IMG/VR virus record: IMGVR_UViG_2703718833_000007
Coordinates: 1 to 64,000 of that record
Length of the DNA: 64,000 nt
Direction: 5' to 3' (one strand)
DNA from: a virus
Lineage: Duplodnaviria; Heunggongvirae; Uroviricota; Caudoviricetes
Notes under the pieces: generated by a model
Databases searched by the model: none
Told to the model about the DNA's origin: nothing
What the model saw: only the letters and a program-made list of their open reading frames with translations
Shown here: positions 1 through 64,000 of the stretch, piece by piece
Position numbering within the stretch: the stretch's first letter is position 1
Layout of the letters: every line of letters begins with the position of its first letter
Position numbers and translations under genes: made by a program

Positions 1-231
1 TTACGTCTTATCTCTGGCTGGCGTTAATCCGATCTTATCAAAGAACCGCATCACCTCCTGATAGCGATACATGACGCCACGCCCGGTCCCCAACACATCA
101 ACCGGGTCCGGGAATGGAGTCCCGTTCTCCTCCCACTTTTTACGCCATGAATAAAACGTTCCCCTGCTAATGCCGCCCAGCATCCGGCAGATGGCAGGGC
201 GACTAAGAAGAATTGTTGCCGTTTTATCCAT
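1..231 (-). CDS. AlpA/Xis-type small DNA-binding protein (putative excisionase or regulator)
   Basis: 76 aa; HTH-like segment followed by FPDP...GRG...Y motif pattern typical of AlpA-family proteins; position at distal end of leftward arm. Confidence 0.4.
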   Translation of the reverse strand: MDKTATILLSRPAICRMLGGISRGTFYSWRKKWEENGTPFPDPVDVLGTGRGVMYRYQEVMRFFDKIGLTPARDKT

Positions 232-890
232 TATCTTTTCCCCGTGTATTCAACGTGTCCGATACATCCATCAATAATAGCTTGCGCCATATTGCGATAA
301 TCGCACGAAAAATCATTGTCATGGTTAAAGTTAATCTCTTTTGCCGCGTCTTCACCCATAACATTGACAGCAAGTGCAAACGCGATTTCAGCAAGTGCCT
401 TTTCTTTCTGGTTAATGTGAATGCGATAAGAGTATTGTTTCCATGTAATTACCGTTTCCACATCTGATATTAATTTACTGTGAGCGATAGCCCAATTATC
501 ACCGAGATATAAAAACTTGACGACATCAAGAACCGTTCCGCTGGTCATACCTACACAATCAAGCCACACATTAACAGGAGGTTTATCACCTACGGCCCAT
601 TCCTTTTTTTCTGGTTGTGTTTCGCAACCATGCCGCTCATCTTCGATTAATTCATCAATGATCTCACTTTCTTTATTCATGCCGTCACCATCCTTATTAG
701 ATAAATTAGCGTATTTATCAAATTTCCAGCTTGCAGCCATAACCGAATAAGTGCCGCCATCCGCGCGAACACCCAATAAATAGTATGATCCAAAATTATA
801 TTCTGTGCGGCATGTTGTTACCTCAAACGATGGGTAACACTCAGGGTTAGTGCGATGGCTAATCACGCCAATTGCTTTAAGTTTATTCAT
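231..890 (-). CDS. hypothetical protein (219 aa)
   Basis: Long ORF in operon orientation; no recognisable motifs. Confidence 0.4.
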   Translation of the reverse strand: MNKLKAIGVISHRTNPECYPSFEVTTCRTEYNFGSYYLLGVRADGGTYSVMAASWKFDKYANLSNKDGDGMNKESEIIDELIEDERHGCETQPEKKEWAVGDKPPVNVWLDCVGMTSGTVLDVVKFLYLGDNWAIAHSKLISDVETVITWKQYSYRIHINQKEKALAEIAFALAVNVMGEDAAKEINFNHDNDFSCDYRNMAQAIIDGCIGHVEYTGKR

Positions 891-904
891 TTGCTTATCC
901 TCAA

Positions 905-1081
905 TTACGCCACAGTTACATTGTCAACTTTGATAAAATATTCAGGGTGATTTTCTATTTCGTGCTTAAAGTGCGCGTGACACAATCGCCAATCACGCGC
1001 CTGGTTGTGAAAGTAATAAACGTATTCGCCATCAATCTTATACAAAATGCCTGTAGGTTTAGCCATGTAATAACTAACCAT
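905..1081 (-). CDS. small hypothetical protein (58 aa)
   Basis: ORF below track cutoff; start overlaps NinB stop (TAATG). Confidence 0.25.
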   Translation of the reverse strand: MVSYYMAKPTGILYKIDGEYVYYFHNQARDWRLCHAHFKHEIENHPEYFIKVDNVTVA

Positions 1082-1512
1082 TATTGCCCCCAGCGTTTTA
1101 TAAATTCCTCGTTCAACTTAGTGTCACCAGACCATTGAACATTATGTTCAGCGCCGAACGAGTAGATCAGCTCAATTAATTCGCTAAATTCTGCTTTACT
1201 CATCCTGCTTGTAGATGTTCCCAATACAACGAATCCTGATTTATCCAGATTAGGGACAACGCCATATTTCTTAAGCCCGGCAGTAAATACCGCCTTCCAG
1301 TCTTCAGGTGACAGCTTCCTGCCGTACCAGTTAACTTGATCGCTAACGTCTGTCAGCAGCGCCCAAAGCAACGCGTTTTGACTCAGTGAGCGGGTTTTCT
1401 CCTGGATGGTGATTATCAGCGGGCTTTTGCTATCAGGCTGTATTTCCCTTATCTGCCTGATAGCATTTTCTTTCACGGCGTCGTTGACTATCTCAAATCT
1501 AATTTGCCTCAT
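1081..1512 (-). CDS. ninB: NinB-like recombination protein
   Basis: 143 aa; recalled similarity to lambda NinB (Orf-family) and position in nin-like region. Confidence 0.65.
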   Translation of the reverse strand: MRQIRFEIVNDAVKENAIRQIREIQPDSKSPLIITIQEKTRSLSQNALLWALLTDVSDQVNWYGRKLSPEDWKAVFTAGLKKYGVVPNLDKSGFVVLGTSTSRMSKAEFSELIELIYSFGAEHNVQWSGDTKLNEEFIKRWGQ

Positions 1513-1706
1513 AATACACCGTTGCTATTTTTCCATTGCGCCCGCGCATACATGATCGCCCATAAAGAAATGAGCCTTGAACTAGCCATATGGTCGTTTT
1601 TTAGTTTTTTCATATCAACGACGACAGGACGATCAGGATCATCGCCGCGCATGTATTCCGCAATCGTGCTCAGGTCTTCAACTGTTAAATCTAATTCCTT
1701 ATCCAT
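1509..1706 (-). CDS. hypothetical protein (65 aa)
   Basis: ORF with start/stop overlap to neighbours. Confidence 0.35.
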   Translation of the reverse strand: MDKELDLTVEDLSTIAEYMRGDDPDRPVVVDMKKLKNDHMASSRLISLWAIMYARAQWKNSNGVL

Positions 1707-1917
1707 AACGCCACCTCACACAATACGCATTGTGTTTCGTAATTCACCGCGCAGCGCCTGCAAAGCGTAACGAATCGGCACAAAAGCACGGTTAAATTTT
1801 ACGTGCCTGTACTTGCGCATTAGTGGAGGCGTATAACCATCGCGCCGCAAGAATTGCATGGAAATTTAAAGTGAGATTCGTCAATGAATGTTTCAACTGA
1901 ATAAAAAATTACACGTC

Positions 1918-2550
1918 TCATAATTCCAACCCCGTTTCACCGTTAAGTTTTTCGATCTCAAATACTGGTTTATCAGGTAGCAGGCCGTTATTTTTACGGT
2001 ATTCGTTCAGGCGACTATCAAAGTAAAACGCAAGATCATTAGCGTGACCGAATCGCCCAGGTTTAAACAGTGAGTAAAAGTTAACCCCGTGCCTATTTGG
2101 ATCAACGCAAAGCGTTTCATCAATCACCATTAAACGCAGAGTACGAGAGAGATAATTCCACGGGATTCCAGTCTCAGCGCTAATGTCGCGCATACGTTTT
2201 TTAACGCTGTAGTCACTAAATAACGACGCGACACGCTCACGACGTTCAGCATATAACTGTTTAATACGATAACCCAGCAGACGGCGGCGGCGTCCAAAAC
2301 ATGTATATACGCGCTCGACGATACCGTTTTTTATTAAGTGTTTAATTGCCTCAGGAAGTAACCCGTTTTTGTCATATCCAGCCAATAACCCCGTTTTATT
2401 GCGCAACTGGTGCATTGTTGCGATGCCATCAAGTTCAAGGATATTGATAACTTTTGTTTCAAGTTCAGCGCTCATTGTTTTTAGCCTCGTTTTTAAACGC
2501 GATAACAGCCACCAGAAAGCGGTAAACTTTCCGGTAAGCCGTTTGCTCAT
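1918..2550 (-). CDS. hypothetical protein downstream of helicase
   Basis: 210-aa ORF; start uncertain (internal Met possible). Confidence 0.4.
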   Translation of the reverse strand: MSKRLTGKFTAFWWLLSRLKTRLKTMSAELETKVINILELDGIATMHQLRNKTGLLAGYDKNGLLPEAIKHLIKNGIVERVYTCFGRRRRLLGYRIKQLYAERRERVASLFSDYSVKKRMRDISAETGIPWNYLSRTLRLMVIDETLCVDPNRHGVNFYSLFKPGRFGHANDLAFYFDSRLNEYRKNNGLLPDKPVFEIEKLNGETGLEL

Positions 2551-2555
2551 ATTGA

Positions 2556-3971
2556 TTAAAAAGATGCGTTATTCTGATTGTTTCGTTGGTTAAAACGGCT
2601 TGTGCGATGATTCATTGACTGAATACACGCTGCGGCTGCGCGCGCCTGGTCGCATGGCAAGATATTACCGTTGTCATCAAACCGCTGGTAAACAGTTCCA
2701 GACTTACCATGACGGTTTTTTGACACAATGATTTCCATGTATTCGCGGGCAACAGACTGCTCGTCGTAATACCCATCGCGGTAAACCATGATTATTCTGT
2801 CGGCATCTTGCTCAAGGTTGCCGGAATCACGAAGATCAGAATTATTAGGGCGCTTGTTTGGTCGTTCCTCAACTCGTCGTGATAATTGCGCCAGCGCTAA
2901 CACTGGAACGCGCAATTCTTTCGCCATCATCTTCAACGACCATGACAATTGCCCAACAGCGAGATCATGACGTTCTGCCTTAGCCAGCTTCATCAACCCT
3001 ATGTAGTCAATCATTACCATACCCAGGTTGGGATGTTCCTGTTTCATCCGTTCCGTGGTGGCGCGTATTTCCTCAACCGTTAACTGCGACGCGTCAACGA
3101 TCCACACATCAAGATTAGCAAGTGCGCTCATACCCTGGCCGACATGCGCCCAACCCTCATCATCAAGTTTTACAGGATTGCGCAGGCAGTCAGTTGATAA
3201 ATTACCAGCGCCAGCGATAGCGCGTTCAGTCATCTGATCGAGTGACATTTCAAGCGTGAATAACAAAACGCCAACCCGCTGATCCTTGCTGCCAGGGTAA
3301 GGGCGTTCAGCAGCAGCGCGGGCAATTGCCAGCGCCAACGCAGATTTACCAGACCCAGGGCGTCCGGCGAGAAGCACCAGATCAGTAGCGTTAATGCCGC
3401 CTAACATTTCGTCGAGTGGTTCTATCCCTGTTTTGATGTTGTCAGAATTGACACCGCATTCCATGCGCTTACTTAAAACTTCCGTGTATTCCTGGACAGC
3501 ATCGCGCAACAGAACAGGGATAATCTTGTCTTTCGTTACCTTTAATTTTGAATACCGGGAATCAAAATCTTTCATCGTCTCTTTGACGACCTCAAGCGTC
3601 CCCGTCTCCAGTTTGTAGCGCATATCGTCGATGAGTTCCAACATCTGCCGCCGCTGGTGCTCTTCACGTAGTAGCTGTGCGTATCCCTTCAGGTTGGCAG
3701 CAGACGGGCACGATCTCGCTGTTTGCATTAGCGGTACGAAATTTTCATTACCAATCTCATCACCGACCAGCAATGCATCGATGAGATTCCTGTTTCTGGC
3801 TTGTGCCCGGATAATTTCAAAAGCCCGCTTATACAGCGGAATAGTGAACACTTCAGGATCAAGCGTAGCGAGAACATCTTGCGCGTTAGGGGTTAGGCCA
3901 CCTAACAGCAGCCCGCCGATAACTGACGCCTCACGTTCCTGCCGTAGTGAGTTTATTTGCTCAGTTACCAT
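2556..3971 (-). CDS. DnaB-family replicative DNA helicase
   Basis: 471 aa; Walker A GRPGSGKSALAL and DnaB C-terminal RecA-like domain motifs. Confidence 0.85.
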   Translation of the reverse strand: MVTEQINSLRQEREASVIGGLLLGGLTPNAQDVLATLDPEVFTIPLYKRAFEIIRAQARNRNLIDALLVGDEIGNENFVPLMQTARSCPSAANLKGYAQLLREEHQRRQMLELIDDMRYKLETGTLEVVKETMKDFDSRYSKLKVTKDKIIPVLLRDAVQEYTEVLSKRMECGVNSDNIKTGIEPLDEMLGGINATDLVLLAGRPGSGKSALALAIARAAAERPYPGSKDQRVGVLLFTLEMSLDQMTERAIAGAGNLSTDCLRNPVKLDDEGWAHVGQGMSALANLDVWIVDASQLTVEEIRATTERMKQEHPNLGMVMIDYIGLMKLAKAERHDLAVGQLSWSLKMMAKELRVPVLALAQLSRRVEERPNKRPNNSDLRDSGNLEQDADRIIMVYRDGYYDEQSVAREYMEIIVSKNRHGKSGTVYQRFDDNGNILPCDQARAAAACIQSMNHRTSRFNQRNNQNNASF

Positions 3972-4510
3972 TATGTTATTGCCTCCGGTTTACAAAATGT
4001 ATTTTCATCTGGTGAAGAAATACCGTGGTTATGGTGATAGCCATATTTTATTTCAGCTTCACGCCGCGCCCTTACAGCATCATCATATGATTTCCCCCAG
4101 TACACGCTTATAGTTTTTCTTTTGCCATTTTTACTCCATACTACTATTCTTGATCTCCATACTTTTTTTATTTTATCCCAATAAACGCCAACGCAACCGC
4201 TAGTGTTATCTATTGGCTTCTTTGCGTTTCTTGCATTTTCCCACGCATAAACAAGTCTTAAATTTTCAATTCTATCGTCACCTGGCATGTGATTTATATG
4301 ATCAATCATCATTCCATCAGGGATAGGGCCATTAAACATTTCCCAAACAATTCTATGTCTAAGAAAATATTTTTTATTAATAACTATTTGCCAATAACCT
4401 ATGCTCCCCCTACATCCTGCCACATCACCGGGTTTTATTCTTGTTTTGTATCTGTGTTCTTTCCAGTACAAAACACCATTGCTATAAATAAATAATTTAC
4501 TCCATTCCAT
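3971..4510 (-). CDS. HNH endonuclease with AP2 domain (homing-endonuclease-like), copy 1
   Basis: HNH_3-like DHINH...N motif, AP2-like segment, C-terminal KYGYHHNHG; start taken at internal ATG 4510 to avoid 160-nt overlap. Confidence 0.75.
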   Translation of the reverse strand: MEWSKLFIYSNGVLYWKEHRYKTRIKPGDVAGCRGSIGYWQIVINKKYFLRHRIVWEMFNGPIPDGMMIDHINHMPGDDRIENLRLVYAWENARNAKKPIDNTSGCVGVYWDKIKKVWRSRIVVWSKNGKRKTISVYWGKSYDDAVRARREAEIKYGYHHNHGISSPDENTFCKPEAIT

Positions 4511-5624
4511 AATTAGACATCCCAGGTCTATACACAAAGCGCCCAATCTCGCCATATTCAGGACTGTAAATGATAACAGCAGCGCAACGTTGCGAACGCC
4601 ACCCACCACGGGCCGAATAAGCATCTTTAGCAGCCAATGTTCCGTGATGTTCGACAACGCCTAACGATGTTTCAATAACAGATTGATGGTGTAAATGGCC
4701 TACATGCGCGTAAACATATTTAGATTTACCGAAATCATCCCGCCAGTCAGAAACACAGGCAGCAAGTAAATTTTCTGGCTTTTTGATAGTGTGCCCGTGG
4801 TGGTAAGCAAGGAATGTTTTGCCGTACTGTGTGTGGTGGACGATGGCAGGGGACACGTCAACCTTTACGCGCGGTTCATCTTCGTAAAAAGCCGACAGCG
4901 CAGCACGTAGCCAGATCATTCCTGACTGGTCGTGATTGCCTTCAAGTACCTGTATTTCTACCTCCTTGTGATTCAGCAACATTTTCCCAACAGCACGCCT
5001 TACAGATCTGATAACCACATAAACAAGTTTTGCGTAGCGTGAATCGCAATCCAGGACGTGATTGCTTGATGGCGTAACTGGCAACAGCCCGTCAGAATGC
5101 GCCACATCACCGCCTAACAACAATACAGCTTTTTCAGACATCGGCGCAGCGCCTACCGCGTAGTCAAAGAAGTCATTTAACACGCGCTCAGCGATCCCAG
5201 TGTCGTAGCTCTCGCCGCATTCAGCTTTATGGGCAAGTGCCCCGATATGCAAATCAAATACCGGATAAAGGGCAAGACTTTTTTGAAAATCAATTTCAGG
5301 CACTGGCACGGCCTCCGCGCGTGGTATTTCCTCCGTGAATGCGTCGCGGGCAGCTTCCATTAGCCTTTCCATTTCATCACGGTCACGGGCAGTTTTAATC
5401 CAGCGCATGACCGTATTCCCAGCCTTATCGACAAGAACAGATTCACCAGTAACGCCAAAACCCGGCGCGCGGCGTGTTGATAACAAACCGCGTTTCGCCA
5501 GCTTTGCGCCCAGACGCTCGACGTTGCGTTTTGACATGCCGTATTTTTCAGCGATCTGCTTGTACGTTAAACCGTTGTTATATTCAGCGATCAATTGTTC
5601 ATCGCTGATTTTTCTTTGCGACAT
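4497..5624 (-). CDS. HTH domain fused to calcineurin-like metallophosphoesterase
   Basis: N-terminal HTH (LTYKQIAEKYGMSKRNVERL); phosphoesterase motifs DLHIG, GGDVAHSD, GNHD, GHLHH. Confidence 0.55.
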   Translation of the reverse strand: MSQRKISDEQLIAEYNNGLTYKQIAEKYGMSKRNVERLGAKLAKRGLLSTRRAPGFGVTGESVLVDKAGNTVMRWIKTARDRDEMERLMEAARDAFTEEIPRAEAVPVPEIDFQKSLALYPVFDLHIGALAHKAECGESYDTGIAERVLNDFFDYAVGAAPMSEKAVLLLGGDVAHSDGLLPVTPSSNHVLDCDSRYAKLVYVVIRSVRRAVGKMLLNHKEVEIQVLEGNHDQSGMIWLRAALSAFYEDEPRVKVDVSPAIVHHTQYGKTFLAYHHGHTIKKPENLLAACVSDWRDDFGKSKYVYAHVGHLHHQSVIETSLGVVEHHGTLAAKDAYSARGGWRSQRCAAVIIYSPEYGEIGRFVYRPGMSNYGME

Positions 5625-5655
5625 AATGTTACTTCCTCCGGTTTACTATATGTAT

Positions 5656-6426
5656 TTATTCAGAAAAAATAATATTTATCAGTTCATTAAATCTTGATTC
5701 GTAGAAATGAGGTTGAGTCTCTCGCGGATTAGTTGGATTGGTTACGTTTTTCGCGTACAAACGACCGTAAGCTGTGACGTTCCAAAATCTCTTTTCGCCG
5801 CAACGTGCTTTACGATACTTGCGTTCCACAATACCTTTGCGCTCAAGTATTGGATAAACTTCACGCGCATTCATGCCAACGTTATTTTCATCTAGCAATG
5901 CTGTAAGAGATTTTGTCACGCGGCTTGATCCATCCACCGCATCAGCAGGCGCATCAATAGCATAATGCGGAAGGATAGGAGGAATATTATATTCCTTTTC
6001 AATCTTCTGAAGCATTCCTAATTTTCCTGAATTACTCATATTCAGCATTCTACTCGCTGTTTCAGCGAAGGCTAGAACATTGCCGATCTGCGCGTTACCG
6101 TAATTTGGAACAGCATTTTGCCGTACTGCATTTTCAAGTTCCTGCCAGCGGTCAACGAGCCGCGCCGTAAATTCAGGGCAGTTTTGAGCCACGACAATGA
6201 TGCTATCTCGTTTGCCCTGTTCGCCTTCAAAAATATAGACATTAACAAACCTGTTAGGACTAAGTGATTGTTTATTCTCAACTTTCCCCATTGGGGGTAG
6301 TTGAATTATCCCCCTCTGTGCCATGCGTTCTATAGACTGTTTTACTTTATCGTGACGATTGCCTAGTAGTTCCGCAATTTCAAAACTATTCATCTTAACA
6401 GCATCAAAAACCATTAAGTCACTCAT
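5656..6426 (-). CDS. Rha-family phage regulatory protein / antirepressor-like
   Basis: N-terminal region resembles phage regulatory protein Rha; start set at ATG 6426 with GGAG RBS. Confidence 0.55.
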   Translation of the reverse strand: MSDLMVFDAVKMNSFEIAELLGNRHDKVKQSIERMAQRGIIQLPPMGKVENKQSLSPNRFVNVYIFEGEQGKRDSIIVVAQNCPEFTARLVDRWQELENAVRQNAVPNYGNAQIGNVLAFAETASRMLNMSNSGKLGMLQKIEKEYNIPPILPHYAIDAPADAVDGSSRVTKSLTALLDENNVGMNAREVYPILERKGIVERKYRKARCGEKRFWNVTAYGRLYAKNVTNPTNPRETQPHFYESRFNELINIIFSE

Positions 6427-6557
6427 TGTAATTTCTCCGTAAAACGCTCTACAACGCAAAATCCCACCGCGTAACCCATTTGCACAGGTTGCAGTGTCTT
6501 ATTGCGTCAGAGGCGCTTTCAGGTGGCTAATTTTTGATTTACAGACTGGTAGGTAGG

Positions 6558-6659
6558 TTATGGATTGACTAGAAGGAACAAACCGCCGAACAAAGCGACG
6601 TTAACAGCGATTGCCGCAGCGATGGCAAAAGCCAGGGCGAAAACGTGTTTACCGTCCAT
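6558..6659 (-). CDS. small hydrophobic peptide (33 aa)
   Basis: MDGKHVFALAFAIAAAIAVNVALFGGLFLLVNP; GAGAGG RBS 8 nt upstream; below track cutoff. Confidence 0.3.
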   Translation of the reverse strand: MDGKHVFALAFAIAAAIAVNVALFGGLFLLVNP

Positions 6660-6792
6660 TTTAAAATCCTCTCTAAAACGCTCTCTAACGAGCTAAACCG
6701 CTAAAGGTATGCAAGTGTAGCACCCAATGCTTTTTAGCTCGCTGGTGGGCTTGTTTTGTTGGTGATTTTTGATTTTTGCGTATTGTGGTTGG

Positions 6793-7845
6793 TCAAATAG
6801 CGCCTGCGCGTGTATCGCGTAGCGTTTTTGGTTTAAGCAGGAAATCAAGTGTCGCAGTGAAGCCATCGCCGAAGTAAAAGTCCGAAGCCTTGATCTTGAA
6901 CGCTTCAAAGTAGGCGATAAAGCCGTTAATGCTTTTGTCTTTCAGGTAGTCAGTGAACGCATAGATCTTACGTTCCAAATCCCGATCCAGTTCAGCAGGT
7001 GGCAACAGGCCATCAAACGTGATGTTAAACTCATTAACCACATCGGCAGCGTTTACAGTAGATGACAGCTTGCGCCATTGTTCAGCGTCAGCCAGATACC
7101 CATCGAATTTAGTTACCCGGCAAATGTTGATAGGCTTAGGTGTTCCGCCACGGCTACGCCATTGCGTTAAAGCCCACTCAATCACTAATGTGATCTCATC
7201 CTCCGTATACGCTTTGCGTGTTTTTGTTTCTGTCAGTAGTTCGATGAATGGCTTAGCATCACGACATTTGCATCCTGCCTTGTCGTTGTAGAATGCCAGG
7301 CAACGCAATGCAGCATCGCTTATCTGATAGTCACTATCCTGATTGACTTCTTTTCTTTTTATATTTTTCTTTTCTTCTTCTGTTTCTTTTTCTTCTTCTA
7401 ATTCTATTTCTAATTCATGACCCTTTCCTGACCCGGTCATGACCATATCATGACCTTTTGTTGTTGGATTGATTAACTTCTCTAATTTTAATTGCTCCTT
7501 AGCTGTGTTTATGGCTGCCCTGTATGCGCTTTTAGAAGTCATTGATTGGTCCAGCCTTTTCAATAACTTTAAACAAGTTATGTGGCCTTGAGAGCATTCG
7601 AATAAACCAATTTCGATAAAGTATTTCATCATTTCTTCTATGCGTTTTTCAGTCGATCCGACGTTTCGCGCGATGATTCTGGCGTCATGTCGTAGGTCAA
7701 ATGTAAGGTTGTGCTGATCTACGTCATAAGTTATCAGTTCTAGGCAATACCAATAAAGCCCGTAGCCTTCCAGGCCATAATCTAATAAAACGTTTTGAAG
7801 TTTTTCATCGCGGTTCGCATCGCTATCATGCTTAAACCACTTCAT
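6793..7845 (-). CDS. phage replication initiation / replisome organizer protein
   Basis: 350 aa; N-terminal replisome-organizer-like domain, acidic linker, conserved phage C-terminal domain; first large gene of rightward-type operon. Confidence 0.6.
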   Translation of the reverse strand: MKWFKHDSDANRDEKLQNVLLDYGLEGYGLYWYCLELITYDVDQHNLTFDLRHDARIIARNVGSTEKRIEEMMKYFIEIGLFECSQGHITCLKLLKRLDQSMTSKSAYRAAINTAKEQLKLEKLINPTTKGHDMVMTGSGKGHELEIELEEEKETEEEKKNIKRKEVNQDSDYQISDAALRCLAFYNDKAGCKCRDAKPFIELLTETKTRKAYTEDEITLVIEWALTQWRSRGGTPKPINICRVTKFDGYLADAEQWRKLSSTVNAADVVNEFNITFDGLLPPAELDRDLERKIYAFTDYLKDKSINGFIAYFEAFKIKASDFYFGDGFTATLDFLLKPKTLRDTRAGAI

Positions 7846-7848
7846 AGA

Positions 7849-8106
7849 TCATTCCTCCGGCAACATCACTACATAGACATCACTGAATGCATCAAGACGA
7901 CAAACAAATCCTTTATCCATTAATGCGGCGAATGCATCATGTACCGTATGAACAGGAAGTTCACACATTGCGGCTACTTCTTTGCGTGATGCATCATGTA
8001 CCCGTCCTTTGTTATCTGCCTTTTCAGCCAGAGCCATTAAGACAAGTTTTTGAATCGGGCTGTTAAGTTTTACGTTCCATGCTTTGCTAATAATGTTCAT
8101 GCTCAT
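7849..8106 (-). CDS. small DNA-binding protein in Cro/CII position
   Basis: 85 aa; divergent from repressor gene across a 306-bp regulatory region. Confidence 0.4.
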   Translation of the reverse strand: MSMNIISKAWNVKLNSPIQKLVLMALAEKADNKGRVHDASRKEVAAMCELPVHTVHDAFAALMDKGFVCRLDAFSDVYVVMLPEE

Positions 8107-8412
8107 TGTATTTTCTCCTATGGTTAAAATGAACGCGCTGGCGGGTATCCCATTAGCATTAGATAGCAGTGACTGACCGCTGAACAGATCCCGCCGTTGC
8201 GTGATATTTGTTTTTCGCTTCGCAGCGACACCGGATTTTTAAAGAGCTTTTAAGGTATGTGCCTTTTGTGCTTTCCATTATCTTTTTTCTTGCATCCTTG
8301 CAAGTATGGCCTTACCTTGTCTGCAAGTTTACAGAATGGCGTTAACAGGTCAAGGATTGAAAATTACATTTTGTGACTTGCATCAAATTTTTTTAGGTTA
8401 TAGGGTAGCGAC
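8107..8412. promoter_or_regulatory. divergent immunity-region promoter/operator region
   Basis: Intergenic between divergent repressor and cro-like genes; CTTGCA/TGCAAG repeats at 8289-8304, 8316-8327, 8377-8382. Confidence 0.5.
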
Positions 8413-9060
8413 ATGAAAACAAAATGGTATGACTTAGCGAAACAACTCATGCGGGCGCAGGGTATGAGTCAGGATTCATTGGCAGATCTCATGGGGATCA
8501 CAAAAGGCGGCTTGTCACACTGGCTTAACGGTCGCCGCGAGCCGAATCTTGAAGACATTGCGCGGATCATGCGGGCGCTTGGGCGTCGGCAATTCACTGT
8601 TACACATGATGGAATGGTCATTGATGATTCTGTTTCTAACACGTTGCCGGGAGCGCCACCGCGTGATTTAGGCAGTTACCCGGTTGTTGACTGGAAGGAT
8701 GTAGTAAACAATATGGAAGATGCAAGGCGATCAACATTACCACACGTTACGACTAGCGTTATTTGTTCAGATGATAGTTACTGGCTGGTAGCTAAAGGCG
8801 AATCAATGAACGCGCCGCAAGGATTGAGTATACCAGCGGGGACGATGATACTTGTCGATCCGCACGCGCCAGCTATTGATGGCAAACTGGTTATAGCCCA
8901 ATTGGAGGAGGGGCAGATACCGACGTTTAAACAGTTGATTATTGATGGAGGCAGAAAACTTTTGCGTTCACTGAATCCGTTGTATCCGCCAATCCCTATG
9001 AATCCAGAATCTAAAATCATAGGCGTGGTAGTGGATGCGAAGATCGTAAACCTGCCATAA
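8413..9060 (+). CDS. cI-like repressor (HTH-XRE plus S24 LexA-type peptidase domain)
   Basis: 215 aa; N-terminal HTH, C-terminal S24 peptidase with GESM serine motif and downstream lysine. Confidence 0.85.
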   Translation: MKTKWYDLAKQLMRAQGMSQDSLADLMGITKGGLSHWLNGRREPNLEDIARIMRALGRRQFTVTHDGMVIDDSVSNTLPGAPPRDLGSYPVVDWKDVVNNMEDARRSTLPHVTTSVICSDDSYWLVAKGESMNAPQGLSIPAGTMILVDPHAPAIDGKLVIAQLEEGQIPTFKQLIIDGGRKLLRSLNPLYPPIPMNPESKIIGVVVDAKIVNLP

Positions 9061-9066
9061 ACATTA

Positions 9067-9090
9067 GCCGCCTGGTGGCGGCTTTTCTTT
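9067..9090 (+). terminator. rho-independent terminator after repressor gene
   Basis: GCCGCC-TGGT-GGCGGC hairpin followed by TTTTCTTT. Confidence 0.5.
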
Positions 9091-9183
9091 GCCATAAAAA
9101 CACCAAAACGTAAACAGAAAACGTTATTTATTGTTTAAATATCAATGACATATAAAATATTTTAAAAAAGTATACAAAATGGA

Positions 9184-9212
9184 TTGACTCGGTGTTTTAC
9201 GTGGCGTATATT
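9184..9212 (+). promoter_or_regulatory. PL-like sigma70 promoter
   Basis: TTGACT, 17-bp spacer, TATATT. Confidence 0.5.
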
Positions 9213-9253
9213 GCGAGTCAAAGGAGGAAGCAAGGCAGGGAAAGAAGGTTACT

Positions 9254-9291
9254 TGCTCTTTAACAATCTGGTCAGCCGCTGGAAGTGCGGC
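9254..9291 (+). promoter_or_regulatory. nut-like site (boxA plus boxB hairpin)
   Basis: TGCTCTTTAACAA matches the boxA consensus; 8 nt downstream a GCCGC-TGGAAGT-GCGGC hairpin. Confidence 0.45.
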
Positions 9292-9346
9292 AATTAACGA
9301 AGATGATTTTTATTAAGTATCATCAAGGATATAAGGAGATCAGATC

Positions 9347-9637
9347 ATGACCGTTACAATCATGTATGGCAAATGTGATAGCAAAATAAACGCCAGGGAA
9401 CGCAGAAGAATAAAAAGAGAAAACGAAAGAAAATCATCACCTGCAATTAATAAAACAGACAATGTGGATAAAGCTATTCGCTTTGCAAACGAGGAAAGAT
9501 GCAAACCAAATAGCATTAAAGAACGTCGCAAAGGAGCAGTAAAATGGTATACGGAAAATGAAAGCGGCAACTACTACCACGCAACGCAACCACGCCAGTT
9601 AGGGGAAAAACCCCTTGATAAAGTCCGTTACCATTAA
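9347..9637 (+). CDS. N-like transcription antiterminator (arginine-rich motif protein)
   Basis: 96 aa, basic; N-proximal NARERRRIKRENERK resembles lambdoid N arginine-rich motif; first gene after promoter and nut-like site; AAGGAG RBS. Confidence 0.5.
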   Translation: MTVTIMYGKCDSKINARERRRIKRENERKSSPAINKTDNVDKAIRFANEERCKPNSIKERRKGAVKWYTENESGNYYHATQPRQLGEKPLDKVRYH

Positions 9638-9786
9638 TACAAAATGTAAATAATCGGAGGTGACATTATGGTTATTCAGGCGCTCCAATTCAAACTGGCG
9701 GTAGCGGAAATGCTTCATGATGCCGAAATGTGGAGCGCCGCGAATAAAGCCTTGTATGTAGTGTTAACAGCGAAGGAGATCAAAGA

Positions 9787-10440
9787 GTGAAAACAGAGTT
9801 ACACAAAAAACTGTGGACGATTCAGCAAACGCTGAACGCGCCTAAAAATCAGCGTAATAATTTCGGCGGGTATAATTACAGATCAGCGGAGGATATTTTA
9901 GAAGCGGTTAAACCACTGCTTCAAAATATCACGCTGACTGTTAGTGATGAAATTGTCCTGATCGGCAATCGCTATTACGTGAAAGCAACGGCGACGCTAA
10001 GCGACGGTGAAGATGAAATAGCGGTAACGGCTTACGCCAGGGAGGAAGAAAGCAAGAAGGGAATGGACGCAAGCCAGCTAACAGGAGCAACATCAAGTTA
10101 CGCGCGGAAATATGCTTTGAACGGATTGTTCTGCATTGACGACGCCCGCGATCCTGATACTGACGCATACGCGAAGCAGACAGGCCAGCAGCCACGCCAG
10201 CAGAAAAATACGCCAAAACAGCAACCTAATCAGAAACCACAGCAGCAGAAAGCGCCGCCAAATCCTGATGAGGTGTTAGCACGTTTTTGTGATGCGGCAG
10301 CGAAAGCGCAGGACGAAAAAACACTAAGGGAAATATTCGGTAAATGTTGGAAGCTGTTACCTGAAAATTCAGAGCAACGGCAGAAAGCGCAAGATTGTTA
10401 CCAGATCCGTAAGGATGAACTGAATGGAACAATTAACTAA
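9787..10440 (+). CDS. Erf-family single-strand annealing protein
   Basis: 217 aa; Erf-like N-terminal domain, Q/P-rich C-terminus; GTG start with AAGGAG RBS. Confidence 0.7.
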   Translation: MKTELHKKLWTIQQTLNAPKNQRNNFGGYNYRSAEDILEAVKPLLQNITLTVSDEIVLIGNRYYVKATATLSDGEDEIAVTAYAREEESKKGMDASQLTGATSSYARKYALNGLFCIDDARDPDTDAYAKQTGQQPRQQKNTPKQQPNQKPQQQKAPPNPDEVLARFCDAAAKAQDEKTLREIFGKCWKLLPENSEQRQKAQDCYQIRKDELNGTIN

Positions 10441-11020
10441 AAAATGCACAAAATGCGGCAGAATCCTGCCGCTTAACTCTTTCCTGAAGCACAAATCATG
10501 CAAATACGGCGTAGCTGGTACATGTAAGGATTGCGCAAAGGTATACAGGGAAGCCAATAAAGACAAAATAGCCGAGCAAAATAGAAGATGGAGGGAAAAA
10601 CACAAGGAAGAAATTCGAGAAAAGGATAGAAAATACTACGAAGAACACAAAGAAGAATGTAATAAGCGAGCGAAAGAGTATCGTAAAAATAACAAAGAAA
10701 AAATATTGGAAAAGAAAAATAATTGGGTAAGAAGAAACGAGGAAAGGTTAAAGGAGTATAGGAGACAATACCACGAAGATTATAAAGAAAGAAATAAGGC
10801 GGAACTAAAGGCAAGAACAAAACTAAGCAACGCCATTAGAGATGGTAAAGTATTAAGGCCAAATAAATGTGATAGGTGCGGGAAAAAGTGCACTCCTGAT
10901 GGGCATCATTGGAATTATGCATATCCGCTAAATGTTGTTTGGTTATGCCGTTCTTGTCATAAGATAGTGCATTTTAAGTTTGGGTGTATACACGAAAACA
11001 TTAACGGGGAGATCGGTTAA
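10424..11020 (+). CDS. zinc-ribbon / Lys-Glu-rich / HNH-like nuclease-motif protein
   Basis: N-terminal CxxC...CxxC, highly charged KE-rich middle, C-terminal CxxC...HH...CxxCH HNH-like motif; A-rich composition. Confidence 0.45.
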   Translation: MEQLTKKCTKCGRILPLNSFLKHKSCKYGVAGTCKDCAKVYREANKDKIAEQNRRWREKHKEEIREKDRKYYEEHKEECNKRAKEYRKNNKEKILEKKNNWVRRNEERLKEYRRQYHEDYKERNKAELKARTKLSNAIRDGKVLRPNKCDRCGKKCTPDGHHWNYAYPLNVVWLCRSCHKIVHFKFGCIHENINGEIG

Positions 11021-11424
11021 TGAGCTTAAATTTAATCACACTTGGCGGTAATATTGGGAATGATATGAAAGTTCGCTACACGCAAAACGGGAAGGCGATT
11101 GGTAGTTTTTCGTTAGCTGTAACGAATGGATACGGTGATAATAAACGGACAATGTGGATCACTTGTCTGGTATTTGGCGAGCGTGCGGAAAAATTAGCGC
11201 CACATATCCGCAAGGGCGGGAAAATAGTGGTAAGCGGTCGCCTGGACGTTCGGCAATATGACTGGAACGACGGCACGAAGGGGACTGCGGTAGAAGTGGC
11301 GGTTAATGAGTTCGAATTTTGCAGCAGAAACGATCAGCAACCACAGCAACAGCAGCAACAGCAGAATAATGGCGGTGGATATGAAGAGCCGCCAATGGAT
11401 TTTGATGATTCAATTCCTTTTTAA
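11020..11424 (+). CDS. ssb: single-stranded DNA-binding protein
   Basis: 134 aa; OB-fold SSB pattern, Q-rich linker, acidic C-terminal tail ending DDSIPF. Confidence 0.85.
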   Translation: MSLNLITLGGNIGNDMKVRYTQNGKAIGSFSLAVTNGYGDNKRTMWITCLVFGERAEKLAPHIRKGGKIVVSGRLDVRQYDWNDGTKGTAVEVAVNEFEFCSRNDQQPQQQQQQQNNGGGYEEPPMDFDDSIPF

Positions 11425-11439
11425 ATCAATAGGTTAGCG

Positions 11440-11718
11440 ATGGTCGATTATTTAAAACCGCCACCGCCACCGCGAACAAAAGAGCAAGTATTAAAAGAAG
11501 CCCGTGATCAAATCGATCATGGGCTTTTTTTATGTGGCACGGCAGCGGAACGGATGGCAAAAAGATTCAGTGACCTGTACGCAAAACAAATATGGTTCGA
11601 CAACTGGCAGGCAAGTTTTTATCCACTGCAAAGAAAACCGGATATGCACTGGCCTGAATATGTCGATCCGCGTATGCGCAAATATCGCGGGCGTATGGGC
11701 CAGGTCATTAACGATTAA
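11440..11718 (+). CDS. hypothetical protein (92 aa)
   Basis: Operon-context ORF. Confidence 0.4.
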   Translation: MVDYLKPPPPPRTKEQVLKEARDQIDHGLFLCGTAAERMAKRFSDLYAKQIWFDNWQASFYPLQRKPDMHWPEYVDPRMRKYRGRMGQVIND

Positions 11719-11957
11719 TGAGGTATCAAATCATGATCGAAGAAAAAGAAGTTGATAAGGAAATGCCTGACACAGCAGATGACTACGTTACTTTTGATGG
11801 CGGCCTGTATGAGTTCGATACGTCGGCTGGGTGGACGGATAAGTGGCCTCTTCCTACTCGCCAGGAATTAATGGCGCGCAAATCATTCGGCGAAGATGCG
11901 GAACGCCTTGCCAATAACAAATGGCTTGATAAGTTCATTGCGGAGGGTGGCAAATGA
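11718..11957 (+). CDS. hypothetical protein (79 aa)
   Basis: ATGA start/stop coupling. Confidence 0.4.
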   Translation: MRYQIMIEEKEVDKEMPDTADDYVTFDGGLYEFDTSAGWTDKWPLPTRQELMARKSFGEDAERLANNKWLDKFIAEGGK

Positions 11958-12067
11958 ACCTTGCAAAAATTGCCGCATTGCTTGCGGCTTTGTCTATCGC
12001 TGTGCTGTATCTCAGTGTATCGCTTTATATCACGGTAGCGATCATTAAACTCATTACTAACATGTGA
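11954..12067 (+). CDS. small membrane peptide (37 aa)
   Basis: Single hydrophobic helix; GGAGGG RBS; overlaps upstream stop. Confidence 0.35.
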   Translation: MNLAKIAALLAALSIAVLYLSVSLYITVAIIKLITNM

Positions 12068-12075
12068 GGTTAATC

Positions 12076-12195
12076 ATGAAAGTCGGTAAGGATATTGTAA
12101 CGGTCGCGTTTTGCATTATTTGCTTCCTGTTTGTGGTTGTGTTTTGTGGCGGATTTGCTGCGTTGGTTAGCCTTATTTTTAGGGGGTTGCTGTAA
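12076..12195 (+). CDS. small membrane peptide (39 aa)
   Basis: Hydrophobic helix; GAGGT RBS; stop overlaps next start. Confidence 0.35.
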   Translation: MKVGKDIVTVAFCIICFLFVVVFCGGFAALVSLIFRGLL

Positions 12196-12467
12196 TGAAA
12201 ACATGGGATGCAAAGGCTGGCGATCTTGTTGTATTGCCTGAATATCGTGATGACCCTGGCATGGTTGTGCTGAATAAGACGTATAACGATTTTGAGCGCC
12301 CACTATTGGTTAAATATCTGGACGGAGAAATCATAGAACCGCGCTACTTTGATGAGATTGAACTAAAGGCACGCAATGTCCGCGTTAAGCCGTTCCGGGC
12401 TTATGTTGAAGACCACTGGCGTAAATTGTTCGCCGGACTGAATGGGATGTACGGCGTATGGCTATAA
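12195..12467 (+). CDS. hypothetical protein (90 aa)
   Basis: Operon-context ORF. Confidence 0.4.
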   Translation: MKTWDAKAGDLVVLPEYRDDPGMVVLNKTYNDFERPLLVKYLDGEIIEPRYFDEIELKARNVRVKPFRAYVEDHWRKLFAGLNGMYGVWL

Positions 12468-12658
12468 AATTAGTGAAAGTTAAACACCTGAAAGGCGGTG
12501 AGACGATCCGCGCGTGGTATGGATACGAATTTACTGTATCTGCATTTTATTTCGGTCCTGGTGGTCAGGTGACACTATTTGACGAAGATTTATGCGAGGT
12601 TGGGCAATGGCATCTTGAACAATATGTTGAGGTGTTAAATGAAAATCAAGTTTTATAA
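12458..12658 (+). CDS. hypothetical protein (66 aa)
   Basis: Operon-context ORF. Confidence 0.35.
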   Translation: MAIKLVKVKHLKGGETIRAWYGYEFTVSAFYFGPGGQVTLFDEDLCEVGQWHLEQYVEVLNENQVL

Positions 12659-12971
12659 AAGTTATGATTCAGCTACTAACAAGCTATCACTATTTATTGA
12701 GTTCGAACGCCGGATCGTGGTTGTTCCTTATTCTCGGCGCTTTAATGATGCAGCAGGGCGGCGACAGTTCGCGTTAGATATGTTGTTACGCGGTTGCGGC
12801 CTTATGCGCCCGCTATCTGATTTAAAACGGATGATGCCTGGATCGTTCGGTCAGATTGATGAAATAGAAATAAGTCAGGAAGAACTAAAACGGGCGCGTG
12901 ATTTATTCCTTTCAAGCGAAGGAAACCAGTTTAATCCAGAAACTGAAATGAAATGGCATCACCCACTATAA
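12639..12971 (+). CDS. hypothetical protein (110 aa)
   Basis: Operon-context ORF. Confidence 0.4.
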   Translation: MKIKFYKSYDSATNKLSLFIEFERRIVVVPYSRRFNDAAGRRQFALDMLLRGCGLMRPLSDLKRMMPGSFGQIDEIEISQEELKRARDLFLSSEGNQFNPETEMKWHHPL

Positions 12972-12984
12972 AAGGATAAATATC

Positions 12985-13605
12985 ATGAACGACATCAAAA
13001 CAGCTTATTCACTCGGCAGCGAAGGCATGTTAATCACTCGCTACACTGAAGACGCAAGTTTTCATGAAGTAGAAATTAAAGATTATCACGAAGTATTGAA
13101 AGATATGGAAGCTGGCAAGTATGACGCTGATTTGAATCTGGCGTTACAGATTGTTGATATTGTGATGGATGCAAACATCCGCGATTATGTGTCTTTAAGT
13201 GCGGAAGAAAAAACATCGGTAGCTCGCTATGTCTTCTGTCTTGCTTTCGTAAAACGCATGGAAGAGGAATATGGGCGCGTACCAGTGCCGGAAGAGATTG
13301 ACCCGCTTGCGTTCGGAAGCGCTGTTATCTTCCCGCTTGATGAAAACCGTATGGGAAGCATTGCGCTGTATTCTATGCGTGGCATGATGAAAAAACTCTT
13401 TGAAGTTAAGGTGATGCAGAAATGTATTGATGAAGGCCACAAAGAGGAAGAAATAAAATTTTTCATGCCATTGTTTTACGGTGAAATGGTCGGAAATGAT
13501 ATGCGTGCAAATGATCTAGGTGTACAGGCGGCTATTGCGGTGCTTAATGATGCACGGAAAAATTCACAGCCAATGCCGGAACCGGAAAAACGTGTACTGC
13601 ATTAA
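12985..13605 (+). CDS. hypothetical protein (206 aa)
   Basis: Operon-context ORF. Confidence 0.45.
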   Translation: MNDIKTAYSLGSEGMLITRYTEDASFHEVEIKDYHEVLKDMEAGKYDADLNLALQIVDIVMDANIRDYVSLSAEEKTSVARYVFCLAFVKRMEEEYGRVPVPEEIDPLAFGSAVIFPLDENRMGSIALYSMRGMMKKLFEVKVMQKCIDEGHKEEEIKFFMPLFYGEMVGNDMRANDLGVQAAIAVLNDARKNSQPMPEPEKRVLH

Positions 13606-13703
13606 CAGCGTGATTGCGATCACATGAACATACATTTTGTGTTGTGATTGCATATCCGTTTTGTAAACTTAAATTAAAGGTTTACATCGCGGAGGAAAGT
13701 AAG

Positions 13704-13922
13704 ATGGAACGTGAATACATGCTTTATTGCGTTGAGGGTGGCGTAGGTAGCGATGCCTACGTCGCCGGGAAAAGCTATCCAGCAGATGAAGTGCTTTCTA
13801 ATATGCACTTCCGTGAAAATGAAAACCAGGTGTCTGTGTGGAAGCGATGCGTTGATGGTATTGAAGTCGTTAGCCTTGAAAGATATTTGGGTAAATTCGA
13901 CTACGGATTAATTGAGGCTTAA
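13704..13922 (+). CDS. hypothetical protein (72 aa)
   Basis: Start at ATG 13704 with GGAGGAAAG RBS. Confidence 0.4.
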   Translation: MEREYMLYCVEGGVGSDAYVAGKSYPADEVLSNMHFRENENQVSVWKRCVDGIEVVSLERYLGKFDYGLIEA

Positions 13923-14020
13923 CTATGGACGAATCATTGCTATTCATGTGCATTTGCTGGGGTTTTATTGCCTTATGCCTGTTTATCAGGTGGTTTATTG
14001 AATACCACATGAGGTGATAT

Positions 14021-14215
14021 ATGGAACAGAAAACTGATTATAGAATACCTGACAACCTGAAATTGGTTGGTATTGGTTTTGGTTGTCGTTTTGTATCTGA
14101 CGTAAACGGGGCTATTTATTTAGTGCGCATCATTGATGGCGTTCAGCATATAAGAAGGCTAGGACTTTATATCAAAGCATTCAGGAGAGGTTATTTGAAA
14201 ACTCATGAAATTTAA
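14021..14215 (+). CDS. hypothetical protein (64 aa)
   Basis: Operon-context ORF. Confidence 0.35.
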   Translation: MEQKTDYRIPDNLKLVGIGFGCRFVSDVNGAIYLVRIIDGVQHIRRLGLYIKAFRRGYLKTHEI

Positions 14216-14408
14216 ACAGTATAAAGAATGGAAGATTCCAGAAGAAGCAACAAAGGCAGCGCCAGGAAGTTTTTCTGGCGTTTACTTTTATATGGGTGGT
14301 AAATGGTATTTCGGCAGCAGGCCGGATCACTATTATCAAGAAGTATGCAAATCTCACACCTGGGATATTAATGAACGCGTGCAAGGTGGTGTAATAGACG
14401 AGGTTTAA
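14205..14408 (+). CDS. hypothetical protein (67 aa)
   Basis: Operon-context ORF. Confidence 0.35.
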   Translation: MKFKQYKEWKIPEEATKAAPGSFSGVYFYMGGKWYFGSRPDHYYQEVCKSHTWDINERVQGGVIDEV

Positions 14409-14409
14409 A

Positions 14410-14646
14410 ATGGTTAGGGCTTTTTTAAAGTGGTTAGGTGAGTGGCTTTTGGCTACGCTTTTCGTTTTTTTGACGTTCATTGCAGTAATGATCATCTTTC
14501 TTCTTTCCATGATGTTCCTTACATGGTCAGTACCAGAGTTTATGGATATTGGTAAGGTTCTTGATTTCGCTCGTGCTTTGTTGCTTTGTAGTGCATTTAT
14601 TGGTTTTTGCAGGACTGTTTCGCCTGATTGGGATGATGAATGGTGA
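14410..14646 (+). CDS. small membrane protein (78 aa, two predicted TM helices)
   Basis: Two hydrophobic segments. Confidence 0.4.
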   Translation: MVRAFLKWLGEWLLATLFVFLTFIAVMIIFLLSMMFLTWSVPEFMDIGKVLDFARALLLCSAFIGFCRTVSPDWDDEW

Positions 14647-14650
14647 TCCT

Positions 14651-14884
14651 ATGGCCTTGTTCAATATGTCAGAGCCGCAATTTAACGCCGTAAAGACTGC
14701 CGCCCGCGCAGCGCTTTCGGCCTGCAAAGCGGAAGTAGAGAAAAACGGCTACAGCGATAAAGCTACGCGGCTGATATTAGAAAAGCATTATCGCAAGGTC
14801 GCCCCACTAATCAGCATTGAGCGCTTTGTGTGGTTGGTGGGGTATTTAAACAACCGTTGGGGAACGGAACAGGATTATTTCTAA
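14651..14884 (+). CDS. hypothetical protein (77 aa)
   Basis: Start at ATG 14651 with GGTGA RBS. Confidence 0.4.
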   Translation: MALFNMSEPQFNAVKTAARAALSACKAEVEKNGYSDKATRLILEKHYRKVAPLISIERFVWLVGYLNNRWGTEQDYF

Positions 14885-14893
14885 GGGGGCGTA

Positions 14894-15433
14894 ATGAAAA
14901 ATGATTTTGGAGGCAGCCACACTCCTAAGGAAATTAAAGATCTATGGCAGACGCCTAAACCAGTTTTCAGAGGAATGGATCGGGAATTTGAATTCGTCGC
15001 GGATGTGGCGGCAAACAAGGCAAACGCGCTAGTTCCGCGATATATAACCGAAGAAATGGACACGTTGCATTATCCGTGGGGAGCGGTGGCAATGCCTGGC
15101 GAGTATGTCTGGCTTAATCCGCCATATTCTAAACCGGGGCCATTCGTTGAGAAGGCGGCATTAGAACATCAACGAAATCACATTGGCTGTGTAATGCTGT
15201 TGCCCGCTGACATTTCTGTTAGCTGGTTCATGAACGGCGTGGAGACGGCAAACGAATGCCGATTAATCACGCGCGGGCGTCTGGCGTTTATCAATGCTGA
15301 GACAGGGAAACCAGCAAGCGGAAACAACAAAGGCAGCTTGTTTTTGATCTGGCATCCACGGTGCAGACATGAATGTATTTTTACGCAGATAACACGTAAA
15401 GAGCTATATGCAAGAGGTGCAGATAATGACTAG
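14894..15433 (+). CDS. phage DNA N6-adenine methyltransferase (Dam-like)
   Basis: 179 aa; WLNPPYS matches the (D/N)PPY catalytic motif of N6-adenine methyltransferases; AAGGGGG RBS. Confidence 0.7.
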   Translation: MKNDFGGSHTPKEIKDLWQTPKPVFRGMDREFEFVADVAANKANALVPRYITEEMDTLHYPWGAVAMPGEYVWLNPPYSKPGPFVEKAALEHQRNHIGCVMLLPADISVSWFMNGVETANECRLITRGRLAFINAETGKPASGNNKGSLFLIWHPRCRHECIFTQITRKELYARGADND

Positions 15434-15854
15434 TGCGGCAGATTTACTACGAATCGCAGCGGAAACAATAGAGCAAAGGGGTAAACAAAACGGATACGAC
15501 AGAAAAGAGGAAAAATCAGCGCCAAAAATAGCCACTATTTACAACGCTAAGAAGGGTACAAATTTAACCCCGCTTGATGTATGGGATCTGTTGATTTGTC
15601 TCAAGGAGGCGCGTTTAGAGGCCATTTTGGTAAATGGTTCTGACCCTACTGATACTTTGGTTGACTTGATTAGCTACAGCGCACTAAAAGCTGAGCAGAT
15701 ATTAAGCGATCATGAGGAAGAGCAAAAGAAAAAACAGTTCACTGCTCTTAATCCTCAATGTGGTTGTATTTCAACTCGGCTTGATTTGAGTTTTGACAGA
15801 TCTGAAGCTATTCGCGATAAGAGGTATGACCCAAATGAAAAAGGTGGCAATTGA
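15426..15854 (+). CDS. hypothetical protein (142 aa)
   Basis: Start at ATG 15426 with AAGAGGTG RBS. Confidence 0.4.
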   Translation: MTSAADLLRIAAETIEQRGKQNGYDRKEEKSAPKIATIYNAKKGTNLTPLDVWDLLICLKEARLEAILVNGSDPTDTLVDLISYSALKAEQILSDHEEEQKKKQFTALNPQCGCISTRLDLSFDRSEAIRDKRYDPNEKGGN

Positions 15855-16338
15855 CAGGTTATTAGCCTGCGTTTATGTCGCCGTTTTCGTGATCATCAAC
15901 CTTATTGTTAACCATTGCGGCCCGTGGGTAATTCCGATCACCACGGTAGCCGCTGTGTGTGTCAATATGATGATCCGTGACTTCTTGCTGTATGACGGCG
16001 GCTTGAAATGGTCTGCTACAACATGCGCCGCCGCTGGCGCAATCACGGTAATGATAAATTACGATGCTGGAATGGTAGCGATCGCGTCATTCGTTGCGGT
16101 TGTTTCCGGTGCGCTTATATCTGGAGGTGTTTACCGGGTTTTGCCTGGTGATTTCGATTCTAAGCGCTGGCCTGCAAACATAGCTTCAGCCATCGGGGAT
16201 GCGTTAATTTTCCCGACGCTATCGTTTATGGCGTTTATGCCGGAAATATCAGCGATGCAGTTTATCTCAAAAATGGCAGCGGTAACGGTGATCACTATCA
16301 TCATGCGCCGCTATTTCACGTTTGAGGGTAGAAAATGA
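15835..16338 (+). CDS. integral membrane protein, possible YhhQ-like queuosine-precursor transporter family
   Basis: 167 aa, multiple TM helices; segment VYRVLPG..SKRWPANIASAIGDALIF resembles a conserved region of YhhQ-family transporters as recalled; tentative. Confidence 0.3.
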   Translation: MKKVAIDRLLACVYVAVFVIINLIVNHCGPWVIPITTVAAVCVNMMIRDFLLYDGGLKWSATTCAAAGAITVMINYDAGMVAIASFVAVVSGALISGGVYRVLPGDFDSKRWPANIASAIGDALIFPTLSFMAFMPEISAMQFISKMAAVTVITIIMRRYFTFEGRK

Positions 16339-16862
16339 ATTGGGATGATTATTTTATATACAATCCGGACACAGGTAAGTTGTACTGGAAATATAGAAAT
16401 GACATAGAAGAATCAAGGCGTAAACAATGGAATGCGTGTAATGCTGGTCATGAGGTTGGACATATTGGCGGAAGCGGTGGGTGTCTTAATACAGCGCTTA
16501 CCGTTGGCGGAAAGCGTTATAATTTAAAAGTACATAGAATATGTTACGAGATGTACTATGGGCCAATACCTGAAGGTAAGGAGGTTGATCATATAAATCA
16601 CGTTAAAACAGATAATCGAGCCGTCAATCTTGGATTAAAAGACCATAAAGATAATATGCGCAACATGTCTTTAATGGTAAACAATACCAGTGGGTGCGCT
16701 GGTATCCATAAAAATAAACATGGTAAATGGGTTGTTAGAATCGGTGGAGGCAAAAGAGGTAATAGAATTTATATAGGGTGTTTTTCTGATATCAATGACG
16801 CAATAAAAGCTAGGCGCGACGCTGAAAGAAAGTATGGCTATCATGAAAATCACGGCAAATAG
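16335..16862 (+). CDS. HNH endonuclease with AP2 domain, copy 2
   Basis: VDHINH...N HNH_3 motif, AP2-like segment, C-terminal KYGYHENHGK. Confidence 0.8.
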   Translation: MNWDDYFIYNPDTGKLYWKYRNDIEESRRKQWNACNAGHEVGHIGGSGGCLNTALTVGGKRYNLKVHRICYEMYYGPIPEGKEVDHINHVKTDNRAVNLGLKDHKDNMRNMSLMVNNTSGCAGIHKNKHGKWVVRIGGGKRGNRIYIGCFSDINDAIKARRDAERKYGYHENHGK

Positions 16863-17121
16863 AACAACCACGCCACCGCCGCGCGGCTTTGCCCGTGCTG
16901 TATTCCTGGCTAACGACCGGGCCATCAATCGTGCTACGCTCAACCGCGTTTTACCGGACTGAAATTTACAAAATGGCGTCATTGCGTGATGTGGATCACA
17001 TAATGGCGCTTTTCACCTTGTTCTGACGTATCCGTTTTGTATACTTCAAACAAGCAAAATGCTCTTTAAAAATCCGGCAGCGCTGAAATGCGTAGAAATC
17101 ACCTGAAAAGGAGAGAGCATT

Positions 17122-17298
17122 ATGCCTTTTGATAATTACCAATGGCATGACGACTATGAACGAGAAAGCGTCATGCGTGCAATGTGCAATGTATGCAGCA
17201 CGAAGAAAGGAGACTGCAACGAGTGCAACGAATGTTTAGATCATTGGCTAAGGGCCGGACACGCCGAAAGGCGGAGCGAAACAGAAAATCAAAAATAA
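17122..17298 (+). CDS. small Cys-rich protein (58 aa)
   Basis: CNVC...CNEC pattern; AAAAGGAGAG RBS; below track cutoff. Confidence 0.3.
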   Translation: MPFDNYQWHDDYERESVMRAMCNVCSTKKGDCNECNECLDHWLRAGHAERRSETENQK

Positions 17299-17312
17299 TC
17301 GGGGTGATTTTT

Positions 17313-17918
17313 ATGCAGAACCCTAAAAAACCCATAAGACGCCGTTGCAAATGCTGCGGCGTTTTTTTTGAACCTAAATATCACAATCAAACGTGGTGCA
17401 GCGATGAATGTCTGGAAGAACTGAAGTTTGATCAGCTATGCCGCGATCGTGAAAAGGCTATGAAGGCTATGGAGCGGAAGAAACGCCGCGATAGCCAGCG
17501 TGAGGAACGCAACCGGAAGCGGAAGCAGTTAAATCCGCGTAGTTATTGGTTAAAGCAGGCGCAAAACGTGTTTAACGCATATATTCGCGAACGTGACGCA
17601 GGACAGCCGTGTATATCTTGCGGGACTTATTATTATGAGCAATGCGGAGCAGATGCGGGGCATTACAGGACGGTAGCAGCAGCTGGACACCTTCGATTTA
17701 ACGAGGATAACGTAAACCTACAATGTCGACATTGCAATCAGGTATTAGACGGAAACATAGAGGCATATCGTCCGGCACTGATTCGAAAAATTGGCCTTGC
17801 CAGGGTGGAGGCGTTGGAGAACAACAACGAAACCCATAAATGGACGATCGAAGAATGCAAGGAGATCATTAAAGTTTACCAGGCGAAATTGGACGCCCTA
17901 AGGAGAAAGGCGGCATGA
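17313..17918 (+). CDS. ninG: NinG/Rap-family recombination-associated protein
   Basis: 201 aa; multiple Cys/His clusters; recalled similarity to lambda NinG; GGGGTGA RBS. Confidence 0.65.
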   Translation: MQNPKKPIRRRCKCCGVFFEPKYHNQTWCSDECLEELKFDQLCRDREKAMKAMERKKRRDSQREERNRKRKQLNPRSYWLKQAQNVFNAYIRERDAGQPCISCGTYYYEQCGADAGHYRTVAAAGHLRFNEDNVNLQCRHCNQVLDGNIEAYRPALIRKIGLARVEALENNNETHKWTIEECKEIIKVYQAKLDALRRKAA

Positions 17919-18322
17919 ATGAATATACATTTAGCCTACCTTACCCGCCATCGAATAATAGGTATTACCGGCATTCACGAGGTTTTCATTATATCAGTAA
18001 AGTGGGGAAAGAATACCGGGAACAGGTAAGAGACATCATCGAGCTATTAAATTTAAACATCAACCTATCTTGCCGACTGGCAATTACCATTCATGCCGCG
18101 CCGCCGGATAACCGGATAAGAGATCTGGATAATATCACCAAATGCCTTTTTGATAGCCTTACTTACGCCGGATTCTGGACCGACGACGGGCAGATCGATT
18201 CTATAAAAATTGTTCGCTGCCGGAAGGTAAAAGGCGGGCGCTTGTTTATTAAGATCCGCGAACGCGGCGACCTACTACCGGATATTGACGAATACGAGAC
18301 TAATATGTGGGGTGAGCAATGA
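17915..18322 (+). CDS. rusA: RusA-family Holliday junction resolvase
   Basis: 135 aa; RusA-like pattern; AAGGAG RBS. Confidence 0.7.
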   Translation: MNEYTFSLPYPPSNNRYYRHSRGFHYISKVGKEYREQVRDIIELLNLNINLSCRLAITIHAAPPDNRIRDLDNITKCLFDSLTYAGFWTDDGQIDSIKIVRCRKVKGGRLFIKIRERGDLLPDIDEYETNMWGEQ

Positions 18323-18501
18323 AAAACGAAGTTAAAGATCTGCAAATAGATATTCAGTGCGATGAGCATGATTTAGCTACAGTCAGAAAAATCCAGGCTT
18401 TTCATATGCGAGAATTGCTTGCATTGAAAGAGCTTGAGAGGAAGTTAGTCCAGTCTATTTCTGATCGTAAACGCCTTATTGCTCGTTACGGGGGCAAATA
18501 A
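18319..18501 (+). CDS. hypothetical protein (60 aa)
   Basis: Coupled ORF. Confidence 0.35.
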   Translation: MKNEVKDLQIDIQCDEHDLATVRKIQAFHMRELLALKELERKLVQSISDRKRLIARYGGK

Positions 18502-19223
18502 TGAATCTGGAGTCAATTCTTAAATTCCACTTCCCAAAATCACCGCATTTGTCAGATGAAAGTCGTGGCACGTCACCGGACGCGCTTAATACTACGGATG
18601 CGCTAACTGCCGCTGGTATGGCGCAATCGCGCGTAGAGCTTGGTTATAGCGCTTTTTTAGGGAAGATGGAACTATCACAAGCCGAAAAGCACAGGGCCGT
18701 AGTTTTGCTTACAGAGCGTTTAAGAGCTATGGCAAAAGATTATAAATACGTTATGGAACTGGACGAGGTGCGACGAAATGATCTCATTATTCTTGTTGCC
18801 GTTTTCGCATTTCGGGATTATTGCCAGAGTGCCGCGACGGAAAAAACTTGTATGGAGTGCGGCGGATATAAATTTACGTTTGACGAGTATGGGGAAAAAC
18901 ACCTTTGCAAAAAATGCAAGGGGCATGGGAAAGTTCTTAATCATTGCAAACAATGCAAGGGCCGTGGAGAAGTGCCTGATAAAGCAGCCAGCGAAGCGGC
19001 GGAAATGCCCGTGTTCAAAACGTGCCAGCATTGCGGCGGGCGCGGGTACTCGCGTTTCCCTGTAGATCTTGTCCGGCAGGCGGTTAATCAGCTTGTCTTT
19101 CCTGTAAGCCGATCAACATGGTGGAAGAAATACCGTGCTTTCTATGAAGACGCCATTGCTGAATTGTTCAAAGAAGAGGCGCGGGCTGATAACGAAATTA
19201 AACGAGTGACGCGGGGTGAATGA
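18501..19223 (+). CDS. DnaJ-type zinc-finger protein in late-antiterminator (Q) position
   Basis: 240 aa; four CxxCxGxG repeats; located after nin-like genes where lambdoid Q lies. Confidence 0.4.
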   Translation: MNLESILKFHFPKSPHLSDESRGTSPDALNTTDALTAAGMAQSRVELGYSAFLGKMELSQAEKHRAVVLLTERLRAMAKDYKYVMELDEVRRNDLIILVAVFAFRDYCQSAATEKTCMECGGYKFTFDEYGEKHLCKKCKGHGKVLNHCKQCKGRGEVPDKAASEAAEMPVFKTCQHCGGRGYSRFPVDLVRQAVNQLVFPVSRSTWWKKYRAFYEDAIAELFKEEARADNEIKRVTRGE

Positions 19224-19423
19224 TGGATAAGCTGGAAATAAACGATAAGTTTGCCGTTATCTTGTTCGAAGATAAAACGGGCGGTGCTTGGTGTAAGAAA
19301 GTTACTGGTGCTGAAGCGCGTTTAATATTGGGCATGGCAAGCGCATTAAACGAAGGTGAATTGCCAGCCGTGCCAGTTAAGCCAGTACATATTTACGGAC
19401 GGAGCAAAGACAATGAAGCCTAA
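19220..19423 (+). CDS. hypothetical protein (67 aa)
   Basis: ATGA overlap with upstream gene. Confidence 0.35.
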   Translation: MMDKLEINDKFAVILFEDKTGGAWCKKVTGAEARLILGMASALNEGELPAVPVKPVHIYGRSKDNEA

Positions 19424-19682
19424 ATTAAAAGAACATCTATTTGCAAAGCTGGTTAATGACCTGACGTTATCAGCGCGGTTGTGCGGTGATACGCAACAAT
19501 TGAGGGCATGGATAGCAAGGGATTTAAAAAAATATATTGAGCCTGGCGGGCCTGGTGACGAAATGACTATGGACAAGGCCATCAATCGCCGTTCGGCTGA
19601 ATGGTCAGTGAGTAACACCGGATTAACCGGATACATTGAAGGCTATAACGACTGTTTACAGGATCATAGCGATGGCAAATAA
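19413..19682 (+). CDS. hypothetical protein (89 aa)
   Basis: Start at ATG 19413 with GGAG RBS. Confidence 0.35.
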   Translation: MKPKLKEHLFAKLVNDLTLSARLCGDTQQLRAWIARDLKKYIEPGGPGDEMTMDKAINRRSAEWSVSNTGLTGYIEGYNDCLQDHSDGK

Positions 19683-19971
19683 ACACTTACATTTGAATTT
19701 AAAAGGAGAATACTTCCACGCTATCAGGGCGGGGAAGAAGGTCGAGGAATACCGGCTTTATAATGACTATTGGCGCAAACGCCTTGAGGGGCGCGACTAT
19801 ACAAGATTGATTCTTAAATGGGGATACCCTGCAAACGACGATAAGGAAAGAATCCTTGTTCTCCCTTACATGGGGTACAAGATAAAGACTATTCAGCATC
19901 CTTTGTTCGGTGATGAACCTGTTAAGGTTTTTGCTATCCACTGCGATATTTATTGGCAATATAGGTTTTAG
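19672..19971 (+). CDS. ASCH-domain-like protein
   Basis: IRAGKKVEEYR matches ASCH GxKxxExR-type motif; start ATG overlaps upstream stop. Confidence 0.45.
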   Translation: MANKHLHLNLKGEYFHAIRAGKKVEEYRLYNDYWRKRLEGRDYTRLILKWGYPANDDKERILVLPYMGYKIKTIQHPLFGDEPVKVFAIHCDIYWQYRF

Positions 19972-19974
19972 AAT

Positions 19975-20187
19975 ATGAAAAGTAACCGCAAGCGCCTTGT
20001 AAGGGCATACGACAAAGCATTAAAGGCTTTTGATGATCTGCGACGCAATAAGCGCCAGCGCCGTAAAGTTGCGCGCATGTTTGTAAGGTGGTTGCATAAT
20101 GAGGATTATTTCCTTAATGCTAGGCACATGACGCAGGATGTAGCAGACGCATTGGCTGACGAGAACGTTTATTATATGATGTGGTGA
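19975..20187 (+). CDS. hypothetical basic protein (70 aa)
   Basis: Operon-context ORF. Confidence 0.35.
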   Translation: MKSNRKRLVRAYDKALKAFDDLRRNKRQRRKVARMFVRWLHNEDYFLNARHMTQDVADALADENVYYMMW

Positions 20188-20191
20188 TAAT

Positions 20192-20557
20192 ATGCAAATA
20201 ATCATTGATTATCTTTGCCATGCTGCAAATACAATTTTTGGCATGTATCAACAACCATTCCTTCAGGAATGGGATGATATGCTAAACGACATCCTCGACA
20301 AAGGATTAATAATGGATGTTGACGAGCTTACAATCAGATTTAATTATGAGGGTGAAGAATATCTAATTTGGGTTGGTAATAGATGGTATTCATACGGTCA
20401 TATTTATTCAATTGGTGGTAAGTTCATTAAAAGAAACCAGGAATTTAGACCGCGCTTCCGCACAATGCGCCGCCTGCATGATCTGCATATGAAATTATTC
20501 GAAGATCAGGAAGCACGGGAATTATTCAAAATTTACGGGGATAAATCATGGAGCTAA
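20192..20557 (+). CDS. hypothetical protein (121 aa)
   Basis: Operon-context ORF. Confidence 0.4.
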   Translation: MQIIIDYLCHAANTIFGMYQQPFLQEWDDMLNDILDKGLIMDVDELTIRFNYEGEEYLIWVGNRWYSYGHIYSIGGKFIKRNQEFRPRFRTMRRLHDLHMKLFEDQEARELFKIYGDKSWS

Positions 20558-20778
20558 AAATCTGGCAGGCTATCGACGTGGTTGATAACGAATTATCTAT
20601 GTTTGCCACTGACGGGAAACGCGTGGTGATCGCTACATGGACACGCAACCACGATGATATTGCTTTTCGTCGCAAGGCGGCGGAATGGCTTTTCTCTGAT
20701 GGCGGCTACACGATGAACATCGCACAGCTTGCCAGAATGAAAGATGAAAAGCTGGTGGACAGCTACACAACTGCGTAA
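20548..20778 (+). CDS. hypothetical protein (76 aa)
   Basis: Operon-context ORF. Confidence 0.35.
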   Translation: MELKIWQAIDVVDNELSMFATDGKRVVIATWTRNHDDIAFRRKAAEWLFSDGGYTMNIAQLARMKDEKLVDSYTTA

Positions 20779-20788
20779 TGGGGTAAAT

Positions 20789-21019
20789 ATGCGTATCTAT
20801 GAGCACAAGCGGGATAAAACCCGCTTTTTTGTTCGTGCTGGCGTGGCGTACCAGTATCACGAATGCGGTTACATTGAGGCGCTTGCTTACGATCTGGACT
20901 TCGAGCAAGAAAAGGCATGGTTCGATTTTAAAATTTACCGTAAGCGCAAACCTACGCGCGACGAGCGCCACGCTATCCGGGACTTTTTAATCAGCATTGA
21001 GCGTTGGGAGTCAGATTAA
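20789..21019 (+). CDS. hypothetical protein (76 aa)
   Basis: Start at ATG 20789. Confidence 0.35.
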   Translation: MRIYEHKRDKTRFFVRAGVAYQYHECGYIEALAYDLDFEQEKAWFDFKIYRKRKPTRDERHAIRDFLISIERWESD

Positions 21020-21246
21020 TGAAAGTCAAATTCTTGCACGATCACGGTTATCCATCACTGAAACAGGTTGTTGGTAAGGTTGTTGATGTAGTTCATAGCG
21101 ATAATGTCACTTGCATGATTAACGGTGCTGACCTAATTGCCGCTGGCGCTGATGACCATTACATAAATCCGGCATGGTCGTATACGTTCAGCCTGGGCGA
21201 CTTCGTTGGCGACAAGGGGCGCGGGCTGGAAGTAGTCGAGGGTTAA
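21019..21246 (+). CDS. hypothetical protein (75 aa)
   Basis: TAATG overlap; GGGAG RBS. Confidence 0.35.
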   Translation: MKVKFLHDHGYPSLKQVVGKVVDVVHSDNVTCMINGADLIAAGADDHYINPAWSYTFSLGDFVGDKGRGLEVVEG

Positions 21247-21250
21247 CATC

Positions 21251-21499
21251 ATGGACGTTTACGAAGATCTATACCTCCAGACAGACACCAACACTTTTTA
21301 TTTTCTTAAAAACGGCGTCGTGTATCGCAGTGACGACGGGGTGATAATGAAAGAGTGGTTATTTAAGCGTGAAGACCTACTCGACGATCTGGTTTTTGCC
21401 GGGGTATTTCGTAAACGTCCGGCTAACATGAAAGAAGAGATGTTGATTGAGGTTATTAAAAATGAAAATCAGGGTAAGTTATTTCCGGGCGAAAGATAA
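21251..21499 (+). CDS. hypothetical protein (82 aa)
   Basis: Operon-context ORF. Confidence 0.35.
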   Translation: MDVYEDLYLQTDTNTFYFLKNGVVYRSDDGVIMKEWLFKREDLLDDLVFAGVFRKRPANMKEEMLIEVIKNENQGKLFPGER

Positions 21500-21713
21500 G
21501 GCAACAGGAAAGCAGGTGGCGATCCTGGTTAACGAGGCGCAGTACATGTTTGTCCTTCAACCGTGGTGTATAGCTGACTATAACGATGATTATCGCCGTC
21601 ACGCTGCGCGGAGTGCTGTAGGAATGAAAGGATGGCAGCCGCGCGACATGGAAAACTATTGTGATTGGAAATTGGTGGCAAAATACACGGTAGACTATAA
21701 AGGGGTTTTCTGA
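21462..21713 (+). CDS. hypothetical protein (83 aa)
   Basis: Start at ATG 21462 with GAGGT RBS; overlaps upstream ORF by 38 nt. Confidence 0.3.
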   Translation: MKIRVSYFRAKDKATGKQVAILVNEAQYMFVLQPWCIADYNDDYRRHAARSAVGMKGWQPRDMENYCDWKLVAKYTVDYKGVF

Positions 21714-21715
21714 TT

Positions 21716-21931
21716 ATGTTTGCAAGATGCGTTTACTCTGACACTGCGTGCTTTACTGTTGGTGAATTATATAGCGTTGATCTTCTTAACGGGTGCAAGC
21801 GCGGCGCTGGCGGCATTCATTATGTAAAGGATAATGATGGCGATGCGTGGCAAATTTACGGCGATCATGCAAAGTGGGCTGTTAAGGGAAGTTTTGACAA
21901 TCGCGTGATGGCGCGTTTTGTTAAGTGGTAA
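21716..21931 (+). CDS. hypothetical protein (71 aa)
   Basis: Operon-context ORF. Confidence 0.35.
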   Translation: MFARCVYSDTACFTVGELYSVDLLNGCKRGAGGIHYVKDNDGDAWQIYGDHAKWAVKGSFDNRVMARFVKW

Positions 21932-21977
21932 TGTCGTTTACATCAATAAATGTGATCTACCACGCAAAGTTTACGAA

Positions 21978-22343
21978 ATGGCATTGTTTCGGCAGTGCCA
22001 TTTTGTTATATATAAGCCACTGAAAGACGGATGGTGCAAAATCATGAAAAGCGACAAATTCATTGCGTGCTGTTTTGTTGAAGTGCCTAAAGGTGATTTT
22101 TTCTTCAATTATGAATTTAAAGATAGTTTAGGAAGATCTCATGTTGTCGCTGGTAAGCGTGGAGACTGGTTGTATATCACTGATGGGGACAGGATCTTCA
22201 CTAAAAACCAGTTATTCAGAATAAAGGCAGAAAATAATGAAATACCAGTAGGCAATATGGGGATTATGAATTATCACGCTGGTTTATCGTTAAAGCACGA
22301 TGCGGTAAATAAAGCGCGTAGCTTACCTGGTGCGGAGTTTTAA
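21978..22343 (+). CDS. hypothetical protein (start ambiguous: 21978 or 22044)
   Basis: Track ORF begins with non-ATG codon; first ATGs at 21978 and 22044. Confidence 0.3.
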   Translation: MALFRQCHFVIYKPLKDGWCKIMKSDKFIACCFVEVPKGDFFFNYEFKDSLGRSHVVAGKRGDWLYITDGDRIFTKNQLFRIKAENNEIPVGNMGIMNYHAGLSLKHDAVNKARSLPGAEF

Positions 22344-22345
22344 TT

Positions 22346-22600
22346 ATGGTTGTGATCAGACTATGGCGCGGCAATAGCCGATTTGATGGTGAGTACGTCC
22401 GCGTGATTGAAGATGTTAATCGTGGTCGGTTTTATGAATTGGTATACAGCGAAAAAAGGGAGAAAGAATATCTGAACGAATCGACCCCTATGTGGCGTAA
22501 AGTGGCTGGCCTTGCCTTAATTCTGCGCCGCGGGTTTTATACAGATCACAACACACTAACAGATGCGGAACTAGTGACAATTCTTTACAAAGGAGAATAA
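22346..22600 (+). CDS. hypothetical protein (84 aa)
   Basis: Operon-context ORF. Confidence 0.35.
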   Translation: MVVIRLWRGNSRFDGEYVRVIEDVNRGRFYELVYSEKREKEYLNESTPMWRKVAGLALILRRGFYTDHNTLTDAELVTILYKGE

Positions 22601-22603
22601 CAA

Positions 22604-22927
22604 ATGTCTAAATTTATCAGCGTTAATGTTTTCCGTGGCAATTTTCCAGAAGATAAAGAAATTGGACAATTCGCAGGTGAACGTGGCGTATGTTTCCGTG
22701 TAGCTACTGAAGACGATGCGCACGTTAAATGCTTTCACGTATCTGAACCGCCTTTTAATGCAGACCATCTTGAAGACCTGAATAGAATTAAAAGCCTTAT
22801 TTTTGCTTATCTGGCGTTCCCTGGTATTGGTGATACTGATGTCGAATTACTTGGCGCTGAACTGTTTGCGGAATACAAAATGACTGAAGGGGTAGAAGGG
22901 GGAATTGAAATTGAGCGCATCAAATAA
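22604..22927 (+). CDS. hypothetical protein (107 aa)
   Basis: Operon-context ORF. Confidence 0.4.
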   Translation: MSKFISVNVFRGNFPEDKEIGQFAGERGVCFRVATEDDAHVKCFHVSEPPFNADHLEDLNRIKSLIFAYLAFPGIGDTDVELLGAELFAEYKMTEGVEGGIEIERIK

Positions 22928-23162
22928 GCTGTATAAAGTCATGTGTAAAGGTGAATATCATGGCTTTACGGTTGGTTGCGAATACCTGGGCCACATTGGG
23001 TACGGCCCTTTCGGTGAACTGGGAATGAATACGATGGACGACGATGGAGACAGCAGGACGCTTGATCTTGATTCTGATGATTTCGAATACATCCCGCCGG
23101 TAACTTACCGCGACGTTGATGATTTCCTGGCTGAACATGAAGACGAGGACGATGATGATTGA
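22905..23162 (+). CDS. hypothetical protein with acidic C-terminal tail
   Basis: C-terminus EHEDEDDDD; start uncertain. Confidence 0.35.
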   Translation: MKLSASNKLYKVMCKGEYHGFTVGCEYLGHIGYGPFGELGMNTMDDDGDSRTLDLDSDDFEYIPPVTYRDVDDFLAEHEDEDDDD

Positions 23163-23352
23163 ATGCCTTATTGCTGTGATTGTTTTGCTTTATATCGCTG
23201 GCGCGATCCTGATGTCATGTTTTATTAAGGTTAGCGGCGCTGAACATGGTGGCCTTGAGATTCCCTTCTGGCCTGTATTGGTTTTTCTCGCTTTCTTTGA
23301 TGCTACGGTAGTGCAGATCAAGCGAGCCATTAAGGAGCGCAAGAATGATTGA
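23152..23352 (+). CDS. small membrane protein (two TM helices)
   Basis: Hydrophobic segments; start overlaps upstream stop. Confidence 0.35.
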   Translation: MMIECLIAVIVLLYIAGAILMSCFIKVSGAEHGGLEIPFWPVLVFLAFFDATVVQIKRAIKERKND

Positions 23353-23527
23353 AGATGGCATCTATGGTGTAAACCTTATTGAAAACGTATTTTACATGGT
23401 TGATGGCGATACCGTGACAATCAGCGTAAACGGTGGTGAATATGTAGAGCCATTCTTCAAAACAACAAAGGAAGACATTAAGCGAAGCGTTGATAAAGGC
23501 GTACTATTTAAGGTTGGCGAACTATGA
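23345..23527 (+). CDS. hypothetical protein (60 aa)
   Basis: Operon-context ORF. Confidence 0.35.
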   Translation: MIEDGIYGVNLIENVFYMVDGDTVTISVNGGEYVEPFFKTTKEDIKRSVDKGVLFKVGEL

Positions 23528-23700
23528 GCGAGATAGAAGACGGTATCTATTTTCACAAGGTATTTAACATCGTCTATTTACTTAGAGGTGAATCGGTGAT
23601 GATAAAACCTGATGATGATCCGCATTGGGAATCAAGCGACATGGATCGGTGGCATATGCAAACATTGCTAGATAATGGCCTGATATACAGAAAGCAGTAA
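23524..23700 (+). CDS. hypothetical protein (58 aa)
   Basis: ATGA overlap; below track cutoff. Confidence 0.3.
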   Translation: MSEIEDGIYFHKVFNIVYLLRGESVMIKPDDDPHWESSDMDRWHMQTLLDNGLIYRKQ

Positions 23701-23765
23701 AGCCGTATTTGTGGAGCGAAAACAAACAGATTAAAATATTCTCTAACAATGCGAAACTGTAACTA

Positions 23766-23787
23766 CCCGGCCCCGCGCCGGGTTTTT
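23766..23787 (+). terminator. rho-independent terminator immediately upstream of lysis cassette (tR-prime-like)
   Basis: CCCGGC-CCCGC-GCCGGG hairpin followed by TTTTT, about 20 nt before holin RBS. Confidence 0.5.
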
Positions 23788-23807
23788 GCTTTGTTGGAGG
23801 TAAATCT

Positions 23808-24008
23808 ATGTTCGAAAGAATACGGGAGGCGTGTGCGTATGTGGCTGGTGCAGTAACCGCTTTTTTCGGCGCGATAACCATCAATGACGTTGCCGTCTTT
23901 GTGGGTATCTTATCAACCATTGGCACATTTGCCGTTAACTATTACTTCAAATCACAGGAGAACAAGAGGGCGCAAGAGGAACACGACGCACGAATGGGGA
24001 ATAAGTAA
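23808..24008 (+). CDS. pinholin (phage 21 S-like class II holin)
   Basis: 66 aa, two TM helices, charged C-terminus; precedes SAR endolysin; GGAGG RBS. Confidence 0.65.
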   Translation: MFERIREACAYVAGAVTAFFGAITINDVAVFVGILSTIGTFAVNYYFKSQENKRAQEEHDARMGNK

Positions 24009-24009
24009 C

Positions 24010-24501
24010 ATGATTAGCCAATCGCTGAAAAACCGACTAACTAAGGCGGCGGCTGGTGGAACGTTAGCCATTGCATCTGTTTTGCTTGTATGGGTTGAGG
24101 GTACGGCTTACGAGCCTTATTACGATACCGGAGGCGTGCTAACTGTATGCAATGGCATAACCGGCCATGATGTTGTCCCTGGTAAGAGATATACACCGGA
24201 TGAATGCGAGAGACTTTTGCAAAAGCATTTAACCGTTCACAAAAAGGCGGTTGATCGTTATGTAAAAGTTGACATGAATGATTATCAACGCGCAGCGCTA
24301 ATTAGCTTTTCATACAATATCGGGGTTGACGCTTTCAAAAAATCAACCTTGTTAAAAAAAATAAACAAAGGCGACTTTAAGGGAGCGTGTAAGGAGATGG
24401 ATCGCTGGGTGTATGACAATGGGAGATATATACAAGGCTTAAAGAATCGTCGCGATATTGAACGTGCTATATGTGAATGGGGCGTAACCAATGGAAAGTG
24501 A
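24010..24501 (+). CDS. SAR endolysin (GH24 phage lysozyme with N-terminal signal-anchor-release helix)
   Basis: 163 aa from ATG 24010; weakly hydrophobic Gly/Ala-rich N-terminal helix; lysozyme motifs recalled as similar to phage 21 R. Confidence 0.8.
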   Translation: MISQSLKNRLTKAAAGGTLAIASVLLVWVEGTAYEPYYDTGGVLTVCNGITGHDVVPGKRYTPDECERLLQKHLTVHKKAVDRYVKVDMNDYQRAALISFSYNIGVDAFKKSTLLKKINKGDFKGACKEMDRWVYDNGRYIQGLKNRRDIERAICEWGVTNGK

Positions 24502-25012
24502 TGATGAACTAAAACGAAAGCTACACTACGATCCAGCGACAGGTATTTTCACCTATAAGATTAGTCCTCACGGGAGAATCAAGGCCGGAAGCGTAGCCGG
24601 GTGTAAGCATAAAAGCGGATACATACACATAGGAAGATATAAAGCGCATCGCCTTGCGTGGTTTTTCCATTATGGAGTGTGGCCCGAAAAGGACATTGAC
24701 CATATTAATGGAATAAAAACCGACAACAGGATAGTAAACCTGCGAGAAACAGATGATGCGCATAACTGCAGAAACAAGAAACATATTGCCACTCACACAT
24801 TGTCTGCATTCAGGGGTGTTAGCTACCACAAAACAGAGAGAAGCAAGCCTAAATGGCGAGTAAGAATTACCGACAATGAAGGTAAGCGTATATCTATTGG
24901 TTTATTTGACTCACTAGACGAAGCGATCGCCGCTCGCATTTTGGCGGAAAACTTTTTCTATGGTGAATATGCACCTTCGATGGGTTGCGAGGGTGAAACA
25001 TGGACAAGGTGA
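24491..25012 (+). CDS. HNH endonuclease with AP2 domain, copy 3 (divergent), inserted between endolysin and Rz
   Basis: IDHINGIKTDNRIVNL HNH_3 motif and AP2-like RGV...W segment. Confidence 0.7.
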   Translation: MESDDELKRKLHYDPATGIFTYKISPHGRIKAGSVAGCKHKSGYIHIGRYKAHRLAWFFHYGVWPEKDIDHINGIKTDNRIVNLRETDDAHNCRNKKHIATHTLSAFRGVSYHKTERSKPKWRVRITDNEGKRISIGLFDSLDEAIAARILAENFFYGEYAPSMGCEGETWTR

Positions 25013-25470
25013 AGACGTTAATCATCGCCGCTGTTGTTTGCATCATTGCCGGGCTTGCTGCCGTAACGTGCTATTACCAGGGTGAAACGGCAAGGTTGCA
25101 GGAAGAAGTCACGGTGACGAAAGGCGCGCTAAAAACAGCAAGTAACACTATTCAGCAGATGAAGGAGCGAAACGCAGAACTGTCAAAACTTGATAAGAGG
25201 TATCACGATGAGATTAAAGCTATCAGATCTGACATTGCCGATCTGCGCACTGGCATTGATAACGGCACTATCAGGCTGCGCGTCAACGCAATACCAGTGC
25301 GAGTGTCCGACTCCACCGGAACCGCCAGCCGCATTGATGGAGCCTCCTGTAGACTCACTCCCGACGCTGAATCGGCTTATCTATCCCTCAGAGAACAACT
25401 AAAAGAGAAAGATGCGAAGATAACCGCGCTTCAGGGCTACATCAAAACGCAGTGCTTACGCAAAGAATAA
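25000..25470 (+). CDS. Rz-like i-spanin
   Basis: 156 aa; N-terminal TM helix, coiled-coil periplasmic domain; contains embedded Rz1 frame. Confidence 0.7.
   Translation: MDKVKTLIIAAVVCIIAGLAAVTCYYQGETARLQEEVTVTKGALKTASNTIQQMKERNAELSKLDKRYHDEIKAIRSDIADLRTGIDNGTIRLRVNAIPVRVSDSTGTASRIDGASCRLTPDAESAYLSLREQLKEKDAKITALQGYIKTQCLRKE
25208..25402 (+). CDS. Rz1-like o-spanin (lipoprotein embedded in Rz, alternate frame)
   Basis: 64 aa; signal peptide with LSGC lipobox, proline-rich mature region. Confidence 0.7.
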   Translation: MRLKLSDLTLPICALALITALSGCASTQYQCECPTPPEPPAALMEPPVDSLPTLNRLIYPSENN

Positions 25471-25750
25471 CAGCGCGTGGACGTGTCGCCGTTTCTGCCA
25501 GCCAGCCATAACCGGGCCAATCCTTCCCGCGAGCGACGGCGGAAAAGTCAAAAACACGTAATACCGGATGCACGTCATCCCATTAACAGGTCAGGCGCTA
25601 CCTGGGTAGAAGAAAGCGCCACCCACCAGTTTATAAAATTCTGCAAACGTTACTCACACAGCGCCGTTTTCAGTGTTTTATAGCTGTTTTCACTCCCTGC
25701 TGTGTCCAGTTTTGCGGGGGTTATATTTTTCAGGATAGAGGAATATTCTG

Positions 25751-26335
25751 ATGGCTAAGGCTAAAGGCATTAAGTTGCCTCAATTCAAAGTCCCGCTCTT
25801 TGAGCATACAACAGTTTTCTTTTGCCCGACCCGCGACATGTTCTATGAATTTTGCGAAAAGGCAGGGATCCCAATCGAACCTGATTTCGAACTGGCAGGA
25901 GGATTAACACTTACTTGCACTGGCGAGAAAGGCGGTAACTTCTACGTGATCGCAGTATTCGACAATGAGTTAGGAACTCTGGTGCATGAAGCGGCCCACA
26001 CTACGTTTCACGTATTAAGTGATGTAGGCGTAGTGGCGACCACTGATCCCAGCCATCCGGCAAACGAGACTTATGCTTACATGGTAGGCCGCATCTTTGA
26101 TGCTTTCTTCCCCATCCTGGCGGAATCAAATGAAGCACAGGTGGCAGCAATGCAGGCAGCTGAAGTCGTAGAGAAGGCATTAGAACAGGCAGAAAAGGCG
26201 ACTGATGCAGCAGAGCAGGCAGTAGAGCAGGCAGAGGAGCCGAAAGAAGAGAAAAAACCAGCTAAGAAAGGCAAACGTAAGCCTAAAGCAAAAGAGGCGC
26301 TTGTACCGCGTATTATGAGCTTTAAACGAGGCTGA
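25751..26335 (+). CDS. hypothetical protein with HExxH motif and Lys/Ala/Glu-rich C-terminal tail
   Basis: 194 aa; LVHEAAHTTFH contains HEAAH; basic low-complexity tail. Confidence 0.4.
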   Translation: MAKAKGIKLPQFKVPLFEHTTVFFCPTRDMFYEFCEKAGIPIEPDFELAGGLTLTCTGEKGGNFYVIAVFDNELGTLVHEAAHTTFHVLSDVGVVATTDPSHPANETYAYMVGRIFDAFFPILAESNEAQVAAMQAAEVVEKALEQAEKATDAAEQAVEQAEEPKEEKKPAKKGKRKPKAKEALVPRIMSFKRG

Positions 26336-26337
26336 TT

Positions 26338-26412
26338 ATGATTGACCCGCTCATTATCCTTTCTTCCTGCGTCGCTGTATGGCTGGCGATCATGATATTC
26401 ATTGAAAGCTGA
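26338..26412 (+). CDS. micro-ORF 1 of tandem array: 24-aa single-TM peptide
   Basis: MIDPLIILSSCVAVWLAIMIFIES; GAGG RBS; starts 3 nt after upstream stop. Confidence 0.35.
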   Translation: MIDPLIILSSCVAVWLAIMIFIES

Positions 26413-26422
26413 AGGTGTTCAC

Positions 26423-26497
26423 ATGAATATTTACGATCTCATCTGGTGGTCGTTGGTCGCCGTCATTATCTATTTATGGTGGAAGAATGTTGTATAG
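26423..26497 (+). CDS. micro-ORF 2: 24-aa single-TM peptide
   Basis: MNIYDLIWWSLVAVIIYLWWKNVV; AAGGTG RBS. Confidence 0.35.
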   Translation: MNIYDLIWWSLVAVIIYLWWKNVV

Positions 26498-26505
26498 GTG
26501 ACGGC

Positions 26506-26604
26506 ATGGATATATTCGAATTACTGGCGATTATGTGCGGAATGATGTTAGGCACTGTCGCCATAATCATCATCATCGGCCTTGTTATGGGTAGCATCAA
26601 ATGA
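26506..26604 (+). CDS. micro-ORF 3: 32-aa single-TM peptide
   Basis: MDIFELLAIMCGMMLGTVAIIIIIGLVMGSIK; AGGTGA RBS. Confidence 0.35.
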   Translation: MDIFELLAIMCGMMLGTVAIIIIIGLVMGSIK

Positions 26605-26681
26605 ACGCATACGAAATGCTATTGCTGGTGGCTGTTATTACAGTTATCGCCGTTGATTTTTATCGAGGGTTGAAAAGATGA
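26601..26681 (+). CDS. micro-ORF 4: 26-aa single-TM peptide
   Basis: MNAYEMLLLVAVITVIAVDFYRGLKR; ATGA overlap with ORF 3. Confidence 0.35.
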   Translation: MNAYEMLLLVAVITVIAVDFYRGLKR

Positions 26682-26749
26682 GAGAAGCAGACTTCTTTTG
26701 CATGATTATGGTGATCGTCATCGTTGCCGTGCTTTTAAGCGTTAACTGA
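26678..26749 (+). CDS. micro-ORF 5: 23-aa single-TM peptide
   Basis: MREADFFCMIMVIVIVAVLLSVN; ATGA overlap with ORF 4. Confidence 0.35.
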   Translation: MREADFFCMIMVIVIVAVLLSVN

Positions 26750-26767
26750 ATCGCAGGGGGGTTAAAA

Positions 26768-26836
26768 ATGAAATGGCTTGATTTCTTTTTCCTGATCGTT
26801 GCGATTGTTCTTACCATGACCGCGCTGACTCAATAG
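26768..26836 (+). CDS. micro-ORF 6: 22-aa single-TM peptide
   Basis: MKWLDFFFLIVAIVLTMTALTQ; GGGGGG RBS. Confidence 0.35.
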   Translation: MKWLDFFFLIVAIVLTMTALTQ

Positions 26837-26905
26837 GTTATGGCTTGGACGCGCATTTTATGCGCTTCCTAAACTTAGTAAGCCAAAGAAAGAGAATGGC
26901 AAGCA

Positions 26906-26989
26906 ATGAAATATCTATCAAGTTGGTTGGGTGTATCAATATACTTCGCAACATTAATCGAGTGTTTATATATAGTGAATAAATTTTAA
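26906..26989 (+). CDS. micro-ORF 7: 27-aa hydrophobic peptide (weaker RBS)
   Basis: MKYLSSWLGVSIYFATLIECLYIVNKF; ends 10 nt before terminase small subunit start. Confidence 0.25.
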   Translation: MKYLSSWLGVSIYFATLIECLYIVNKF

Positions 26990-26999
26990 GAGGTGAATT

Positions 27000-27485
27000 A
27001 TGGCCCGCACTAAAAAGGCAAAGGCTGACGATAAAAAGCCAGCAGCTAAAAAGGTGGGCCGTCCGCATGGTTATACCGAAGAAAAGGCATTAGAGATCTG
27101 TGAGCTGGTGGCGGACGGTCAGAGCGTTAACAAAATTTCAAAAATGCCAGGTATGCCAACACGTTCGACAATCCTTAAGTGGTTCCGTGATGTGCCTGAA
27201 TTTTCGGACATGTACGTGAGAGCGAAGGAGATCGGTTTTGAGGTATTAGCTGATGAGATCATCGATATAGCTGACGCAGCTGAGAATATTGATAAGGATG
27301 AATTGCGCCGCCATCAATTAATGATTGAAACCCGTAAATGGCTATTGGCAAAACTGCAACCGCGTAAATATGGTGAACGCGTCACGCAGGAAATCGTTGG
27401 TAACAGGGAGGAATCACCCGTCCAGGTTGAAGTCACGAAAGAAGAGATCGCCCGCATCGTCCAGGAAGTAGAAGACGAGGTGTGA
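27000..27485 (+). CDS. terminase small subunit
   Basis: 161 aa; basic N-terminus, HTH-like segment, directly upstream of large terminase; GAGGTGA RBS. Confidence 0.65.
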   Translation: MARTKKAKADDKKPAAKKVGRPHGYTEEKALEICELVADGQSVNKISKMPGMPTRSTILKWFRDVPEFSDMYVRAKEIGFEVLADEIIDIADAAENIDKDELRRHQLMIETRKWLLAKLQPRKYGERVTQEIVGNREESPVQVEVTKEEIARIVQEVEDEV

Positions 27486-28966
27486 TTATGTTGACAATCA
27501 AAGAACGAGTTATTCAGTCCAAATGTGAAAACGATGGCCTGTTTTTCAATCGCTATTTCTATAAACAAGCGAACGGAACGAAGATGTTAATCTCAGGCCA
27601 TCATTTAGCTATCCGTGATGCACTGCAACGCGTTATTAATGGTGAGATCACCCGCCTCATCATTAACATCCCCCCAGGGTACGGCAAAACCATGATCGCA
27701 ACTATCAACATGATGGCGCGGTCACTCGCAATAAATCCCCGCACAAGATTCCTTCACGTTTCCTATTCCAACAACCTGGCATTACTCAATTCCTCGACTG
27801 TAAGAAACATGATCTGTACGCCTGAATATCAGGCAATGTGGCCCATGAAGATCCGCAACGATGCCAACAGTAAATCGATGTGGTGGACTGAATACGGTGG
27901 CGGCGTGTATGCAACGTCATCGCTTGGCCAGGTAACTGGGTTCCGTGCAGGGTATATGGAACCGGGATTTAACGGCGCGTTAATCATCGACGACCCATTA
28001 AAACCGGCTGACGCTTACTCTGACGTGGTGAGAAAGCAGGTAAACACCAACTATAACGACACACTTGCTTCACGTCTGGCAGTGCAAACAACGCCTGTCA
28101 TCGTCATCATGCAGCGCATCCACTACGATGATTTGTCCGGCTACTTGCTACGCGGTGGGAGCGGTGAAAAGTGGTATCACCTTAACCTGCCAGTGAAGAT
28201 CGACAATAGCGTTGACTATCGGGATTTGTACCCTGAAAACGAGTTCGCAATCCCTATCGCTCACAACCTGCCTGATGGCTGGCTGTGGCCTAAAAAGCAC
28301 AATGACGCCCATGAAGCTGGACTGAAAGCACACAGGCGGTCATTTGAAGCCCAGTACATGCAGCGCCCGCGTAAATTCGACGAAGAGGGTGCATTGTGGA
28401 CTGAAGCCATGATAACCGCAGCGCACCGGATGCAGATAACGCAGGATAAGGTTCGCACGGTGATAGCCATAGACCCGGCGACAACGTCATCTGACGAATC
28501 GGACGAAACGGGGATCGTGGCATGTTCCGCCTATGGTGGCGGCAAGAATGCTCAGTATTCTGTTGATGGCGACTACTCAGGCCGCATGTCTCCTAACGAC
28601 TGGGCGCAAGCCTCAATGAACGCCTACAACATCCATGAAGCTGACGCGATAGTTATCGAAACCAACCAGGGCGGCGAAATGGCAGAGGCCACGTTGCGTA
28701 ATGCCGGATTCAAGGGCCGCATTGTTAAGGTGCACGCAAGCAAAGGTAAGTTCGCCCGTGCTGAACCAATATCCGCACTATATGCGCAGGGAAGGGTAGC
28801 CCACACTGGCAGCCTGTACACGCTGGAGAATCAAATGATGGAATACGTGCCAGCCACCGCAAAAAAATCCCCTGACCGTATGGACGCTATGGTATGGGGA
28901 ATCACTGAATTAAGCCAACCGCAGGCAATGGGCCTCATGTTACCGAAGCGCCTGCGCGGATTTTAA
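27482..28966 (+). CDS. terminase large subunit (likely ATG start at 27488)
   Basis: 494 aa; P-loop-like PPGYGKT, ATPase plus nuclease arrangement. Confidence 0.8.
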   Translation: MIMLTIKERVIQSKCENDGLFFNRYFYKQANGTKMLISGHHLAIRDALQRVINGEITRLIINIPPGYGKTMIATINMMARSLAINPRTRFLHVSYSNNLALLNSSTVRNMICTPEYQAMWPMKIRNDANSKSMWWTEYGGGVYATSSLGQVTGFRAGYMEPGFNGALIIDDPLKPADAYSDVVRKQVNTNYNDTLASRLAVQTTPVIVIMQRIHYDDLSGYLLRGGSGEKWYHLNLPVKIDNSVDYRDLYPENEFAIPIAHNLPDGWLWPKKHNDAHEAGLKAHRRSFEAQYMQRPRKFDEEGALWTEAMITAAHRMQITQDKVRTVIAIDPATTSSDESDETGIVACSAYGGGKNAQYSVDGDYSGRMSPNDWAQASMNAYNIHEADAIVIETNQGGEMAEATLRNAGFKGRIVKVHASKGKFARAEPISALYAQGRVAHTGSLYTLENQMMEYVPATAKKSPDRMDAMVWGITELSQPQAMGLMLPKRLRGF

Positions 28967-29044
28967 AATCTGACTCACAATCCCCCACAAGTTTTTCTAT
29001 TTTTCGCGTAGCAACGCGTAAACATGTATTCAGGAGTAAACATT

Positions 29045-30415
29045 ATGCCATCAAATTTAGATTTGGCGGTTAATGCTGCCTTGTCACAACGCCAGGCGGC
29101 CTATGCCCGCTATACCGCAGCACACCCATTCACGATGGGGATAGATGCCAAACGCGATGCTGCGTGGAGTGAATACGGATTCAAAGAAGAGATCACGTAT
29201 GAAGACCTGTACAAACTGTACAGACGCGGTGGTATCGCTCACGGTGCTGTAGAGAAGATTGTTACTACGTGCTGGCGCACCATGCCGATGCTGATAGAAG
29301 GCACGGAAGACGAGAAAGCAGAAAAGGAAACACCGTGGGAAAGGGAAATCAAAAAGCAATTCGATAACAGATTTTGGCGTGTTATTGCCGAATGTGATCG
29401 CCGCCGCCTCATTGGTCGTTACGCTGGCCTGTTGATTCATGCCAGAGATAACCAGCCGTGGGAAAAGCCAGTCACAAAAGGCGTAGGTATTGCCAAATTT
29501 ACCCCGGTATGGGCTGGTGCTCTTACGCCGAAGGAGTTCGAAGAAGACCCGAACAGTGAAAATTATGGCCTGCCTACATGGTGGGAATACAAAGAACGCA
29601 TTAACAGTAAGACCATTGCCAGAAGAATCCACCCTGATCGCATATTCATCTTTGGCGACTATTCCGATGATGCCATCGCTTTCCTTGAACCTTCCTATAA
29701 CGCCTTTGTGTCACTGGAGAAGGTGGAAGGTGGTAGCGGTGAATCATTCCTGAAAAACGCCGCCCGTCAGCTTGCTATCTCATTCGATAAGGAAATTGAT
29801 TTCCGTTCCCTGGCCGCTACATACGATTGCGACGTTACAGAGTTACGCGAAAGATTCAATGAGGCTGCGGCTGAAATGAATAAGGGTAACGATGTGATGA
29901 TGGCATTACAAGGGGCGACAGTAAGCCCGCTGGTGACTGCCGTATCTGATCCGTCAGCAACCTATGACGTCAACCTGCAAACCGCCGCCGCTGGCATTGA
30001 TATTCCAACCCGCATCCTGGTTGGGAACCAGCAGGGCGAACGCGCATCAACCGAAGATCTGCGTTACTTCAACAGCCGCTGTATGACCCGCAGGGAAGAG
30101 ATTGGCGGTGAGCTTGAGGATTTATTCAGCAAGATGGCAGATCTGCGCCTTATCAGTATGCCAGTAGATATATCAGTGATATGGGACGACCTGAACGCCA
30201 TGACCAAAGCCGAACTACTGGAAGCTGCACACAAGATGGCGCAAATCAATCAGGCTTGCCTTGCTACTGGTGAAGAAATATTTAGCGGTGATGAGATCCG
30301 CGAGGCTGCCGGATACGATGGCCCTGCCAGTGTAGTAGAAATGGAAGAGGAAAACGATGATGAAGGTGAAGAAGATAATCAGGCGAATACCTCCAGCCGC
30401 GATAATGCCATCTAA
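29045..30415 (+). CDS. portal protein
   Basis: About 456 aa, follows terminase, acidic C-terminus. Confidence 0.65.
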   Translation: MPSNLDLAVNAALSQRQAAYARYTAAHPFTMGIDAKRDAAWSEYGFKEEITYEDLYKLYRRGGIAHGAVEKIVTTCWRTMPMLIEGTEDEKAEKETPWEREIKKQFDNRFWRVIAECDRRRLIGRYAGLLIHARDNQPWEKPVTKGVGIAKFTPVWAGALTPKEFEEDPNSENYGLPTWWEYKERINSKTIARRIHPDRIFIFGDYSDDAIAFLEPSYNAFVSLEKVEGGSGESFLKNAARQLAISFDKEIDFRSLAATYDCDVTELRERFNEAAAEMNKGNDVMMALQGATVSPLVTAVSDPSATYDVNLQTAAAGIDIPTRILVGNQQGERASTEDLRYFNSRCMTRREEIGGELEDLFSKMADLRLISMPVDISVIWDDLNAMTKAELLEAAHKMAQINQACLATGEEIFSGDEIREAAGYDGPASVVEMEEENDDEGEEDNQANTSSRDNAI

Positions 30416-31301
30416 CACCGAAGACCCGACCATGACAGGGAAGTTAAGGTCTGGTGCTATCAAGCGTTTTAAATCCTGCCTGAAGAAAGTTGCGGATCCG
30501 TATATTGCCATACTGGACAGGATGCAATATAGCCTTGCTGTTAATAAAAAATACACCTTTCAGATCTACATTGACGAATTACATGACTTGCTGGAAGACG
30601 CCAGCGACATGATTGATGAGATATTCGAGTTAACAGACCCGGAAAACTTCTGGTTCTGGCAGGAATACGTGAAAGTGGCATATCAGCGCGGCACTTCCCA
30701 GGAATACGCTAACCTCGCTAACCAGTCAGTCACATATTCCAGGGCTTACCCTGAAGTGTCGGCGGTATTAACCAGTCAGACCTATCGAACGCGCCTTGCT
30801 CTGGTGCGTACCCGCGTATTTGAAGAGATGCGCGGGCTGACAGCACAGATCAAGAAGGATATGGCACGCCGATTAACTGAAGGCATGGCCCGTGGTTTAA
30901 ATCCACTTGAAATAGCGCGCACATTGCAGCAGGAAACGCAATTACCGCTATACCGGTGCAAACGTATTGCCCGCACTGAAATATGCACAGCGTTGCGCAC
31001 AGCGCGTATGGATGAGGCTGAAGCGGCGACGGAAGAGCTTAATCTGCGCACTATGCAGATGCACATTTCGGCATTGTCGCCGACTACCAGGTTGTCACAC
31101 GCACAGCGGCACGGGAAAACTTACACCATAGAAGAGCAGCGCGAATGGTGGAGCAGATCCCCAAATTCAATTAACTGCAAATGTAGCACTATTACCGTGA
31201 TGGTCGATGAATCTGGTAACATATTAAACAAACGAATATTAGAGCGGGCGCAAGAAAATTATAAGGTTGCGCACGCTAAATATGGCGAAGATTGGGAGTG
31301 A
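30405..31301 (+). CDS. head morphogenesis protein (Mu gpF / SPP1 gp7-like)
   Basis: About 298 aa following portal; start ATG 30405 overlaps portal stop. Confidence 0.55.
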   Translation: MPSNTEDPTMTGKLRSGAIKRFKSCLKKVADPYIAILDRMQYSLAVNKKYTFQIYIDELHDLLEDASDMIDEIFELTDPENFWFWQEYVKVAYQRGTSQEYANLANQSVTYSRAYPEVSAVLTSQTYRTRLALVRTRVFEEMRGLTAQIKKDMARRLTEGMARGLNPLEIARTLQQETQLPLYRCKRIARTEICTALRTARMDEAEAATEELNLRTMQMHISALSPTTRLSHAQRHGKTYTIEEQREWWSRSPNSINCKCSTITVMVDESGNILNKRILERAQENYKVAHAKYGEDWE

Positions 31302-31305
31302 TATC

Positions 31306-31797
31306 GTGAATGAAGTGATTAATTGGCATGATTATTTCACGTATAAATCAGGCCATATTTACTGGAAAATATCACCAACTAACGGCGTTCATATTGGCGA
31401 CCATGCGGGGAATGACAGCGGGTTGGGCTACTTGCGTGTTCGTGTCAATTATAGGTTATATCTTGTTAGTAGAATCATATGGGAAATGCACAACGGCCCG
31501 ATCCCGGAAGGGTACGAGATAGACCACATTGACCATAACACACTAAATAACGATATAACGAACCTAAGGATGGTAAGTCATTACGAAAATACACTAAATG
31601 CGCCAATGAGAAAGGATAATAAAAGCGGTTATGTCGGTGTTATTTGGCATAAGGCGTCCCGTAAATGGATGGCGTATGTACAAGTGAATAAGAAGCGCAA
31701 ACATTTAGGTTTATTTGACAGCATAGATAAGGCCGTAGCTGCCCGCCGACAGGCTGAAAAAGAGAACAATTATCACCCAAATCACGGGAGTGTTTAA
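31306..31797 (+). CDS. HNH endonuclease with AP2 domain, copy 4
   Basis: GTG start 31306 with GGAG RBS; IDHIDHN HNH_3 motif; AP2-like segment; C-terminal NYHPNHG. Confidence 0.75.
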   Translation: MNEVINWHDYFTYKSGHIYWKISPTNGVHIGDHAGNDSGLGYLRVRVNYRLYLVSRIIWEMHNGPIPEGYEIDHIDHNTLNNDITNLRMVSHYENTLNAPMRKDNKSGYVGVIWHKASRKWMAYVQVNKKRKHLGLFDSIDKAVAARRQAEKENNYHPNHGSV

Positions 31798-31798
31798 G

Positions 31799-33064
31799 AT
31801 GTCAGATTTAATTCAAGTAAACACAAAAATTTCATGTAATAAAATCCGCAGGGAGACGTACAACGGGAGGGAGCATCTCGTAGTTCCTTCGTATACACTC
31901 CCATTTGGTATCGTTATGAATCGGGAATATTACCCAGAAGCTGAAATCATTGCTAATTATCAATCTCTGGAAGGAACACTCGCACCGTTGGGCCATCCTA
32001 CGGTTGACGGTGAATTTGTTTCCGCATTTAGCCCGGAAGGTCTGAATATTGGCTTTTGTGGAGCGTGGAACAGGAATGTTGAATTGCGCGGGAACCGTGT
32101 TTATGTGGAGAAATGGGTGGATGTTGAAACTGCCAGTCATTCAGAACAAGGACGCGAATTATTAAGCCGACTGGAAGCACTGGAAAAAGGCGAAAGCAAA
32201 GATCCGATCTGGTCATCTGTTGCCGTATATCGTCAGCGTATGCCAGCTACTGAAGAGATGAAAGCCCAGGGTGCTGATAGCGTTGTCAAAATCATGTCAA
32301 TTGACCATGACGCCATCTTACTGCATGAACCGCCAGCCGCATCGCCTGAACAGGGCGTTGGCCTGATGGTTAACACTGACCAGGCGAAGCCGTTAATGGC
32401 TGTGGCAATGAAAGAAAACAGCTATCGCACGCTTGAAAGACAATTGGAAGAAGCTGCGCGTGAACTGTTCCACGATGCAGATTATGTATATGTTGTGGAC
32501 TTCACTGATAAAGAAGTGACGATTGCCACTAATACCGAAAGTGCTCAAGTTTGCACATATGAAAAACAGGCTGATAAAATTATTCTCAATAATGGCGAGC
32601 TTGCAACCAATGAGGAAAGTAAATCCTGGTTCGCTCAGTTCGCTGAACACTTATCTAATCTTTTCTCCCTGAATGAAAAAATTAAGGCCAATAAATCGGA
32701 GGGTGAACCCATGCCTTTGACCAAAGAAGAACGCGCCGAACTGGTGAAAGAAATTAACGAAAGCATCACCGCTAATATGGCTAATGCAATCGCTGAAGCA
32801 CTTAAACCAGTACAGGCAAGCGTTGAAGAATTACAGACCAATCAAAAAGCGATTAAAGAAGAGATCGCAGCAAACGCAGATAAAGAAGTAGCAGAAAAAC
32901 GCGCCGCAGTAGCAAAAGTACACGGCGAAATTGTTGCTAACGCATTAAATGGTGAAGCGTTAGAAGCAATGTTTAAATCCCTGGGCAAAGCCGCGCCGAT
33001 GGCAACCAACGCAGCAAGCGAAGGTAAAAAAGGCGAAGTCCCGGACTTTAACACTTATTTCTAA
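31799..33064 (+). CDS. putative capsid scaffolding / prohead-protease-like protein
   Basis: About 420 aa with coiled-coil C-terminal half, between morphogenesis protein and capsid gene. Confidence 0.45.
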   Translation: MSDLIQVNTKISCNKIRRETYNGREHLVVPSYTLPFGIVMNREYYPEAEIIANYQSLEGTLAPLGHPTVDGEFVSAFSPEGLNIGFCGAWNRNVELRGNRVYVEKWVDVETASHSEQGRELLSRLEALEKGESKDPIWSSVAVYRQRMPATEEMKAQGADSVVKIMSIDHDAILLHEPPAASPEQGVGLMVNTDQAKPLMAVAMKENSYRTLERQLEEAARELFHDADYVYVVDFTDKEVTIATNTESAQVCTYEKQADKIILNNGELATNEESKSWFAQFAEHLSNLFSLNEKIKANKSEGEPMPLTKEERAELVKEINESITANMANAIAEALKPVQASVEELQTNQKAIKEEIAANADKEVAEKRAAVAKVHGEIVANALNGEALEAMFKSLGKAAPMATNAASEGKKGEVPDFNTYF

Positions 33065-33080
33065 TTAAAAGGGGATCACA

Positions 33081-33509
33081 ATGTTTCGTTTTCGTCGTGT
33101 AAATATTGATGGTAAATCCATCACCGAAACCCGCCTCGCTGGTGCTGAATTAAAACCGGGTGAACTGGTTAAACTGGCTGAAGGTAAATTCGCTAAAGCA
33201 GCCCTTGCAGATGTTGGCAAGGCCCAACTTTTCATCGTTAACCCGGCATTCCATGAAGGCAAAACCATTGCTGATGCAATCGCTGCAAATGAAACCGTTG
33301 TAGCCGATTATGTGGAACAGGGGCGTGAATTTGCTCTTCGTGTTCCTGCTGCAACCTACACCAAAGGCGCAGCTATTGCTCTCTCTGCCACTGGCATCAA
33401 GCTGTTTACCGCGCCTAGTGGTGATGATGCTGCGGACCCAATCATCGCATACTGCCAGGAAGACGTAAAACTGGAAGCGGAAGACTTCGTCCGCGTTCGC
33501 GTCGCTTAA
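33081..33509 (+). CDS. putative head structural / decoration protein
   Basis: 142 aa, immediately upstream of major capsid gene. Confidence 0.4.
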   Translation: MFRFRRVNIDGKSITETRLAGAELKPGELVKLAEGKFAKAALADVGKAQLFIVNPAFHEGKTIADAIAANETVVADYVEQGREFALRVPAATYTKGAAIALSATGIKLFTAPSGDDAADPIIAYCQEDVKLEAEDFVRVRVA

Positions 33510-33526
33510 TTTAAAAGGGGAAAAAC

Positions 33527-34579
33527 ATGTACTTTACTAAAGAAAACCTTGCTACCAACGCCCGTATGCAGGGTCATTGGAGCGAACTGTGGGCGCAGCG
33601 CAATATCTTCAACGCTCAACATGACGCCATGATTGCAGCAAACAAGGCGAACATGACTTCCGAAATGTTGGCCTGCAACGCTGTTGGTGGCTTCGCAAAA
33701 GAGTTCTGGAAAGAAATTGATAACCAGATCATCGAACTGAACACCGAGGAAATCGGTATTGAAATCGTCAACGACCTGATGGGTGTGCAAACCGTACTGC
33801 CTATCGGTAAAACGCTGAAAATGTACAGCGTATCCGGCGACATCAACGATGAAGTCGTAATGTCTATGGATGGTCAGGCGCCACACGGCTTTGATCACAC
33901 CGAATACGGCAGCGATGGCGACCCGATCCCGATGTTCGCAGCGGGTTACGGTGTTAACTGGCGTTTAGCTCAGGGCTTAAATACTGTAGGCATTGACCTT
34001 GCCCTGGACAGCCAGCGCCTGAAACTGAAAAAATTCAACAAAGCCCGCGTTAAATTCTACCTTGATGGTAACGAAAACATGGTTGTTGATGGTCATAAAG
34101 CTATGGGTATTAAAAACCACAAAAACACCCAACAACTGACCCTAACCACTAACCTGACCACTGCAAAATTTGACGCACTGATCGACTTCTTCACCATTGG
34201 TGAATTTGGTGTTCTGGCCCGCAATAACTTCGTTGCTAAATATGATGTTATGTGGGTATCACCTGAAATCATGGCTAACCTGGCCCGCCCGCACATCGTT
34301 AACGGTGCTGTAGTTGGCAGCGTGCTCAATACGGTTATGCCGTTCGCACCGGTTGGTGAAATCCGCCAGACCTTTGCACTGAAAGGCAACGAAATCATTG
34401 CTTATCAGCGCCGTCGTGACGTTATCACCCCGCTGATCGGTATGACTACTGGCGTAGTACCTGTGCCGCGCACCATGCCTACCGATAACTACAATTTCAA
34501 AATCATGTCTGCCGAAGGTTTACAAATCACCTGCGACATGCTGGGCCGTTCCGGAGTCGTTTACGGCAAAAATTCCTAA
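33527..34579 (+). CDS. major capsid protein
   Basis: 350 aa, position in head module, followed by strong terminator. Confidence 0.65.
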   Translation: MYFTKENLATNARMQGHWSELWAQRNIFNAQHDAMIAANKANMTSEMLACNAVGGFAKEFWKEIDNQIIELNTEEIGIEIVNDLMGVQTVLPIGKTLKMYSVSGDINDEVVMSMDGQAPHGFDHTEYGSDGDPIPMFAAGYGVNWRLAQGLNTVGIDLALDSQRLKLKKFNKARVKFYLDGNENMVVDGHKAMGIKNHKNTQQLTLTTNLTTAKFDALIDFFTIGEFGVLARNNFVAKYDVMWVSPEIMANLARPHIVNGAVVGSVLNTVMPFAPVGEIRQTFALKGNEIIAYQRRRDVITPLIGMTTGVVPVPRTMPTDNYNFKIMSAEGLQITCDMLGRSGVVYGKNS

Positions 34580-34598
34580 TATAACGTTTCCTGTAACT

Positions 34599-34627
34599 CC
34601 CCGGCGCAATGCCGGGGATTTTTTTTG
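34599..34627 (+). terminator. rho-independent terminator after capsid gene
   Basis: CCCCGGC-GCAAT-GCCGGGG hairpin plus T8. Confidence 0.6.
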
Positions 34628-34644
34628 TATGTGGAGCAAACAAA

Positions 34645-35031
34645 ATGGTAACTACAGAACAGGCGCGGGAATATCTTGAAAGCCAGGGTATTGACCTGCC
34701 AGACGTTATCTTATCTTTGCTGGTGGAGCAGGCAAATAGCGTTAATGAATGCCTTGATGCTAACTATCAGGCCTCCACTGCAACATTAATTCAGCTTTAT
34801 CTGATTGGCCTGTTGGGACTCACCCAGGCTAACAAATACGTTTCCTCGCATACTGGTACGAACGGCGCGAGCCAGTCATATCGCTATGTCGATTTTAATA
34901 AAAAATGGAAGGCGGCCTATTCGTTGCTTTACTCACTGGACAAACACCATTGCACAGCAGAACTGATTCCACCGGCTCCAGAAAACACCGCGCACGCCGG
35001 GCTGTGGATAGGTAAAAGCGGGAGGATGTAA
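34645..35031 (+). CDS. putative head-tail connector / head completion protein
   Basis: Start ATG 34645 with GGAG RBS; position. Confidence 0.4.
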   Translation: MVTTEQAREYLESQGIDLPDVILSLLVEQANSVNECLDANYQASTATLIQLYLIGLLGLTQANKYVSSHTGTNGASQSYRYVDFNKKWKAAYSLLYSLDKHHCTAELIPPAPENTAHAGLWIGKSGRM

Positions 35032-35033
35032 CA

Positions 35034-35219
35034 ATGTGGAATGACCTGACATTACCGGATCCGCTATTACCGAAACCGTTTACCCGCGTATGGGTGCAGA
35101 CTGATACCGGGCGGCAGGTGGCGGCATATCTCAATGACGCTGGCGAATGGGTGATTCTATGCCCGCGCGTGGCGGAAACCTATCCGAAAATCATCAAATG
35201 GAGTTGCGGATATGAGTAA
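35034..35219 (+). CDS. hypothetical protein (61 aa)
   Basis: Operon-context ORF. Confidence 0.35.
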   Translation: MWNDLTLPDPLLPKPFTRVWVQTDTGRQVAAYLNDAGEWVILCPRVAETYPKIIKWSCGYE

Positions 35220-35580
35220 GATCGCGAGATTCAGCTATAAGGCATTAGCCACCATTTACCCCGTGACGCGTGACGACTGGACAAACTCCGACGTATACGG
35301 AACGCCATATCTGATTGATTGTTCATGGGAACGCACTGACGGAACCGCAACAGACGCAAACGGGAATGAGGTTAGCAACACGATAACCGTATATACCGAA
35401 CTGCTTCACAAGATGCAGCCAGTGCAGCGCCCTGAAAAAGGGTGGATGCTTGCCACTGGTGACACTACTGCTATTTCTGACCCGCTGGCGGCTGGGGCCA
35501 ACTTTATAACCGGGATCGTTGAATGGGACATGAGCATGTTTAACGACACGCCGGACTATAAGATCGTGACAGGAGGTTAA
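35212..35580 (+). CDS. putative head-tail joining protein
   Basis: 122 aa; position. Confidence 0.35.
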   Translation: MSKIARFSYKALATIYPVTRDDWTNSDVYGTPYLIDCSWERTDGTATDANGNEVSNTITVYTELLHKMQPVQRPEKGWMLATGDTTAISDPLAAGANFITGIVEWDMSMFNDTPDYKIVTGG

Positions 35581-35582
35581 TC

Positions 35583-36056
35583 ATGCCACTGAAAGGCGTC
35601 AGGCGTGTCCGTATGAAAATGACGGAAGAAATCAGGAATATAGCAGACAAAAAGACTTATGAAGTGCTATGGATTGTTGGCAATGTCGCGTCCGGCCTTG
35701 CATCTGGAATGACGCCAGTTGATACGGGTTTTTTAATTAACAGCATGTATCAGACAGTTGAGAAAAACGGTAACGGACTTTGCCTCAGGGTTGGATATAC
35801 CGCCCGCTATGCTGAATGGGTGCATGACATGCCAGGTACATTAATGGGACAGCCTCGCGAGCATTTCGGGAAAACCAATAACCTTTCGGATTTCGGCCCG
35901 AAACAGGTAATTGAGTTCGGCGGCGGTACTGGCAAGGGTGATTACTGGGATCCAAACGCAGAACCTGAATTTTTGCGCAAGGCGTTCGAGGAACCAGATA
36001 ACTTCAATGAAATCTGGAACACGATCAAACTTGGATACTGGACGAAACAATCATGA
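35583..36056 (+). CDS. putative tail completion / adaptor protein
   Basis: 157 aa; position. Confidence 0.35.
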   Translation: MPLKGVRRVRMKMTEEIRNIADKKTYEVLWIVGNVASGLASGMTPVDTGFLINSMYQTVEKNGNGLCLRVGYTARYAEWVHDMPGTLMGQPREHFGKTNNLSDFGPKQVIEFGGGTGKGDYWDPNAEPEFLRKAFEEPDNFNEIWNTIKLGYWTKQS

Positions 36057-36439
36057 AACGCAGCGAAGTATACGATGAAATAAGGGATTGGATTAAATCC
36101 CACGGGTACGACGAAGGTTATATTTTGCAGGCCCGTTTCTGGAATGAGCGATCCAATTCTAATAAAGACAGATACATTGTCATACAGCAAAACGGCGGCG
36201 CGGCTGGAGAAGAAGCAATAACCCGTGACTATTTCCGCATCCTGGTTATTTCAGCGCGCAATGACGCAAATATCAGCGAAGTGGAAGACCTCGCCGATGC
36301 AATACGGCAAAGTATGATAACCGAATATAAAACTGATAAAATTACACACATGAAGCCAGTTGGCGCTATTCCTGCAATGCAGACAAGAGAAGGGCGCTTT
36401 ATTTTTACCGTAGCTTTTCAAACCATCATATCAAGATAA
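36053..36439 (+). CDS. putative tail terminator protein
   Basis: 128 aa; position before tail tube gene. Confidence 0.35.
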   Translation: MKRSEVYDEIRDWIKSHGYDEGYILQARFWNERSNSNKDRYIVIQQNGGAAGEEAITRDYFRILVISARNDANISEVEDLADAIRQSMITEYKTDKITHMKPVGAIPAMQTREGRFIFTVAFQTIISR

Positions 36440-36452
36440 GAGGTAACTAAAC

Positions 36453-36929
36453 ATGTCTCAGACTTGTGATAAAGGTTCGTTCTTAGGCCGCGACGTTGCC
36501 GTATTTTACGCTATCGCTTGCCCTAATGCGAAACCTAATGACGAAGCATATAAAGCGTTAGGCATGATGCGTGGTAAATCGCTTTCCGTAGAATGGGAAA
36601 CCGCAGACGCCACCGCTGATAAATCAGCAGACTACACGAAAGAATCATTGGTAACTTACAAATCTGTTGCCTTCTCAGGTGACGGCGTATCACGCACCGA
36701 AGAAATCCACAACCAGAAGGCACTTAAACGCCACGTTATTAACCCTGGCGAAACAACAGGTGCGCAGCCTTACGTCTGGTTGAAACTCGTTTCCCCGCTC
36801 GATGTAACCGAAGGTCCGTTTCTTTGCACCTCATTCAAAGAGGAGGATCCGCACGATGATGTGTCCACCTGGTCCATTGAATGCGAAAGCGCTGGCAAAG
36901 TCACGGTAGGTGACGTTCCGTCAGTGTAA
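36453..36929 (+). CDS. putative major tail (tube) protein
   Basis: 158 aa; position upstream of chaperone and tape measure. Confidence 0.45.
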   Translation: MSQTCDKGSFLGRDVAVFYAIACPNAKPNDEAYKALGMMRGKSLSVEWETADATADKSADYTKESLVTYKSVAFSGDGVSRTEEIHNQKALKRHVINPGETTGAQPYVWLKLVSPLDVTEGPFLCTSFKEEDPHDDVSTWSIECESAGKVTVGDVPSV

Positions 36930-36954
36930 CAGCAAATATTAACATCGGGGCCAT

Positions 36955-37665
36955 TTGGCCCCTTTATTTTTTATGGTGACAGTTATGATCCATGTTCGAA
37001 CAGGACAATTTGCGGTTGTTGTTGATGGCAGGCGTTACGAGTTTAACCCCTGCTTTGCTGCAATGGCTAAAATAGGCAGTGACAGAGAACTGGTCGAATA
37101 CTTCGCAACGGTGCACGGTGGCAAATATCCATCACGATTGCCAACGGATACAGACCTACGCAATCGCATTCTGGCGCGTTGTTATGGTGAACTGGTGCAA
37201 ACGTCCATCCACATACTTAAATGTTGCTCAGAATGCGAAATAGGCCCGTTATTGGGCGAATGTAGCTTTACTCCTTCTGGTAAGTTGAGACTTAAACCTG
37301 GATTGATGCCCACCAGCGACGTTATCACGCTTGCGCAGCACTGCATGTTCCACGGTTTAATTGGTGACGGACCGGAGGAAGACGTTGGCGATGAGCAGGA
37401 AGGCGACTATAAACAGACTTTTGACATCCTTGAATACGTTTACTCTGCCGTTGCTCACCTGGGATTGTCTGAATCTGAAGCATGGGGCATGACAATGACC
37501 GGATACAGGGCCGCTGTACGCGCTAAAACGCCACCAGACGAAAGAAACGAGAAACGTAAGCCAAACGTTCATATAAATAAACGTGATTATGATGAGCAAA
37601 TGGAGGCCGCTAAAAGGGTGCTGGAATTGATGAAAAAACGCGAGCAAGAAAAAGCCCGGAATTAA
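36955..37665 (+). CDS. putative tail assembly chaperone
   Basis: Position between tail tube and tape measure; basic C-terminus; start uncertain. Confidence 0.4.
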   Translation: MAPLFFMVTVMIHVRTGQFAVVVDGRRYEFNPCFAAMAKIGSDRELVEYFATVHGGKYPSRLPTDTDLRNRILARCYGELVQTSIHILKCCSECEIGPLLGECSFTPSGKLRLKPGLMPTSDVITLAQHCMFHGLIGDGPEEDVGDEQEGDYKQTFDILEYVYSAVAHLGLSESEAWGMTMTGYRAAVRAKTPPDERNEKRKPNVHINKRDYDEQMEAAKRVLELMKKREQEKARN

Positions 37666-37679
37666 CCGGGCCTTTATCT

Positions 37680-37982
37680 TTATTTGTATGCTGCAAATCT
37701 GCATCTTGCCTCATCCAGATCGTGAATATCGTACACGTTATCGTAAATGTAAGTTGCAACCTGTGCTTTCTGTACGTCAGTTGCGTTAGGGAACTCCATG
37801 CTTACAAAAGTCACTGCATCAACGTAGTTCTTAAACATTTTTTTGTTAACGCACAGTGCGTAAATCAATACACCAGGCCAGAAAATCAGCGCGCCAATGA
37901 ATGCCATGAGCATATTCAGATGTTTTTTCTGCGCTACAGCCATAGTTACTACGAAGCCGATGAGTGCAATTACCAGTTCCAT
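37680..37982 (-). CDS. reverse-oriented membrane protein (100 aa, two TM helices)
   Basis: Two hydrophobic helices then soluble C-terminal domain; opposite strand inside tail module. Confidence 0.45.
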   Translation of the reverse strand: MELVIALIGFVVTMAVAQKKHLNMLMAFIGALIFWPGVLIYALCVNKKMFKNYVDAVTFVSMEFPNATDVQKAQVATYIYDNVYDIHDLDEARCRFAAYK

Positions 37983-37992
37983 GATACACCTC

Positions 37993-38100
37993 TCATTTAC
38001 GTTTATCTTCGGTTGTCATTGCCAGCACTAGCACAGCCATCACATTAAATGCTAACCATTCTGTAATATATACATCTATAACCGTTTTGATTGCGTCCAT
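37993..38100 (-). CDS. reverse-oriented small TM peptide (35 aa)
   Basis: MDAIKTVIDVYITEWLAFNVMAVLVLAMTTEDKRK; below track cutoff. Confidence 0.3.
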   Translation of the reverse strand: MDAIKTVIDVYITEWLAFNVMAVLVLAMTTEDKRK

Positions 38101-38113
38101 TTACCCGCCCCGC

Positions 38114-38200
38114 TTATTTCTTGTTTTTAAGTGCTTTCAGCATTTCTTCGATAAAGTCGGCATAGTGCTCATGCTCGTTGGGTCGGTAGTAGTTTTTCAT
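38114..38200 (-). CDS. reverse-oriented small peptide (28 aa)
   Basis: MKNYYRPNEHEHYADFIEEMLKALKNKK; AAGAGGA RBS 7 nt upstream. Confidence 0.25.
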   Translation of the reverse strand: MKNYYRPNEHEHYADFIEEMLKALKNKK

Positions 38201-38276
38201 TTTCTTATCCTCTTTTGCTTCCTCCGGTTAATCCGGCCTTCTAAATCCCTTTACTCTATCCCTTTCCTTTAGCCTC

Positions 38277-38320
38277 TTTATACAAAATGTATTCGTTGAA
38301 GTGAAGCCATTTTGTATAAA
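38277..38320. promoter_or_regulatory. 13-bp perfect inverted repeat (operator-like) between reverse mini-operon and tape measure gene
   Basis: TTTATACAAAATG at 38277-38289 and CATTTTGTATAAA at 38308-38320, 18-bp spacer. Confidence 0.45.
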
Positions 38321-38357
38321 ATAGAGATCAGGATCACACTTTTTACGAGGTTAAATC

Positions 38358-40703
38358 ATGGCTACCAGTTTAGGTACAATTTATTACGAAGTTGATGCAA
38401 AAACTGGTCAACTTCTAGTCGCTCAGAGACAGGCTGATCAGGCTTTTGACAGTATAGAGCGCGGCGCAAAACGTGCCGACCGCCAGGTGAACACGCTTAA
38501 GACTTCAATCAAAGCACTATCCAGGGTCATCCATCTGTTACTTGCTGCGGAGGCTGTGCGCCAGTTTATTGACATGGCGGAGCAAGCAAAAATGCTTCGT
38601 GTCAAAATTAAAATGCTCACAGGTGACGCAGAGGCTGCAGGACGTGTTTTTGACGGCCTGAAAAAAATATCAAAGGAAACCGGGCAAAGCCTTAAAGACA
38701 CTGGCGAATTGTGGCAGGGCCTGGCTATTTCACTAAAGAACACTTCCGCTACGGAAGGCCAATTGCTCAACCTGGTTGGCACTATTCAGAAGATGGGTGC
38801 GTTAGGAGGCGCGTCAGCGGAACAGATGTCTAATTCTATGCGCCAGTTCCGCCAGTCTATAGACGGCGGCGTGCTGCGTGCTGAAGAGTTTAACAGCCTG
38901 TTAGAGAACACGCCGACCATCGTACAGACAATGGCCCGCCATATGGGGTTGTCAATGGGCCAGTTCCGCGCCGAAATGCTGGACGGCAAGATCACGGCTG
39001 AAAGGATGGTTAACGCGATTCAGGCAGCTACACAGGAAACAAACGAGAAGTTTGCACAGTTGCCGCGCACGTCCGGCAAGGCTATCAATGAGCTTAAAGT
39101 TGAGGTGATGGGACTTGTCGAACAGTTAGACGATCTTTTCGGCATATCAGATGGCGTTGTGTCGGCAATAGACTTAATCACTGGTGGCGTTGAGGGATTA
39201 GGTAAAGGCGCAAAATTCGCCGCAACATGTTTCAATACACTAAAAACGGCTGGCAGTGAGTTCATAGACATGTTTGACGACGTGGCTGTTAAGGCTGGCG
39301 AGGTGGCGGAAGAAATCATTAGAATGGTAACGCCAATCAAGGCGCTAATGGATGGCTACAAATGGATGAAGGAGATTGTAGGAAAGCAAACAGAAGAATA
39401 TAACACCAATTATGAGAAGAAATACGGTAAAAGACTTGGTAAGGGAATGCAATTTTGGGATGATTGGCAGGCCGTACTTAACCAAACAAAAGAAAACAAA
39501 GGAACCGACACCGCTAACGACGGCAAGATCACCGGATTCGAGCCGCCAGTAGATAAGCCAGGAAAACCGAAAAAAGGCAAAAAAGACAAGAAATCTGAAG
39601 CTGATCGGCTTGGTGATGAAGGTGTAAGTGTCTCCGACCAGTACAACAAAGACGCCGCCGCTATGCGTAAAGCACTGGAGAACGGCAAGGCCATTGACGC
39701 TGCGTTTGCTCAGGGCAAAATAACCCTCCTTGAGTACAAGGCAGCGCAAAAGGGGATAGGCAAGGAACTGAAGGACGAATTGGCACAAATCCCGGTAGAA
39801 GAATTGCAGGACAAATGGGCGCACATAGTAAGCCCGATGGATCAGCTTAAGGGCGAAATTGACCCAATCAAACAGGCGCAGAATGAATGGGCAGTAAGAA
39901 AGCAAATGTTATTAGACCTGGGCGCTACAGAGGCGCAACAGAGACAGGCGCAGTTAGAATATGAACAACAGATCCGCGATCTGAAGTGGGAGCAGTGGCA
40001 GGCGCAAAGCGACACAAACAGCCTGATCGGTGCTTGTGTTAGCGGCCTCAAAGGTGGCATGGGTAATGCTCTTACCGGCCTGCTAAACGGCACTCAATCA
40101 TTAAGCGAGGTTTTCGCCAACCTGGGAAGCAGCATACTTAACACCGTTGGCAACAAACTCTCAGAAATAGCCGCTAACTGGATAGCAGATCAGTTAATGA
40201 TGGAAACGCAAAGCAAGGCTACCCAGGCAAGCACTGCGGCTGGCGCTGTGGCTGCCCAGGGTGAGATCGCGGCAGCGGCGGCCCCGGCAGCGGCGGCTAC
40301 GGCTGCATCAACTGGCGGTAGTTGGGCTATGGCTGGTGCTGCGGCGCTTTCTGCGATCATGTCGCTGGCAACGTCAATTTTTGGCGGCGGGCGTTATAAT
40401 GGTGGTTCTGTGAATGGTGGTAGTCTGTATCGCGTAGGGGAACACGGAATACCTGAGCTATTCCAGACGAGCAACGGGCGTCAGTATATGATCCCTGGGG
40501 AAAATGGCAGGGTTATTCCTGGCCGCGATCTTTTCAGTGGTGGCGGCATTAATATGCCTGTTAACATCACTGTTCAGACCACAAACGGGTTTAGCGACGA
40601 GGACAGTCGCAGACTTGAGCAGACAATGGAACGTGTAGCGATGAAAATGATGGCAAGGGAATCGCAACGACCGGGCGGAATGTTGCAACCTCGCCGCAAA
40701 TAA
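38358..40703 (+). CDS. tail tape measure protein
   Basis: 781 aa; coiled-coil-rich with Gly-rich C-terminal region; position. Confidence 0.85.
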   Translation: MATSLGTIYYEVDAKTGQLLVAQRQADQAFDSIERGAKRADRQVNTLKTSIKALSRVIHLLLAAEAVRQFIDMAEQAKMLRVKIKMLTGDAEAAGRVFDGLKKISKETGQSLKDTGELWQGLAISLKNTSATEGQLLNLVGTIQKMGALGGASAEQMSNSMRQFRQSIDGGVLRAEEFNSLLENTPTIVQTMARHMGLSMGQFRAEMLDGKITAERMVNAIQAATQETNEKFAQLPRTSGKAINELKVEVMGLVEQLDDLFGISDGVVSAIDLITGGVEGLGKGAKFAATCFNTLKTAGSEFIDMFDDVAVKAGEVAEEIIRMVTPIKALMDGYKWMKEIVGKQTEEYNTNYEKKYGKRLGKGMQFWDDWQAVLNQTKENKGTDTANDGKITGFEPPVDKPGKPKKGKKDKKSEADRLGDEGVSVSDQYNKDAAAMRKALENGKAIDAAFAQGKITLLEYKAAQKGIGKELKDELAQIPVEELQDKWAHIVSPMDQLKGEIDPIKQAQNEWAVRKQMLLDLGATEAQQRQAQLEYEQQIRDLKWEQWQAQSDTNSLIGACVSGLKGGMGNALTGLLNGTQSLSEVFANLGSSILNTVGNKLSEIAANWIADQLMMETQSKATQASTAAGAVAAQGEIAAAAAPAAAATAASTGGSWAMAGAAALSAIMSLATSIFGGGRYNGGSVNGGSLYRVGEHGIPELFQTSNGRQYMIPGENGRVIPGRDLFSGGGINMPVNITVQTTNGFSDEDSRRLEQTMERVAMKMMARESQRPGGMLQPRRK

Positions 40704-40709
40704 ACAAAA

Positions 40710-40736
40710 CCCCGGTACAATGCCGGGGCTATTTTT
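40710..40736. terminator. bidirectional rho-independent terminator
   Basis: CCCCGG-TACAATG-CCGGGG hairpin flanked by A-run and T-run. Confidence 0.55.
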
Positions 40737-40929
40737 AGTTGTTCTCAAAACTTGTATATCCTCTTTCAATTTTTCCACCGTGTACGCTTCTGGCAAATAC
40801 CGCGTCAGTATACCTGAAAAATGGGCATGTATATGTATCCCCTTTACTATCCATATATTTTAGCACCCATGCTATGCGTTTTACGTTGCTTTTATTTGCC
40901 GGATTTTTCATTTTATTTTTCCTCCGCAA
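40735..40929 (-). CDS. hypothetical protein, last gene of reverse cassette
   Basis: 64-aa track ORF; two further micro-ORFs possible between it and HNH gene, including 41013-41162. Confidence 0.3.
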   Translation of the reverse strand: MRRKNKMKNPANKSNVKRIAWVLKYMDSKGDTYTCPFFRYTDAVFARSVHGGKIERGYTSFENN

Positions 40930-41174
40930 ATCACAATCTTCCGTTTCTTGCTATATAGCTGCGAGCAAACATCACCTGCCAGATGTTCCAAATCTCACGC
41001 CACGTAAATTCATCATCTTCCATATCTCACACCATCGCGCTTGTATGGTTCGCCATCAGCAAACGGGATTAACTCATCGTTTGCCACCATTCGATTAAAC
41101 CAGTCTTTCAGAACAACCAGGGAGAACCGGATCCCGTAACTGTGCAATTCGCGCCACCTCATTTATGTGCCACC

Positions 41175-41681
41175 CTATTTACCGTGATTTGGATGAAAAC
41201 CGTATTTAATTTCGGATTCTTGCCTTGCCTTGATTGCATCATCTTTGCTTTTGAATACCCCTAAATGTTTTAATTTTCCGTTGATTCTGATAACTGCGCA
41301 CCATTTACGCAATCTTTCAAGCCAATAAACACCAGCACAGCCGGATTTATTATTATGGTTGCGACTTCTGTTGTGGTTATTGTCTTGGCAGGTAACTAGC
41401 CGCAAATTTTCTATATGGTTGTTTACCTTATTGTGATCGATATGATCTATTTCCATTCCTTCCGGGATTGGTCCGTTGTGCATTTCCCATATAATTCTAT
41501 GCTCTTGGTATATCCTCCTGTTAAACCCTACATGTATATACCCACTTCGTTTATGAAGGCACCCGGCTCGCTTTCCCGCATATCTTGAATTCCAGGTTTT
41601 GGAAACGCCATTTCTTGGCTTCCATAATATAGCGCCGTCACTGTATATAAAATAATCATTCCAGTTAATTACTTGTGACAT
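41175..41681 (-). CDS. HNH endonuclease with AP2 domain, copy 5
   Basis: IDHIDHN HNH_3 motif, AP2-like segment, C-terminal KYGFHPNHGK. Confidence 0.8.
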   Translation of the reverse strand: MSQVINWNDYFIYSDGAILWKPRNGVSKTWNSRYAGKRAGCLHKRSGYIHVGFNRRIYQEHRIIWEMHNGPIPEGMEIDHIDHNKVNNHIENLRLVTCQDNNHNRSRNHNNKSGCAGVYWLERLRKWCAVIRINGKLKHLGVFKSKDDAIKARQESEIKYGFHPNHGK

Positions 41682-41923
41682 CCGCGCACCCCTGACAATT
41701 CATTAAATTTGTGATGCTCGACGATTACCCATGCTTTCAAGTCCTGGCTATAAACACGCCAATCTAAATTGGCGCGGAAGGCGTAGCCGTAGCCGTCCTT
41801 TAATTTTTTGGGTGCAACATCCTTGTTTAAAAACGCGTTCAGAAGTGCTTTTGCTTTTTTGATTACGTGTCCAGGTGCGTTTTTCTGTGCTTTAAGATTT
41901 TTGTCAATCATTACCAATTTCAT
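41669..41923 (-). CDS. RelE/ParE-superfamily-like small protein (putative toxin)
   Basis: 84 aa; pattern LKDGYGYAFRANLDWRVYSQ...WVIVEHHK resembles RelE/YoeB-type fold; tentative. Confidence 0.35.
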   Translation of the reverse strand: MKLVMIDKNLKAQKNAPGHVIKKAKALLNAFLNKDVAPKKLKDGYGYAFRANLDWRVYSQDLKAWVIVEHHKFNELSGVRGCHK

Positions 41924-41943
41924 AACTCACCCCACGCAATCCA

Positions 41944-42150
41944 TTAGTTGACCACTTTCAGGAAGAAATCACGGTATTCATCTTCTTTTGCGTTCATCAT
42001 GAATTGACCGTATTTGAATGCGTCATCAAAGCCTTTTACAATCGCCACTTCCACCTGTTCGAATGCTTTGTTTAGCATTACCACTACATAGCGTTTCATG
42101 ATGCCCCCCCTTTGTTGGTACTTCTTTCTCTTCTTGCTTTCTATATACAT
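41944..42150 (-). CDS. small hypothetical protein upstream of RelE-like gene
   Basis: 68-aa track ORF; internal Met gives 51 aa; first gene of reverse cassette. Confidence 0.35.
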   Translation of the reverse strand: MYIESKKRKKYQQRGGIMKRYVVVMLNKAFEQVEVAIVKGFDDAFKYGQFMMNAKEDEYRDFFLKVVN

Positions 42151-42269
42151 CTTGTTATGTCCTGTGTGAAGCCATTTTGTAAACTGGGTATAATTCTTGT
42201 GACGAAGTTCTCATTTTTCGCGTAGAAGCGCGTAAAGATGTATGCAATATGTAACTTATAGGGGGAATC

Positions 42270-42623
42270 ATGCCGGAAGTTTTCAGATGGACGCCACAAA
42301 GAAGCTACAGCGTGACCAGGGAACCAAATGTGTCGGTCGTTAAACTTGGTGATGGTTATGAACAGCGCCAGGCGAAAGGGATTAACACGTTGCTTGATAG
42401 CTACACCCTGGTTTTTAAAGGCAGTAGCGCAGGATGCGGTGATGGTGGGAACGTGGCGATCCAGGCAGAAGCATTCTTGAGGGCGCGCGGCGCTGTCGAG
42501 GCTTTTTACTGGTCGCCGTCTATGGATGGCGTGCAAAGGCTTTTTGTTTGCCGTAGCTGGAGTATGACAAAAGACGGGCCTGTATACACGCTAAACGCAA
42601 CATTTGAGCAAGTTGTCAGCTAG
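42270..42623 (+). CDS. minor tail protein M (lambda gpM-like)
   Basis: 117 aa; recalled similarity and position before L/K/I/J. Confidence 0.75.
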   Translation: MPEVFRWTPQRSYSVTREPNVSVVKLGDGYEQRQAKGINTLLDSYTLVFKGSSAGCGDGGNVAIQAEAFLRARGAVEAFYWSPSMDGVQRLFVCRSWSMTKDGPVYTLNATFEQVVS

Positions 42624-42820
42624 TGGGGGTTAATATGTACGGGACTTGTGTAGTTGACAAAACTGACGCATTTACATTATTTGACGACTATGAGATCAAC
42701 GACCTTACTGTAAAGGCTGACAATGGCGATACATGGTATCTTCATGATGTTGGTGACGGGTATGTGGGGTGCAGATCCAGAGAAGGCAAGGAGGTTTTAT
42801 TTTTGGTTGATGGCGTATAA
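42623..42820 (+). CDS. hypothetical protein (65 aa)
   Basis: Coupled to M (ATGA-type overlap). Confidence 0.4.
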   Translation: MGVNMYGTCVVDKTDAFTLFDDYEINDLTVKADNGDTWYLHDVGDGYVGCRSREGKEVLFLVDGV

Positions 42821-42826
42821 TAACAA

Positions 42827-42850
42827 CCCCGCTTCGCGCGGGGTTTTCTT
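42827..42850. terminator. rho-independent terminator
   Basis: CCCCGC-TTCGC-GCGGGG hairpin plus TTTT. Confidence 0.5.
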
Positions 42851-42851
42851 G

Positions 42852-42989
42852 TCAGTAGTGAATGTACATCAAACTCATTGGGTGAGCGTGCGCCATATTA
42901 TTGGCTATCGCCGCCCAGTCCCAATCGGCAGCATGAACGCCAAATACTATCAGTCCCATTATTATTAGCGCCAAAACTTCTATTTTCAT
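42852..42989 (-). CDS. reverse-oriented small membrane peptide (45 aa)
   Basis: MKIEVLALIIMGLIVFGVHAADWDWAAIANNMAHAHPMSLMYIHY; AGGTGA RBS 6 nt upstream. Confidence 0.3.
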   Translation of the reverse strand: MKIEVLALIIMGLIVFGVHAADWDWAAIANNMAHAHPMSLMYIHY

Positions 42990-42999
42990 AATCTGTCAC

Positions 43000-43248
43000 C
43001 TATAAGTTATCACGCAGGTAATTAACGCCCTTATCAGTGACGAATGAATGGTTGACCTGGTTTTCATCCGTCATAATGATGAATAACTTTTCTTGTAGGT
43101 ACTTAGCTTTCGGGTACAGCGTTAAACAGACCTGGTACAGTATCCCGCGCTCAATCAGCAAATCAATAAATTCGTGCTCATGATAACCGATGATGCGAGC
43201 GGCCTGTTTCAACGTGTACACATAATCGCCGTGATTGCGCCGCGCCAT
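43000..43248 (-). CDS. hypothetical protein (82 aa), reverse cassette
   Basis: Operon-context ORF on opposite strand within tail module. Confidence 0.4.
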   Translation of the reverse strand: MARRNHGDYVYTLKQAARIIGYHEHEFIDLLIERGILYQVCLTLYPKAKYLQEKLFIIMTDENQVNHSFVTDKGVNYLRDNL

Positions 43249-43257
43249 ATTGCCGCC

Positions 43258-43608
43258 TTATTTATCGAACGCAGACAAATTATCGATACAGAAATCTTTT
43301 GCCGCTTTTTCGTATTCGCGTTTTGCTTCTGGAACGTCAACCGGAAAACCTTTTGCGTGTATTTCACCAGGGCAAGACTGATCCATAGAATCCGCAAAAT
43401 TAACATTGAAGCTAACATCAATATCTTTAGGGTTCATCTCTTCCACCATATCAGGTACTTGGACCGGAGTAATATCAAAATCACGAGCGTTAGACCAACA
43501 GCGAAGTAATTCGCGACCTTCATCACGCGCCGCAGCATATGTGTCAAATAGGCCCATGCGTTCCCATTCACATTTATCAGTCCAAATTTCTAAACTATAT
43601 TTTTGCAT
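43258..43608 (-). CDS. hypothetical protein (116 aa), reverse cassette
   Basis: Operon-context ORF. Confidence 0.4.
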   Translation of the reverse strand: MQKYSLEIWTDKCEWERMGLFDTYAAARDEGRELLRCWSNARDFDITPVQVPDMVEEMNPKDIDVSFNVNFADSMDQSCPGEIHAKGFPVDVPEAKREYEKAAKDFCIDNLSAFDK

Positions 43609-43621
43609 TTTTGTTAACCTC

Positions 43622-43795
43622 TCATTTGACAGGTTCTATCCTGTACCCCAAAACGCGGTCATCCTCAGCAAGTAAAAGCGCGTCAGTAAGTGCCTCGCCT
43701 TCATCCTTATACAGAGCTACAGTCATTTCCCTGCCATCCGCTAGGAATACCTTCAATCTCCACACCTTATCAACCATCTCACACCTCCGCGCCAT
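43622..43795 (-). CDS. hypothetical protein (57 aa), first gene of reverse cassette
   Basis: Start at ATG 43795 with AGGG RBS; track gives longer 43852 start that would include the palindrome. Confidence 0.35.
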   Translation of the reverse strand: MARRCEMVDKVWRLKVFLADGREMTVALYKDEGEALTDALLLAEDDRVLGYRIEPVK

Positions 43796-43820
43796 TTTGT
43801 TAACCCTGCTTTCTTTTGAG

Positions 43821-43838
43821 TACAATATACATATTGTA
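43821..43838. promoter_or_regulatory. operator-like palindrome upstream of reverse cassette
   Basis: TACAATAT-AC-ATATTGTA, 8-bp inverted arms. Confidence 0.4.
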
Positions 43839-43905
43839 AAAAGCGCTATCAACCGTTTTGGTATGATTTAGCGTGACGGCGATCACAAAATGACAAGGTG
43901 ATAAA

Positions 43906-44610
43906 ATGCGCAGCATACCTACAGAAATGATTATTGATTCCGTGGATTCCGGAGTCGGCGCGGTAATTGACTTGTTTGAATTGGACCTCACGCCCCTGGG
44001 TGGCGAGGTTATCCGCTTCCATTCCGGCGCGAATGGCTATTACGGCCCGGTTATCTGGAAGGGAGTGGCTTACAACAGCTACCCAATCGAGGTAACTGGC
44101 TTCGAAATGAAAAACGAAGGCGTTTACTCACGCCCACAAATGGTAGTAGCTAACATTGGCGGGCTAATCACTGGGATGAATAACGATTTTAACGACCTTC
44201 GAGGAATGAAGGTTACGCGCCGCCAGGTGGAAGTAAAATACCTTGACGCTATCAACTTCCCCAACGGCAACCCAGATGCAGATCCATCTATTGAGGCTGT
44301 ATCTTTTTACGTCGTTGAGGCGATGAGCGAAGAAACAGCCGACCAGGTGCAATATGAACTATCAACGCCAATTGATGCTGATAAAGCTGTTATCCCTGGG
44401 CGCACAATTCTCGCTGACGTTTGCCAATGGCAGTATCGCGGAGACGGTTGCGGATATAGTGGCGGCCCTGTAGCTACTGATAAAGACGAATCGACCAGCG
44501 ATCCAAAGATGGACAAATGCAGCCACCGCCTAAGCGGTTGCCGTTTGCGTTTCCCGCGCCCGAATCCGTTACCAATTTCATGTTTCCCTGGATCGAGCAA
44601 GGTGGGTTGA
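43906..44610 (+). CDS. minor tail protein L (lambda gpL-like)
   Basis: 234 aa; recalled lambda L similarity including C-terminal Cys cluster. Confidence 0.8.
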   Translation: MRSIPTEMIIDSVDSGVGAVIDLFELDLTPLGGEVIRFHSGANGYYGPVIWKGVAYNSYPIEVTGFEMKNEGVYSRPQMVVANIGGLITGMNNDFNDLRGMKVTRRQVEVKYLDAINFPNGNPDADPSIEAVSFYVVEAMSEETADQVQYELSTPIDADKAVIPGRTILADVCQWQYRGDGCGYSGGPVATDKDESTSDPKMDKCSHRLSGCRLRFPRPNPLPISCFPGSSKVG

Positions 44611-44612
44611 TT

Positions 44613-45344
44613 ATGACGCTTGAAGATAAAATGATTCGCTATGCAGCAGCCCACCCAGAAGAGGAGGTGTGCGGGCTGGTGATAGATAACGATTATTTTT
44701 ACCCATGCTTAAACGTATCTGAAGCGCCGCACAACAGCTTTAAAATCTCGCCTGACGATTATATCAAAGCTGACGAATTAGGCGTTATAACAGCCGTTTT
44801 CCACTCACATACTAATGATTCATTGGTATTGTCAGCACGGGATCGACAACAGCAGGTTATTTCCGGCCTGCCGTGGTTTTTGTGTTCCGGTGGCAGGGTG
44901 AGAAAATTCCGCCCGGTGGCGCACCTGTTAGGCCGTAAATTTGAGCACGGGAAAACGGATTGTTACTCGCTTTTCCGTGACGCCTATCACCTTTGCGGCG
45001 TGGATCTGCCGGACTTTGAGCGCCACGATGGGTGGTGGCTGCGTGGGGAAAACCTGTACATAAAAAACCTGCCATTGAACGGTTTTTACATGGTTGACGC
45101 GCAAAGCATTCAGCCCGGTGACGTGATTATCCGCCAGCCGTTTAAAGGCGCTGACCCATGTCACGCGATGATTTACCTGGGCGACAACACTGTTTTGCAT
45201 CATGACAATGCCGGACTGTTAAGCCGCCGCGAGCAAATGCGGCCAGCTTATGTTAGGCAGACTAATTCAATATGGAGATCTGACAAATGCTCAAATTTAG
45301 ATTTACGGGCAATCTTCGAAGATATTACGGCAAGGTGTGTTTAA
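44613..45344 (+). CDS. tail assembly protein K (MPN/JAB plus NlpC/P60-like)
   Basis: Start ATG 44613; JAMM-like HSHT motif; lambda gpK-like. Confidence 0.75.
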   Translation: MTLEDKMIRYAAAHPEEEVCGLVIDNDYFYPCLNVSEAPHNSFKISPDDYIKADELGVITAVFHSHTNDSLVLSARDRQQQVISGLPWFLCSGGRVRKFRPVAHLLGRKFEHGKTDCYSLFRDAYHLCGVDLPDFERHDGWWLRGENLYIKNLPLNGFYMVDAQSIQPGDVIIRQPFKGADPCHAMIYLGDNTVLHHDNAGLLSRREQMRPAYVRQTNSIWRSDKCSNLDLRAIFEDITARCV

Positions 45345-45817
45345 ACGTTGACACGCCAGCGCAGGGACTTGGCTTGCTGGTTGCGCAGAATCATGAGTTC
45401 AAAAAGGCGTTTTTAAGTACCCCATTGCGCTTGCGGATTGCCGGAAAAGATTATGACGAAAAGACCGCGCCAGCAGCGGTTAATAGTAAATACCCTGACG
45501 GGACTACCGTCATTGTTGCGCCAGTGGTGGAAGGCGGTATTGCAGGAATTGGCGTTGTAGGCTGGATTTTGATCGGTGTTTCGGTTGTTAGCGTTGCGTT
45601 CTCGATCTTTATGTCTCGCAACATGAAGATAAAAACATCAGCAGAAAGTGCACAAGATAACACCATATCTAACAACACATACACCAGCGTTGAAAACAAA
45701 GTGGGCCAGGGTAGACCAGTGCCGATCCTGTTGGGTGAAATGAAAATAGGTTCAAACGTCGGATCGTTAGGCATAGACACAAGTAACAACAAAGACGCCC
45801 TAGACGTTGTAAGTTAA
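45287..45817 (+). CDS. tail assembly protein I (lambda gpI-like)
   Basis: 176 aa with hydrophobic stretch; position before J. Confidence 0.7.
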   Translation: MLKFRFTGNLRRYYGKVCLNVDTPAQGLGLLVAQNHEFKKAFLSTPLRLRIAGKDYDEKTAPAAVNSKYPDGTTVIVAPVVEGGIAGIGVVGWILIGVSVVSVAFSIFMSRNMKIKTSAESAQDNTISNNTYTSVENKVGQGRPVPILLGEMKIGSNVGSLGIDTSNNKDALDVVS

Positions 45818-45830
45818 CAGGAGAAAAGCC

Positions 45831-48800
45831 ATGAGTAGCGGCGGCGGCAAAGCCAAAACACCAACATTATTAAACGATAACCTGTATCATAAACAGTTTT
45901 ATCGTGTTTTAGACATTCTCAGCGAGGGGCCGATATACGGTCCGGTAAACCAGAATGCGCCATTAAACAACGTAATGCTTAATGACACGCCTATCACTGA
46001 CGCAAACGGAAACACATCAATCCCGGGGATTAGTATAGCCTGGCGCAACGGCACGGCTGACCAGTCGCCGATTAATGGTTTTAATGCTATCGAATCAACC
46101 GTTATTGTTAACGCAAAGGTAACTCACGATACACCAATAATCAGGACTGTTTCAGATCCAAACGTTAACCGCGTAAGGCTGAATCTTGGCGTTGATTCTC
46201 TGGTTCAGTCAGATGATAAGGGCAATCAATATAATACATCCGTTATGTTGATGGTTGATGTTAAACCGTCATCATCTTCTACGTGGTCGCAAATTAAAAT
46301 CATTACCATCGGACCAGGTAAACAGAGTGGTGAGTATCTTGAAGCTCATATCATAGATGCACCCAATGAAAAACCGTTTGATATTCGCGTGCGCCGCATA
46401 ACAGCAGATAGCAACAGCGATCTATTGCAGAATGATACGCGATGGAGTAGCTACAGCGAAATCATAGACGATAATCTGTCTTACCCTCACACCGCTGTAG
46501 CTGGCGCCGTAATTGACCATGATCAGTATACTGATACGCCTACCCGTAACTATCACCTTCGCGGGCTGATTGTTGATGTGCCGGACAACTATAACCCTGA
46601 AACGCGCACGTATTCCGGTTTATGGCTTGGTGGATTTAAAAAAGCGTACACCAATAACCCTGCGTGGCTTTTCCGGTATCTGGTTAAAAATGAACGTTTC
46701 GGGCTTGCCCGTCACGCTGGTTACATTGACGTTGATGACGGCGCATTGTATACGCTTTCTCAATACTGTGACCAGTTGGTTAGCGACGGTTACGGCGGCT
46801 TTGAACCTCGCATGACGCTTAATGCTTACATCACGGAGCAAATGAGCGCACGCGACTTGCTGGATAATATTGCTGGCATGTTCCGTGGTATCGCGTTATG
46901 GGATGGGCAACGCCTTACCGTGATGATTGATGCGCCACAGGATCCAATTGCCACCATCACAAACGCAAACGTCGTTGATGGTGTGTTTACTCGCTCAAGT
47001 CTTCCGCTTGCAGAGTGTTACAACGCCGTGATCGTATCATGGACTGACCCGGAAAACGGCTGGGAGCAATCAAAAGAATACGTGGCAGATGATGAATTGA
47101 TCGCCCGCGATGGTTATAACGAAACCACGTTGGAGGCGTTCGGTTGCACGTCACGCGGTCAGGCGTACCGCGCTGGCAAATGGCTGATAGAAACAGCAAA
47201 ACGCGAACCGTCAAAATTCACGTTTAAAATGGCCCGTGACGCAATTCACTTCACCCCCGGGGATATTATCGAGATACTCGACAATAACCGCGCTGGCGCA
47301 CGTTTAGGCGGTCGTATCGTGTCAAACACTGGCAGGGTTATCACTGTCGATAAGGTTGATTCTGAATACATCGCCCCAGGTGACACCATTAGCCTGCTTG
47401 ATAGTGATGGCAAGTTTAAAAAACACCAGATCACTGGGGTTAACGGAAACAAAATCACCCTTGCATCCGCCCCGTCATGGATTCGCAACGGGACTGTTTT
47501 CGCTGTATCAACCAACGCGGCAAAACCCGTATTGTGTCGAATCATCAGCGTAGCAGAAACAGAAAATAACAGCGTGTACACCATCGAGGCTGCGCAGCAT
47601 GATCCGCACAAACAGGCCGTAGTTGATGAAGGCGCGATCTTCGAGGTAAACAACGACACCCTTAATCACTTCCGCGTGCCTAACATTGAAAACCTGAAGG
47701 TGTTAAATGTTGGTTCTGAGACAGTTCAATGCCGCGCGACATGGGAAACACAGACGACAACGCATCGCCTGACCTTTGAGATCCGCGTATATAACGCCGA
47801 AGGCCGCGTGGTGGAAACTTATGAAACCACGAATTACCGCTATGAATTTTATGGCCTCGACGCTGGCAGTTACACGCTTGGTATTCGCGGGCGTAATGAC
47901 ACTGGCATGAAGGGTGCGGAAAGTATTGTGGACCTGGTTATTGGTGTACCATTGGCCCCTGTCGGCGTTAATTGGGTTCCTGGTGTTTTCCAGGCAACAG
48001 TATACCCGATCAGCAAAACAACCATGACCACTGATACAGCATATGAGTTCTATTTCTCAGGTGAAAATCAGATCACAGACCCATCAAAAGTAACCACATT
48101 AGCGCAGTTCACCGGGCGTGGCTACCAATGGACTTTTGGCGGCATGAACACGGGCCATACCTATTACGTTTATGTCCGCACACGTAACGCTTTTGGTGTG
48201 TCAGATTTCGTTGAGGCATCAGGAAAACCAACTGAAAACTTCGATGAAATCAGCGACTACGTGACGAAGGATGTTATGGGGTCAGAACAGTTTAAGGACA
48301 TGATTGGCGACATTAAAGATCTTGGCGACCGCACAGATGTTATTGAAAATGCTACAAATGAACTAAAAACAGCGACCGGCAACCTCAAAACTGCAACTGA
48401 TAATCTGACAAACATAACTGACGATTTAAGAACTGAAACCGACAACCTGACCAACATAACCGAAGATTTAAGAACTGACACTGACAACCTGATCACAGAA
48501 ACAGGATCAATAAAAGCTGATACCGATACGCTAAAAAAAGAAACAGAAGATCTTTATAAAAAAGTTAAGGAAAACGCCGATGATATTGGTCAGCATGAGT
48601 CAAGAATTGACTCATTAGAAGTGTCCAGCGAAAAAGTTGGCAGCGAACTGGCGCAAGCAAAAGCAAGCCTGCAAAACGCGTCACTTGCTCTTATTAATAA
48701 CTCACTTGCACAGACAAACACGCGCGTAACTCTTACCGCTCAGTACAATAAAGGCAGGGCAGAGACCAAAGCGCAAATTGACCGCATTGACAACGTTATC

Positions 48801-51170
48801 GCTGAAGAGAAAAAAGCGACAGCGGAATCACTGGAAACCATCACGGCAGAAATGAACACGATGGATTCTAACCTTAAAGGTCAGATTTCTAACGTGCAGC
48901 GCGCAGTAGCTGACGAGGCCAGCGCCCGCGCTGAAGCTATTAACGGTGTAAATGCCTCAATAAGCAATCTTGATAAGAAAACTGACTCCAGCGTTAACCG
49001 CATTGATCAAGCGATCGCTGACGAGACGAGCGCACGGACTCAAGCCATCAGCGACGTAAATGCAAGTATCTCAACGCTAGACAAGAAAACTGACGCCAGC
49101 GTTAAACGCTTGGATCAGGCAATTGCAGATGAAACCAGTGCAAGAACTGAAGCCATCAGCGGCGTGAATGCCTCAATTTCCACGCTTGATGGCAAAGTTA
49201 CAAGCAATATTAACCGCATTGATAAAGCGATTGCAGACGAAACGAAAGCACGCACCGACGCGATCAGTAGCGTGAATGCAAGTATTAGCACACTTGAAAA
49301 CAATACAGAATCAGAAGTAAGCAGACTGGATCAAGCGGTTGCAGATGAAACCAGTGCCCGCACCCAGGCCATTAGCGACGTTAACGCCTCAATAAGCAAT
49401 CTTGAAAGCAAAACTGACGCGAGCGTTTCCCGTCTTGATAAAGCAATATCAGATGAAACGCAGGCAAGAAGCGACGCAGTAACAGAGGTTAAAGCTAATT
49501 TAACGACGCTTGAAAATAGCACAAACTCCAGTGTTAAGCGCCTTGATCAAGCCATCGCCGACGAATCAAGCGCCAGGGCGCAGGCAATATCAGGCATCAG
49601 CGCTGAACTTGGTATAGTTGAAAAAGATGTTGACAAAAACAGCGACGAAATAAATCAGACTAAAGCAAGTCTGCAAAACGCCTCAATCGCACTTATCAAC
49701 AACTCTATCGCTCAGACCAACACGCGGGTTACTCTTACTGCCCAATATAAGAAAGGTCGCAGAGAAACCAACGCGCAAATTGACCGTATTGACAATGTTG
49801 TAGCAGAGGAGAAAAAAGCCACTGCAGAAGCCATTAGCTCTGTAAACGCATCGATAACCGAACTTGATAAGAAGACAGAAGCAAGCGTTAGCCGCCTTGA
49901 TAGAGCGATTGCAGACGAAACGAGCGCCCGCAGCGAGGCCATCAGCGGTGTGAATGCCTCAATTTCCACGCTTGATGGCAAGGTGACAAGCAACGTAACC
50001 AGGATGGATAAGGCGATTGCAGACGAAACGAAGGCCCGTACTGACGCAATAAGTAGTCTTAACTCATCGCTTACCAGTACGATTAATTCTAAGGTATCAG
50101 AGGCGTCAACGGCACTTTCTACGCATGAAGCATCAAGCGCAGAAAAATTTAGCCAGATCTCTGCGTCTTTCGAATCTGTAAACTCAAGTATTACAGAATG
50201 GTCGCAGGCAATGGCAACGGCTGACGAGGCATTATCAAGCAAAATTGATCAGTTGACAGTAACAGTTAACGGGAACAAAACGGCGATAGAGACGACATCG
50301 AAAGCGTTAACCGACTTCAAAGGTAATGTTGATGCGTCGTACTCTATCAAGCTGGCGACCGACAACAACGGAATGAAATACGCAACAGGTATGTCGCTTG
50401 GCCTCACTGGTGACGGCACTAACTTTCAGTCGCAGTGTATTTTCCTTGTTGACCGTTTCGTGTTAATGACCGCAGCAAACGGCACATATACAACGCCTTT
50501 CTATGTCACCAATGGCGCAATGTATGTAAGAGAAGCGTTTATTAAGGACGGCACTATCAACTCCGCCAAAATAGCTGATCTAATACAGTCAGTTAATTAC
50601 AGCTGGGAAAACGGTACAGGATGGGCGATAAATAAAGACGGTAACGCAGTATTTAACCAGGTAACAGTAAGGGGTACGGTATACGCCACAAACGGTAAAT
50701 TTACTGGTGAGATTCAGGCCACAAGCGGGACGTTTAAAGGGACTGTACAGGCTAACAAATTTGTCGGTGATATTGTGGCTATTCACACTTTCCCTGATTC
50801 CAGCACTGTCTATAACTCAAGCCAGCGTGTAGCGCGTTTCTGTTATCGCTATGTGGACTCAACATCCGAAGAGACTTATAAAAACGTTATGTTCCAGGCA
50901 AGGTTATCAGGGGCTACCAACACATCACAGATCAATGCCTGGATAGCTGGTTCTCAGGTATTGGTTGGTAAGAAATACGGTAACGAAAACTCAAACGGCA
51001 TGTTCTGTTTCGGTATGGATGGTGTAACAAATCAGATTGTCGATGTTGTTATCGAGATCTACACTCCGTGGTCAACAGGTAACAACACTGGGATTACGTT
51101 AAGTTGTCCGACCATGTTTATAGGTCGCAGTAACGGCACATGGTCGAAATGGGAAGAATCACACGACTAA
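45831..51170 (+). CDS. host specificity protein J (central tail fiber), expanded to 1779 aa
   Basis: N-terminal 800 aa collinear with recalled lambda J (e.g. YHLRGLIVDVPDNYNPETRTYSG); large internal coiled-coil repeat insertion; distinct C-terminal domain. Confidence 0.9.
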   Translation: MSSGGGKAKTPTLLNDNLYHKQFYRVLDILSEGPIYGPVNQNAPLNNVMLNDTPITDANGNTSIPGISIAWRNGTADQSPINGFNAIESTVIVNAKVTHDTPIIRTVSDPNVNRVRLNLGVDSLVQSDDKGNQYNTSVMLMVDVKPSSSSTWSQIKIITIGPGKQSGEYLEAHIIDAPNEKPFDIRVRRITADSNSDLLQNDTRWSSYSEIIDDNLSYPHTAVAGAVIDHDQYTDTPTRNYHLRGLIVDVPDNYNPETRTYSGLWLGGFKKAYTNNPAWLFRYLVKNERFGLARHAGYIDVDDGALYTLSQYCDQLVSDGYGGFEPRMTLNAYITEQMSARDLLDNIAGMFRGIALWDGQRLTVMIDAPQDPIATITNANVVDGVFTRSSLPLAECYNAVIVSWTDPENGWEQSKEYVADDELIARDGYNETTLEAFGCTSRGQAYRAGKWLIETAKREPSKFTFKMARDAIHFTPGDIIEILDNNRAGARLGGRIVSNTGRVITVDKVDSEYIAPGDTISLLDSDGKFKKHQITGVNGNKITLASAPSWIRNGTVFAVSTNAAKPVLCRIISVAETENNSVYTIEAAQHDPHKQAVVDEGAIFEVNNDTLNHFRVPNIENLKVLNVGSETVQCRATWETQTTTHRLTFEIRVYNAEGRVVETYETTNYRYEFYGLDAGSYTLGIRGRNDTGMKGAESIVDLVIGVPLAPVGVNWVPGVFQATVYPISKTTMTTDTAYEFYFSGENQITDPSKVTTLAQFTGRGYQWTFGGMNTGHTYYVYVRTRNAFGVSDFVEASGKPTENFDEISDYVTKDVMGSEQFKDMIGDIKDLGDRTDVIENATNELKTATGNLKTATDNLTNITDDLRTETDNLTNITEDLRTDTDNLITETGSIKADTDTLKKETEDLYKKVKENADDIGQHESRIDSLEVSSEKVGSELAQAKASLQNASLALINNSLAQTNTRVTLTAQYNKGRAETKAQIDRIDNVIAEEKKATAESLETITAEMNTMDSNLKGQISNVQRAVADEASARAEAINGVNASISNLDKKTDSSVNRIDQAIADETSARTQAISDVNASISTLDKKTDASVKRLDQAIADETSARTEAISGVNASISTLDGKVTSNINRIDKAIADETKARTDAISSVNASISTLENNTESEVSRLDQAVADETSARTQAISDVNASISNLESKTDASVSRLDKAISDETQARSDAVTEVKANLTTLENSTNSSVKRLDQAIADESSARAQAISGISAELGIVEKDVDKNSDEINQTKASLQNASIALINNSIAQTNTRVTLTAQYKKGRRETNAQIDRIDNVVAEEKKATAEAISSVNASITELDKKTEASVSRLDRAIADETSARSEAISGVNASISTLDGKVTSNVTRMDKAIADETKARTDAISSLNSSLTSTINSKVSEASTALSTHEASSAEKFSQISASFESVNSSITEWSQAMATADEALSSKIDQLTVTVNGNKTAIETTSKALTDFKGNVDASYSIKLATDNNGMKYATGMSLGLTGDGTNFQSQCIFLVDRFVLMTAANGTYTTPFYVTNGAMYVREAFIKDGTINSAKIADLIQSVNYSWENGTGWAINKDGNAVFNQVTVRGTVYATNGKFTGEIQATSGTFKGTVQANKFVGDIVAIHTFPDSSTVYNSSQRVARFCYRYVDSTSEETYKNVMFQARLSGATNTSQINAWIAGSQVLVGKKYGNENSNGMFCFGMDGVTNQIVDVVIEIYTPWSTGNNTGITLSCPTMFIGRSNGTWSKWEESHD
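48350..50160 (+). repeat. in-frame tandem repeat region within J (short heptad-like repeats, then ~9 copies of a 36-aa / 108-bp unit, with an internal diverged duplication)
   Basis: Repeating units VNASIS.LD.KT..SV.R.D.AIADETSAR..AIS; block starting QAKASLQNASLALINNSLAQTNTRVTLTAQY recurs at about 49.65 kb. Confidence 0.7.
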
Positions 51171-51278
51171 TACTAACCCCGCTACGGCGGGGTTTATACA
51201 TATAGTAAACACATATTCGTCTGCGTAATGATAAGGCGTTAAAATAGTATGGTTAATTAACATAATGGAGTCATTGCG

Positions 51279-53216
51279 ATGATTTACACAACTGGAACAA
51301 TTGCCATCAATGGCAACACCGTTACAGGTACGGGAACAGATTTTTCCGCGCCGCTTTCTCTCATCCGTGTAGGTTGCACGCTCATTGCCATCGGCAATCC
51401 GGTGCAGATCTTTACCATTACGGAAATCAAAAACGGTACTGAACTGTCAGTTACGCCAGCGGCTAACCCTGCAATCCCTGCGGGAACAAAATTTAGTATT
51501 CTGCTTTCTGATTCGATCTCAGTTGATGGGCTTGCCCAGGACGTAGCTGAAACGTTGCGCTACTATCAGAGTAAAGAAACAGAAGTAGCGGAAGCGCTTG
51601 AATGGAGTCAGAACCATATAGCAGACAAGATCGGGCTTGGTGCAGATCACCGCGACTGGCCTGATTGCAACGATCCTACTGGTTATATAGGTTTTTGCCG
51701 TGCTGTAGAAGCTGAATCACGTAACTTTCCGTCAATCGCATCTGGCGAAATTTACTTGGTTGGTTGGCTTGCGCGTGGTGACAATGCCGTTATTAACGGC
51801 TGTTTCGTTGGTACAATTAGCCTTTCACTGTACACATACAGATATAACCCAACAGATGGTACGAAAGTATGGACACGACACGCAAGAAAAGATGAGGTAA
51901 GCAGATTGGCCCAGGGTTCTGACGAATCAGCTTTATGGGCCGCAGGAGGGAAGCAAAAATTTGTTCTGTTGGATGGAGGTGATGGGAATACTCTATCTTG
52001 GGGTGTTTGGGATGATGCTGTTAGTCAATGGAGTCCATTAGCAATAGCTCAGGGCGGTACTGGTGCGCTTGATGCTTTAACTGCTAGGAACAATCTAGGG
52101 GTGGGTGTAGGTGACAGTCCTCAATTCAGGGATGTGAATCTATCACGCTCAACAGATGAATCATCTGGCTTGGTATCTGGTGGTATACAAAGTTCCATAC
52201 TTCTGGGATCTGATGGTACTAAGCGTGCAGAAGGTTTATTTTATGTAGAACACCAACAAGATAAACCAACACAAGTAACGCTTTCTGTAAATGGAGCTAA
52301 CGAAGGTTATAAATATTTATGCTTTAATACAATGGGGCAGATTTTAGTAGATACAGCCATTTTCAGATCAAACGGCACTAATCCACTTATTATTAAAAGC
52401 AACACACCAACAATCTTATTCGTTGAAGAGGATCGCCCAAACGGATCACCTTATTACAGCTTAAATTTTGATGATGGTAACTGGCGCATTCAGAAAAGTG
52501 GCAATGGGTATAATGGTGAATATGTAATAAACTACGACTATCAAAAAAATGAAATAGAGGTTCCAAAACTCAAAGCATCAAGAATGAGTATTCTTGGGAC
52601 AGGCAGTAGTTTAGAAATAAATAGCGCTGGAACAGCAGATGAAACGACGTCTATTCAATCATGGGGTAATAGATCTGATCGCTTGTCTGTTTTTGAGGTA
52701 AGTTTAGATACAGGCTATTTATTTTACGCGCAGAAAAATGCTGATAAAAGCATGGTTTTATCAGTCAACGGGAAGATAGAATGCGTGTCATTATCCCAAT
52801 CATCTGACAGGGATCTGAAGGATAACATCAAGATTATCAGTGACGCCACTGAAGCCATCCGTAAAATGAACGGGTACACCTACACGCTTAAAGAAAACGG
52901 CCTGCCTTACGCTGGCGTTATCGCTCAGGAGGTCATGGAGGCAATACCGGAAGCAATAGGGTCGTTCACAAAGTACGGTGAAGAACTGGCAGGCCCGACA
53001 CAAAGCGGTCATGAACTGCGAGAAGAAACCCGTTTCCTTAGCGTTGACTACGCAGCAGTCACTGGTTTACTTGTCCAGGTGGCACGCGAAACAGATAACC
53101 GCGTCACCGAACTTGAAGAGGAAAACGCCAGCCTGCGAGATAACATTGCCGCAATGGATGAGCGTATCGCAAAACTTGAAGCGCTTGTCAGCAAGTTGAC
53201 TGGAAGCGAAAAATAA
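51279..53216 (+). CDS. tail fiber protein with C-terminal intramolecular chaperone (S74-type) domain
   Basis: 645 aa; C-terminal segment DLKDNIKII...GYTYTLKENG...AGVIAQEV typical of self-cleaving chaperone domain; AT-rich middle segment. Confidence 0.7.
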   Translation: MIYTTGTIAINGNTVTGTGTDFSAPLSLIRVGCTLIAIGNPVQIFTITEIKNGTELSVTPAANPAIPAGTKFSILLSDSISVDGLAQDVAETLRYYQSKETEVAEALEWSQNHIADKIGLGADHRDWPDCNDPTGYIGFCRAVEAESRNFPSIASGEIYLVGWLARGDNAVINGCFVGTISLSLYTYRYNPTDGTKVWTRHARKDEVSRLAQGSDESALWAAGGKQKFVLLDGGDGNTLSWGVWDDAVSQWSPLAIAQGGTGALDALTARNNLGVGVGDSPQFRDVNLSRSTDESSGLVSGGIQSSILLGSDGTKRAEGLFYVEHQQDKPTQVTLSVNGANEGYKYLCFNTMGQILVDTAIFRSNGTNPLIIKSNTPTILFVEEDRPNGSPYYSLNFDDGNWRIQKSGNGYNGEYVINYDYQKNEIEVPKLKASRMSILGTGSSLEINSAGTADETTSIQSWGNRSDRLSVFEVSLDTGYLFYAQKNADKSMVLSVNGKIECVSLSQSSDRDLKDNIKIISDATEAIRKMNGYTYTLKENGLPYAGVIAQEVMEAIPEAIGSFTKYGEELAGPTQSGHELREETRFLSVDYAAVTGLLVQVARETDNRVTELEEENASLRDNIAAMDERIAKLEALVSKLTGSEK

Positions 53217-53245
53217 GAGGTGATGTGCGAAGAACATCGCCGCGC

Positions 53246-53275
53246 GAAACGAGGCTCACGCCTCGTTTCTTTTTG
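53246..53275 (+). terminator. rho-independent terminator at end of prophage late operon
   Basis: 10-bp perfect stem GAAACGAGGC/GCCTCGTTTC, loop TCAC, then TTTTTG. Confidence 0.65.
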
Positions 53276-53649
53276 TGTACCAAATAGTGACCAAATTTTA
53301 AAAAACAAAACTAAATCATACATAACACACTGTTTTTAAAGAGATAATATTTAACATTAACCATTCCAGACAGGACTGGTGAGTAAGTCCAGGGTATTGA
53401 AGTTGTGCGTAATCATTGAGATCCCGTTATTTTTATCAATTTTTGTTGCTATCCGATCGCAAAAAAGCCACGTCATATGATCAGATAATTCTGATAATGA
53501 TAGACGCTATTTAACACTTCACACGGTTTGTATACGGATAAGCATTTTGCTTTTTGTATTCAATTTAGACAGAATTTTATTAATCATTTCAGGGTAATGG
53601 GGTGATGAGATGTTGCGTAACAGGGCCAGAAGGCTAGACTACAAAATAA

Positions 53650-54654
<1,005 letters not shown>

Positions 54655-54700
54655 CAAAAGCAATTTTTCCGGCTGTCTGTATACAAAAACGCCGCAAAGT

Positions 54701-54714
54701 TTGAGCGAAGTCAA
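54701..54714 (+). promoter_or_regulatory. FNR-box upstream of fnrS
   Basis: TTGAGCGAAGTCAA matches TTGAT-N4-ATCAA consensus, centred about 42 bp upstream of predicted sRNA 5-prime end. Confidence 0.5.
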
Positions 54715-54749
54715 TAAACTCTCTACCCATTCAGGGCAATATCTCTCTT

Positions 54750-54871
54750 GCAGGTGAATGCAACGTCAAGCGATGGGCGTTGCGCTCCATATTGTCTTAC
54801 TTCCTTTTTTGAATTACTGCATAGCACAATTGATTCGTACGACGCCGACTTTGATGAGTCGGCTTTTTTTT
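54750..54871 (+). ncRNA. fnrS: FnrS small regulatory RNA
   Basis: Between zntB and dbpA; begins GCAGGTGAATGCAACGTC and ends with GCCGACT...AGTCGGC hairpin plus T8; matches recalled FnrS locus. Confidence 0.6.
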
Positions 54872-54928
54872 GCCTGTTATTTATCAGCGTCTACCCTTTA
54901 AGAGTCCACCCAATGACCAGAGGGAAAT

Positions 54929-55102
54929 ATGACGACACTTATTTATTTGCAAATTCCTGTCCCTGAACCGATTCCTGGCGATCCTGTTCCAGTGCCCGAT
55001 CCGATCCCTCGCCCGCAACCCATGCCTGACCCACCACCCGATGAAGAACCGATTAAATTGTCGCATCGTGAGCGTAGATCTGCGAGGATACGCGCCTGCT
55101 AA
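54929..55102 (+). CDS. small proline-rich ORF (57 aa)
   Basis: AGAGGG RBS; MTTLIYLQIPVPEPIPGDPVPVPDPIPRPQPMPDPPPDEEPIKLSHRERRSARIRAC; coding status unverified. Confidence 0.3.
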   Translation: MTTLIYLQIPVPEPIPGDPVPVPDPIPRPQPMPDPPPDEEPIKLSHRERRSARIRAC

Positions 55103-55131
55103 CTTTGCGTCGATGACCACGAGAATAGATT

Positions 55132-56505
55132 GTGACCGCTTTTTCTACCCTGAATGTTTTGCCTCCCGCCCAACTCACGAACCTTAATGAGTTGGGTTAT
55201 TTAACCATGACGCCGGTGCAGGCCGCCGCGCTTCCGGCGATCCTTGCCGGAAAAGATGTTCGCGTGCAGGCGAAAACCGGCAGCGGCAAAACGGCGGCTT
55301 TTGGCCTCGGCTTGTTACAGCAAATTGATGCGTCGCTATTTCAAACCCAGGCTTTAGTGCTGTGTCCTACGCGTGAACTGGCGGATCAGGTGGCAGGTGA
55401 ATTGCGTCGGCTGGCGCGTTTTCTGCCAAATACCAAAATTTTGACGTTGTGCGGTGGTCAACCGTTCGGTATGCAGCGTGATTCGTTGCAACATGCGCCG
55501 CATATTATCGTGGCAACGCCGGGGCGTTTGCTGGATCACCTGCAAAAAGGCACGGTATCACTGGATGCGTTGAATACGCTGGTGATGGATGAGGCCGACC
55601 GCATGCTGGATATGGGATTTAGCGATGCCATTGATGATGTCATCCGTTTTGCGCCTGCATCTCGACAGACGCTTCTGTTTTCGGCAACCTGGCCGGAAGC
55701 CATCGCTGCAATCAGCGGACGAGTGCAACGCGATCCTTTGGCGATTGAAATTGACTCAACAGATGCTTTGCCACCCATTGAACAACAATTTTATGAGACA
55801 TCCAGCAAAGGCAAAATTCCTCTGTTGCAACGGTTATTAAGCTTGCATCAGCCATCCTCTTGCGTGGTGTTTTGCAATACCAAAAAAGATTGCCAGGCTG
55901 TCTGCGACGCGCTGAATGAAGTAGGGCAAAGTGCATTGTCATTACACGGCGATTTGGAGCAACGCGATCGCGATCAGACCCTGGTACGTTTTGCTAACGG
56001 TAGCGCCCGTGTACTGGTCGCGACTGATGTTGCTGCGCGTGGTCTGGATATTAAATCGCTTGAGCTGGTGGTGAACTTTGAGCTGGCGTGGGACCCTGAA
56101 GTTCATGTACATCGCATCGGTCGTACAGCTCGTGCAGGAAATAGCGGTCTGGCGATCAGTTTCTGTGCTCCGGAAGAAGCACAGCGGGCCAATATCATTT
56201 CTGACATGTTGCAGATAAAACTTAACTGGCAAACGCCGCCAGCTAATAGTTCCATTGCGACGCTGGAAGCAGAAATGGCAACGTTGTGTATCGATGGCGG
56301 GAAAAAAGCCAAAATGCGCCCGGGTGATGTATTAGGTGCACTGACAGGAGATATCGGGCTTGATGGCGCAGATATTGGCAAAATCGCCGTGCATCCGGCG
56401 CATGTCTATGTCGCGGTCCGTCAGGCTGTTGCTCATAAAGCATGGAAACAGTTACAGGGCGGGAAGATTAAAGGAAAAACGTGCCGGGTGCGGTTATTAA
56501 AATAA
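55132..56505 (+). CDS. dbpA: ATP-dependent RNA helicase DbpA
   Basis: 457 aa; DEAD-box motifs (GSGKT, DEAD, SAT, HRIGRTAR) and C-terminal RNA-binding domain; GTG start. Confidence 0.9.
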   Translation: MTAFSTLNVLPPAQLTNLNELGYLTMTPVQAAALPAILAGKDVRVQAKTGSGKTAAFGLGLLQQIDASLFQTQALVLCPTRELADQVAGELRRLARFLPNTKILTLCGGQPFGMQRDSLQHAPHIIVATPGRLLDHLQKGTVSLDALNTLVMDEADRMLDMGFSDAIDDVIRFAPASRQTLLFSATWPEAIAAISGRVQRDPLAIEIDSTDALPPIEQQFYETSSKGKIPLLQRLLSLHQPSSCVVFCNTKKDCQAVCDALNEVGQSALSLHGDLEQRDRDQTLVRFANGSARVLVATDVAARGLDIKSLELVVNFELAWDPEVHVHRIGRTARAGNSGLAISFCAPEEAQRANIISDMLQIKLNWQTPPANSSIATLEAEMATLCIDGGKKAKMRPGDVLGALTGDIGLDGADIGKIAVHPAHVYVAVRQAVAHKAWKQLQGGKIKGKTCRVRLLK

Positions 56506-56633
56506 TGAAATGTTGAATTGCCGGGTGCAAGAGTAAACATCTTATTCGGGATTGCCGGATGCGACGCTGGCCGCGTCTTATCCGGCCTCCATAAGAGTAG
56601 CCCGATACGCTTGCGCATCGGGCGCTATCCTGG

Positions 56634-57569
56634 TTATTTCACTTCAACCACATTCAGCCGTAACTCATCCAACTGATTTTCATCTTCTTCTGGCTGCCAG
56701 CACGCCGGTTGTAGTGGGATCTCTTCGCGATCAAACGCCAGATCACCCCCGTTAACCACTTCAGAACCGTGGGTGATGCCTTTGAAATCGAACAGGTTGG
56801 TATCGCACAGATGCGACGGCACCACATTCTGCATCGCGCTGAACATCGTCTCGATACGCCCTGGATAACGTTTATCCCAGTCACGCAACATGTCAGCAAT
56901 CACCTGACGTTGCAGGTTAGGCTGTGAACCGCACAGGTTGCACGGAATAATCGGGAACGCTTTTGCATCGGCAAATCGCTGAATATCTTTCTCGCGGCAG
57001 TAGGCCAGCGGACGAATAACGATATGTTTGCCATCATCGCTCATCAGTTTCGGAGGCATACCTTTCATCTTACCGCCGTAGAACATATTTAAGAACAACG
57101 TTTGCAGGATATCGTCACGATGGTGACCCAACGCGATCTTCGTCGCCCCCAGTTCCGTTGCGGTACGATAAAGGATACCGCGACGAAGGCGAGAACACAG
57201 TGAGCAAGTGGTTTTGCCCTCTGGAATCTTCTCTTTCACGATACCGTAAGTATTCTCTTCAACAATCTTGTACTCAACGCCCAGCTTTTCAAGATACTCG
57301 GGCAGAACGTGTTCCGGGAAGCCCGGTTGCTTTTGATCGAGGTTAACAGCCACCAGCGAAAAATTGATTGGCGCGCTTTGCTGCAAATTGCGCAGAATCT
57401 CCAGCATGGTATAGCTGTCTTTACCCCCGGAGAGGCAAACCATGATGCGATCGCCTTCTTCAATCATATTGAAGTCAGCAATGGCTTCGCCCACGTTACG
57501 ACGCAGACGTTTTTGTAATTTGTTCAGATTGTATTGTTCTTTCTTTGTAATTTGTTGATTTTCTTGCAT
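56634..57569 (-). CDS. ttcA: tRNA 2-thiocytidine biosynthesis protein TtcA
   Basis: 311 aa; PP-loop SGGKDS motif and Cys clusters. Confidence 0.9.
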
Positions 57570-57620
57570 TATTTCAGTTCTCTGGTACTAAATGGGGCAA
57601 ATTGGGGGCAAACTTTGCAA

Positions 57621-58856
57621 CTACGATAACCGCGCATTCAACATGGCTATCTGTTCGTCGTTCATGTCATCAATCCACATACCGTAAATTTCATACACCA
57701 TCTGCGCAGTTTCATGCCCCATTTGGCTGGCTATAAATGCCGGGTTCGCTCCTGCCGTCAACAGCCAGCAGGCAAAAGTATGCCGCGTATGGTACGGATT
57801 ACGGCGGCGAATACCAGCACGTTTTACTGCTGCATTCCACCTTGCCCCCAAACTGCTTACCGAGTAATAAGGTTTTTGTTTTCCGTTACACACCCTGGGC
57901 ATGAAAACAAAATGCAGTTTTTGCTTTTCGGTTCTGCCGTACTCCCGATGATAAAAGGTGATTTCGCTTTTGCGATGATGCCCGGTCAGTTTGTATTGCT
58001 CCTTCAGTGCTTCAAGAGCAGGCTGCAGTAGTGTTACTGTTCGGATCCCGGCATTTGTTTTTGGGGGACCGAACATATCAAGTATCGTCAGGTTTCTTCT
58101 GACATTCACTATTCCCTTTTCGAGATCCACATCCTCCCACGCCAGAGCTGCCAGTTCCCCGTGACGAAGTCCTGAGTAAACGGCAAATTTCCACAAGTTC
58201 TGGCTCTGTCCTTTTTCACTTTCCATTAATGCATTGAATTCTGTTTTAGATAACGGATCAGGCTTTATTCTGTTTCGCTGTAATTTTTTTACTCCTTCAA
58301 ATGGTTTGGTTGATATAAATCCCGACTGATACGCAAAACGCAACAGCGAACAGAGCAGGGCGATATAGTTATCAACTGTGCGCACGGTTCTTCCTTTTTT
58401 GTTGGATCTTGGATTATCCAGGTAAAGCGTTTCTCCATGCAGCAGTTCATTCCGGTAGTTTAAGATATCGCTATAACGAATATGTGATATCGGGGTACTT
58501 TCACAAATTATTATTCTGAGTGTTTTTAATTGTGATTTTGTTTTCTTCATTGTGTATGTTGTTAACTCTGTCTCTTTAATTTTTGTCCAGATATCACAAA
58601 GCTCTCCGAACGTTTTTATGACTCTCGTTGTCACCATTTTTGCCCCAGTGCTGGACTGGGGAAAACGTCTTAAATACTCAAATTCACCGGAGTTTATTTC
58701 ATGAACTATCAGCGCTCTTAAATTTCCGGCCTTTTTAATATTACTGTTTGTAATCTCCCAGCCTTTTAATGTTTCCCGACATCGTTTTCCTCGAAACATG
58801 AACCAGATGCGAATGTATCTACCTCTAATCTCGACACCTGTTGGTAATTTAGACAT
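57621..58856 (-). CDS. intR: Rac prophage tyrosine integrase
   Basis: 411 aa; tyrosine recombinase C-terminal motifs (R...HxxR...Y). Confidence 0.9.
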   Translation of the reverse strand: MSKLPTGVEIRGRYIRIWFMFRGKRCRETLKGWEITNSNIKKAGNLRALIVHEINSGEFEYLRRFPQSSTGAKMVTTRVIKTFGELCDIWTKIKETELTTYTMKKTKSQLKTLRIIICESTPISHIRYSDILNYRNELLHGETLYLDNPRSNKKGRTVRTVDNYIALLCSLLRFAYQSGFISTKPFEGVKKLQRNRIKPDPLSKTEFNALMESEKGQSQNLWKFAVYSGLRHGELAALAWEDVDLEKGIVNVRRNLTILDMFGPPKTNAGIRTVTLLQPALEALKEQYKLTGHHRKSEITFYHREYGRTEKQKLHFVFMPRVCNGKQKPYYSVSSLGARWNAAVKRAGIRRRNPYHTRHTFACWLLTAGANPAFIASQMGHETAQMVYEIYGMWIDDMNDEQIAMLNARLS

Positions 58857-58857
58857 A

Positions 58858-59073
58858 TCATGAGTCTTTGATAAACTGATTTATCTTTGGATAGTTGTAC
58901 CAGATAATCCCTCGTTTGCTGTCTGGCTTACCTAAAGGAGATACTCGTTTGAAGTGGAAGCCCTCCACCCAACAGTTCTGGCGGTATGCTTCAATTTGTC
59001 TGGCCCCCAGACCAGTGCGAAGCATCAGGCCGTATTCAACCATCCACTCTTCATTAAAGATTACTTGTGCCAT
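58858..59073 (-). CDS. xisR: Rac excisionase
   Basis: 71 aa from internal Met [10 protein letters not shown]; directly upstream of intR. Confidence 0.75.
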
Positions 59074-59151
59074 CGCATCACCTCTGGCAGGCGCCAATGT
59101 TAGACTGAAATTGACGCCCGATGTTGATTATTAATAATAAGCTATGAAGTT

Positions 59152-59361
59152 TTAATTTGAATACAATGCAATTCTCGAGGACTGAAGTTTCTCGCAATTA
59201 AAATTTATCAGTTTTACTTTCTGCTCTCTGGAAACGCCTGCTTCTTTTTTACCTGAGAGCATTTTTTCGCATTCTGATTTCGTTAGTTTAGATTTTGAAT
59301 ATCTTGTCCAGTTAGTAGGAGTGCCACCTTCCTTTTCAATAGTGGCGGTAATTTTATACAT
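59152..59361 (-). CDS. rcbA: Rac small protein RcbA-like
   Basis: Track ORF 93 aa; likely 69 aa from MYKITATIEK; assignment from recalled Rac gene order. Confidence 0.5.
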   Translation of the reverse strand: MYKITATIEKEGGTPTNWTRYSKSKLTKSECEKMLSGKKEAGVSREQKVKLINFNCEKLQSSRIALYSN

Positions 59362-59548
59362 GAACACCTCCATTATTATTTCCAGTGGTTCGTTTATTCC
59401 ATCTTTCGAGTGCTTCTTTTTCACCTCCACCATAACCGGTTCGGGATTCGCATCCGTTACACTTCGCTCGGTAATATCCTGAAATGGCTTTCACCGTTAC
59501 TGATGGACAACCACAAAATGGACATGGTTTAACATTGTCATATCTCAT
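59354..59548 (-). CDS. ralR: RalR / Lar (restriction alleviation protein; type I toxin)
   Basis: 64 aa from MRYDNVKPCPFCGC; CxxC...CxxC zinc-ribbon. Confidence 0.7.
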   Translation of the reverse strand: MRYDNVKPCPFCGCPSVTVKAISGYYRAKCNGCESRTGYGGGEKEALERWNKRTTGNNNGGVHV

Positions 59549-59604
59549 AATTTTTCTCATAAAAAATATTTCAAGTTGGCGGTGCATTACACCGCCAGGC
59601 TGAA

Positions 59605-60414
59605 TTATTCCTCTGAATTATCGATTACACTGTATTCCCCGGTTAATACAGAGGAATCTGCAGGATCGATTGTCAGTGGTTCCTTTTCATCCATTGATAC
59701 TGCACGCTGGATCTCAATTGATACGGGCAGATATTTGAACAGGCGACGAATAGCCGTTTTCTTTGCCATTTCTTCCCAGTGAGTTACCCACGGCCCGTTA
59801 TTACCAGCTTTACTCAGGCTGCGCACCAGCTCAATCTGTTTGCGCGTCATAACTTCAAACTGAGTACCTCCGTCTTTCAGTCTTGCGACAGCATAGACGT
59901 GGGTAACCGGGGCATCTTCGTTTTCTCCCGGGCGGTGTATTAACTTTTCATCAAGGCCAAATTCGAAGCTAAACTCGTCACCTTCACGGACAACACGGGC
60001 TGACAGGCTGGCGATTTGACCAGAACGGCGAGCCAGATCAATCATGCCGCGATAGCCAATGATTAGCTGAACGTTCTTTTTACCGCTCTTTTCGTTTTTA
60101 TTACCAAAAGGCAGTAAATATGCATGACCGAGGGCGCTACCTGGCTCAAGTCCGAGCTGTGAACACTGTACGATCGCACTGACAAAACTCATAGTGTCAC
60201 AGTTTCCTAACGCCGGAACTTTACGAATTTCTGTGGTGGCGATACGGATCATACGTTCAGCCGTCATATGGCGTGGAAGAGCTGCTGCCAGTTGCTCTTT
60301 CATTGATGGCTGGTTAATAAAACTAATCACGTCGCTATTTTTAACTGCTGCTGGTGCACGGTTTCCCTGAGTTTTTTGCAGATCGGTTTTTGCGATTGGT
60401 GGTTGCTTAGTCAT
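59605..60414 (-). CDS. recT: RecT single-strand annealing protein
   Basis: 269 aa from MTKQPPIAK; start overlaps recE stop. Confidence 0.9.
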
Positions 60415-63007
60415 TTGCATATTCCTTAGCCCAGCGGGGCAGTGATAATGTCTTAATAGCTGGCCATTCATCGGTATTCAGGCAGTCAGACAGGGTTCGC
60501 AGATTGCGGTGATATTCCTGTTGACCTGCCAGTTTTGCTTCTTCGCCCATCATGAAAATTTCAACCGGATAACGTCCGCATTCAATAGTTGTGCTGGCAA
60601 CCAGAAAAACGAAAGTTGGCTGCACTCCAAACTGTGCTTCATAACCGTCACTGTAGAATGCATCCTGAACGTGATAGCGGTAGTCGTAATAAGCGGTTTT
60701 GAATCGTTGAATATCCGCCGTAGTTTTCACGTCCATGATCCAGTGAAATTCAGGGATAATTTTGTCCGGACGGCACCGACACAAAATTCCTGTTTCAGGA
60801 TCTTCCCAGTAAATTGATGATTCAGCGTGTCCGGCGCTTTCAACAAGCCATTGCCCCAGCGGCAAAGCCATAACGCTTTGATACATGAGTTCAATTTTCC
60901 GGCCTTCTTCCGCAGTGATAACCGTTTTTCCTGTGCTTGCGCATTCCATCAGAAACGCTTTCTCTTCTTCTTTTCCGGCGTTTGTACGGCGGTTAAATTC
61001 AGGTGCTACGATAAAGCGGTTACTGAATTCCTCCGGTTCAAGTACCCGGCAGTGGAAAGCGGTTCCTAAATCGAGCGTTTTTGTCTTTGTGGTGTCCACG
61101 GGGGCATTTTTACGCCACAAATATAGTGCCGGAGTATCAGCAATGTCATCGAGCTGAGACTTACTGACACCGGGACCCGCGTGGTAATTCTCATTCGAAA
61201 TTCCGTAATAAATACCTGGCTCTATGTCTTCTACGATTACGGGATCTGCGACTTCGCCAGTTTCATCACTGCAATCGCGATGCGGATCGCTGCCAGCATT
61301 CTCATTGTGCGGATGTTCAGCGCCTTCCATTTCCTCCGGATCATTTTCCTTAGCTTCAACCTGACTCTCTTCATCGAATGTTTCCTGGTATGTTGCGTCG
61401 CCCATCACCGCACCACAGTCAGGGCAGTTATCCCCGCCAGTCTGGCCGCAGGCATTGCAGGCTATTTCCGGTTCCTGTTGCACTACTGGCTCAGGTTGAT
61501 TCATATCCGGGCTGGTTTTTTCCGTTTCTGGCTGGTTCTGGTACACACAATCGCGAGTCTGGATCCCCTTTACCCATTTCGGATCGTTCGGGTCGCTAAT
61601 TCCGTCAACAAATTCACCACGTGATGCAGCAAGCAATTTATCGGCATCGACAGGATTTTTTGATGGAATGTTTTTCCGGGCTTCATGGAGTTCTGCCCGC
61701 AGTTCCTGATATTTCGCATCAACAGAATTTACCTGTGACTGAGCATCCAGCGGCTGCGTGTCCTGATGATGTTCAGTTGCGTCCGGTTCCATTGTTTCAG
61801 CCTCTCCCTGTTCAACTGCCGTTGTTCCAGATGGTTGCGGTTTTTCTTCATCATCCTGTTTTCCTTCTTCTGTTACTCGCTGCGGCATCGGGGCAGAGGA
61901 GCGACCGCAGGCAATATCCACGATTTCCGGATCAGGGTTGGCATGATCGGTTTCAGTCAGTACTTTGTTCAGATATTCAGTGACGTGCGCGGGGATGACC
62001 TCGATCCCAATTGGTGCTTCTTTTACGGACGCAACCACGATGGCGCGGGAATAATCCAGCCCGCCAGGCATGGTGATGAATTTGTCGCGGAAAACAGAAA
62101 AGGGCGGTTTATTTTCAGCGATAATTTCCTCAATGCGTTTAGCGTGTGCCGGATGAAGGTTATAGATGTCCAGATCCATTGAACGGGCCAGTACGCCAGT
62201 GGCTACGTCGCGCGCCAGTGACGTCAGATCGTGTACGAAACCTTCGCCGCGATCGGTGAGGTTTCCGCCGCCAGCATTAGCACCGGAAGCCGTGCGAGTG
62301 ATGTGTGAAACACGATTACCCTTCATCCACTCTTTTGTCAGCAGTCCTCGATCGGTGTAGTCAGCGTTCAGGTATGCTTCGAAAAAAGCAGTTATCAGTC
62401 CCAGGTTTGAATTACCAGGATTAGGGAAAACTTTGTCAGTGTCACGAACCAGTTTGTGGAGTTCGCGAATTTCCAGCGGGTCGAGCAGGCTGGTTTTGTG
62501 GGAAACAGCCAGGGCAGTAACAGCCGGTAGTTCTTCAGCCCGAGCAATGTGTAATGCCTGGAGTCCGTCGCGTGAAACGTGCGTTACCGGTTTTTCGCTG
62601 CCGTGTTGAGCAAGCCAACGAATGGGCAGTTCCTGGCCAGAAATTGGGAGTAGCATATTCTCCTCAATCTCAGTCATGTCTTCGCCGTTGACGTTGGTAT
62701 TGCCTTGATAGTGAGCGTTGTCTGGTGCTGCTCCCGGTTTTAGTTCCCATGTCATGGAGTCTTTGCTGAGTTGATAGCGTTCACTCCAGGTAAAATCGAT
62801 CTCACCTTCAGCGGGCAGGTCATTAACGACAGGAAAATTCGTGGCAACAGCTTTAAAATAGCTGCTCAGTTTTTTACCTGACTTAACGATCAGGTAGTCC
62901 AGAGTGGCACAGGTCGATTCAAAATCGTTGCTTGCCCACAGGACGACGTCAGGTTCACCGGATGATTTTTTCGCTTTCCGTAACAGGAAGAGTGGTTTTG
63001 TGCTCAT
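60407..63007 (-). CDS. recE: RecE exonuclease VIII
   Basis: 866 aa; followed by recT. Confidence 0.9.
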
Positions 63008-63108
63008 TGTTTTTTAACCTCAACTCAGATTAAAATTCGTTTTGTTCAGTGAATGATCTTGCCGGATACACACTGTTCATAGCCTGCGCCATACGCAGGC
63101 TATTTCTT

Positions 63109-63384
63109 TCAGATTTCACCTTTTAATTTCATTGCAATTAGAGTTGCCAGAAATTCGGCTTTTTTTTCTGCGGGCAGATTCTTTCCGATATGCACCAGGC
63201 ACATTTTTTTGACACCTTCATCAAGTGTTTTTACGTTGCCTGATGGACCATCGATATCAACCACAGTGAATGGGGTTTCTTTATTTTCTGTTTTAATTAC
63301 GTAGCCAATGCGCTTTCCTTCCAGATTCACCTCGTGAACAATGTCATCGGTAGTTACAACAGTGGCTTCATAATTGGTAATCAT
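63109..63384 (-). CDS. racC: RacC
   Basis: 91 aa from MITNYEATVV. Confidence 0.7.
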   Translation of the reverse strand: MITNYEATVVTTDDIVHEVNLEGKRIGYVIKTENKETPFTVVDIDGPSGNVKTLDEGVKKMCLVHIGKNLPAEKKAEFLATLIAMKLKGEI

Positions 63385-63458
63385 GTTTTTCTCCTTAATT
63401 AAGGTTGAGCGAATACCTGCCATTTCTGGCATAAATTCAGTTTCGAATAGTCAATTAA

Positions 63459-63629
63459 TTAAAGTTCATGTGCCATCTGGTCTTTTTCGGCACAAGCTTC
63501 ACTGCAATATTTTCTCGGTTCGTCTTTTGATAAAATCCCGTGCATGAAGTGAAGCATTCTTTCAATAGCTTTGCTTTCTTCAACGTCTTTTTTGCAAAGG
63601 TGGTAAGCACATTTTATTTTCTTAGTCAT
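63459..63629 (-). CDS. ydaE: YdaE-like small Cys-rich protein (56 aa)
   Basis: [56 protein letters not shown]; below track cutoff. Confidence 0.55.
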   Translation of the reverse strand: MTKKIKCAYHLCKKDVEESKAIERMLHFMHGILSKDEPRKYCSEACAEKDQMAHEL

Positions 63630-63850
63630 CACCATGACTCCGCCTTTACAGGTAAACCATCACGACCGAGGAAGACTTTAATCATGCGGTCAGTAATGCA
63701 TGTTTTTGTGGTCAGGTTACGAATATATAGTTTTCGCTTTTTAATATTGTTTGCCGAGGCAATATATGTCCGGCCTTCATGAAGAACATAATCGCCAGGA
63801 GTCACACACTGACGTGGTATTTCATCAGTTCCGAAGTGATGTGCAATCAT
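63629..63850 (-). CDS. kilR: KilR (Rac killing protein, cell-division inhibitor)
   Basis: 73 aa from [10 protein letters not shown]. Confidence 0.7.
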
Positions 63851-64000
63851 AATTATCTCCATTTTTACAAATGAACTTTGTTGATGCGGTGCCTGGTGCC
63901 TCCAGGTGACTGCAACCAGTTAACAATTACAGTCGGCTTTCCCACCCAAACCAATAAGGACTAACATGACTTTTAACTGTGCCACGTGCGCTTAGCCGCA

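Follow-up and report, generated by a model that had tools for sequence, protein, structure and literature searches.

Operons that string very small peptides head to tail are known from Staphylococcus aureus, a Gram-positive host whose psm-alpha operon encodes four tandem, amphipathic, secreted cytolysins of ~21 aa. In phages, small membrane proteins encoded next to the lysis genes are known to regulate lysis (P2 LysA/LysB, T4 RI, lambda S107), and some bacterial type I toxins occur as tandem chromosomal copies. The type I toxin class (Ibs, Ldr, TisB, ShoB, Hok, DinQ) has been described (PMC2887945, PMC3567139), and the small inner-membrane regulators of the AcrZ, MgtS, KdpF, PmrR and MgrB class have been reviewed (PMC12648545). 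Arrays of small putative membrane-protein genes are carried by Arthrobacter phage clusters AM/AU and Rhodococcus phages Pepy6 and Poco6 (PMC5513430). Phages of the mEpimmI group, reported to be as common as lambdoid phages in human gut Escherichia coli, already have a characterized exclusion lipoprotein of the Lpp type (PMC11893012). What appears from sequence comparison to be new here is a set of unannotated single-helix mini-gene cassettes before the packaging genes of this common gut coliphage. The 650-bp "gap" in which they lie is, on balance, probably a polycistronic array of real, translationally coupled inner-membrane mini-genes that forms a fast-turnover accessory repertoire.

Results

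The window, the whole 64-kb stretch of DNA analyzed (64,000 nucleotides), is a mEp021-like (mEpimmI-group) prophage of E. coli. The holin (class II, PF16080), endolysin and Rz genes lie upstream of the array on the same strand, Rz at a distance of ~870 nt; the space between holds gp49 and a conserved non-coding region of 280 nt. RNA folding and Rfam searches of the Rz-gp49 intergenic region gave nothing. The gp49 homologue has a conserved HExxHxxxH motif (HEAAH in the window) and is acidic and coiled in the middle and basic in the tail; its stop codon lies 2 nt upstream of mini-ORF 1. The TerS start is preceded by the Shine-Dalgarno (SD) sequence GAGGTGA, and the gap between gp49 and TerS was left unannotated by PGAP.

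An earlier note on this DNA, made from the letters alone, had described seven consecutive ORFs of 22 to 32 aa at 26338-26989, placed after an HExxH protein and before the small terminase subunit. All seven were located as claimed, on the plus strand, and the HEAAH-bearing protein and the PF20901 match flank them (Table 1). The two ATGA overlaps are also real (26601-26604 and 26678-26681). The observation of SD sequences near most starts held in part, with a core of at least 4 nt at 4/7 starts; compared with every ATG in the window, this is no significant excess (P=0.17). The idea that the seven are one paralogous family did not survive, as only ORF2/ORF4 and ORF5/ORF6 are demonstrably paralogous.

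Table 1. Features of the gp49-TerS region in the window; cassette presence is given as the number of the 60 scored loci
Feature	Coordinates	Strand	Length and sequence	Loci	Alleles	pN/pS	Remarks
gp49 homologue	25751..26335	+	194 aa				Upstream boundary of array
Mini-ORF 1, family D	26338..26412	+	24 aa, MIDPLIILSSCVAVWLAIMIFIES	57	28 (nucleotide)	0.28	SD GAGG within gp49 3' end
Mini-ORF 2, family E1	26423..26497	+	24 aa, MNIYDLIWWSLVAVIIYLWWKNVV	42		0.34	SD AGGTG; paralogue of C1 and G; precisely missing from mEp021
Mini-ORF 3, family F	26506..26604	+	32 aa, MDIFELL...GSIK, MDIFELLAIMCGMMLGTVAIIIIIGLVMGSIK	27		0.15	SD AGGTGA within reused junction TGTTGTATAGGTGA
Mini-ORF 4, family G	26601..26681	+	26 aa, MNAYEML...GLKR, MNAYEMLLLVAVITVIAVDFYRGLKR	58	33	0.26	ATGA overlap with ORF 3; C-terminal flank basic
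Mini-ORF 5, family H	26678..26749	+	23 aa, MREADFF...SVN, MREADFFCMIMVIVIVAVLLSVN	22		0.24	ATGA overlap with ORF 4; paralogue of I (z=7.0) and L (z=8.9)
Mini-ORF 6, family I	26768..26836	+	22 aa, MKWLDFF...LTQ, MKWLDFFFLIVAIVLTMTALTQ	55	33	0.13	
Non-cassette spacer	26837..26905	+	Short hairpin GGACGCGCATTTTATGCGCTTCC				Conserved, 59-69 nt
Mini-ORF 7, family N	26906..26989	+	27 aa, MKYLSSW...VNKF, MKYLSSWLGVSIYFATLIECLYIVNKF	60	31	0.24	10 nt upstream of TerS start; SD weak in window
TerS, small terminase subunit	27000..27485	+	161 aa				Sf6 type; PF20901, E=4e-37; downstream boundary of array
TerL	27482-28966						Follows TerS
Portal	29024-30415						After TerL

Loci with the same frames came from 46 IMG/VR contigs, 7 phages in GenBank, 7 prophages of E. 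coli and 2 contigs from metagenomes or read archives (ENA, Logan); 63 related loci were compared overall, with family presence counts and architectures scored in 60. Across the 63 loci, the reading frames are kept, and the gp49-TerS gap (~210 to 1158 nt among relatives) holds 2 to 13 mini-ORFs from about 22 families in a fixed order, with lengths of 20 to 47 codons in the relatives. Cassettes are joined at distances of -14 to +17 nt, some junctions in the junction catalogue being reused, and each has a conserved ATG that either follows an SD-like motif by 5 to 9 nt or overlaps the preceding stop. The unit of gain and loss is the whole ORF, with breakpoints that coincide exactly with the SD-ATG junction or fall within 5' ends that paralogous cassettes have in common: E1+F have been precisely deleted in mEp021, and F in mEp044, both at the ATG. 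Forty-two architectures occurred among the 60 phage loci, and pairs with TerS/TerL at least 99% identical had the same architecture in only 41% of cases. Phage mEp021 (K-12 host) has only five cassettes; natural variants have 2 to 13.

Cassette N was the only universal one, being present in L061, L062 and L065 as well as in every scored locus; the window holds a minor allele of it (N versus Nw, z=10.8). The spacer upstream of it is found again in arrays without cassettes J-M, where it separates N from I (or H); its fold is not unusual (z=-0.95), and an Rfam search with it gave no match.

The earlier note had asked for conservation of the frames in relatives and for a comparison of synonymous and nonsynonymous drift, and both came out in favor of coding. 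Pooled pN/pS was 0.27 in the called frame, whereas the two other plus-strand frames gave 1.01 and 1.33 and the minus-strand frames 0.86, 0.35 and 1.66; the low 0.35 belongs to the wobble-coincident antisense frame and is probably a mirror effect, as would be expected there. Each family with data had a pN/pS of 0.13 to 0.42, the flanking genes being under still lower values (gp49, 0.10; TerS, 0.17). Variable sites numbered 157/109/275 at codon positions 1/2/3 (chi-square P=3e-18). Intact cassettes (549 in 60 loci) occupy 88% of gap nucleotides, and only about 7 distinct broken ones were seen. The frame-specific pN/pS and this coverage indicate real genes under purifying selection rather than a packaging site or chance ORFs, and this comparative sequence evidence supports the mini-ORFs as genuine genes. 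The central claim of the earlier note, ultra-small membrane-peptide genes below annotation cutoffs between lysis and terminase genes, is likewise supported comparatively.

Shuffling pointed the same way. The 664 nt contain a chain of 6 or 7 non-overlapping small transmembrane-like ATG ORFs; the same chain in 2,000 dinucleotide-preserving shuffles averaged 0.80 (sd 0.76, maximum 4). The array was the top-scoring place for such a chain on either strand of the window, and the same scan of phages lambda and Sf6 gave nothing comparable. T occupies codon position 2 in 56% of array codons, and GC content is 40.5% in the array region versus 45.8% in the window.

Each product is inferred to be a single hydrophobic helix, as first proposed from the letters: the best 17-residue mean Kyte-Doolittle hydropathy was 1.76 to 3.24 in all seven window peptides. 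For the 47-aa cassette M, AF2 predicts one helix and nothing else (pLDDT 90). The N-terminal flank is acidic in 17/22 families and basic in 0/22, and the C-terminal flank is basic in 11; by the positive-inside rule, an N-out/C-in orientation in the inner membrane is predicted for most peptides. The hydropathy, the charge bias and the modeled helix of cassette M all agree with predicted inner-membrane peptides of <50 aa with one transmembrane helix. Insertion would probably be of the YidC type, by analogy with Pf3 coat and other very small membrane proteins that have no tail.

Promoter and terminator signals at the array did not exceed expectation: six promoter-like sites were found in 4.3 kb (4 on the minus strand), where shuffles predict 7.5. 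No Rfam family was found there at the gathering threshold or at E<=1. Because the mini-ORFs are packed on the same strand between gp49 and TerS and neither a promoter nor a terminator signal stood out, they probably share a message with the packaging genes and, as far as gene order indicates, are probably translated together with them during lytic growth.

Ten peptides were searched against PHROGs, Pfam and NCBIfam, and nothing significant was found (none below E=0.01 in Pfam/NCBIfam). A cassette M profile recovered only its own family from 1.84 billion representative proteins, and a search with concatenated peptides in a 5.8-billion-cluster database gave only four matches, all TGA-read-through artifacts. 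Database "proteins" of 165 to 176 aa that span the array were rejected as products of TGA translated as Trp. With all 22 family seeds, tblastn against 50,697 phage genomes matched only seven mEpimmI-type phages; weak hydrophobic similarity to rV5-like phages (E about 0.01-0.1) was judged spurious. Profile scans for gp49 and TerS in 100,044 species-representative genomes gave no relatives, and the IMG/VR profile scan added nothing to the 47 loci of the single-protein scan, so that no added locus offers a sister group for dating the array. In the databases searched, the peptides thus appear confined to mEpimmI-type phages. Mini-ORF 3 is the sole window peptide in a collection of some 15 billion proteins, as a "hypothetical protein," and none of the peptides of <30 aa checked against that collection has an entry there.

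Literature searches found these ORFs described nowhere. The only paper on the mEpimmI group, which analyzed virion proteins by a method unsuited to detecting such peptides, is silent on them, and the supplementary text, one part of an Enterobacteriaceae microprotein catalogue, did not contain the four peptides looked for in it. The earlier note knew of no described phage system of this form. That stands for the ORFs themselves; the form is not wholly unprecedented, since arrays of small membrane-protein genes have been noted in actinobacteriophages (PMC5513430).

Discussion

If the array is a fast-turnover accessory set of transmembrane-helix binders, a reading that its sequence makes possible and that we hold tentatively, each peptide would dock on a larger host protein of the inner membrane, for example a defense effector or a DNA-entry or transport protein, in the manner of bacterial small membrane regulators. 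The universal last cassette, N, may have a more central role linked to the packaging operon. The targets are our inference, as no partner, homologue or co-varying gene was found. A more specific version, which we regard as somewhat unlikely, is a hypervariable, combinatorial repertoire of transmembrane "mini-binders," shuffled through recombination at SD-ATG junctions, in which each member would neutralize a different host inner-membrane protein; possible targets are membrane-embedded abortive-infection or other defense effectors and the DNA-entry channels of competing phages.

The position by the lysis genes is equally compatible with a role in lysis timing, in which peptides made with the holin would serve as antiholin-like or holin-assisting factors of the inner membrane, contacting the class II holin or slightly shifting the proton-motive force, and the set of cassettes carried would adjust when lysis occurs. 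Proximity on the same strand speaks for this, as does a weak, non-significant resemblance of cassette M to a holin family (phrog_920, E=0.04). However, a full lysis set is already encoded, the array is set apart from it by the non-coding region and gp49 and is coupled to gp49/TerS instead, 22 families in sets of 2 to 13 seem excess variation for timing, and no significant match to a holin or antiholin came from PHROGs, Pfam or NCBIfam; we consider this role unlikely. Poisons like the type I toxins, which would depolarize or permeabilize the inner membrane and shut down or kill the host, are suggested by the size (22 to 47 aa) and single hydrophobic helix that the peptides share with Ibs, Ldr, TisB, ShoB and DinQ. 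The resemblance raised in the earlier note goes as far as small hydrophobic membrane peptides and stops there: none of the 10 peptides matched a Pfam or NCBIfam toxin family, no known antitoxin sRNA family (Rfam) or convincing antisense promoter was found, the genes form a packed operon instead of stand-alone loci with long regulated 5' untranslated regions, and most of the peptides end without the basic or polar tail seen in many type I toxins. Membership in that class is not supported, and toxic action of this kind is very unlikely.

We give just as little credence to functionless translated spacers, whose translation would let ribosomes stay on the mRNA from gp49 to TerS, maintaining coupling and averting Rho-dependent polarity, with hydrophobicity a by-product of T-rich DNA. 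The tight packing, the overlapping stop and start codons, the low GC content and the dispensability of individual cassettes among loci would all fit, and AT-rich DNA readily gives rise to hydrophobic microproteins (PMC11188072). Against them stand frame-specific purifying selection on amino acids (in cassette I, across 55 loci, pN is 0.037 and pS 0.280), the conservation of specific motifs, and the growth of arrays to 13 ORFs, which would be needless where a direct gp49-TerS junction would suffice. Still further down is a non-coding element such as a pac site, or a gene for a polytopic membrane protein that has decayed, the ORFs being only chance or relic. Its appeal lies in the location just upstream of a headful-type terminase, the empty PGAP annotation and the long database "proteins" across the array, but those are the read-through artifacts described above, the shuffles contradict chance ORFs, selection is strongly frame specific, and pseudogene decay would not preserve an ATG and SD for every unit. 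Given the variable length and content of the gap, no fixed DNA site except cassette N is conserved, and N itself evolves as coding sequence; the packaging site that the earlier note had named as a possible refutation is not what was found. This account is largely refuted and exceedingly improbable.

About 1 kb per mEpimmI genome, with up to 13 genes, is at present annotated as empty or miscalled, and the locus is a clean, experimentally tractable case for the roles, origin and turnover of ultra-small membrane proteins. Should the peptides act on membrane proteins of the host, they would supply minimal transmembrane inhibitors and form a new category of phage-host conflict systems. Mini-binders, if real, would be a new counter-defense or exclusion class and a natural case of rapid birth and turnover of membrane microproteins, and they would escape current annotation, since every gene is below 50 codons. 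Even if the peptides only tune lysis, the locus shows that ORF-length cutoffs conceal entire selected operon segments.

Among known systems, holins and antiholins (lambda S105/S107, P2 LysA/LysB, T4 RI) are likewise small phage membrane proteins with genes close to that of the endolysin, and act late, in the inner membrane; they are usually of 60 to 150 aa with charged tails, one or two per phage, whereas 6/7 window peptides have at most 27 aa and most have little or no charged tail. The exclusion proteins T4 Imm, HK97 gp15 and P22 SieA are inner-membrane proteins that block DNA entry and are products of variable accessory phage genes, but they are larger than the array peptides and expressed early or from the prophage; the promoter scan gave no evidence for lysogenic expression of the array. 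Type I toxins are also tiny hydrophobic single-helix peptides of E. coli, some in tandem, and the array differs from them in its acidic N-terminal flanks and in having no antisense RNA found, no stand-alone regulated transcript and no family match. The psm-alpha operon is alike in carrying several peptides of ~20 aa with their own starts, head to tail on one transcript and below annotation size; its products are amphipathic and secreted, and those of the array are transmembrane-type helices.

Compared by description, the actinobacteriophage arrays also consist of many adjacent small phage membrane-protein genes without assigned function, but their proteins have 1 to 5 transmembrane segments and an annotatable size and are encoded downstream of tail genes in phages of Gram-positive hosts, whereas the peptides here have 20 to 47 aa and a single predicted helix, lie between lysis and terminase genes and show precise cassette presence and absence. 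Regulators of the AcrZ/MgtS class are alike in having <50 aa and one transmembrane helix and in being long missed by annotation, and they bind larger membrane proteins, for which we adopt them as a working model by analogy; no sequence similarity to them was found in Pfam or NCBIfam. They are single chromosomal genes with their own regulation, whereas the array sets up to 13 unrelated or paralogous genes in one phage operon, with turnover by the cassette.

Results

Seven consecutive ORFs (ORF1 to ORF7, of 24, 24, 32, 26, 23, 22 and 27 codons) occupy 82% of the 664-nt gap between gp49 and the small terminase gene (TerS), matching exactly the seven listed in the earlier note (see the table of features). 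The best 17-residue window of each product has a mean Kyte-Doolittle hydropathy of 1.76 to 3.24, T makes up 56% of codon position 2, and the two ATGA-coupled pairs that had been claimed are present at ORF3/ORF4 and ORF4/ORF5. ORF7 lies 10 nt ahead of the TerS start; farther upstream of the array are the holin, endolysin, inserted HNH/AP2 endonuclease and Rz genes and a 280-nt noncoding stretch. Non-overlapping small transmembrane (TM)-like ORFs averaged 0.80 (maximum, 4) in 2,000 dinucleotide-preserving shuffles of the 664 nt, against 6 to 7 observed; no other site on either strand of the 64-kb window scored as high, and phages lambda and Sf6 gave at most 2 to 4. Shine-Dalgarno (SD) cores of at least 4 nt precede four of the seven starts, so the claim that most starts carry one holds modestly, but not as an enrichment (P = 0.17 versus all ATGs).

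Features of the array and its surroundings (window coordinates unless a related locus, L0xx, is named)
Feature	Location	Remarks
gp49 homologue, HExxH protein	25751-26335 (+)	194 aa, HEAAH; 5' border of array
Array, ORF1 to ORF7	26338-26989 (+)	families D, E1, F, G, H, I, N
Small terminase (TerS), Sf6-type	27000-27485 (+)	PF20901, E = 4e-37; 3' border of array
HNH (+AP2) gene, endolysin-Rz site	24491-25012 (+); L061 2252-2773	
HNH (+AP2) gene, gp49-array site	L007 (mEp013) 2070-2555	gp49 3' junction duplicated
HNH (+AP2) gene, TerS-TerL site	L062 4750-5253	
Rz-gp49 stretch	25471-25750	~280 nt
Spacer before cassette N	26837-26905	59-69 nt across loci; hairpin GGACGCGCATTTTATGCGCTTCC
Minus-strand CDS across array	L012 (E. 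coli O157:H7 LSU61) 1790-2179	RefSeq/PGAP hypothetical protein, 129 aa
Extra ORF between N and TerS	L014, L037, L042, L046, L060, ~3335-3500 each	~50 codons; absent from window
Rfam gathering-level matches	54750-54867 and 59177-59355	frnS sRNA and RalA antitoxin sRNA of RalR system

The region is 88 to 92% identical to phages mEp021, mEp010, mEp013, mEp044, mEp515, mEp554 and MagusPhagus, all mEpimmI-group coliphages, which are temperate, Nus-dependent and non-lambdoid (PMC11893012). We compared 63 loci: the window, these 7 phages, 7 E. coli prophages, 46 IMG/VR contigs (retrieved via TerS) and 2 metagenome/read-archive contigs (ENA, Logan; retrieved via distant gp49 homologues). In all 63, gp49 and TerS border a gap of ~210 to 1,158 nt that holds 2 to 13 same-strand mini-ORFs (cassettes) of 20 to 47 codons each. 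These group into ~22 families in constant order (A1-A5, B1-B3, C1-C2, D, E1-E2, F-N), an assignment that is approximate for very short hydrophobic peptides (in L013, one cassette could belong to either I or L). Cassette N occurs throughout; of 60 scored loci, 58 have G, 57 have D and 55 have I, and the remaining families occur in 2 to 42 each. Of the gap nucleotides overall, 88% belong to intact cassettes; just ~7 distinct broken copies turned up, damaged by loss of the start codon, by a premature stop (one copy), by truncation (two) or by fusion (one).

The cassettes are units of evolution, packed tightly between gp49 and TerS. Neighboring ORFs meet at junctions of -14 to +17 nt with GGTGA, GAGG or GGGG-type motifs, and junction sequence is reused regardless of the cassette that follows: at the gp49 end (...AACGAGGCTGATTATG), from E1 to F, G or E2 (...TGTTGTATAGGTGA...) and from K, L or M to N (...AAGGGTAAACAATG). 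Alignment places the breakpoints exactly at ATG in mEp021, which lacks E1 and F (within an ATGAA common to paralogues E1 and G), and in mEp044, which lacks F. The 60 loci have 42 architectures, and only 41% of pairs with TerS/TerL at least 99% identical share one. Junction reuse, ATG breakpoints and this diversity together mark the array as a hot spot where cassettes are gained and lost as whole units; the simplest explanation is recombination, both at the recurring SD-ATG junctions and between the 5' ends of paralogues.

The mini-ORFs are conserved genes under purifying selection. Pooled over families (pairwise, with non-independent comparisons), the called frame had pN 0.076 and pS 0.287 (ratio, 0.27). 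The other sense frames gave ratios of 1.01 and 1.33, and the antisense frames gave 0.86, 0.35 and 1.66, the 0.35 coming from the one with wobble positions mirroring those of the sense frame. All families for which there were data fell within 0.13 to 0.42 (flanking genes: gp49, 0.10; TerS, 0.17), and variable sites numbered 157/109/275 at codon positions 1/2/3 (chi-square P = 3e-18). Frame conservation with synonymous drift, the test proposed in the earlier note, was thus borne out, and neither a purely noncoding packaging site nor decay of a polytopic gene is compatible with this frame-specific selection.

Shuffle-calibrated alignments supported four paralogue groups (z = 4 to 15): H/I/L (and K), C1/G/E1 (and E2), A1/A2/B1 and B2/B3; the median pair scored z = 0.6. 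The suggestion of one paralogous family therefore survives for the pairs ORF2-ORF4 and ORF5-ORF6 but not for ORF1, ORF3 and ORF7, which have no demonstrable relation to the others. The common architecture is Met plus 1 to 5 polar residues, an acidic N-flank, a hydrophobic run of 13 to 30 residues and a neutral or basic C-flank; in the AF2 model, cassette M (the longest, 47 aa) forms a single helix (pLDDT, 90). The N-flank carries a net negative charge in 17 of the 22 families and a positive one in none, and C-flanks are basic in 11, an asymmetry that, with the positive-inside rule, predicts N-out/C-in for most peptides. The first-position A families look inverted.

The array is real, lacks annotation and is well supported as coding. 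The mEpimmI-group paper does not discuss the mini-ORFs (PMC11893012), and GenBank records disagree: mEp021 lists nothing from gp49 to TerS, and PHANOTATE-based records call some mini-ORFs, a few of them seemingly lengthened in an incorrect frame. In PGAP annotation the prophage copies are blank, save for one minus-strand CDS (L012), probably spurious given the sense-strand selection signal. Public metagenome gene calls P0121 to P0124 (165 to 176 aa) read the array straight through TGA stops as Trp, using an alternative genetic code; they are annotation artefacts that mask the real mini-genes.

Several neighboring elements were also observed. HNH (+AP2) homing-endonuclease genes occupy three different insertion sites around the array, depending on the relative; mEp021 has none from upstream of the holin through the portal gene. 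The Rz-gp49 stretch, most columns of which are at least 90% conserved over 46 distinct alleles, showed no credible ORF, Rfam match or unusual RNA fold; it could serve the packaging operon as a late promoter, regulatory site or pac site. The conserved non-cassette spacer between I (or H) and N, limited to arrays lacking J to M, contains an ATG that shares the frame of N in some loci but not in the window; the spacer may represent a remnant or act as a regulator. The extra ORF in five loci encodes a soluble, acidic product (…SNEELKMADEIRKALDAAENNE…). The frnS and RalA matches place the window's right end outside the mEpimmI-type prophage, in E. coli chromosomal or Rac-type prophage DNA.

Discussion

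We detected neither a promoter nor a terminator signal inside the array, and the cassettes would be transcribed and translated together with the packaging genes in lytic growth. Their peptides would enter the inner membrane, probably via the YidC route, where each would act by binding, helix to helix, a larger membrane protein. Turnover is extreme, families are many and individual cassettes are dispensable; for these reasons we favor, tentatively, a fast-evolving accessory repertoire against host membrane proteins, in which universal cassette N may have a distinct core role. The main rival, modulation of lysis timing, seems rather unlikely; that the peptides are toxin-like depolarizers is improbable, and functionless coupling spacers have an equally slim chance.

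PHROGs, Pfam and NCBIfam gave no significant matches for 10 array peptides, and Rfam no family near the array. A search of 1.84 billion representative proteins with a cassette M profile recovered that family alone, three peptides of <30 aa were absent among ~15 billion proteins, and the few matches to the array in the protein collection were TGA=Trp read-through artefacts. Among 50,697 phage genomes, cassettes occurred only in the seven mEpimmI-type phages; 100,044 species-representative genomes held no relatives of gp49 or TerS. The array does not fit type I toxins in organization, antitoxin RNA or homology, nor holins in size, architecture or homology. The array is a novel variant among small phage membrane proteins, with a clear experimental path; its nearest functional analogy is with bacterial small membrane regulators, and its nearest genomic analogy with the unexplained small membrane-protein gene arrays of Arthrobacter and Rhodococcus phages (PMC5513430).

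Follow-up and report, generated by a model that had tools for sequence, protein, structure and literature searches.

Organization of the locus

The window, by which we mean the entire 64,000-nucleotide stretch that was analysed, comes from a phage or prophage of the mEp021/mEpimmI group and is an E. coli prophage. In its tail operon, a cassette of three small minus-strand ORFs lies between a DUF6246 tail gene and the tape measure gene, with an inverted repeat upstream of both the cassette and the tape measure gene (Table 1). The ORFs of 28, 35, and 100 aa and the perfect 13-bp repeat with its 18-bp spacer, both described in a first-pass annotation, were found as described. The DUF6246 gene matched Pfam PF19759 (E 7e-56), and its RefSeq relatives of 681 nt are annotated as DUF6246 family protein; the ORF listing gives this ORF a TTG start at 36955. 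Across 37600-38350 the GC content was 38-43% compared with 45-55% in the flanking tail genes, and the skews were inverted. Eight nt past the stop codon of the 100-aa gene there is a GC hairpin (37654-37671) with T-runs on both strands, where a terminator scan called terminator-like sites on each strand and where ARNold terminators are annotated in the mEp phage records. We predict that this element stops the DUF6246 transcript in the rightward direction and the transcript of the reverse cassette in the leftward direction.

Table 1. Positions in the window of the genes and sequence elements of the slot
Feature	Position	Strand	Remarks
DUF6246 tail gene	36985..37665	+	tail-assembly-chaperone position; conserved left border of the slot
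Two-way intrinsic terminator (predicted)	37641..37681	both	GCCCGGAATTAACCGGGC between A-run and T-run
100-aa protein gene	37680..37982	-	two membrane helices predicted; C-terminal domain (~50 aa) acidic and helical; orphan family
35-aa single-pass membrane peptide gene (predicted)	37993..38100	-	from hydropathy and dN/dS
28-aa soluble peptide gene	38114..38200	-	first ORF after the predicted promoter
5' leader of the reverse operon	38201..38270	-	purine-rich; hairpin CCGG-ATTAA-CCGG; word GGAGGAAGCAA
Left arm	38277..38289		TTTATACAAAATG; minus strand reads CATTTTGTATAAA; predicted leftward -10 TATAAA (38282 to 38277)
18-bp spacer	38290..38307		constant length, variable sequence; predicted leftward -35 TTCACT (38305 to 38300)
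Right arm	38308..38320		CATTTTGTATAAA; minus strand reads TTTATACAAAATG at -49 to -37, flush with the predicted -35
CRP-type candidate	38323..38338	-	TGTGATCCTGATCTCT; TGTGA-N6-TCACA core 8/10; centre about -60.5 from the predicted leftward start
Tape measure protein gene	38358..40703	+	conserved right border; relatives annotated as tape measure protein

The minus-strand genes and their products

Kyte-Doolittle windows revealed two hydrophobic stretches in the 100-aa protein (residues 1-19 and 21-46), one in the 35-aa peptide (residues 12-30), and none in the 28-aa peptide, in agreement with the two membrane segments and the single one proposed at first pass for the 100-aa and 35-aa products. 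Each ORF is preceded by a Shine-Dalgarno-like sequence, and the intergenic gaps are 13 and 10 nt. All three sequences were under purifying selection, with dN/dS values of 0.10 for the 100-aa protein (over 10 unique alleles), 0.20 for the 35-aa peptide, and 0.06 for the 28-aa peptide. On the strength of these values we treat the small ORFs as real genes of a reverse operon.

For the 100-aa protein, a word-indexed homologue search of 5.8 billion proteins returned just 8 close clusters, and a profile search of 1.8 billion representatives added only the protein P0009 and a fragment. Its AlphaFold2 model (pLDDT 72) was all helical, and Foldseek found no fold match in the PDB with E <= 0.001. When the three proteins and five alternative cargoes from related loci were compared with Pfam, PHROGs, and PADLOC, nothing was significant except the match of a 124-aa lipoprotein cargo to a PHROG of unknown function. 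A known small membrane toxin, holin, or defence protein was rejected on the grounds that the best Pfam matches were below threshold (Hol_Tox, E 0.19) and that neither PADLOC nor the PDB fold comparison gave a match.

The 35-aa gene accompanied the 100-aa gene in 14/14 loci, and in locus L171 the 35-aa gene was duplicated in tandem. The 28-aa ORF was found in 34 of 50 slots independently of the downstream cargo, and in locus L066 it was the sole gene of the slot on the tape measure side. This ORF is unannotated in the mEp021 record.

Exchange of cargo in a conserved slot

Minus-strand cargo was always present between the DUF6246 and tape measure genes in about 100 related loci, and whereas the cargo varied, the repeat and the two-way terminator were constant. 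Among 50 oriented loci, all of which had minus-strand ORFs, the distance from the DUF6246 stop codon to the repeat ranged from 561 to 1237 nt, and seven recurrent cargo families were stacked in many combinations. The cargo types were mostly envelope-targeted and included the 35-aa and 100-aa membrane pair, periplasmic proteins, and lipoproteins. Relatives with different cargo shared only the promoter module of ~60 nt, the 28-aa ORF, and the terminal ~40 nt of the slot with the terminator, and we suggest that cargo is swapped among relatives by recombination within these conserved ends. The frame would comprise four parts: the inverted-repeat promoter module, the purine-rich leader, usually the 28-aa ORF, and the terminator that also serves the DUF6246 gene. 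An attC-like recombination site was rejected as a reading of the repeat, which is single and stands at one end of the slot, not between stacked cassettes.

Of the loci retrieved by protein and not by the repeat, all that were complete and had at least 71% DUF6246 identity contained the repeat. Most loci with distant DUF6246 homologues were without the slot and none had the repeat; in L115 and L117-L120, the tape measure gene directly followed the DUF6246 gene. A profile scan of genome contigs with the DUF6246 alignment gave no confirmed locus.

Locus L066 contained a second module in another slot, between the tail tube and DUF6246 genes, with the same arms, an 18-nt spacer of different sequence, and the same TGTGA offset. 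This second module precedes P0009, a distant homologue of the 100-aa protein, and is predicted to drive its expression. Because a copy occurs at another slot, we regard the promoter module as belonging to the cassette and not to the tape measure gene. Neither the interchangeability of the cargo nor the repeat as a promoter element of a cassette formed part of the first-pass annotation.

Structure and conservation of the inverted repeat

The arms of the repeat were complementary at 13/13 positions, and the predicted fold of -19 to -21 kcal/mol (z -4.9 and -5.5 for the two strands) was equalled by 0/200 shuffles. In most of the ~100 related loci the arms were unchanged and in the rest they differed by at most two bases, whereas the spacer and the left flank varied. 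To judge from this pattern the repeat, which is conserved across the phage group, is functionally constrained. An alignment of the 43 unique modules from 101 loci revealed four constant blocks, namely TGTGAT, the almost invariant TCTATTTTATACAAAATGgCTT, the TT of the predicted -35 hexamer, and CATTTTGTATAA in the left arm, whose positions were invariant or at least 90% conserved. An AACGA block in the spacer was also at least 90% conserved.

The fold is stable and the tape measure start codon follows 38 nt downstream, which raises the possibility of an RNA hairpin in the rightward late transcript that would serve in processing, stabilisation, or translational control. The arms hardly varied, which makes RNA covariation uninformative, and the few variants seen were uncompensated: two of three arm variants break a pair of the plus-strand RNA, as does the AAATTG variant in L170. 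Further evidence against a hairpin is that in L066 a different gene follows the second copy, which moves together with its cassette, and that Rfam has no family in 37400-38600. An intrinsic terminator at 38277-38320 was rejected, with an AT-rich stem, no T-run on either strand (hence no U-run in the RNA), and no terminator called. We consider a function of the repeat as RNA very improbable.

A predicted leftward promoter

Our best reading of the repeat, predicted from the arrangement and conservation of its parts, makes it the core of a conserved sigma-70 promoter that points leftward. The left arm would provide the 3' part of the promoter spacer and the -10 hexamer (CATTTTG-TATAAA), and the 18-bp spacer of the repeat would carry TTCACT as the -35 hexamer, at a distance of 17 nt. 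The right arm (TTTATACAAAATGG) would form an A/T-rich element abutting the -35, to which the C-terminal domain of the RNA polymerase alpha subunit or an activator in class II position may bind, and a TGTGA half-site at about -61 would take the class I CRP position. Leftward transcription would cover the 28-, 35-, and 100-aa genes in turn and end at the terminator. The 17-nt distance between -35 and -10 was constant in the 43 unique modules, and the TT of the -35 was kept in all variants (TTCACT, TTTACT, TTCATT, TTTGCT, TTCAGT, TTTATT, and TTTCTT). Against this reading, a consensus promoter scan did not call the leftward promoter, the -10 TATAAA is without the usual final T, and the -35 agrees with 4/6 consensus positions. 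The constancy of AACGA also counts against it, as a plain promoter spacer would not need such constancy, and a promoter alone does not account for the exact mirror symmetry of the arms.

The leader that would follow this promoter shares the word GGAGGAAGCAA, an 11-mer, with the leader of the early rightward promoter, and the two leaders are similar; as a whole, the leader of the reverse operon folded no better than shuffles (z 0.15).

The symmetric arms, each with an outward-facing TATAAA, would also be compatible with overlapping back-to-back promoters, in which the right arm (CCATTTTGTATAAAAT) serves as a rightward -10 from which transcription resumes into the tape measure gene and the tail genes beyond it, and RNA polymerase, occupying one promoter at a time, sets a switch. 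A similar GTGAAGCCATTTTGTAAACT stands before the next plus-strand tail gene past the second reverse cassette (42173) and CCGTTTTGGTATGAT before the tail L gene past the third (43855), and by our reading the early leftward promoter TTGACC-16-TAAACT (8330-8315) has this -10-like block as its -10 region. The at least 90% conserved spacer sequence TCGTTGAA includes TTGAAG, which could be taken for a rightward -35, but it is just 13-15 nt from the candidate -10 hexamers, a distance that is in part our own reading. The candidate -35 TTCGTT, which lies at the mirror position with 17 nt to the rightward TATAAA, was not conserved in the 43 modules, its first two positions being TT, CT, GT, or TA, and the rightward -10 of the duplicated module in L066 is TATAGA. 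An unregulated promoter for tail genes would moreover be costly in a lysogen. Based on these data, a pair of divergent promoters is quite unlikely, and the leftward promoter remains our preferred reading.

Upstream elements of the predicted promoter

At class I promoters the CRP site is centred near -61.5, and UP elements are A/T-rich sequences from -59 to -38 with a T-tract and an A-tract that are bound by the C-terminal domain of the RNA polymerase alpha subunit. TGTGAT was kept in all relatives, an invariance that is partly imposed since our orientation rule demanded TCACA at that offset, and the right half of the CRP-like site varied. The corresponding site of the second module in L066 was TGTGATGAATGTCGCA, with 9/10 agreement. 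Matches to TGTGA-N6-TCACA were not enriched in the window at up to two mismatches (25 versus 29.9 expected) and were modestly enriched at up to one mismatch (6 versus 2.2 expected). The sequence TTTTATACAAAATGG at -51 to -37 agrees with 6/8 specified positions of the published consensus of the proximal UP subsite, AAAAAARNR, and the right arm is predicted to be either an activator site or a UP-like element composed of a T-tract plus an A-tract.

The arrangement is similar to class I CRP promoters of the lac P1 type, for which it is established that a TGTGA-N6-TCnCn site at about -60.5/-61.5 is followed by A/T-rich DNA as far as the -35, which is of the TTTACT/TTCACT type and precedes a 17-nt spacer. 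At our locus, by contrast, only the TGTGA half is conserved, the role of CRP and the transcription start are predictions, and the -10 region recurs upstream as an exact inverted copy in the A/T element, a feature absent from lac. Readings of the arms as sites for OmpR, IHF, Fis, sigma-54, or sigma-S were compared by eye with the consensus sequences, and none fitted across the relatives.

Recurrence of the arm motif in the window

The suggestion made at first pass that elements related to the repeat occur elsewhere was borne out by a motif search, in which the core motif recurred non-randomly: TACAAAAYG was found 12 times in the window compared with 1.81 expected, and the exact 10-mer ATACAAAATG 6 times compared with 0.43 expected, with 0/100 shuffles reaching either count. 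Copies were located at the early rightward promoter (9172), at the second reverse cassette (42181), and flanking nutR2 (16966 and 17041). The early rightward promoter (TTGACT-17-TATATT, 9172-9213) and the second reverse cassette's promoter (TTCACA-17-TATATA, 42182-42142) share with the repeat the layout of motif, one base, -35, 17 nt, and -10. At three promoters the motif is in a fixed register, flush with the -35 hexamer (-47 to -37). At the early rightward promoter the motif was invariant in 31 unique sequences, whereas the promoter spacer varied. This fixed register fits a UP-like element or the position of a class II activator as well as it fits an operator.

For the two elements that had been placed in the leaders of the DnaB and phosphoesterase genes, the results were mixed. 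The 3.98-kb element is real (TTACAAAATGTAT at 3990), with its core kept in mEp013, but it has no evident promoter around it and lies at the extreme end of the preceding ORF, adjoining the DnaB ribosome-binding site. The 5.64-kb element is a loose copy in the window (TACATATAGTA, with three mismatches), while the orthologous site in mEp013 is perfect (TACAAAATGTA). As for the single regulator of dispersed promoters proposed at first pass, the motif does stand at other regulatory places, but no dedicated DNA-binding protein could be tied to it.

Such a regulator would make the arms operators for a phage or host DNA-binding protein, either the CI-like repressor Rep or another factor, that recognises ATACAAAAYG and jointly controls the nutR2 region, the reverse cassettes, and the early rightward promoter. 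The leftward promoter would be activated when this protein sits at about -42 and repressed when it occupies the -10 arm. The excess of the motif argues for an operator, and by our reading 8/12 sites are intergenic, with the site at 3991 at the end of the preceding ORF. Arms that are constant to the base around a variable spacer are typical of sequence-specific recognition. The arm variant AAAACG has no compensating change in its partner arm but is identical to the paralogous sites at 13.66 and 17.04 kb, as would be expected if one position of the recognised sequence were degenerate. A second inverted pair of motifs with a spacer of ~55 bp flanks nutR2 at the two positions given above, and unrelated AT-rich phage contigs have the same arms around TTGACT-17-TATAAT beside an XRE/ImmA-type repressor gene. 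The motif centre at about -41.5 also matches the geometry of class II activation, which is used by lambda CI at OR2.

Several observations weigh against operators. In addition to the missing candidate protein, some motif sites are found beside ribosome-binding sites or in coding sequence and not at promoters. Rep was 92-99% identical in all contigs with the repeat, and co-variation with the repressor is uninformative because every relative has the same CI-like Rep. Lambda CI operators are tandem pseudo-palindromes of ~17 bp that overlap core promoters of the immunity region, and cooperative CI pairs have centres 23-24 bp apart. In most relatives, the individual arms are not palindromic and have no internal dyad symmetry (ATACAAAATGGAG), and the arm centres are 31 bp apart; on these grounds, an operator of the lambda CI type was rejected. 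Another likeness is the C1 regulon of P1, in which many asymmetric operators are scattered over the genome: here too a short asymmetric motif is present at many separate regulatory places, with some inverted pairs. The differences are that the resident repressor resembles lambda CI and not P1 C1, that several motif copies are off promoters, and that the binding protein is only putative. Overall, we regard operators as an unlikely explanation of the arms. It would be distinctly improbable that the palindrome is a two-way switch, with a factor at about -42, perhaps the CI-like repressor, activating the reverse cassette promoters in the lysogen. If true, this would amount to a repressor-activated lysogenic-conversion regulon with interchangeable cargo inside the tail operon, linked to the early rightward promoter and nutR2. 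The fixed motif at the predicted leftward promoter and at the early rightward promoter may reflect common regulation or only a common promoter architecture.

Comparison with known morons and possible function

The locus has extra DNA between genes that are adjacent in related phages, a base composition distinct from that of its neighbours (GC 0.38-0.43 versus 0.45-0.55), a terminator of its own that is conserved in relatives, and a candidate promoter of its own, in a TT-17-TATAA arrangement with an invariant upstream block, that the consensus scan did not call. It is probably a moron in the sense of Juhala and Hendrix, with the gp15 moron of HK97 as the closest analogue. In HK97, a temperate E. 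coli siphophage, gene 15 is likewise an accessory gene that separates the tail assembly chaperone gene from the tape measure gene. It has its own terminator and encodes a small hydrophobic inner-membrane protein (membrane insertion being a prediction for our proteins), and its annotation at this same position is that of a moron product. The HK97 prophage expresses gp15 as an inner-membrane exclusion protein, and the block that it imposes on genome entry depends on the tail (PMC3594210). In contrast, gp15 is a single 62-aa protein with one helix, encoded on the same strand as the tail genes, while our locus is a three-gene operon on the opposite strand with a palindromic promoter module conserved across the group, interchangeable cargo, and a predicted function. 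BLASTP against HK97 gp15 gave no alignment with E <= 100, and membership in the gp15/YebO family was rejected in view of this result and of the absence of a Pfam or PHROG match.

A second comparison can be made with the Lpp/Cor-type exclusion lipoproteins of the mEpimmI phages, envelope proteins expressed for exclusion by the same phage group (PMC11893012); lipoproteins are also among the alternative cargoes of our slot. The lipoprotein genes tested in PMC11893012 are gp81 (mEp021) and gp116 (mEp010), and the slot gene in mEp021 is mEp021_63. That paper makes no mention of the slot locus, the repeat, or the 28-, 35-, and 100-aa genes.

Because HK97 gp15 has the same position and the alternative cargoes are envelope-biased, we suggest that the 35-aa and 100-aa proteins, a pair predicted to insert into the inner membrane, are most likely prophage products that act at the cell envelope, and that superinfection exclusion at the DNA-entry step would be their most likely activity. 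This exclusion function is proposed from position and predicted localisation. With moderate confidence, which applies jointly to the slot, the leftward promoter, and the envelope role, we propose that the locus is a reverse-oriented moron slot in the tail operon with a fixed frame and variable cargo that has not been characterised previously.

These results may have implications for several questions, as mEpimmI phages are reported to be as common as lambdoid phages in human gut E. coli (PMC11893012). One conserved frame of promoter and terminator around at least seven families of envelope proteins is a clean natural system, and the cargo families may serve in superinfection exclusion or in another function of lysogenic conversion. 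The cargo adjoins the tape measure gene, as does the HK97 gp15 moron, whose exclusion is tail-dependent. The promoter module offers a compact test case for the expression of prophage accessory genes against the direction of a late operon, and the motif that it has in common with the early rightward promoter gives this test case a second use, in separating common regulation from common promoter architecture. If the cargo does exclude phages, it would include new and very small exclusion factors, among them the pair of 35 and 100 aa without known relatives.

Anatomy of the slot and evidence for its genes

The minus-strand accessory-gene region between the DUF6246 tail gene and the tape measure gene (the slot) contains three small ORFs, separated by gaps of 13 and 10 nt and each preceded by a Shine-Dalgarno-like sequence, together with an inverted repeat whose arms are perfectly complementary over 13 bp across an 18-bp spacer. 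GC content drops to 0.38-0.43 in this cassette, and the repeat folded far more strongly than shuffled sequence on both strands (z -4.9 and -5.5). The ORF coordinates, arm comparison and folding scores thus confirmed the arrangement of minus-strand ORFs and perfect repeat described in the first-pass annotation.

Features of the slot and sites of the shared motif outside the three coding-sequence matches
Feature	Position	Strand	Remarks
DUF6246 gene	36985-37665		left border of slot
100-aa ORF	37680-37982	minus	two membrane segments (hydropathy)
35-aa ORF	37993-38100	minus	one membrane segment (hydropathy)
28-aa ORF	38114-38200	minus	no membrane segment (hydropathy)
Left arm TTTATACAAAATG	38277-38289		13 bp
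Right arm CATTTTGTATAAA	38308-38320		13 bp
Tape measure gene	38358-40703		right border of slot
Motif	3991		adjoins ribosome-binding site
Motif	9172		flush with -35 of early rightward promoter TTGACT-17-TATATT, ahead of nutR1 boxA and N-like gp17 gene
Motif	9638		adjoins ribosome-binding site
Motif	13665	minus	intergenic
Motif pair	16966 and 17041		inverted, TTACAAAATGG and CCGTTTTGTAT, spacer ~55 bp; directly upstream of nutR2 boxA GCTCTTTAAAAA
Motif	42181	minus	same register before TTCACA-17-TATATA, putative promoter of second reverse cassette

Nei-Gojobori comparisons of relatives bore out the proposal that the three minus-strand ORFs are genes: pairwise dN/dS was lowest in the 28-aa gene (0.06), followed by the 100-aa gene (0.10, from 10 unique alleles with a mean dS of 0.78) and the 35-aa gene (0.20). 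Because of these selection data, we prefer these ORFs to the plus-strand hypothetical CDSs that PHANOTATE placed over all three in the GenBank records of mEp554, mEp010, mEp044 and mEp515 (loci L001, L003, L004 and L005). The 28-aa ORF carries no annotation in the mEp021 record, and the plus-strand calls over it in other records are probably spurious.

Escherichia phages mEp554 and mEp044 were 94-95% identical to the region, its flanks matched mEp021, mEp010, mEp515, mEp013 and MagusPhagus, and related prophages were found in 29 of 5,426 complete E. coli genomes. These phages belong to the mEpimmI group of Nus-dependent, non-lambdoid temperate siphophages (PMC11893012), in the description of which the locus, the repeat and the 28-, 35- and 100-aa genes go unmentioned.

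Conservation of the repeat and its link to the cassette

The arms were identical in 12 relatives found by BLAST, even where the left side was unrelated (mEp013, UMNK88, E21845), and the spacer in these relatives was constant in length and variable in sequence. Among relatives found through the DUF6246 protein, a route unbiased with respect to the repeat, all complete loci at an identity of at least 71% contained it. Arm variants were few (outer T to C, AAAATG to AAAACG, TATAAA to TATAGA, and AAAATG to AAATTG), and none of the four was accompanied by a compensating change in the opposite arm. The repeat is constrained. Profile searching with the 100-aa protein recovered one distant homologue, P0009 (122 aa, E 8e-20), whose contig, L066, contains two repeat modules. 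The first precedes the tape measure gene, and the 28-aa ORF is the only gene in its slot. The second is found ahead of P0009, flanked by the tail tube and DUF6246 genes; its arms are unchanged, its 18-nt spacer differs in sequence, and TGTGA again lies 14 nt beyond the arm. The repeat is therefore a component of the cassette and not a feature of the tape measure gene itself.

In a further contig (L025:4737-4776) a palindrome of greater length, also perfect, was seen in an unrelated context: TATACAAAATGTATT-N10-AATACATTTTGTATA. Unrelated AT-rich IMG/VR phage contigs (L015, L019, L020, L032, L047, L049, L058, L059 and L062) carry TATACAAAATGTA and TACATTTTGTATA 27-28 bp apart, flanking a TTGACT-17-TATAAT promoter; in L015 the pair has the early genes on one side and, on the other, an XRE-type repressor accompanied by an ImmA-like protease, and the same arm sequence there looks like an immunity operator.

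A predicted leftward promoter

From upstream to downstream on the minus strand, the repeat and its flanking blocks (the module) read TGTGAT-N14-TATACAAAATGG-C-TTCACT-N17-TATAAA. In an alignment of 43 unique modules from 101 loci, TCTATTTTATACAAAATGgCTT at -57 to -33 and CATTTTGTATAA at -18 to -7, relative to the assumed start, were invariant or nearly so; the -35 hexamer kept its TT (TTCACT, TTTACT, TTCATT, TTTGCT, TTCAGT, TTTATT, TTTCTT), and TTCGTT, the mirror-position hexamer for a rightward promoter, showed no conservation. TGTGAT at -68 to -63 was also invariant or nearly so, which was partly imposed by an orientation rule demanding TCACA at that offset. TGTGA-N6-TCTCT is centred at about -60.5, near the class I CRP position, and matches the CRP consensus core at 8/10 positions in the window and 9/10 in the second L066 module. 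UP elements have a T-tract plus A-tract arrangement, and the arm adjoining the -35, a T-tract and A-tract at -51 to -37, would on this reading be UP-element-like. Since this leftward promoter went uncalled in a simple consensus scan and the predicted -10 (TATAAA) is without the final T, we can only infer promoter activity for the module.

Recurrence of the motif in the window

Related elements near 3.98 and 5.64 kb had been taken to suggest one DNA-binding regulator controlling dispersed promoters. The common sequence signal is real: counts in the window exceed expectation for both ATACAAAATG (6 observed, 0.43 expected) and TACAAAAYG (12 observed, 1.8 expected). Three sites fall within coding sequence (1041, 14095 and 22874), roughly the chance number, and the remaining sites are mostly retained in mEp013, in which both arms of the inverted pair (region 16966-17076) are perfect. 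The element near 3.98 kb was present, but that at 5.64 kb is degenerate in the window, and part of the recurrence originally noticed is due to near-identical translation-initiation modules, GTAAACCGGAGG-N-AATAACAT(A/T)ATG, at 3971-4000 and 5620-5650 on the minus strand, preceding the DnaB-like gene and the gene at 5.62 kb. At 9172 the motif was invariant across 31 unique sequences, with a variable promoter spacer. The fixed register beside the -35 fits a common promoter architecture no less well than it fits a dedicated regulator. Rep, the CI-like repressor, is a full-length lambda CI homologue; it varies too little among the repeat-bearing contigs (92-99% identity in all of them) for co-variation with the arms to be informative on its candidate binding.

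A second reverse cassette (41175-42213), between the tape measure gene and a minor tail protein gene (42270-42623), encodes a 51-aa ORF, an 84-aa ParE-like protein (PF24732, E 2e-7) and a 168-aa HNH endonuclease (PF13392). The 16-mer TACAAAATGGCTTCAC is common to the studied module and this cassette's putative leftward promoter, which has TGTGACGAAGTTCTCA upstream. A third (42852-43608), before the tail L gene, includes an 82-aa KilAC/ANT-like protein and is preceded, in our reading, by a similar layout of TGTGATCGCCGTCACG, ATACCAAAACGG and TTGATA-17-TATATT. In the intergenic region there (within 42852-43905) are a perfect palindrome, TACAATATACATATTGTA, at 43821-43838; CGTGACGGCGATCACA at 43872-43887; and TGGTATGAT, which resembles an extended -10 and is directed towards the tail L gene. 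Three exact copies of CGTGA-N4-GATCACA (13609-13624, 16985-17000 and 43872-43887; 0.24 expected at no more than one mismatch), all intergenic and each with a CCGTTTTG(G)TAnAnT block at a distance of 40-50 nt, could be candidate operators of some regulator, or CRP sites. Sequences resembling boxA in nutL (minus strand) and nutR1 (8230-8247 and 9255-9272) are inverted copies of each other over 18 nt, at a separation of 1 kb. In a separate observation, the repressor gene opens with codons, ACAAAATGGTATGACT (8419-8434), that are similar to ACAAAATGGATTGACT, the -35 region of the early rightward promoter.

Exchangeable cargo and possible function

In 50 oriented loci, each containing DUF6246 as well as the repeat, the slot measured 561-1237 nt and was always occupied by minus-strand ORFs. 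The 28-aa ORF was present in 34 and the 35-aa and 100-aa pair, never apart, in 14; the other exchangeable genes encoded a 219-aa lipoprotein with the RefSeq name TagO (15), a 138-aa protein with a signal peptide (14), a 124-aa BamE-like lipoprotein (11), a 116-119-aa protein with a signal peptide (9), a 106-aa protein (5) and several singletons, combined in many different stacks. Extra relatives had a 60-aa gene or a second 35-aa gene in tandem with the first; one such relative, of metagenomic origin (L171:407-633), has the tandem membrane peptide genes ahead of the 100-aa gene. Where cargo differed, relatives had in common only the first ~60 nt beside the repeat, the terminator-bearing final ~40 nt, and the 28-aa ORF. 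In most distant DUF6246 homologues (28-41% identity) the tape measure gene follows directly, and not one of the distant homologue loci carried the repeat. Given the constant slot, variable cargo, low GC and lack of an insert in most distant homologues, the anatomy is that of a moron hot spot.

Homologue and profile searches found no relatives of the 100-aa protein beyond a narrow family, its structure model (all helical, pLDDT 72) had no fold match, and there were no matches to defence or toxin families. By position, the nearest known case is HK97 gene 15, the first named moron, which likewise has the chaperone gene on one side and the tape measure gene on the other. Its product, a small inner-membrane protein expressed from the prophage, mediates a tail-dependent block of genome entry (PMC3594210). 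It has no sequence similarity to the proteins studied here. Because the majority of alternative cargoes are exported or membrane proteins, and because of this positional parallel, we favour action of the slot proteins at the level of the envelope in the lysogen, with superinfection exclusion as their most likely function. The locus merits modest follow-up. It is an element of an ordinary kind, newly described for the mEpimmI group and distinguished by an unusually well-defined, portable palindromic module, a predicted promoter, and by its orphan small membrane proteins.

Follow-up and report, generated by a model that had tools for sequence, protein, structure and literature searches.

A putative mosaic moron with a ParE-like gene and an inserted HNH endonuclease gene lies antisense in the tail operon of an mEp021-group coliphage

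We analysed the interval between the tape-measure gene and the tail gene M in a 64,000-nucleotide stretch of a tailed phage genome (positions 1 to 64,000 of IMG/VR record IMGVR_UViG_2703718833_000007), which is referred to here as the window. The ORF listing gave six minus-strand ORFs in this interval, and all of those proposed in the initial annotation, the micro-ORFs included, were recovered at or near their coordinates (Table 1). A hairpin directly after the tape-measure stop at 40703 ends the tape-measure gene on the plus strand and the reverse cassette on the minus strand. It was scored on both strands, which bears out the bidirectional terminator that had been placed at the cassette end, and mEp515, mEp554 and mEp044 have an annotated terminator at this position. 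The closest relative was mEp515, in which the gene order is identical and 84% of the query aligns at 96.5% identity. When about 50 related phage and prophage loci were compared, the ParE-like gene was found between the tape-measure gene and M in all of them, and the number of genes per cassette ranged from 2 to 6, the minimal form being orf51 and the ParE-like gene alone (L023-L030, L032 and L033). Searches for related loci placed the orf51/ParE-like pair at no location other than this interval of this phage group, and a scan of genome contigs with one genome per species found no relative. The mEpimmI paper (PMC11893012) does not discuss these cassette genes.

Table 1. Features of the reverse cassette and its surroundings (window coordinates)
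Feature	Position	Strand	Description
Bidirectional intrinsic terminator	40708..40730	both	8-bp stem with 6 G-C pairs, T-runs; scored on + and -
orf58	40735..40911	-	last small gene; 58 aa from ATG 40911; TTG-extended ORF to 40929 (64 aa)
orf30	40931..41023	-	30-aa Trp-rich micro-gene
orf49	41013..41162	-	49 aa; variably present
Relic of ParE-like 3' end	41159..41174	-	GGTGGCACATAAATGA; compare ..GGGGCACATAAATGA = G-A-H-K-stop in mEp554 (HNH-plus/HNH-less alignment)
Free-standing HNH homing endonuclease gene	41175..41681	-	168 aa, I-HmuI type; ATG inside ParE-like codons 81-82
ParE-like/RelE-fold gene	41669..41923	-	84 aa, pI 10.0; constant element of the cassette
orf51	41944..42099	-	51 aa; 20 nt upstream of the ParE-like gene; usual but dispensable partner
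Predicted leftward sigma-70-type promoter	42142..42181	-	-35 TTCACA (42170-42165), 17-nt spacer, -10 TATATA (42147-42142)
Perfect TATAAT	42189..42194	+	lies 76 nt before M; kept in at least 98% of 45 leaders; weak -35 (GTGAAG)
Second 16-mer copy	38301..38316		in the first reverse cassette's leader; within an 18-nt inverted repeat (38277-38294 / 38303-38320)

Judged by sequence constraint, all five small ORFs are real genes, with pN/pS values of 0.07-0.19 (7-37 distinct alleles each) against 0.12 for tail gene M. The strongest purifying selection in the cassette was found for orf51, with a pN/pS of 0.07. Its ORF (41944-42150) encodes 68 aa from the first ATG and 51 aa from the ATG at 42099, and both lengths had been entertained before. 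The 51-aa version stands, with a GGGGGGG ribosome-binding site 5 nt upstream of its start, whereas the 17-codon extension of the 68-aa version carries non-triplet indels in relatives and begins with an ATG located in the spacer of the predicted promoter. Among the downstream genes, orf30 (pN/pS 0.13) is present in 33 related loci and missing from the two-gene minimal cassettes (L023-L033), and orf49 (0.16) is present in only nine; in HNH-less relatives the orf49 ATG overlaps the ParE-like stop codon (ATGA). The gene orf58 (0.18), present in 26 related loci, has a GGAGG site 9 nt upstream and a basic product with no significant family match in Pfam and PHROG profile searches. An Rfam scan of 37400-44200 gave no match, and hence no known sRNA or RNA antitoxin.

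The leader of the cassette contains a 16-mer, GTGAAGCCATTTTGTA, that had been noted as a repeat. We found exact copies at 38301-38316 and 42166-42181, retained in relatives, and four sites in the window at up to two mismatches (the two exact ones and near-matches at 9173 and 16967); shuffled sequences held a mean of 0.06 sites and 0/100 reached four, confirming that the repeat exceeds shuffle expectation. At 42166-42181 the 16-mer spans the predicted -35 hexamer and 11 nt upstream. This promoter candidate is a 9-of-12-type consensus match and was not reported by the promoter scan. Among 45 distinct leaders, at least 98% keep its -35 (TTCAC) and -10 (TGTATA) cores, and the spacer varies. The first reverse cassette has the same layout (TTCACT-17-TATAAA, 38305-38277) and the third a better match (TTGATA-17-TATATT, 43852-43824), and the three reverse cassettes share the TGTATA -10 core. 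Transcription of the cassette would start at the sigma-70-like TTCACA-17-TATATA that overlaps the 16-mer. We also considered the 16-mer as part of a plus-strand promoter at both copies. This fits before M, where the distance to the TATAAT is right, but fails upstream of the tape-measure gene, and the shared leftward promoter is preferred for that reason. The TATAAT itself, judged on its sequence, is a possible divergent promoter for M.

The 168-aa protein matched Pfam HNH_3 with 71.6 bits, PHROG 99 with E=3e-61 and homing-endonuclease models of PADLOC, and a match to I-HmuI (1U3E; E=4.6e-4) aligned the DH..N..N motif. The only Pfam match of residues 111-168 was a weak one to AP2 (E=0.11; 13.2 bits, with the cut-off at 33.3). 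The gene had been described as an HNH-AP2 endonuclease; its HNH homing type is upheld by these matches, whereas the AP2 part of the name is weakly supported. At this site the HNH gene occurs in only three of the roughly 50 loci, namely the window, mEp515 and E21845/O/A, and the last encodes a protein of only 51% identity, yet its insertion site and junctions are the same. The site is uninterrupted in mEp554, L020, L034, L042 and L046, and the HNH-less junction of mEp554 reads GTGAAAGGGGCACATAAATGAGGTGGCGCG. Where the HNH gene is present, its start and the ParE-like stop region share 13 nt, and the insert supplies a replacement ParE-like end, C-H-K-stop, that overlaps the HNH ATG, the last three codons being re-encoded. 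The 16-nt relic sits between the HNH stop and the orf49 start. Because HNH-plus loci keep this relic of the uninterrupted ParE-like 3' end, the HNH gene arrived after the ParE-like gene. It entered the last ParE-like codons, supplied C-H-K-stop and left the relic before orf49. A co-conversion tract beside the insertion was considered and dropped, since the gene differs from its HNH-less allele by about 15% along its entire length, without a clear spike.

The HNH_3 motif is common to this gene and to the free-standing HNH endonucleases, which include I-HmuI and the HNH_3/AP2 genes of T1-, T5- and T7-like phages. Like them, it is squeezed in between host genes so that start and stop codons overlap, shows presence or absence at a fixed site and belongs to a set of several paralogues per genome, with four further HNH paralogues elsewhere in the window (five in all). 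Unlike the usual free-standing HNH genes, this one does not lie in a conserved essential gene but in a temperate phage's antisense accessory cassette, and it encodes anew the final three codons of the invaded gene.

It had been suggested that the small-gene pair may ride with the endonuclease gene; in such a unit the endonuclease would spread the pair or the pair would stabilise the endonuclease. The 13-nt overlap does imply translational linkage of the HNH and ParE-like genes in this genome, and the diverged HNH gene at the same site in E21845/O/A fits such a unit. Alignment of the related prophages showed, however, that in about 47 of the 50 loci the pair is kept and the HNH gene is missing. 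Against a single mobile unit there are also the later arrival shown by the relic, the four other window sites of the same HNH family together with a related HNH gene in the M leader of L039, and the restriction of the pair to the tape-measure gene-M interval of this phage group; the HNH family as a whole was found in 2852 phage records. We regard a joint mobile unit as very improbable, and neither the riding of the pair with the HNH gene nor the movement of the cassette as a unit was upheld.

The constant element of the cassette is the 84-aa protein, which matched Pfam PF24732 (ParE_like) with 31.5 bits against a cut-off of 24.4, and all of its homologues carry PF24732. At the fold level it belongs to the RelE/ParE toxin superfamily, as a small basic protein with a helix on an antiparallel sheet that is superposable on solved toxins. 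The AF2 model (pLDDT 88) has a beta-hairpin and one helix at the N-terminus, and YoeB was the best Foldseek match in the PDB (probability 0.92, with TM < 0.5). The RelE/ParE-like pattern seen at first in the sequence was thus confirmed by both profile and structure comparison. PDB profile matches to YoeB/RelE-type toxins, at E values of 0.09-0.3, were not significant, and no match was obtained to the canonical ParE_toxin (PF05016) or RelE Pfam models, nor a profile alignment to RK2 ParE. Pairwise hhalign against reference sequences was weak (YoeB E=0.015, RelE E=0.098, RK2 ParE E=0.46) and of use for register only. In the PDB profile search and hhalign, the invariant R56 aligned with the catalytic arginine of YoeB, which we take to be Arg65 in the numbering of the E. 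coli sequence. K40 is likewise invariant among the homologues and H70 is mostly conserved.

YoeB, of the YefM-YoeB system, is like the toxins of RelBE, HigBA and DinJ-YafQ a ribosome-dependent mRNA interferase. It is also 84 aa long, and both proteins are basic and pack a helix against an antiparallel sheet of three strands, R56 corresponding to YoeB Arg65 in the assumed numbering. The catalytic sets are E46, R65, H83 and Y84 in YoeB and K52, K54, R61, R81 and Y87 in RelE. Apart from the one arginine, these positions have no conserved counterpart in the 84-aa family; in particular, there are no equivalents of Glu46, His83 and Tyr84, and the N-terminus forms a beta-hairpin and one helix instead of the two helices of YoeB.

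PF24732 relatives elsewhere are single genes among same-strand small genes, with no neighbour that has a known antitoxin domain. Examples come from the early regions of T7-like phages, next to gp0.4 or the RNA polymerase gene, from phage Sortsne, from a 101-kb phage contig, from RaK2 and from fHe-Yen9-04. One relative adjoins a BrxR-type defence-island regulator. We found no mention of PF24732 in the literature.

A small gene upstream of a RelE/ParE-fold gene is routinely read as a toxin-antitoxin pair, and RefSeq already names the 84-aa homologues 'ParE family toxin-like protein'. The initial annotation had likewise proposed the two genes as a candidate module, and as far as adjacency is concerned this holds. 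The genes are adjacent and co-directional, share one leader and one terminator and each have their own ribosome-binding site, and the ParE-like gene lies directly downstream in 43/43 orf51 loci. A genuine type II module, in which orf51 would be a PaaA2-like antitoxin without a DNA-binding domain and the pair would stabilise the prophage or abort superinfection, accords with this bicistronic, antitoxin-first arrangement with its 20-nt gap, with the toxin fold of the 84-aa protein and its RefSeq name, with the pair as the minimal cassette, with the constraint on orf51, which never occurs without the ParE-like gene, and with the complementary charges of the products (pI 6.1 for orf51 versus 10.0).

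The toxin-antitoxin reading itself was weakened. We found orf51 to be cleanly missing from L047 (53 kb) and L051 (57 kb), and likewise from the complete chromosome of E. coli UMNK88. In each, the same leader and ribosome-binding site precede an intact ParE-like gene, and the UMNK88 chromosome carries no orf51 copy anywhere else. In MFDS1019527, orf51 is frameshifted at codon 5 and the ParE-like gene is intact. The alleles in these four genomes could be attenuated or their promoter silent, and one of the four could reflect a sequencing error. Absence or frame disruption of the two small genes in otherwise identical cassettes had been named in advance as evidence against the module, and it was found in part, since orf51 is lost or frameshifted beside an intact ParE-like gene. 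Reverse losses, with the ParE-like gene broken and orf51 kept, were found in L056 and apparently in Ecol_244, so gene loss is symmetric and not biased toward the toxin. Furthermore, orf51 and ParE-like alleles do not co-vary (Pearson r = 0.115; 465 allele pairs from 31 distinct combinations), and identical orf51 sequences were found with three ParE-like allele types. The orf51 product belongs to PHROG 29810 (E=6e-36), a family of function unknown; it gave no match in Pfam, NCBIfam, PADLOC or PDB sequences and thus falls in no recognisable antitoxin family, and its AF2 model, one long helix (pTM 0.37, with the models in disagreement), was unreliable and left out of the fold search. Neither protein matched a toxin-antitoxin or defence model in PADLOC or NCBIfam. 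What is expected of a type II system, namely that an active toxin gene is not kept without its antitoxin, that cognate partners co-vary and that the antitoxin is recognisable, was therefore not seen here, and distant PF24732 members stand alone in virulent phages. We consider a genuine module rather unlikely.

Unlike in YefM-YoeB and RelBE, the upstream gene here is not Phd/YefM-like or RelB-like, and the partner gene is dispensable. PaaR2-PaaA2-ParE2 is reportedly a prophage-borne system of E. coli O157:H7, with structures 5CZF and 5CW7; the present cassette departs from it in having no PaaR2-type regulator gene and no Pfam ParE_toxin match, and in a partner that is not needed for carriage.

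Tolerance of the ParE-like gene alone in lysogens would also suit a RelE/ParE-fold protein that has lost its toxin activity, such as a regulator, or a binder or decoy that targets, for instance, a component of a host toxin-antitoxin or defence system, with orf51 as an unrelated co-transcribed accessory. The catalytic residues besides one Arg are not conserved, PF24732 occurs commonly in virulent phages, whose early genes include clusters of anti-defence genes, and the relative beside the BrxR-type regulator is in keeping with such a role. The conservation of K40, R56 and mostly H70, together with the strong positive charge, however, fits an active nucleic-acid-directed protein, the missing catalytic set proves little because ParE-type toxins need no catalytic residues, and we think a non-toxic role improbable.

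We favour, as probable, the reading that the region is a mosaic moron, antisense in the tail operon of a temperate coliphage of the mEp021 group (mEpimmI), with a toxin-fold effector that does not need orf51 and an HNH gene that came as a later passenger. Its constant element is one RelE/ParE-fold gene of PF24732 behind a conserved leader that diverges from M, and the usual cassette runs from orf51 and the ParE-like gene through the variable orf49, orf30 and orf58 to the bidirectional terminator. From its fold and context, the very basic ParE-like protein would be expected to act on a host nucleic-acid machine, most likely by ribosome-bound mRNA cleavage as in YoeB/RelE and less likely by gyrase inhibition as in ParE. 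It may be a mild or conditional effector, directed at the host or used in phage competition, and orf51 would not be required for lysogen survival but would serve as a lineage-specific modulator or partner, not as an obligate antitoxin. Counting against this reading are the look of a dedicated partner that orf51 has because of its low pN/pS, its position so close upstream and its never occurring alone, and also the poor conservation of the RelE/YoeB catalytic sets, the lack of a match to the canonical ParE_toxin and RelE Pfam models, and the weak consensus match of the promoter.

Lambdoid morons are reportedly promoter-gene-terminator insertions in late operons, for example in the tail regions of HK97 and lambda. 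The cassette resembles them in having small accessory genes with a promoter-like sequence and their own terminator between tail genes, and in a content that varies among collinear relatives. Unlike them, it is antisense to the late operon, is one of three reverse cassettes and carries a toxin-fold cargo instead of a membrane or exclusion protein.

A toxin-antitoxin label should not be assumed for PF24732, because the ParE-like gene is carried alone in viable lysogens and the family occurs alone in virulent phages. Tentatively, PF24732 could represent a branch of the RelE/ParE fold that is specific to phages and needs no dedicated antitoxin, an effector for host takeover or inter-phage competition in virulent and mEp021-type phages, with orf51 as a lineage-specific modulator and the conserved 3' end as the homing site of a gene-repairing HNH endonuclease; this is possible, though we hold it with less than even confidence. 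If PF24732 is such an antitoxin-independent effector, the common RelE/ParE fold would have a wider range of roles in phages. In the HNH insertion, a homing endonuclease gene re-encodes the end of the gene it invades, and the case is both clean and testable. Neither the effector reading nor the re-encoding would surprise specialists.

A minor observation concerns the 10-mer TACAAAATGG, for which an operator role was considered and is not claimed: it occurs at 24 sites in the window against 7.2 expected, and contains an ATG in a typical start context.

Six ORFs were found on the minus strand between the tape-measure gene (38358-40703, plus strand) and tail gene M (42270-42623, plus strand), and a hairpin scoring as a terminator on both strands lay at 40708-40730. 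The initial annotation of this second reverse cassette was accurate, its ORFs, two-way terminator and exactly repeated 16-mer all being present. Escherichia phage mEp515 matched at 96.5% identity over 84% of the query, and further relatives were mEp554, mEp044, mEp010, mEp013, mEp021 and MagusPhagus; these relatives except MagusPhagus make up the mEpimmI group (PMC11893012), and the cassette genes are not discussed in that paper. Such a prophage region occurred in ~35 of 5426 complete E. coli genomes, and the 84-aa homologue in E. coli genomes is frequently labelled 'ParE family toxin-like protein' by RefSeq. We gathered ~50 related loci from six phage records, IMG/VR contigs and E. coli chromosomes, and scored every gene in each. 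Across related genomes, pN/pS was 0.07 for orf51, 0.19 for the ParE-like gene, 0.16 for orf49, 0.13 for orf30 and 0.18 for orf58, compared with 0.12 for M; this purifying selection argues that the small ORFs are genuine genes and rules out chance ORFs. The true start of orf51 is the ATG of the 51-aa form, with a GGGGGGG site 5 nt upstream; the 17-codon extension carried non-triplet indels among relatives.

Genes of the second reverse cassette and the HNH_3 paralogues in the window
Feature	Positions	Strand	Product
orf51	41944-42150	-	68 aa from first ATG; 51 aa from ATG 42099
ParE-like	41669-41923	-	84 aa
HNH	41175-41681	-	168 aa
orf49	41013-41162	-	49 aa
orf30	40931-41023	-	30 aa
orf58	40735-40929	-	64 aa from TTG; 58 aa from ATG 40911
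HNH_3 paralogue	3971-4657 (paralogous part about 4022-4513)	-	
HNH_3 paralogue	16335-16862	+	
HNH_3 paralogue	24491-25012	+	
HNH_3 paralogue	31267-31797	+	

The 84-aa protein matched Pfam PF24732 (ParE_like), scoring 31.5 bits (cut-off 24.4), as well as PHROG 1525 (function unknown), and had no match in NCBIfam, PADLOC or a direct PDB sequence search. When 1.84 billion representatives were searched exhaustively by HMM, the detectable family proved small, with 12 proteins at E ≤1e-3. The AF2 model (15 sequences, pLDDT 88) had the topology b-b-a-b-b-b-a, and Foldseek ranked S. aureus YoeB first in the PDB (probability 0.92, TM 0.47, E 0.09), with YafQ, ParE2 and HigB next. On the family-model, AF2 and Foldseek results, the assignment to the RelE/ParE fold is sound but of moderate strength. 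RNase-type toxins scored at least as high as true ParE against the protein. The invariant R56 was aligned with the catalytic Arg65 of YoeB by PDB profile search and hhalign; the other catalytic positions were not conserved in the family. The protein is strongly basic (pI 10.0).

The initial annotation, right about this fold, had also proposed that the small upstream ORF and the RelE-like gene form a toxin-antitoxin module. The ParE-like gene was constant between the tape-measure gene and M in the related loci; orf51 was accompanied by it in all 43 of 43 loci, and the smallest cassettes (L023-L030, L032 and L033) consisted of these two genes alone. However, an intact 84-aa gene persisted without orf51 in a 53-kb genome (L047), a 57-kb genome (L051) and the complete E. 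coli UMNK88 chromosome; in all three the usual leader and ribosome-binding site led directly into it. Thirty-four complete E. coli genomes contained orf51 DNA, UMNK88 not being one of them, and in MFDS1019527 a 1-nt deletion at codon 5 disrupted orf51 beside an intact ParE-like gene. Conversely, orf51 was retained in L056, where the ParE-like gene is frameshifted, and in Ecol_244, where only a 54-aa fragment of it is annotated. The losses were thus symmetric, which fits accessory genes that are decaying; with a lethal toxin and its antidote, bias would be expected instead. Furthermore, ParE-like alleles ranged down to ~60% identity with a mosaic C-terminal half, orf51 was 80-100% identical, identical orf51 proteins occurred with three ParE-like allele types, and no co-variation of the two was found (Pearson r 0.115).

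Distant PF24732 members also spoke against such a pair, being single genes within runs of small same-strand genes. In T7-like early regions the member immediately preceded the phage RNA polymerase gene or had a gp0.4 homologue nearby; in the L008 contig it lay within an array of small same-strand genes, and in the virulent coliphage Sortsne beside lysis genes; another was on a 101-kb phage contig. The top structural matches in BFVD (TM 0.70-0.83) were proteins named 'ParE-like toxin domain' from fHe-Yen9-04 and RaK2, both large virulent phages. Of the bacterial members, one belonged to an Enterobacter island of AlpA/ParB type and another adjoined a BrxR-type regulator. None of these neighbours had a known antitoxin domain, and the family as a whole is without toxin-antitoxin architecture. 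The toxin-antitoxin proposal is weakened by these data, and we regard it as unlikely. Among outgroup ParE-like genes, the closest (47% identical) came from L008 (Logan SRR25667327 contig; 175-512 and 2838-3104), with homologues of orf30 (55%) and orf58 (49%) lying ~2.5 kb upstream in the same orientation; orf51 was absent from this contig. The tiny cassette genes seem to belong to a common pool of phage accessory genes.

The 168-aa protein matched HNH_3 (71.6 bits), PHROG 99, PADLOC homing-endonuclease models and I-HmuI (E=4.6e-4). Its initial designation as an HNH-AP2 endonuclease held for the HNH part, and for AP2 there was only a hint (E=0.11). The family was found in 2852 phage records, mostly in several copies per genome, and the ~54-kb phage genome in the window carries five paralogous HNH_3 genes with 42-50% mutual identity. 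Each of the five is wedged between neighbours, in several cases with start or stop codons that overlap, and one stands between head-morphogenesis genes. Among the ~50 loci, the cassette site was occupied by an HNH gene only in the window, mEp515 (99% identical) and the E21845/O/A prophage, whose gene is only 51% identical yet has exactly the same site and junctions. HNH-less alleles with orf49 read ..GTGAAAGGGGCACATAAATGAGGTGG.., the ParE-like stop overlapping the orf49 start, and HNH-plus alleles read ..GTGCGCGGATGTCACAAGTAA-[HNH]-TAGGGTGGCACATAAATGAGGTGG... Comparison of these junctions revealed that the insert re-encodes the last ParE-like residues (C-H-K-stop), with the HNH ATG inside codons 81-82, and a 16-nt relic of the old ParE-like 3' end remains at 41159-41174. 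This pattern identifies the insert as a free-standing homing endonuclease gene, a later arrival than the cassette itself; the suggestion that the gene pair rides with it was not borne out. In L039 (IMGVR_UViG_2695420423_000006), a 50%-identical HNH gene (2185-2664) is inserted into the M-orf51 leader rather than into the ParE-like 3' end, lengthening the leader from ~172 to 661 nt; this is another HNH target, independent of the first, within one cassette.

The cassette is most likely a moron in antisense orientation, whose constant cargo would be an effector of RelE/YoeB-like fold, tolerated by the lysogen when orf51 is missing; orf51 would be a lineage-specific partner, and the HNH gene an unrelated selfish element lodged in the ParE-like 3' end. 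The 170-nt leader was highly conserved (45 distinct versions), and because TTCAC and TGTATA were kept in at least 98% of these with the intervening stretch most variable, we predict a leftward promoter of TTCACA (42170-42165), a 17-nt spacer and TATATA (42147-42142). The 16-mer GTGAAGCCATTTTGTA, exact at 38301-38316 and 42166-42181, spans the -35 hexamer and 11 nt upstream; with ≤2 mismatches it had 4 sites in the window (shuffle mean 0.06; 0/100 shuffles reached 4). Since this arrangement recurs in register at the first reverse cassette (TTCACT-17-TATAAA, 38305-38277), the repeat is best read as a promoter module common to reverse cassettes. The third has a stronger TTGATA-17-TATATT (43852-43824). 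Rfam detected no RNA family in the cassette region.

Three separate minus-strand mini-cassettes break up the tail operon (37680-38200, 40735-42150 and 43000-43852), and their predicted leftward sigma-70-like promoters share a TGTATA(T/A)(A/T) -10 core. At 38277-38320, an 18-nt inverted repeat (TTTATACAAAATGTATTC / GAAGCCATTTTGTATAAA, 89% complementary, 8 nt apart) covers the predicted -35 and -10 of the first cassette, contains the 16-mer and looks like a putative operator; the second cassette retains just one good arm. A perfect TATAAT (42189-42194, plus strand), 76 nt upstream of M and kept in at least 98% of the 45 leaders, suggests a candidate divergent promoter that could restart rightward M-L-K-I-J transcription past the reverse cassette. 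The 10-mer TACAAAATGG had 24 window sites with ≤1 mismatch (for example 9173-9182, 16967-16976, 38307-38316 and 42172-42181) against 7.2 expected from shuffles; it contains ATG, and a favoured context for translation starts, rather than a regulator site, may account for its excess. An 82-aa protein resembling a KilAC antirepressor is encoded in the third cassette (43000-43248; Pfam ANT, E=4e-7). A 100-aa ORF (37680-37982) on the strand opposite the tape-measure gene, and just upstream of it, has two hydrophobic segments and no significant Pfam match; in position and type it is akin to membrane morons like HK97 gp15. Upstream of the first cassette, a 236-aa ORF (36955-37665, plus strand) strongly matched the uncharacterised family DUF6246 (E=7e-56) and is tail-assembly chaperone-like by position.
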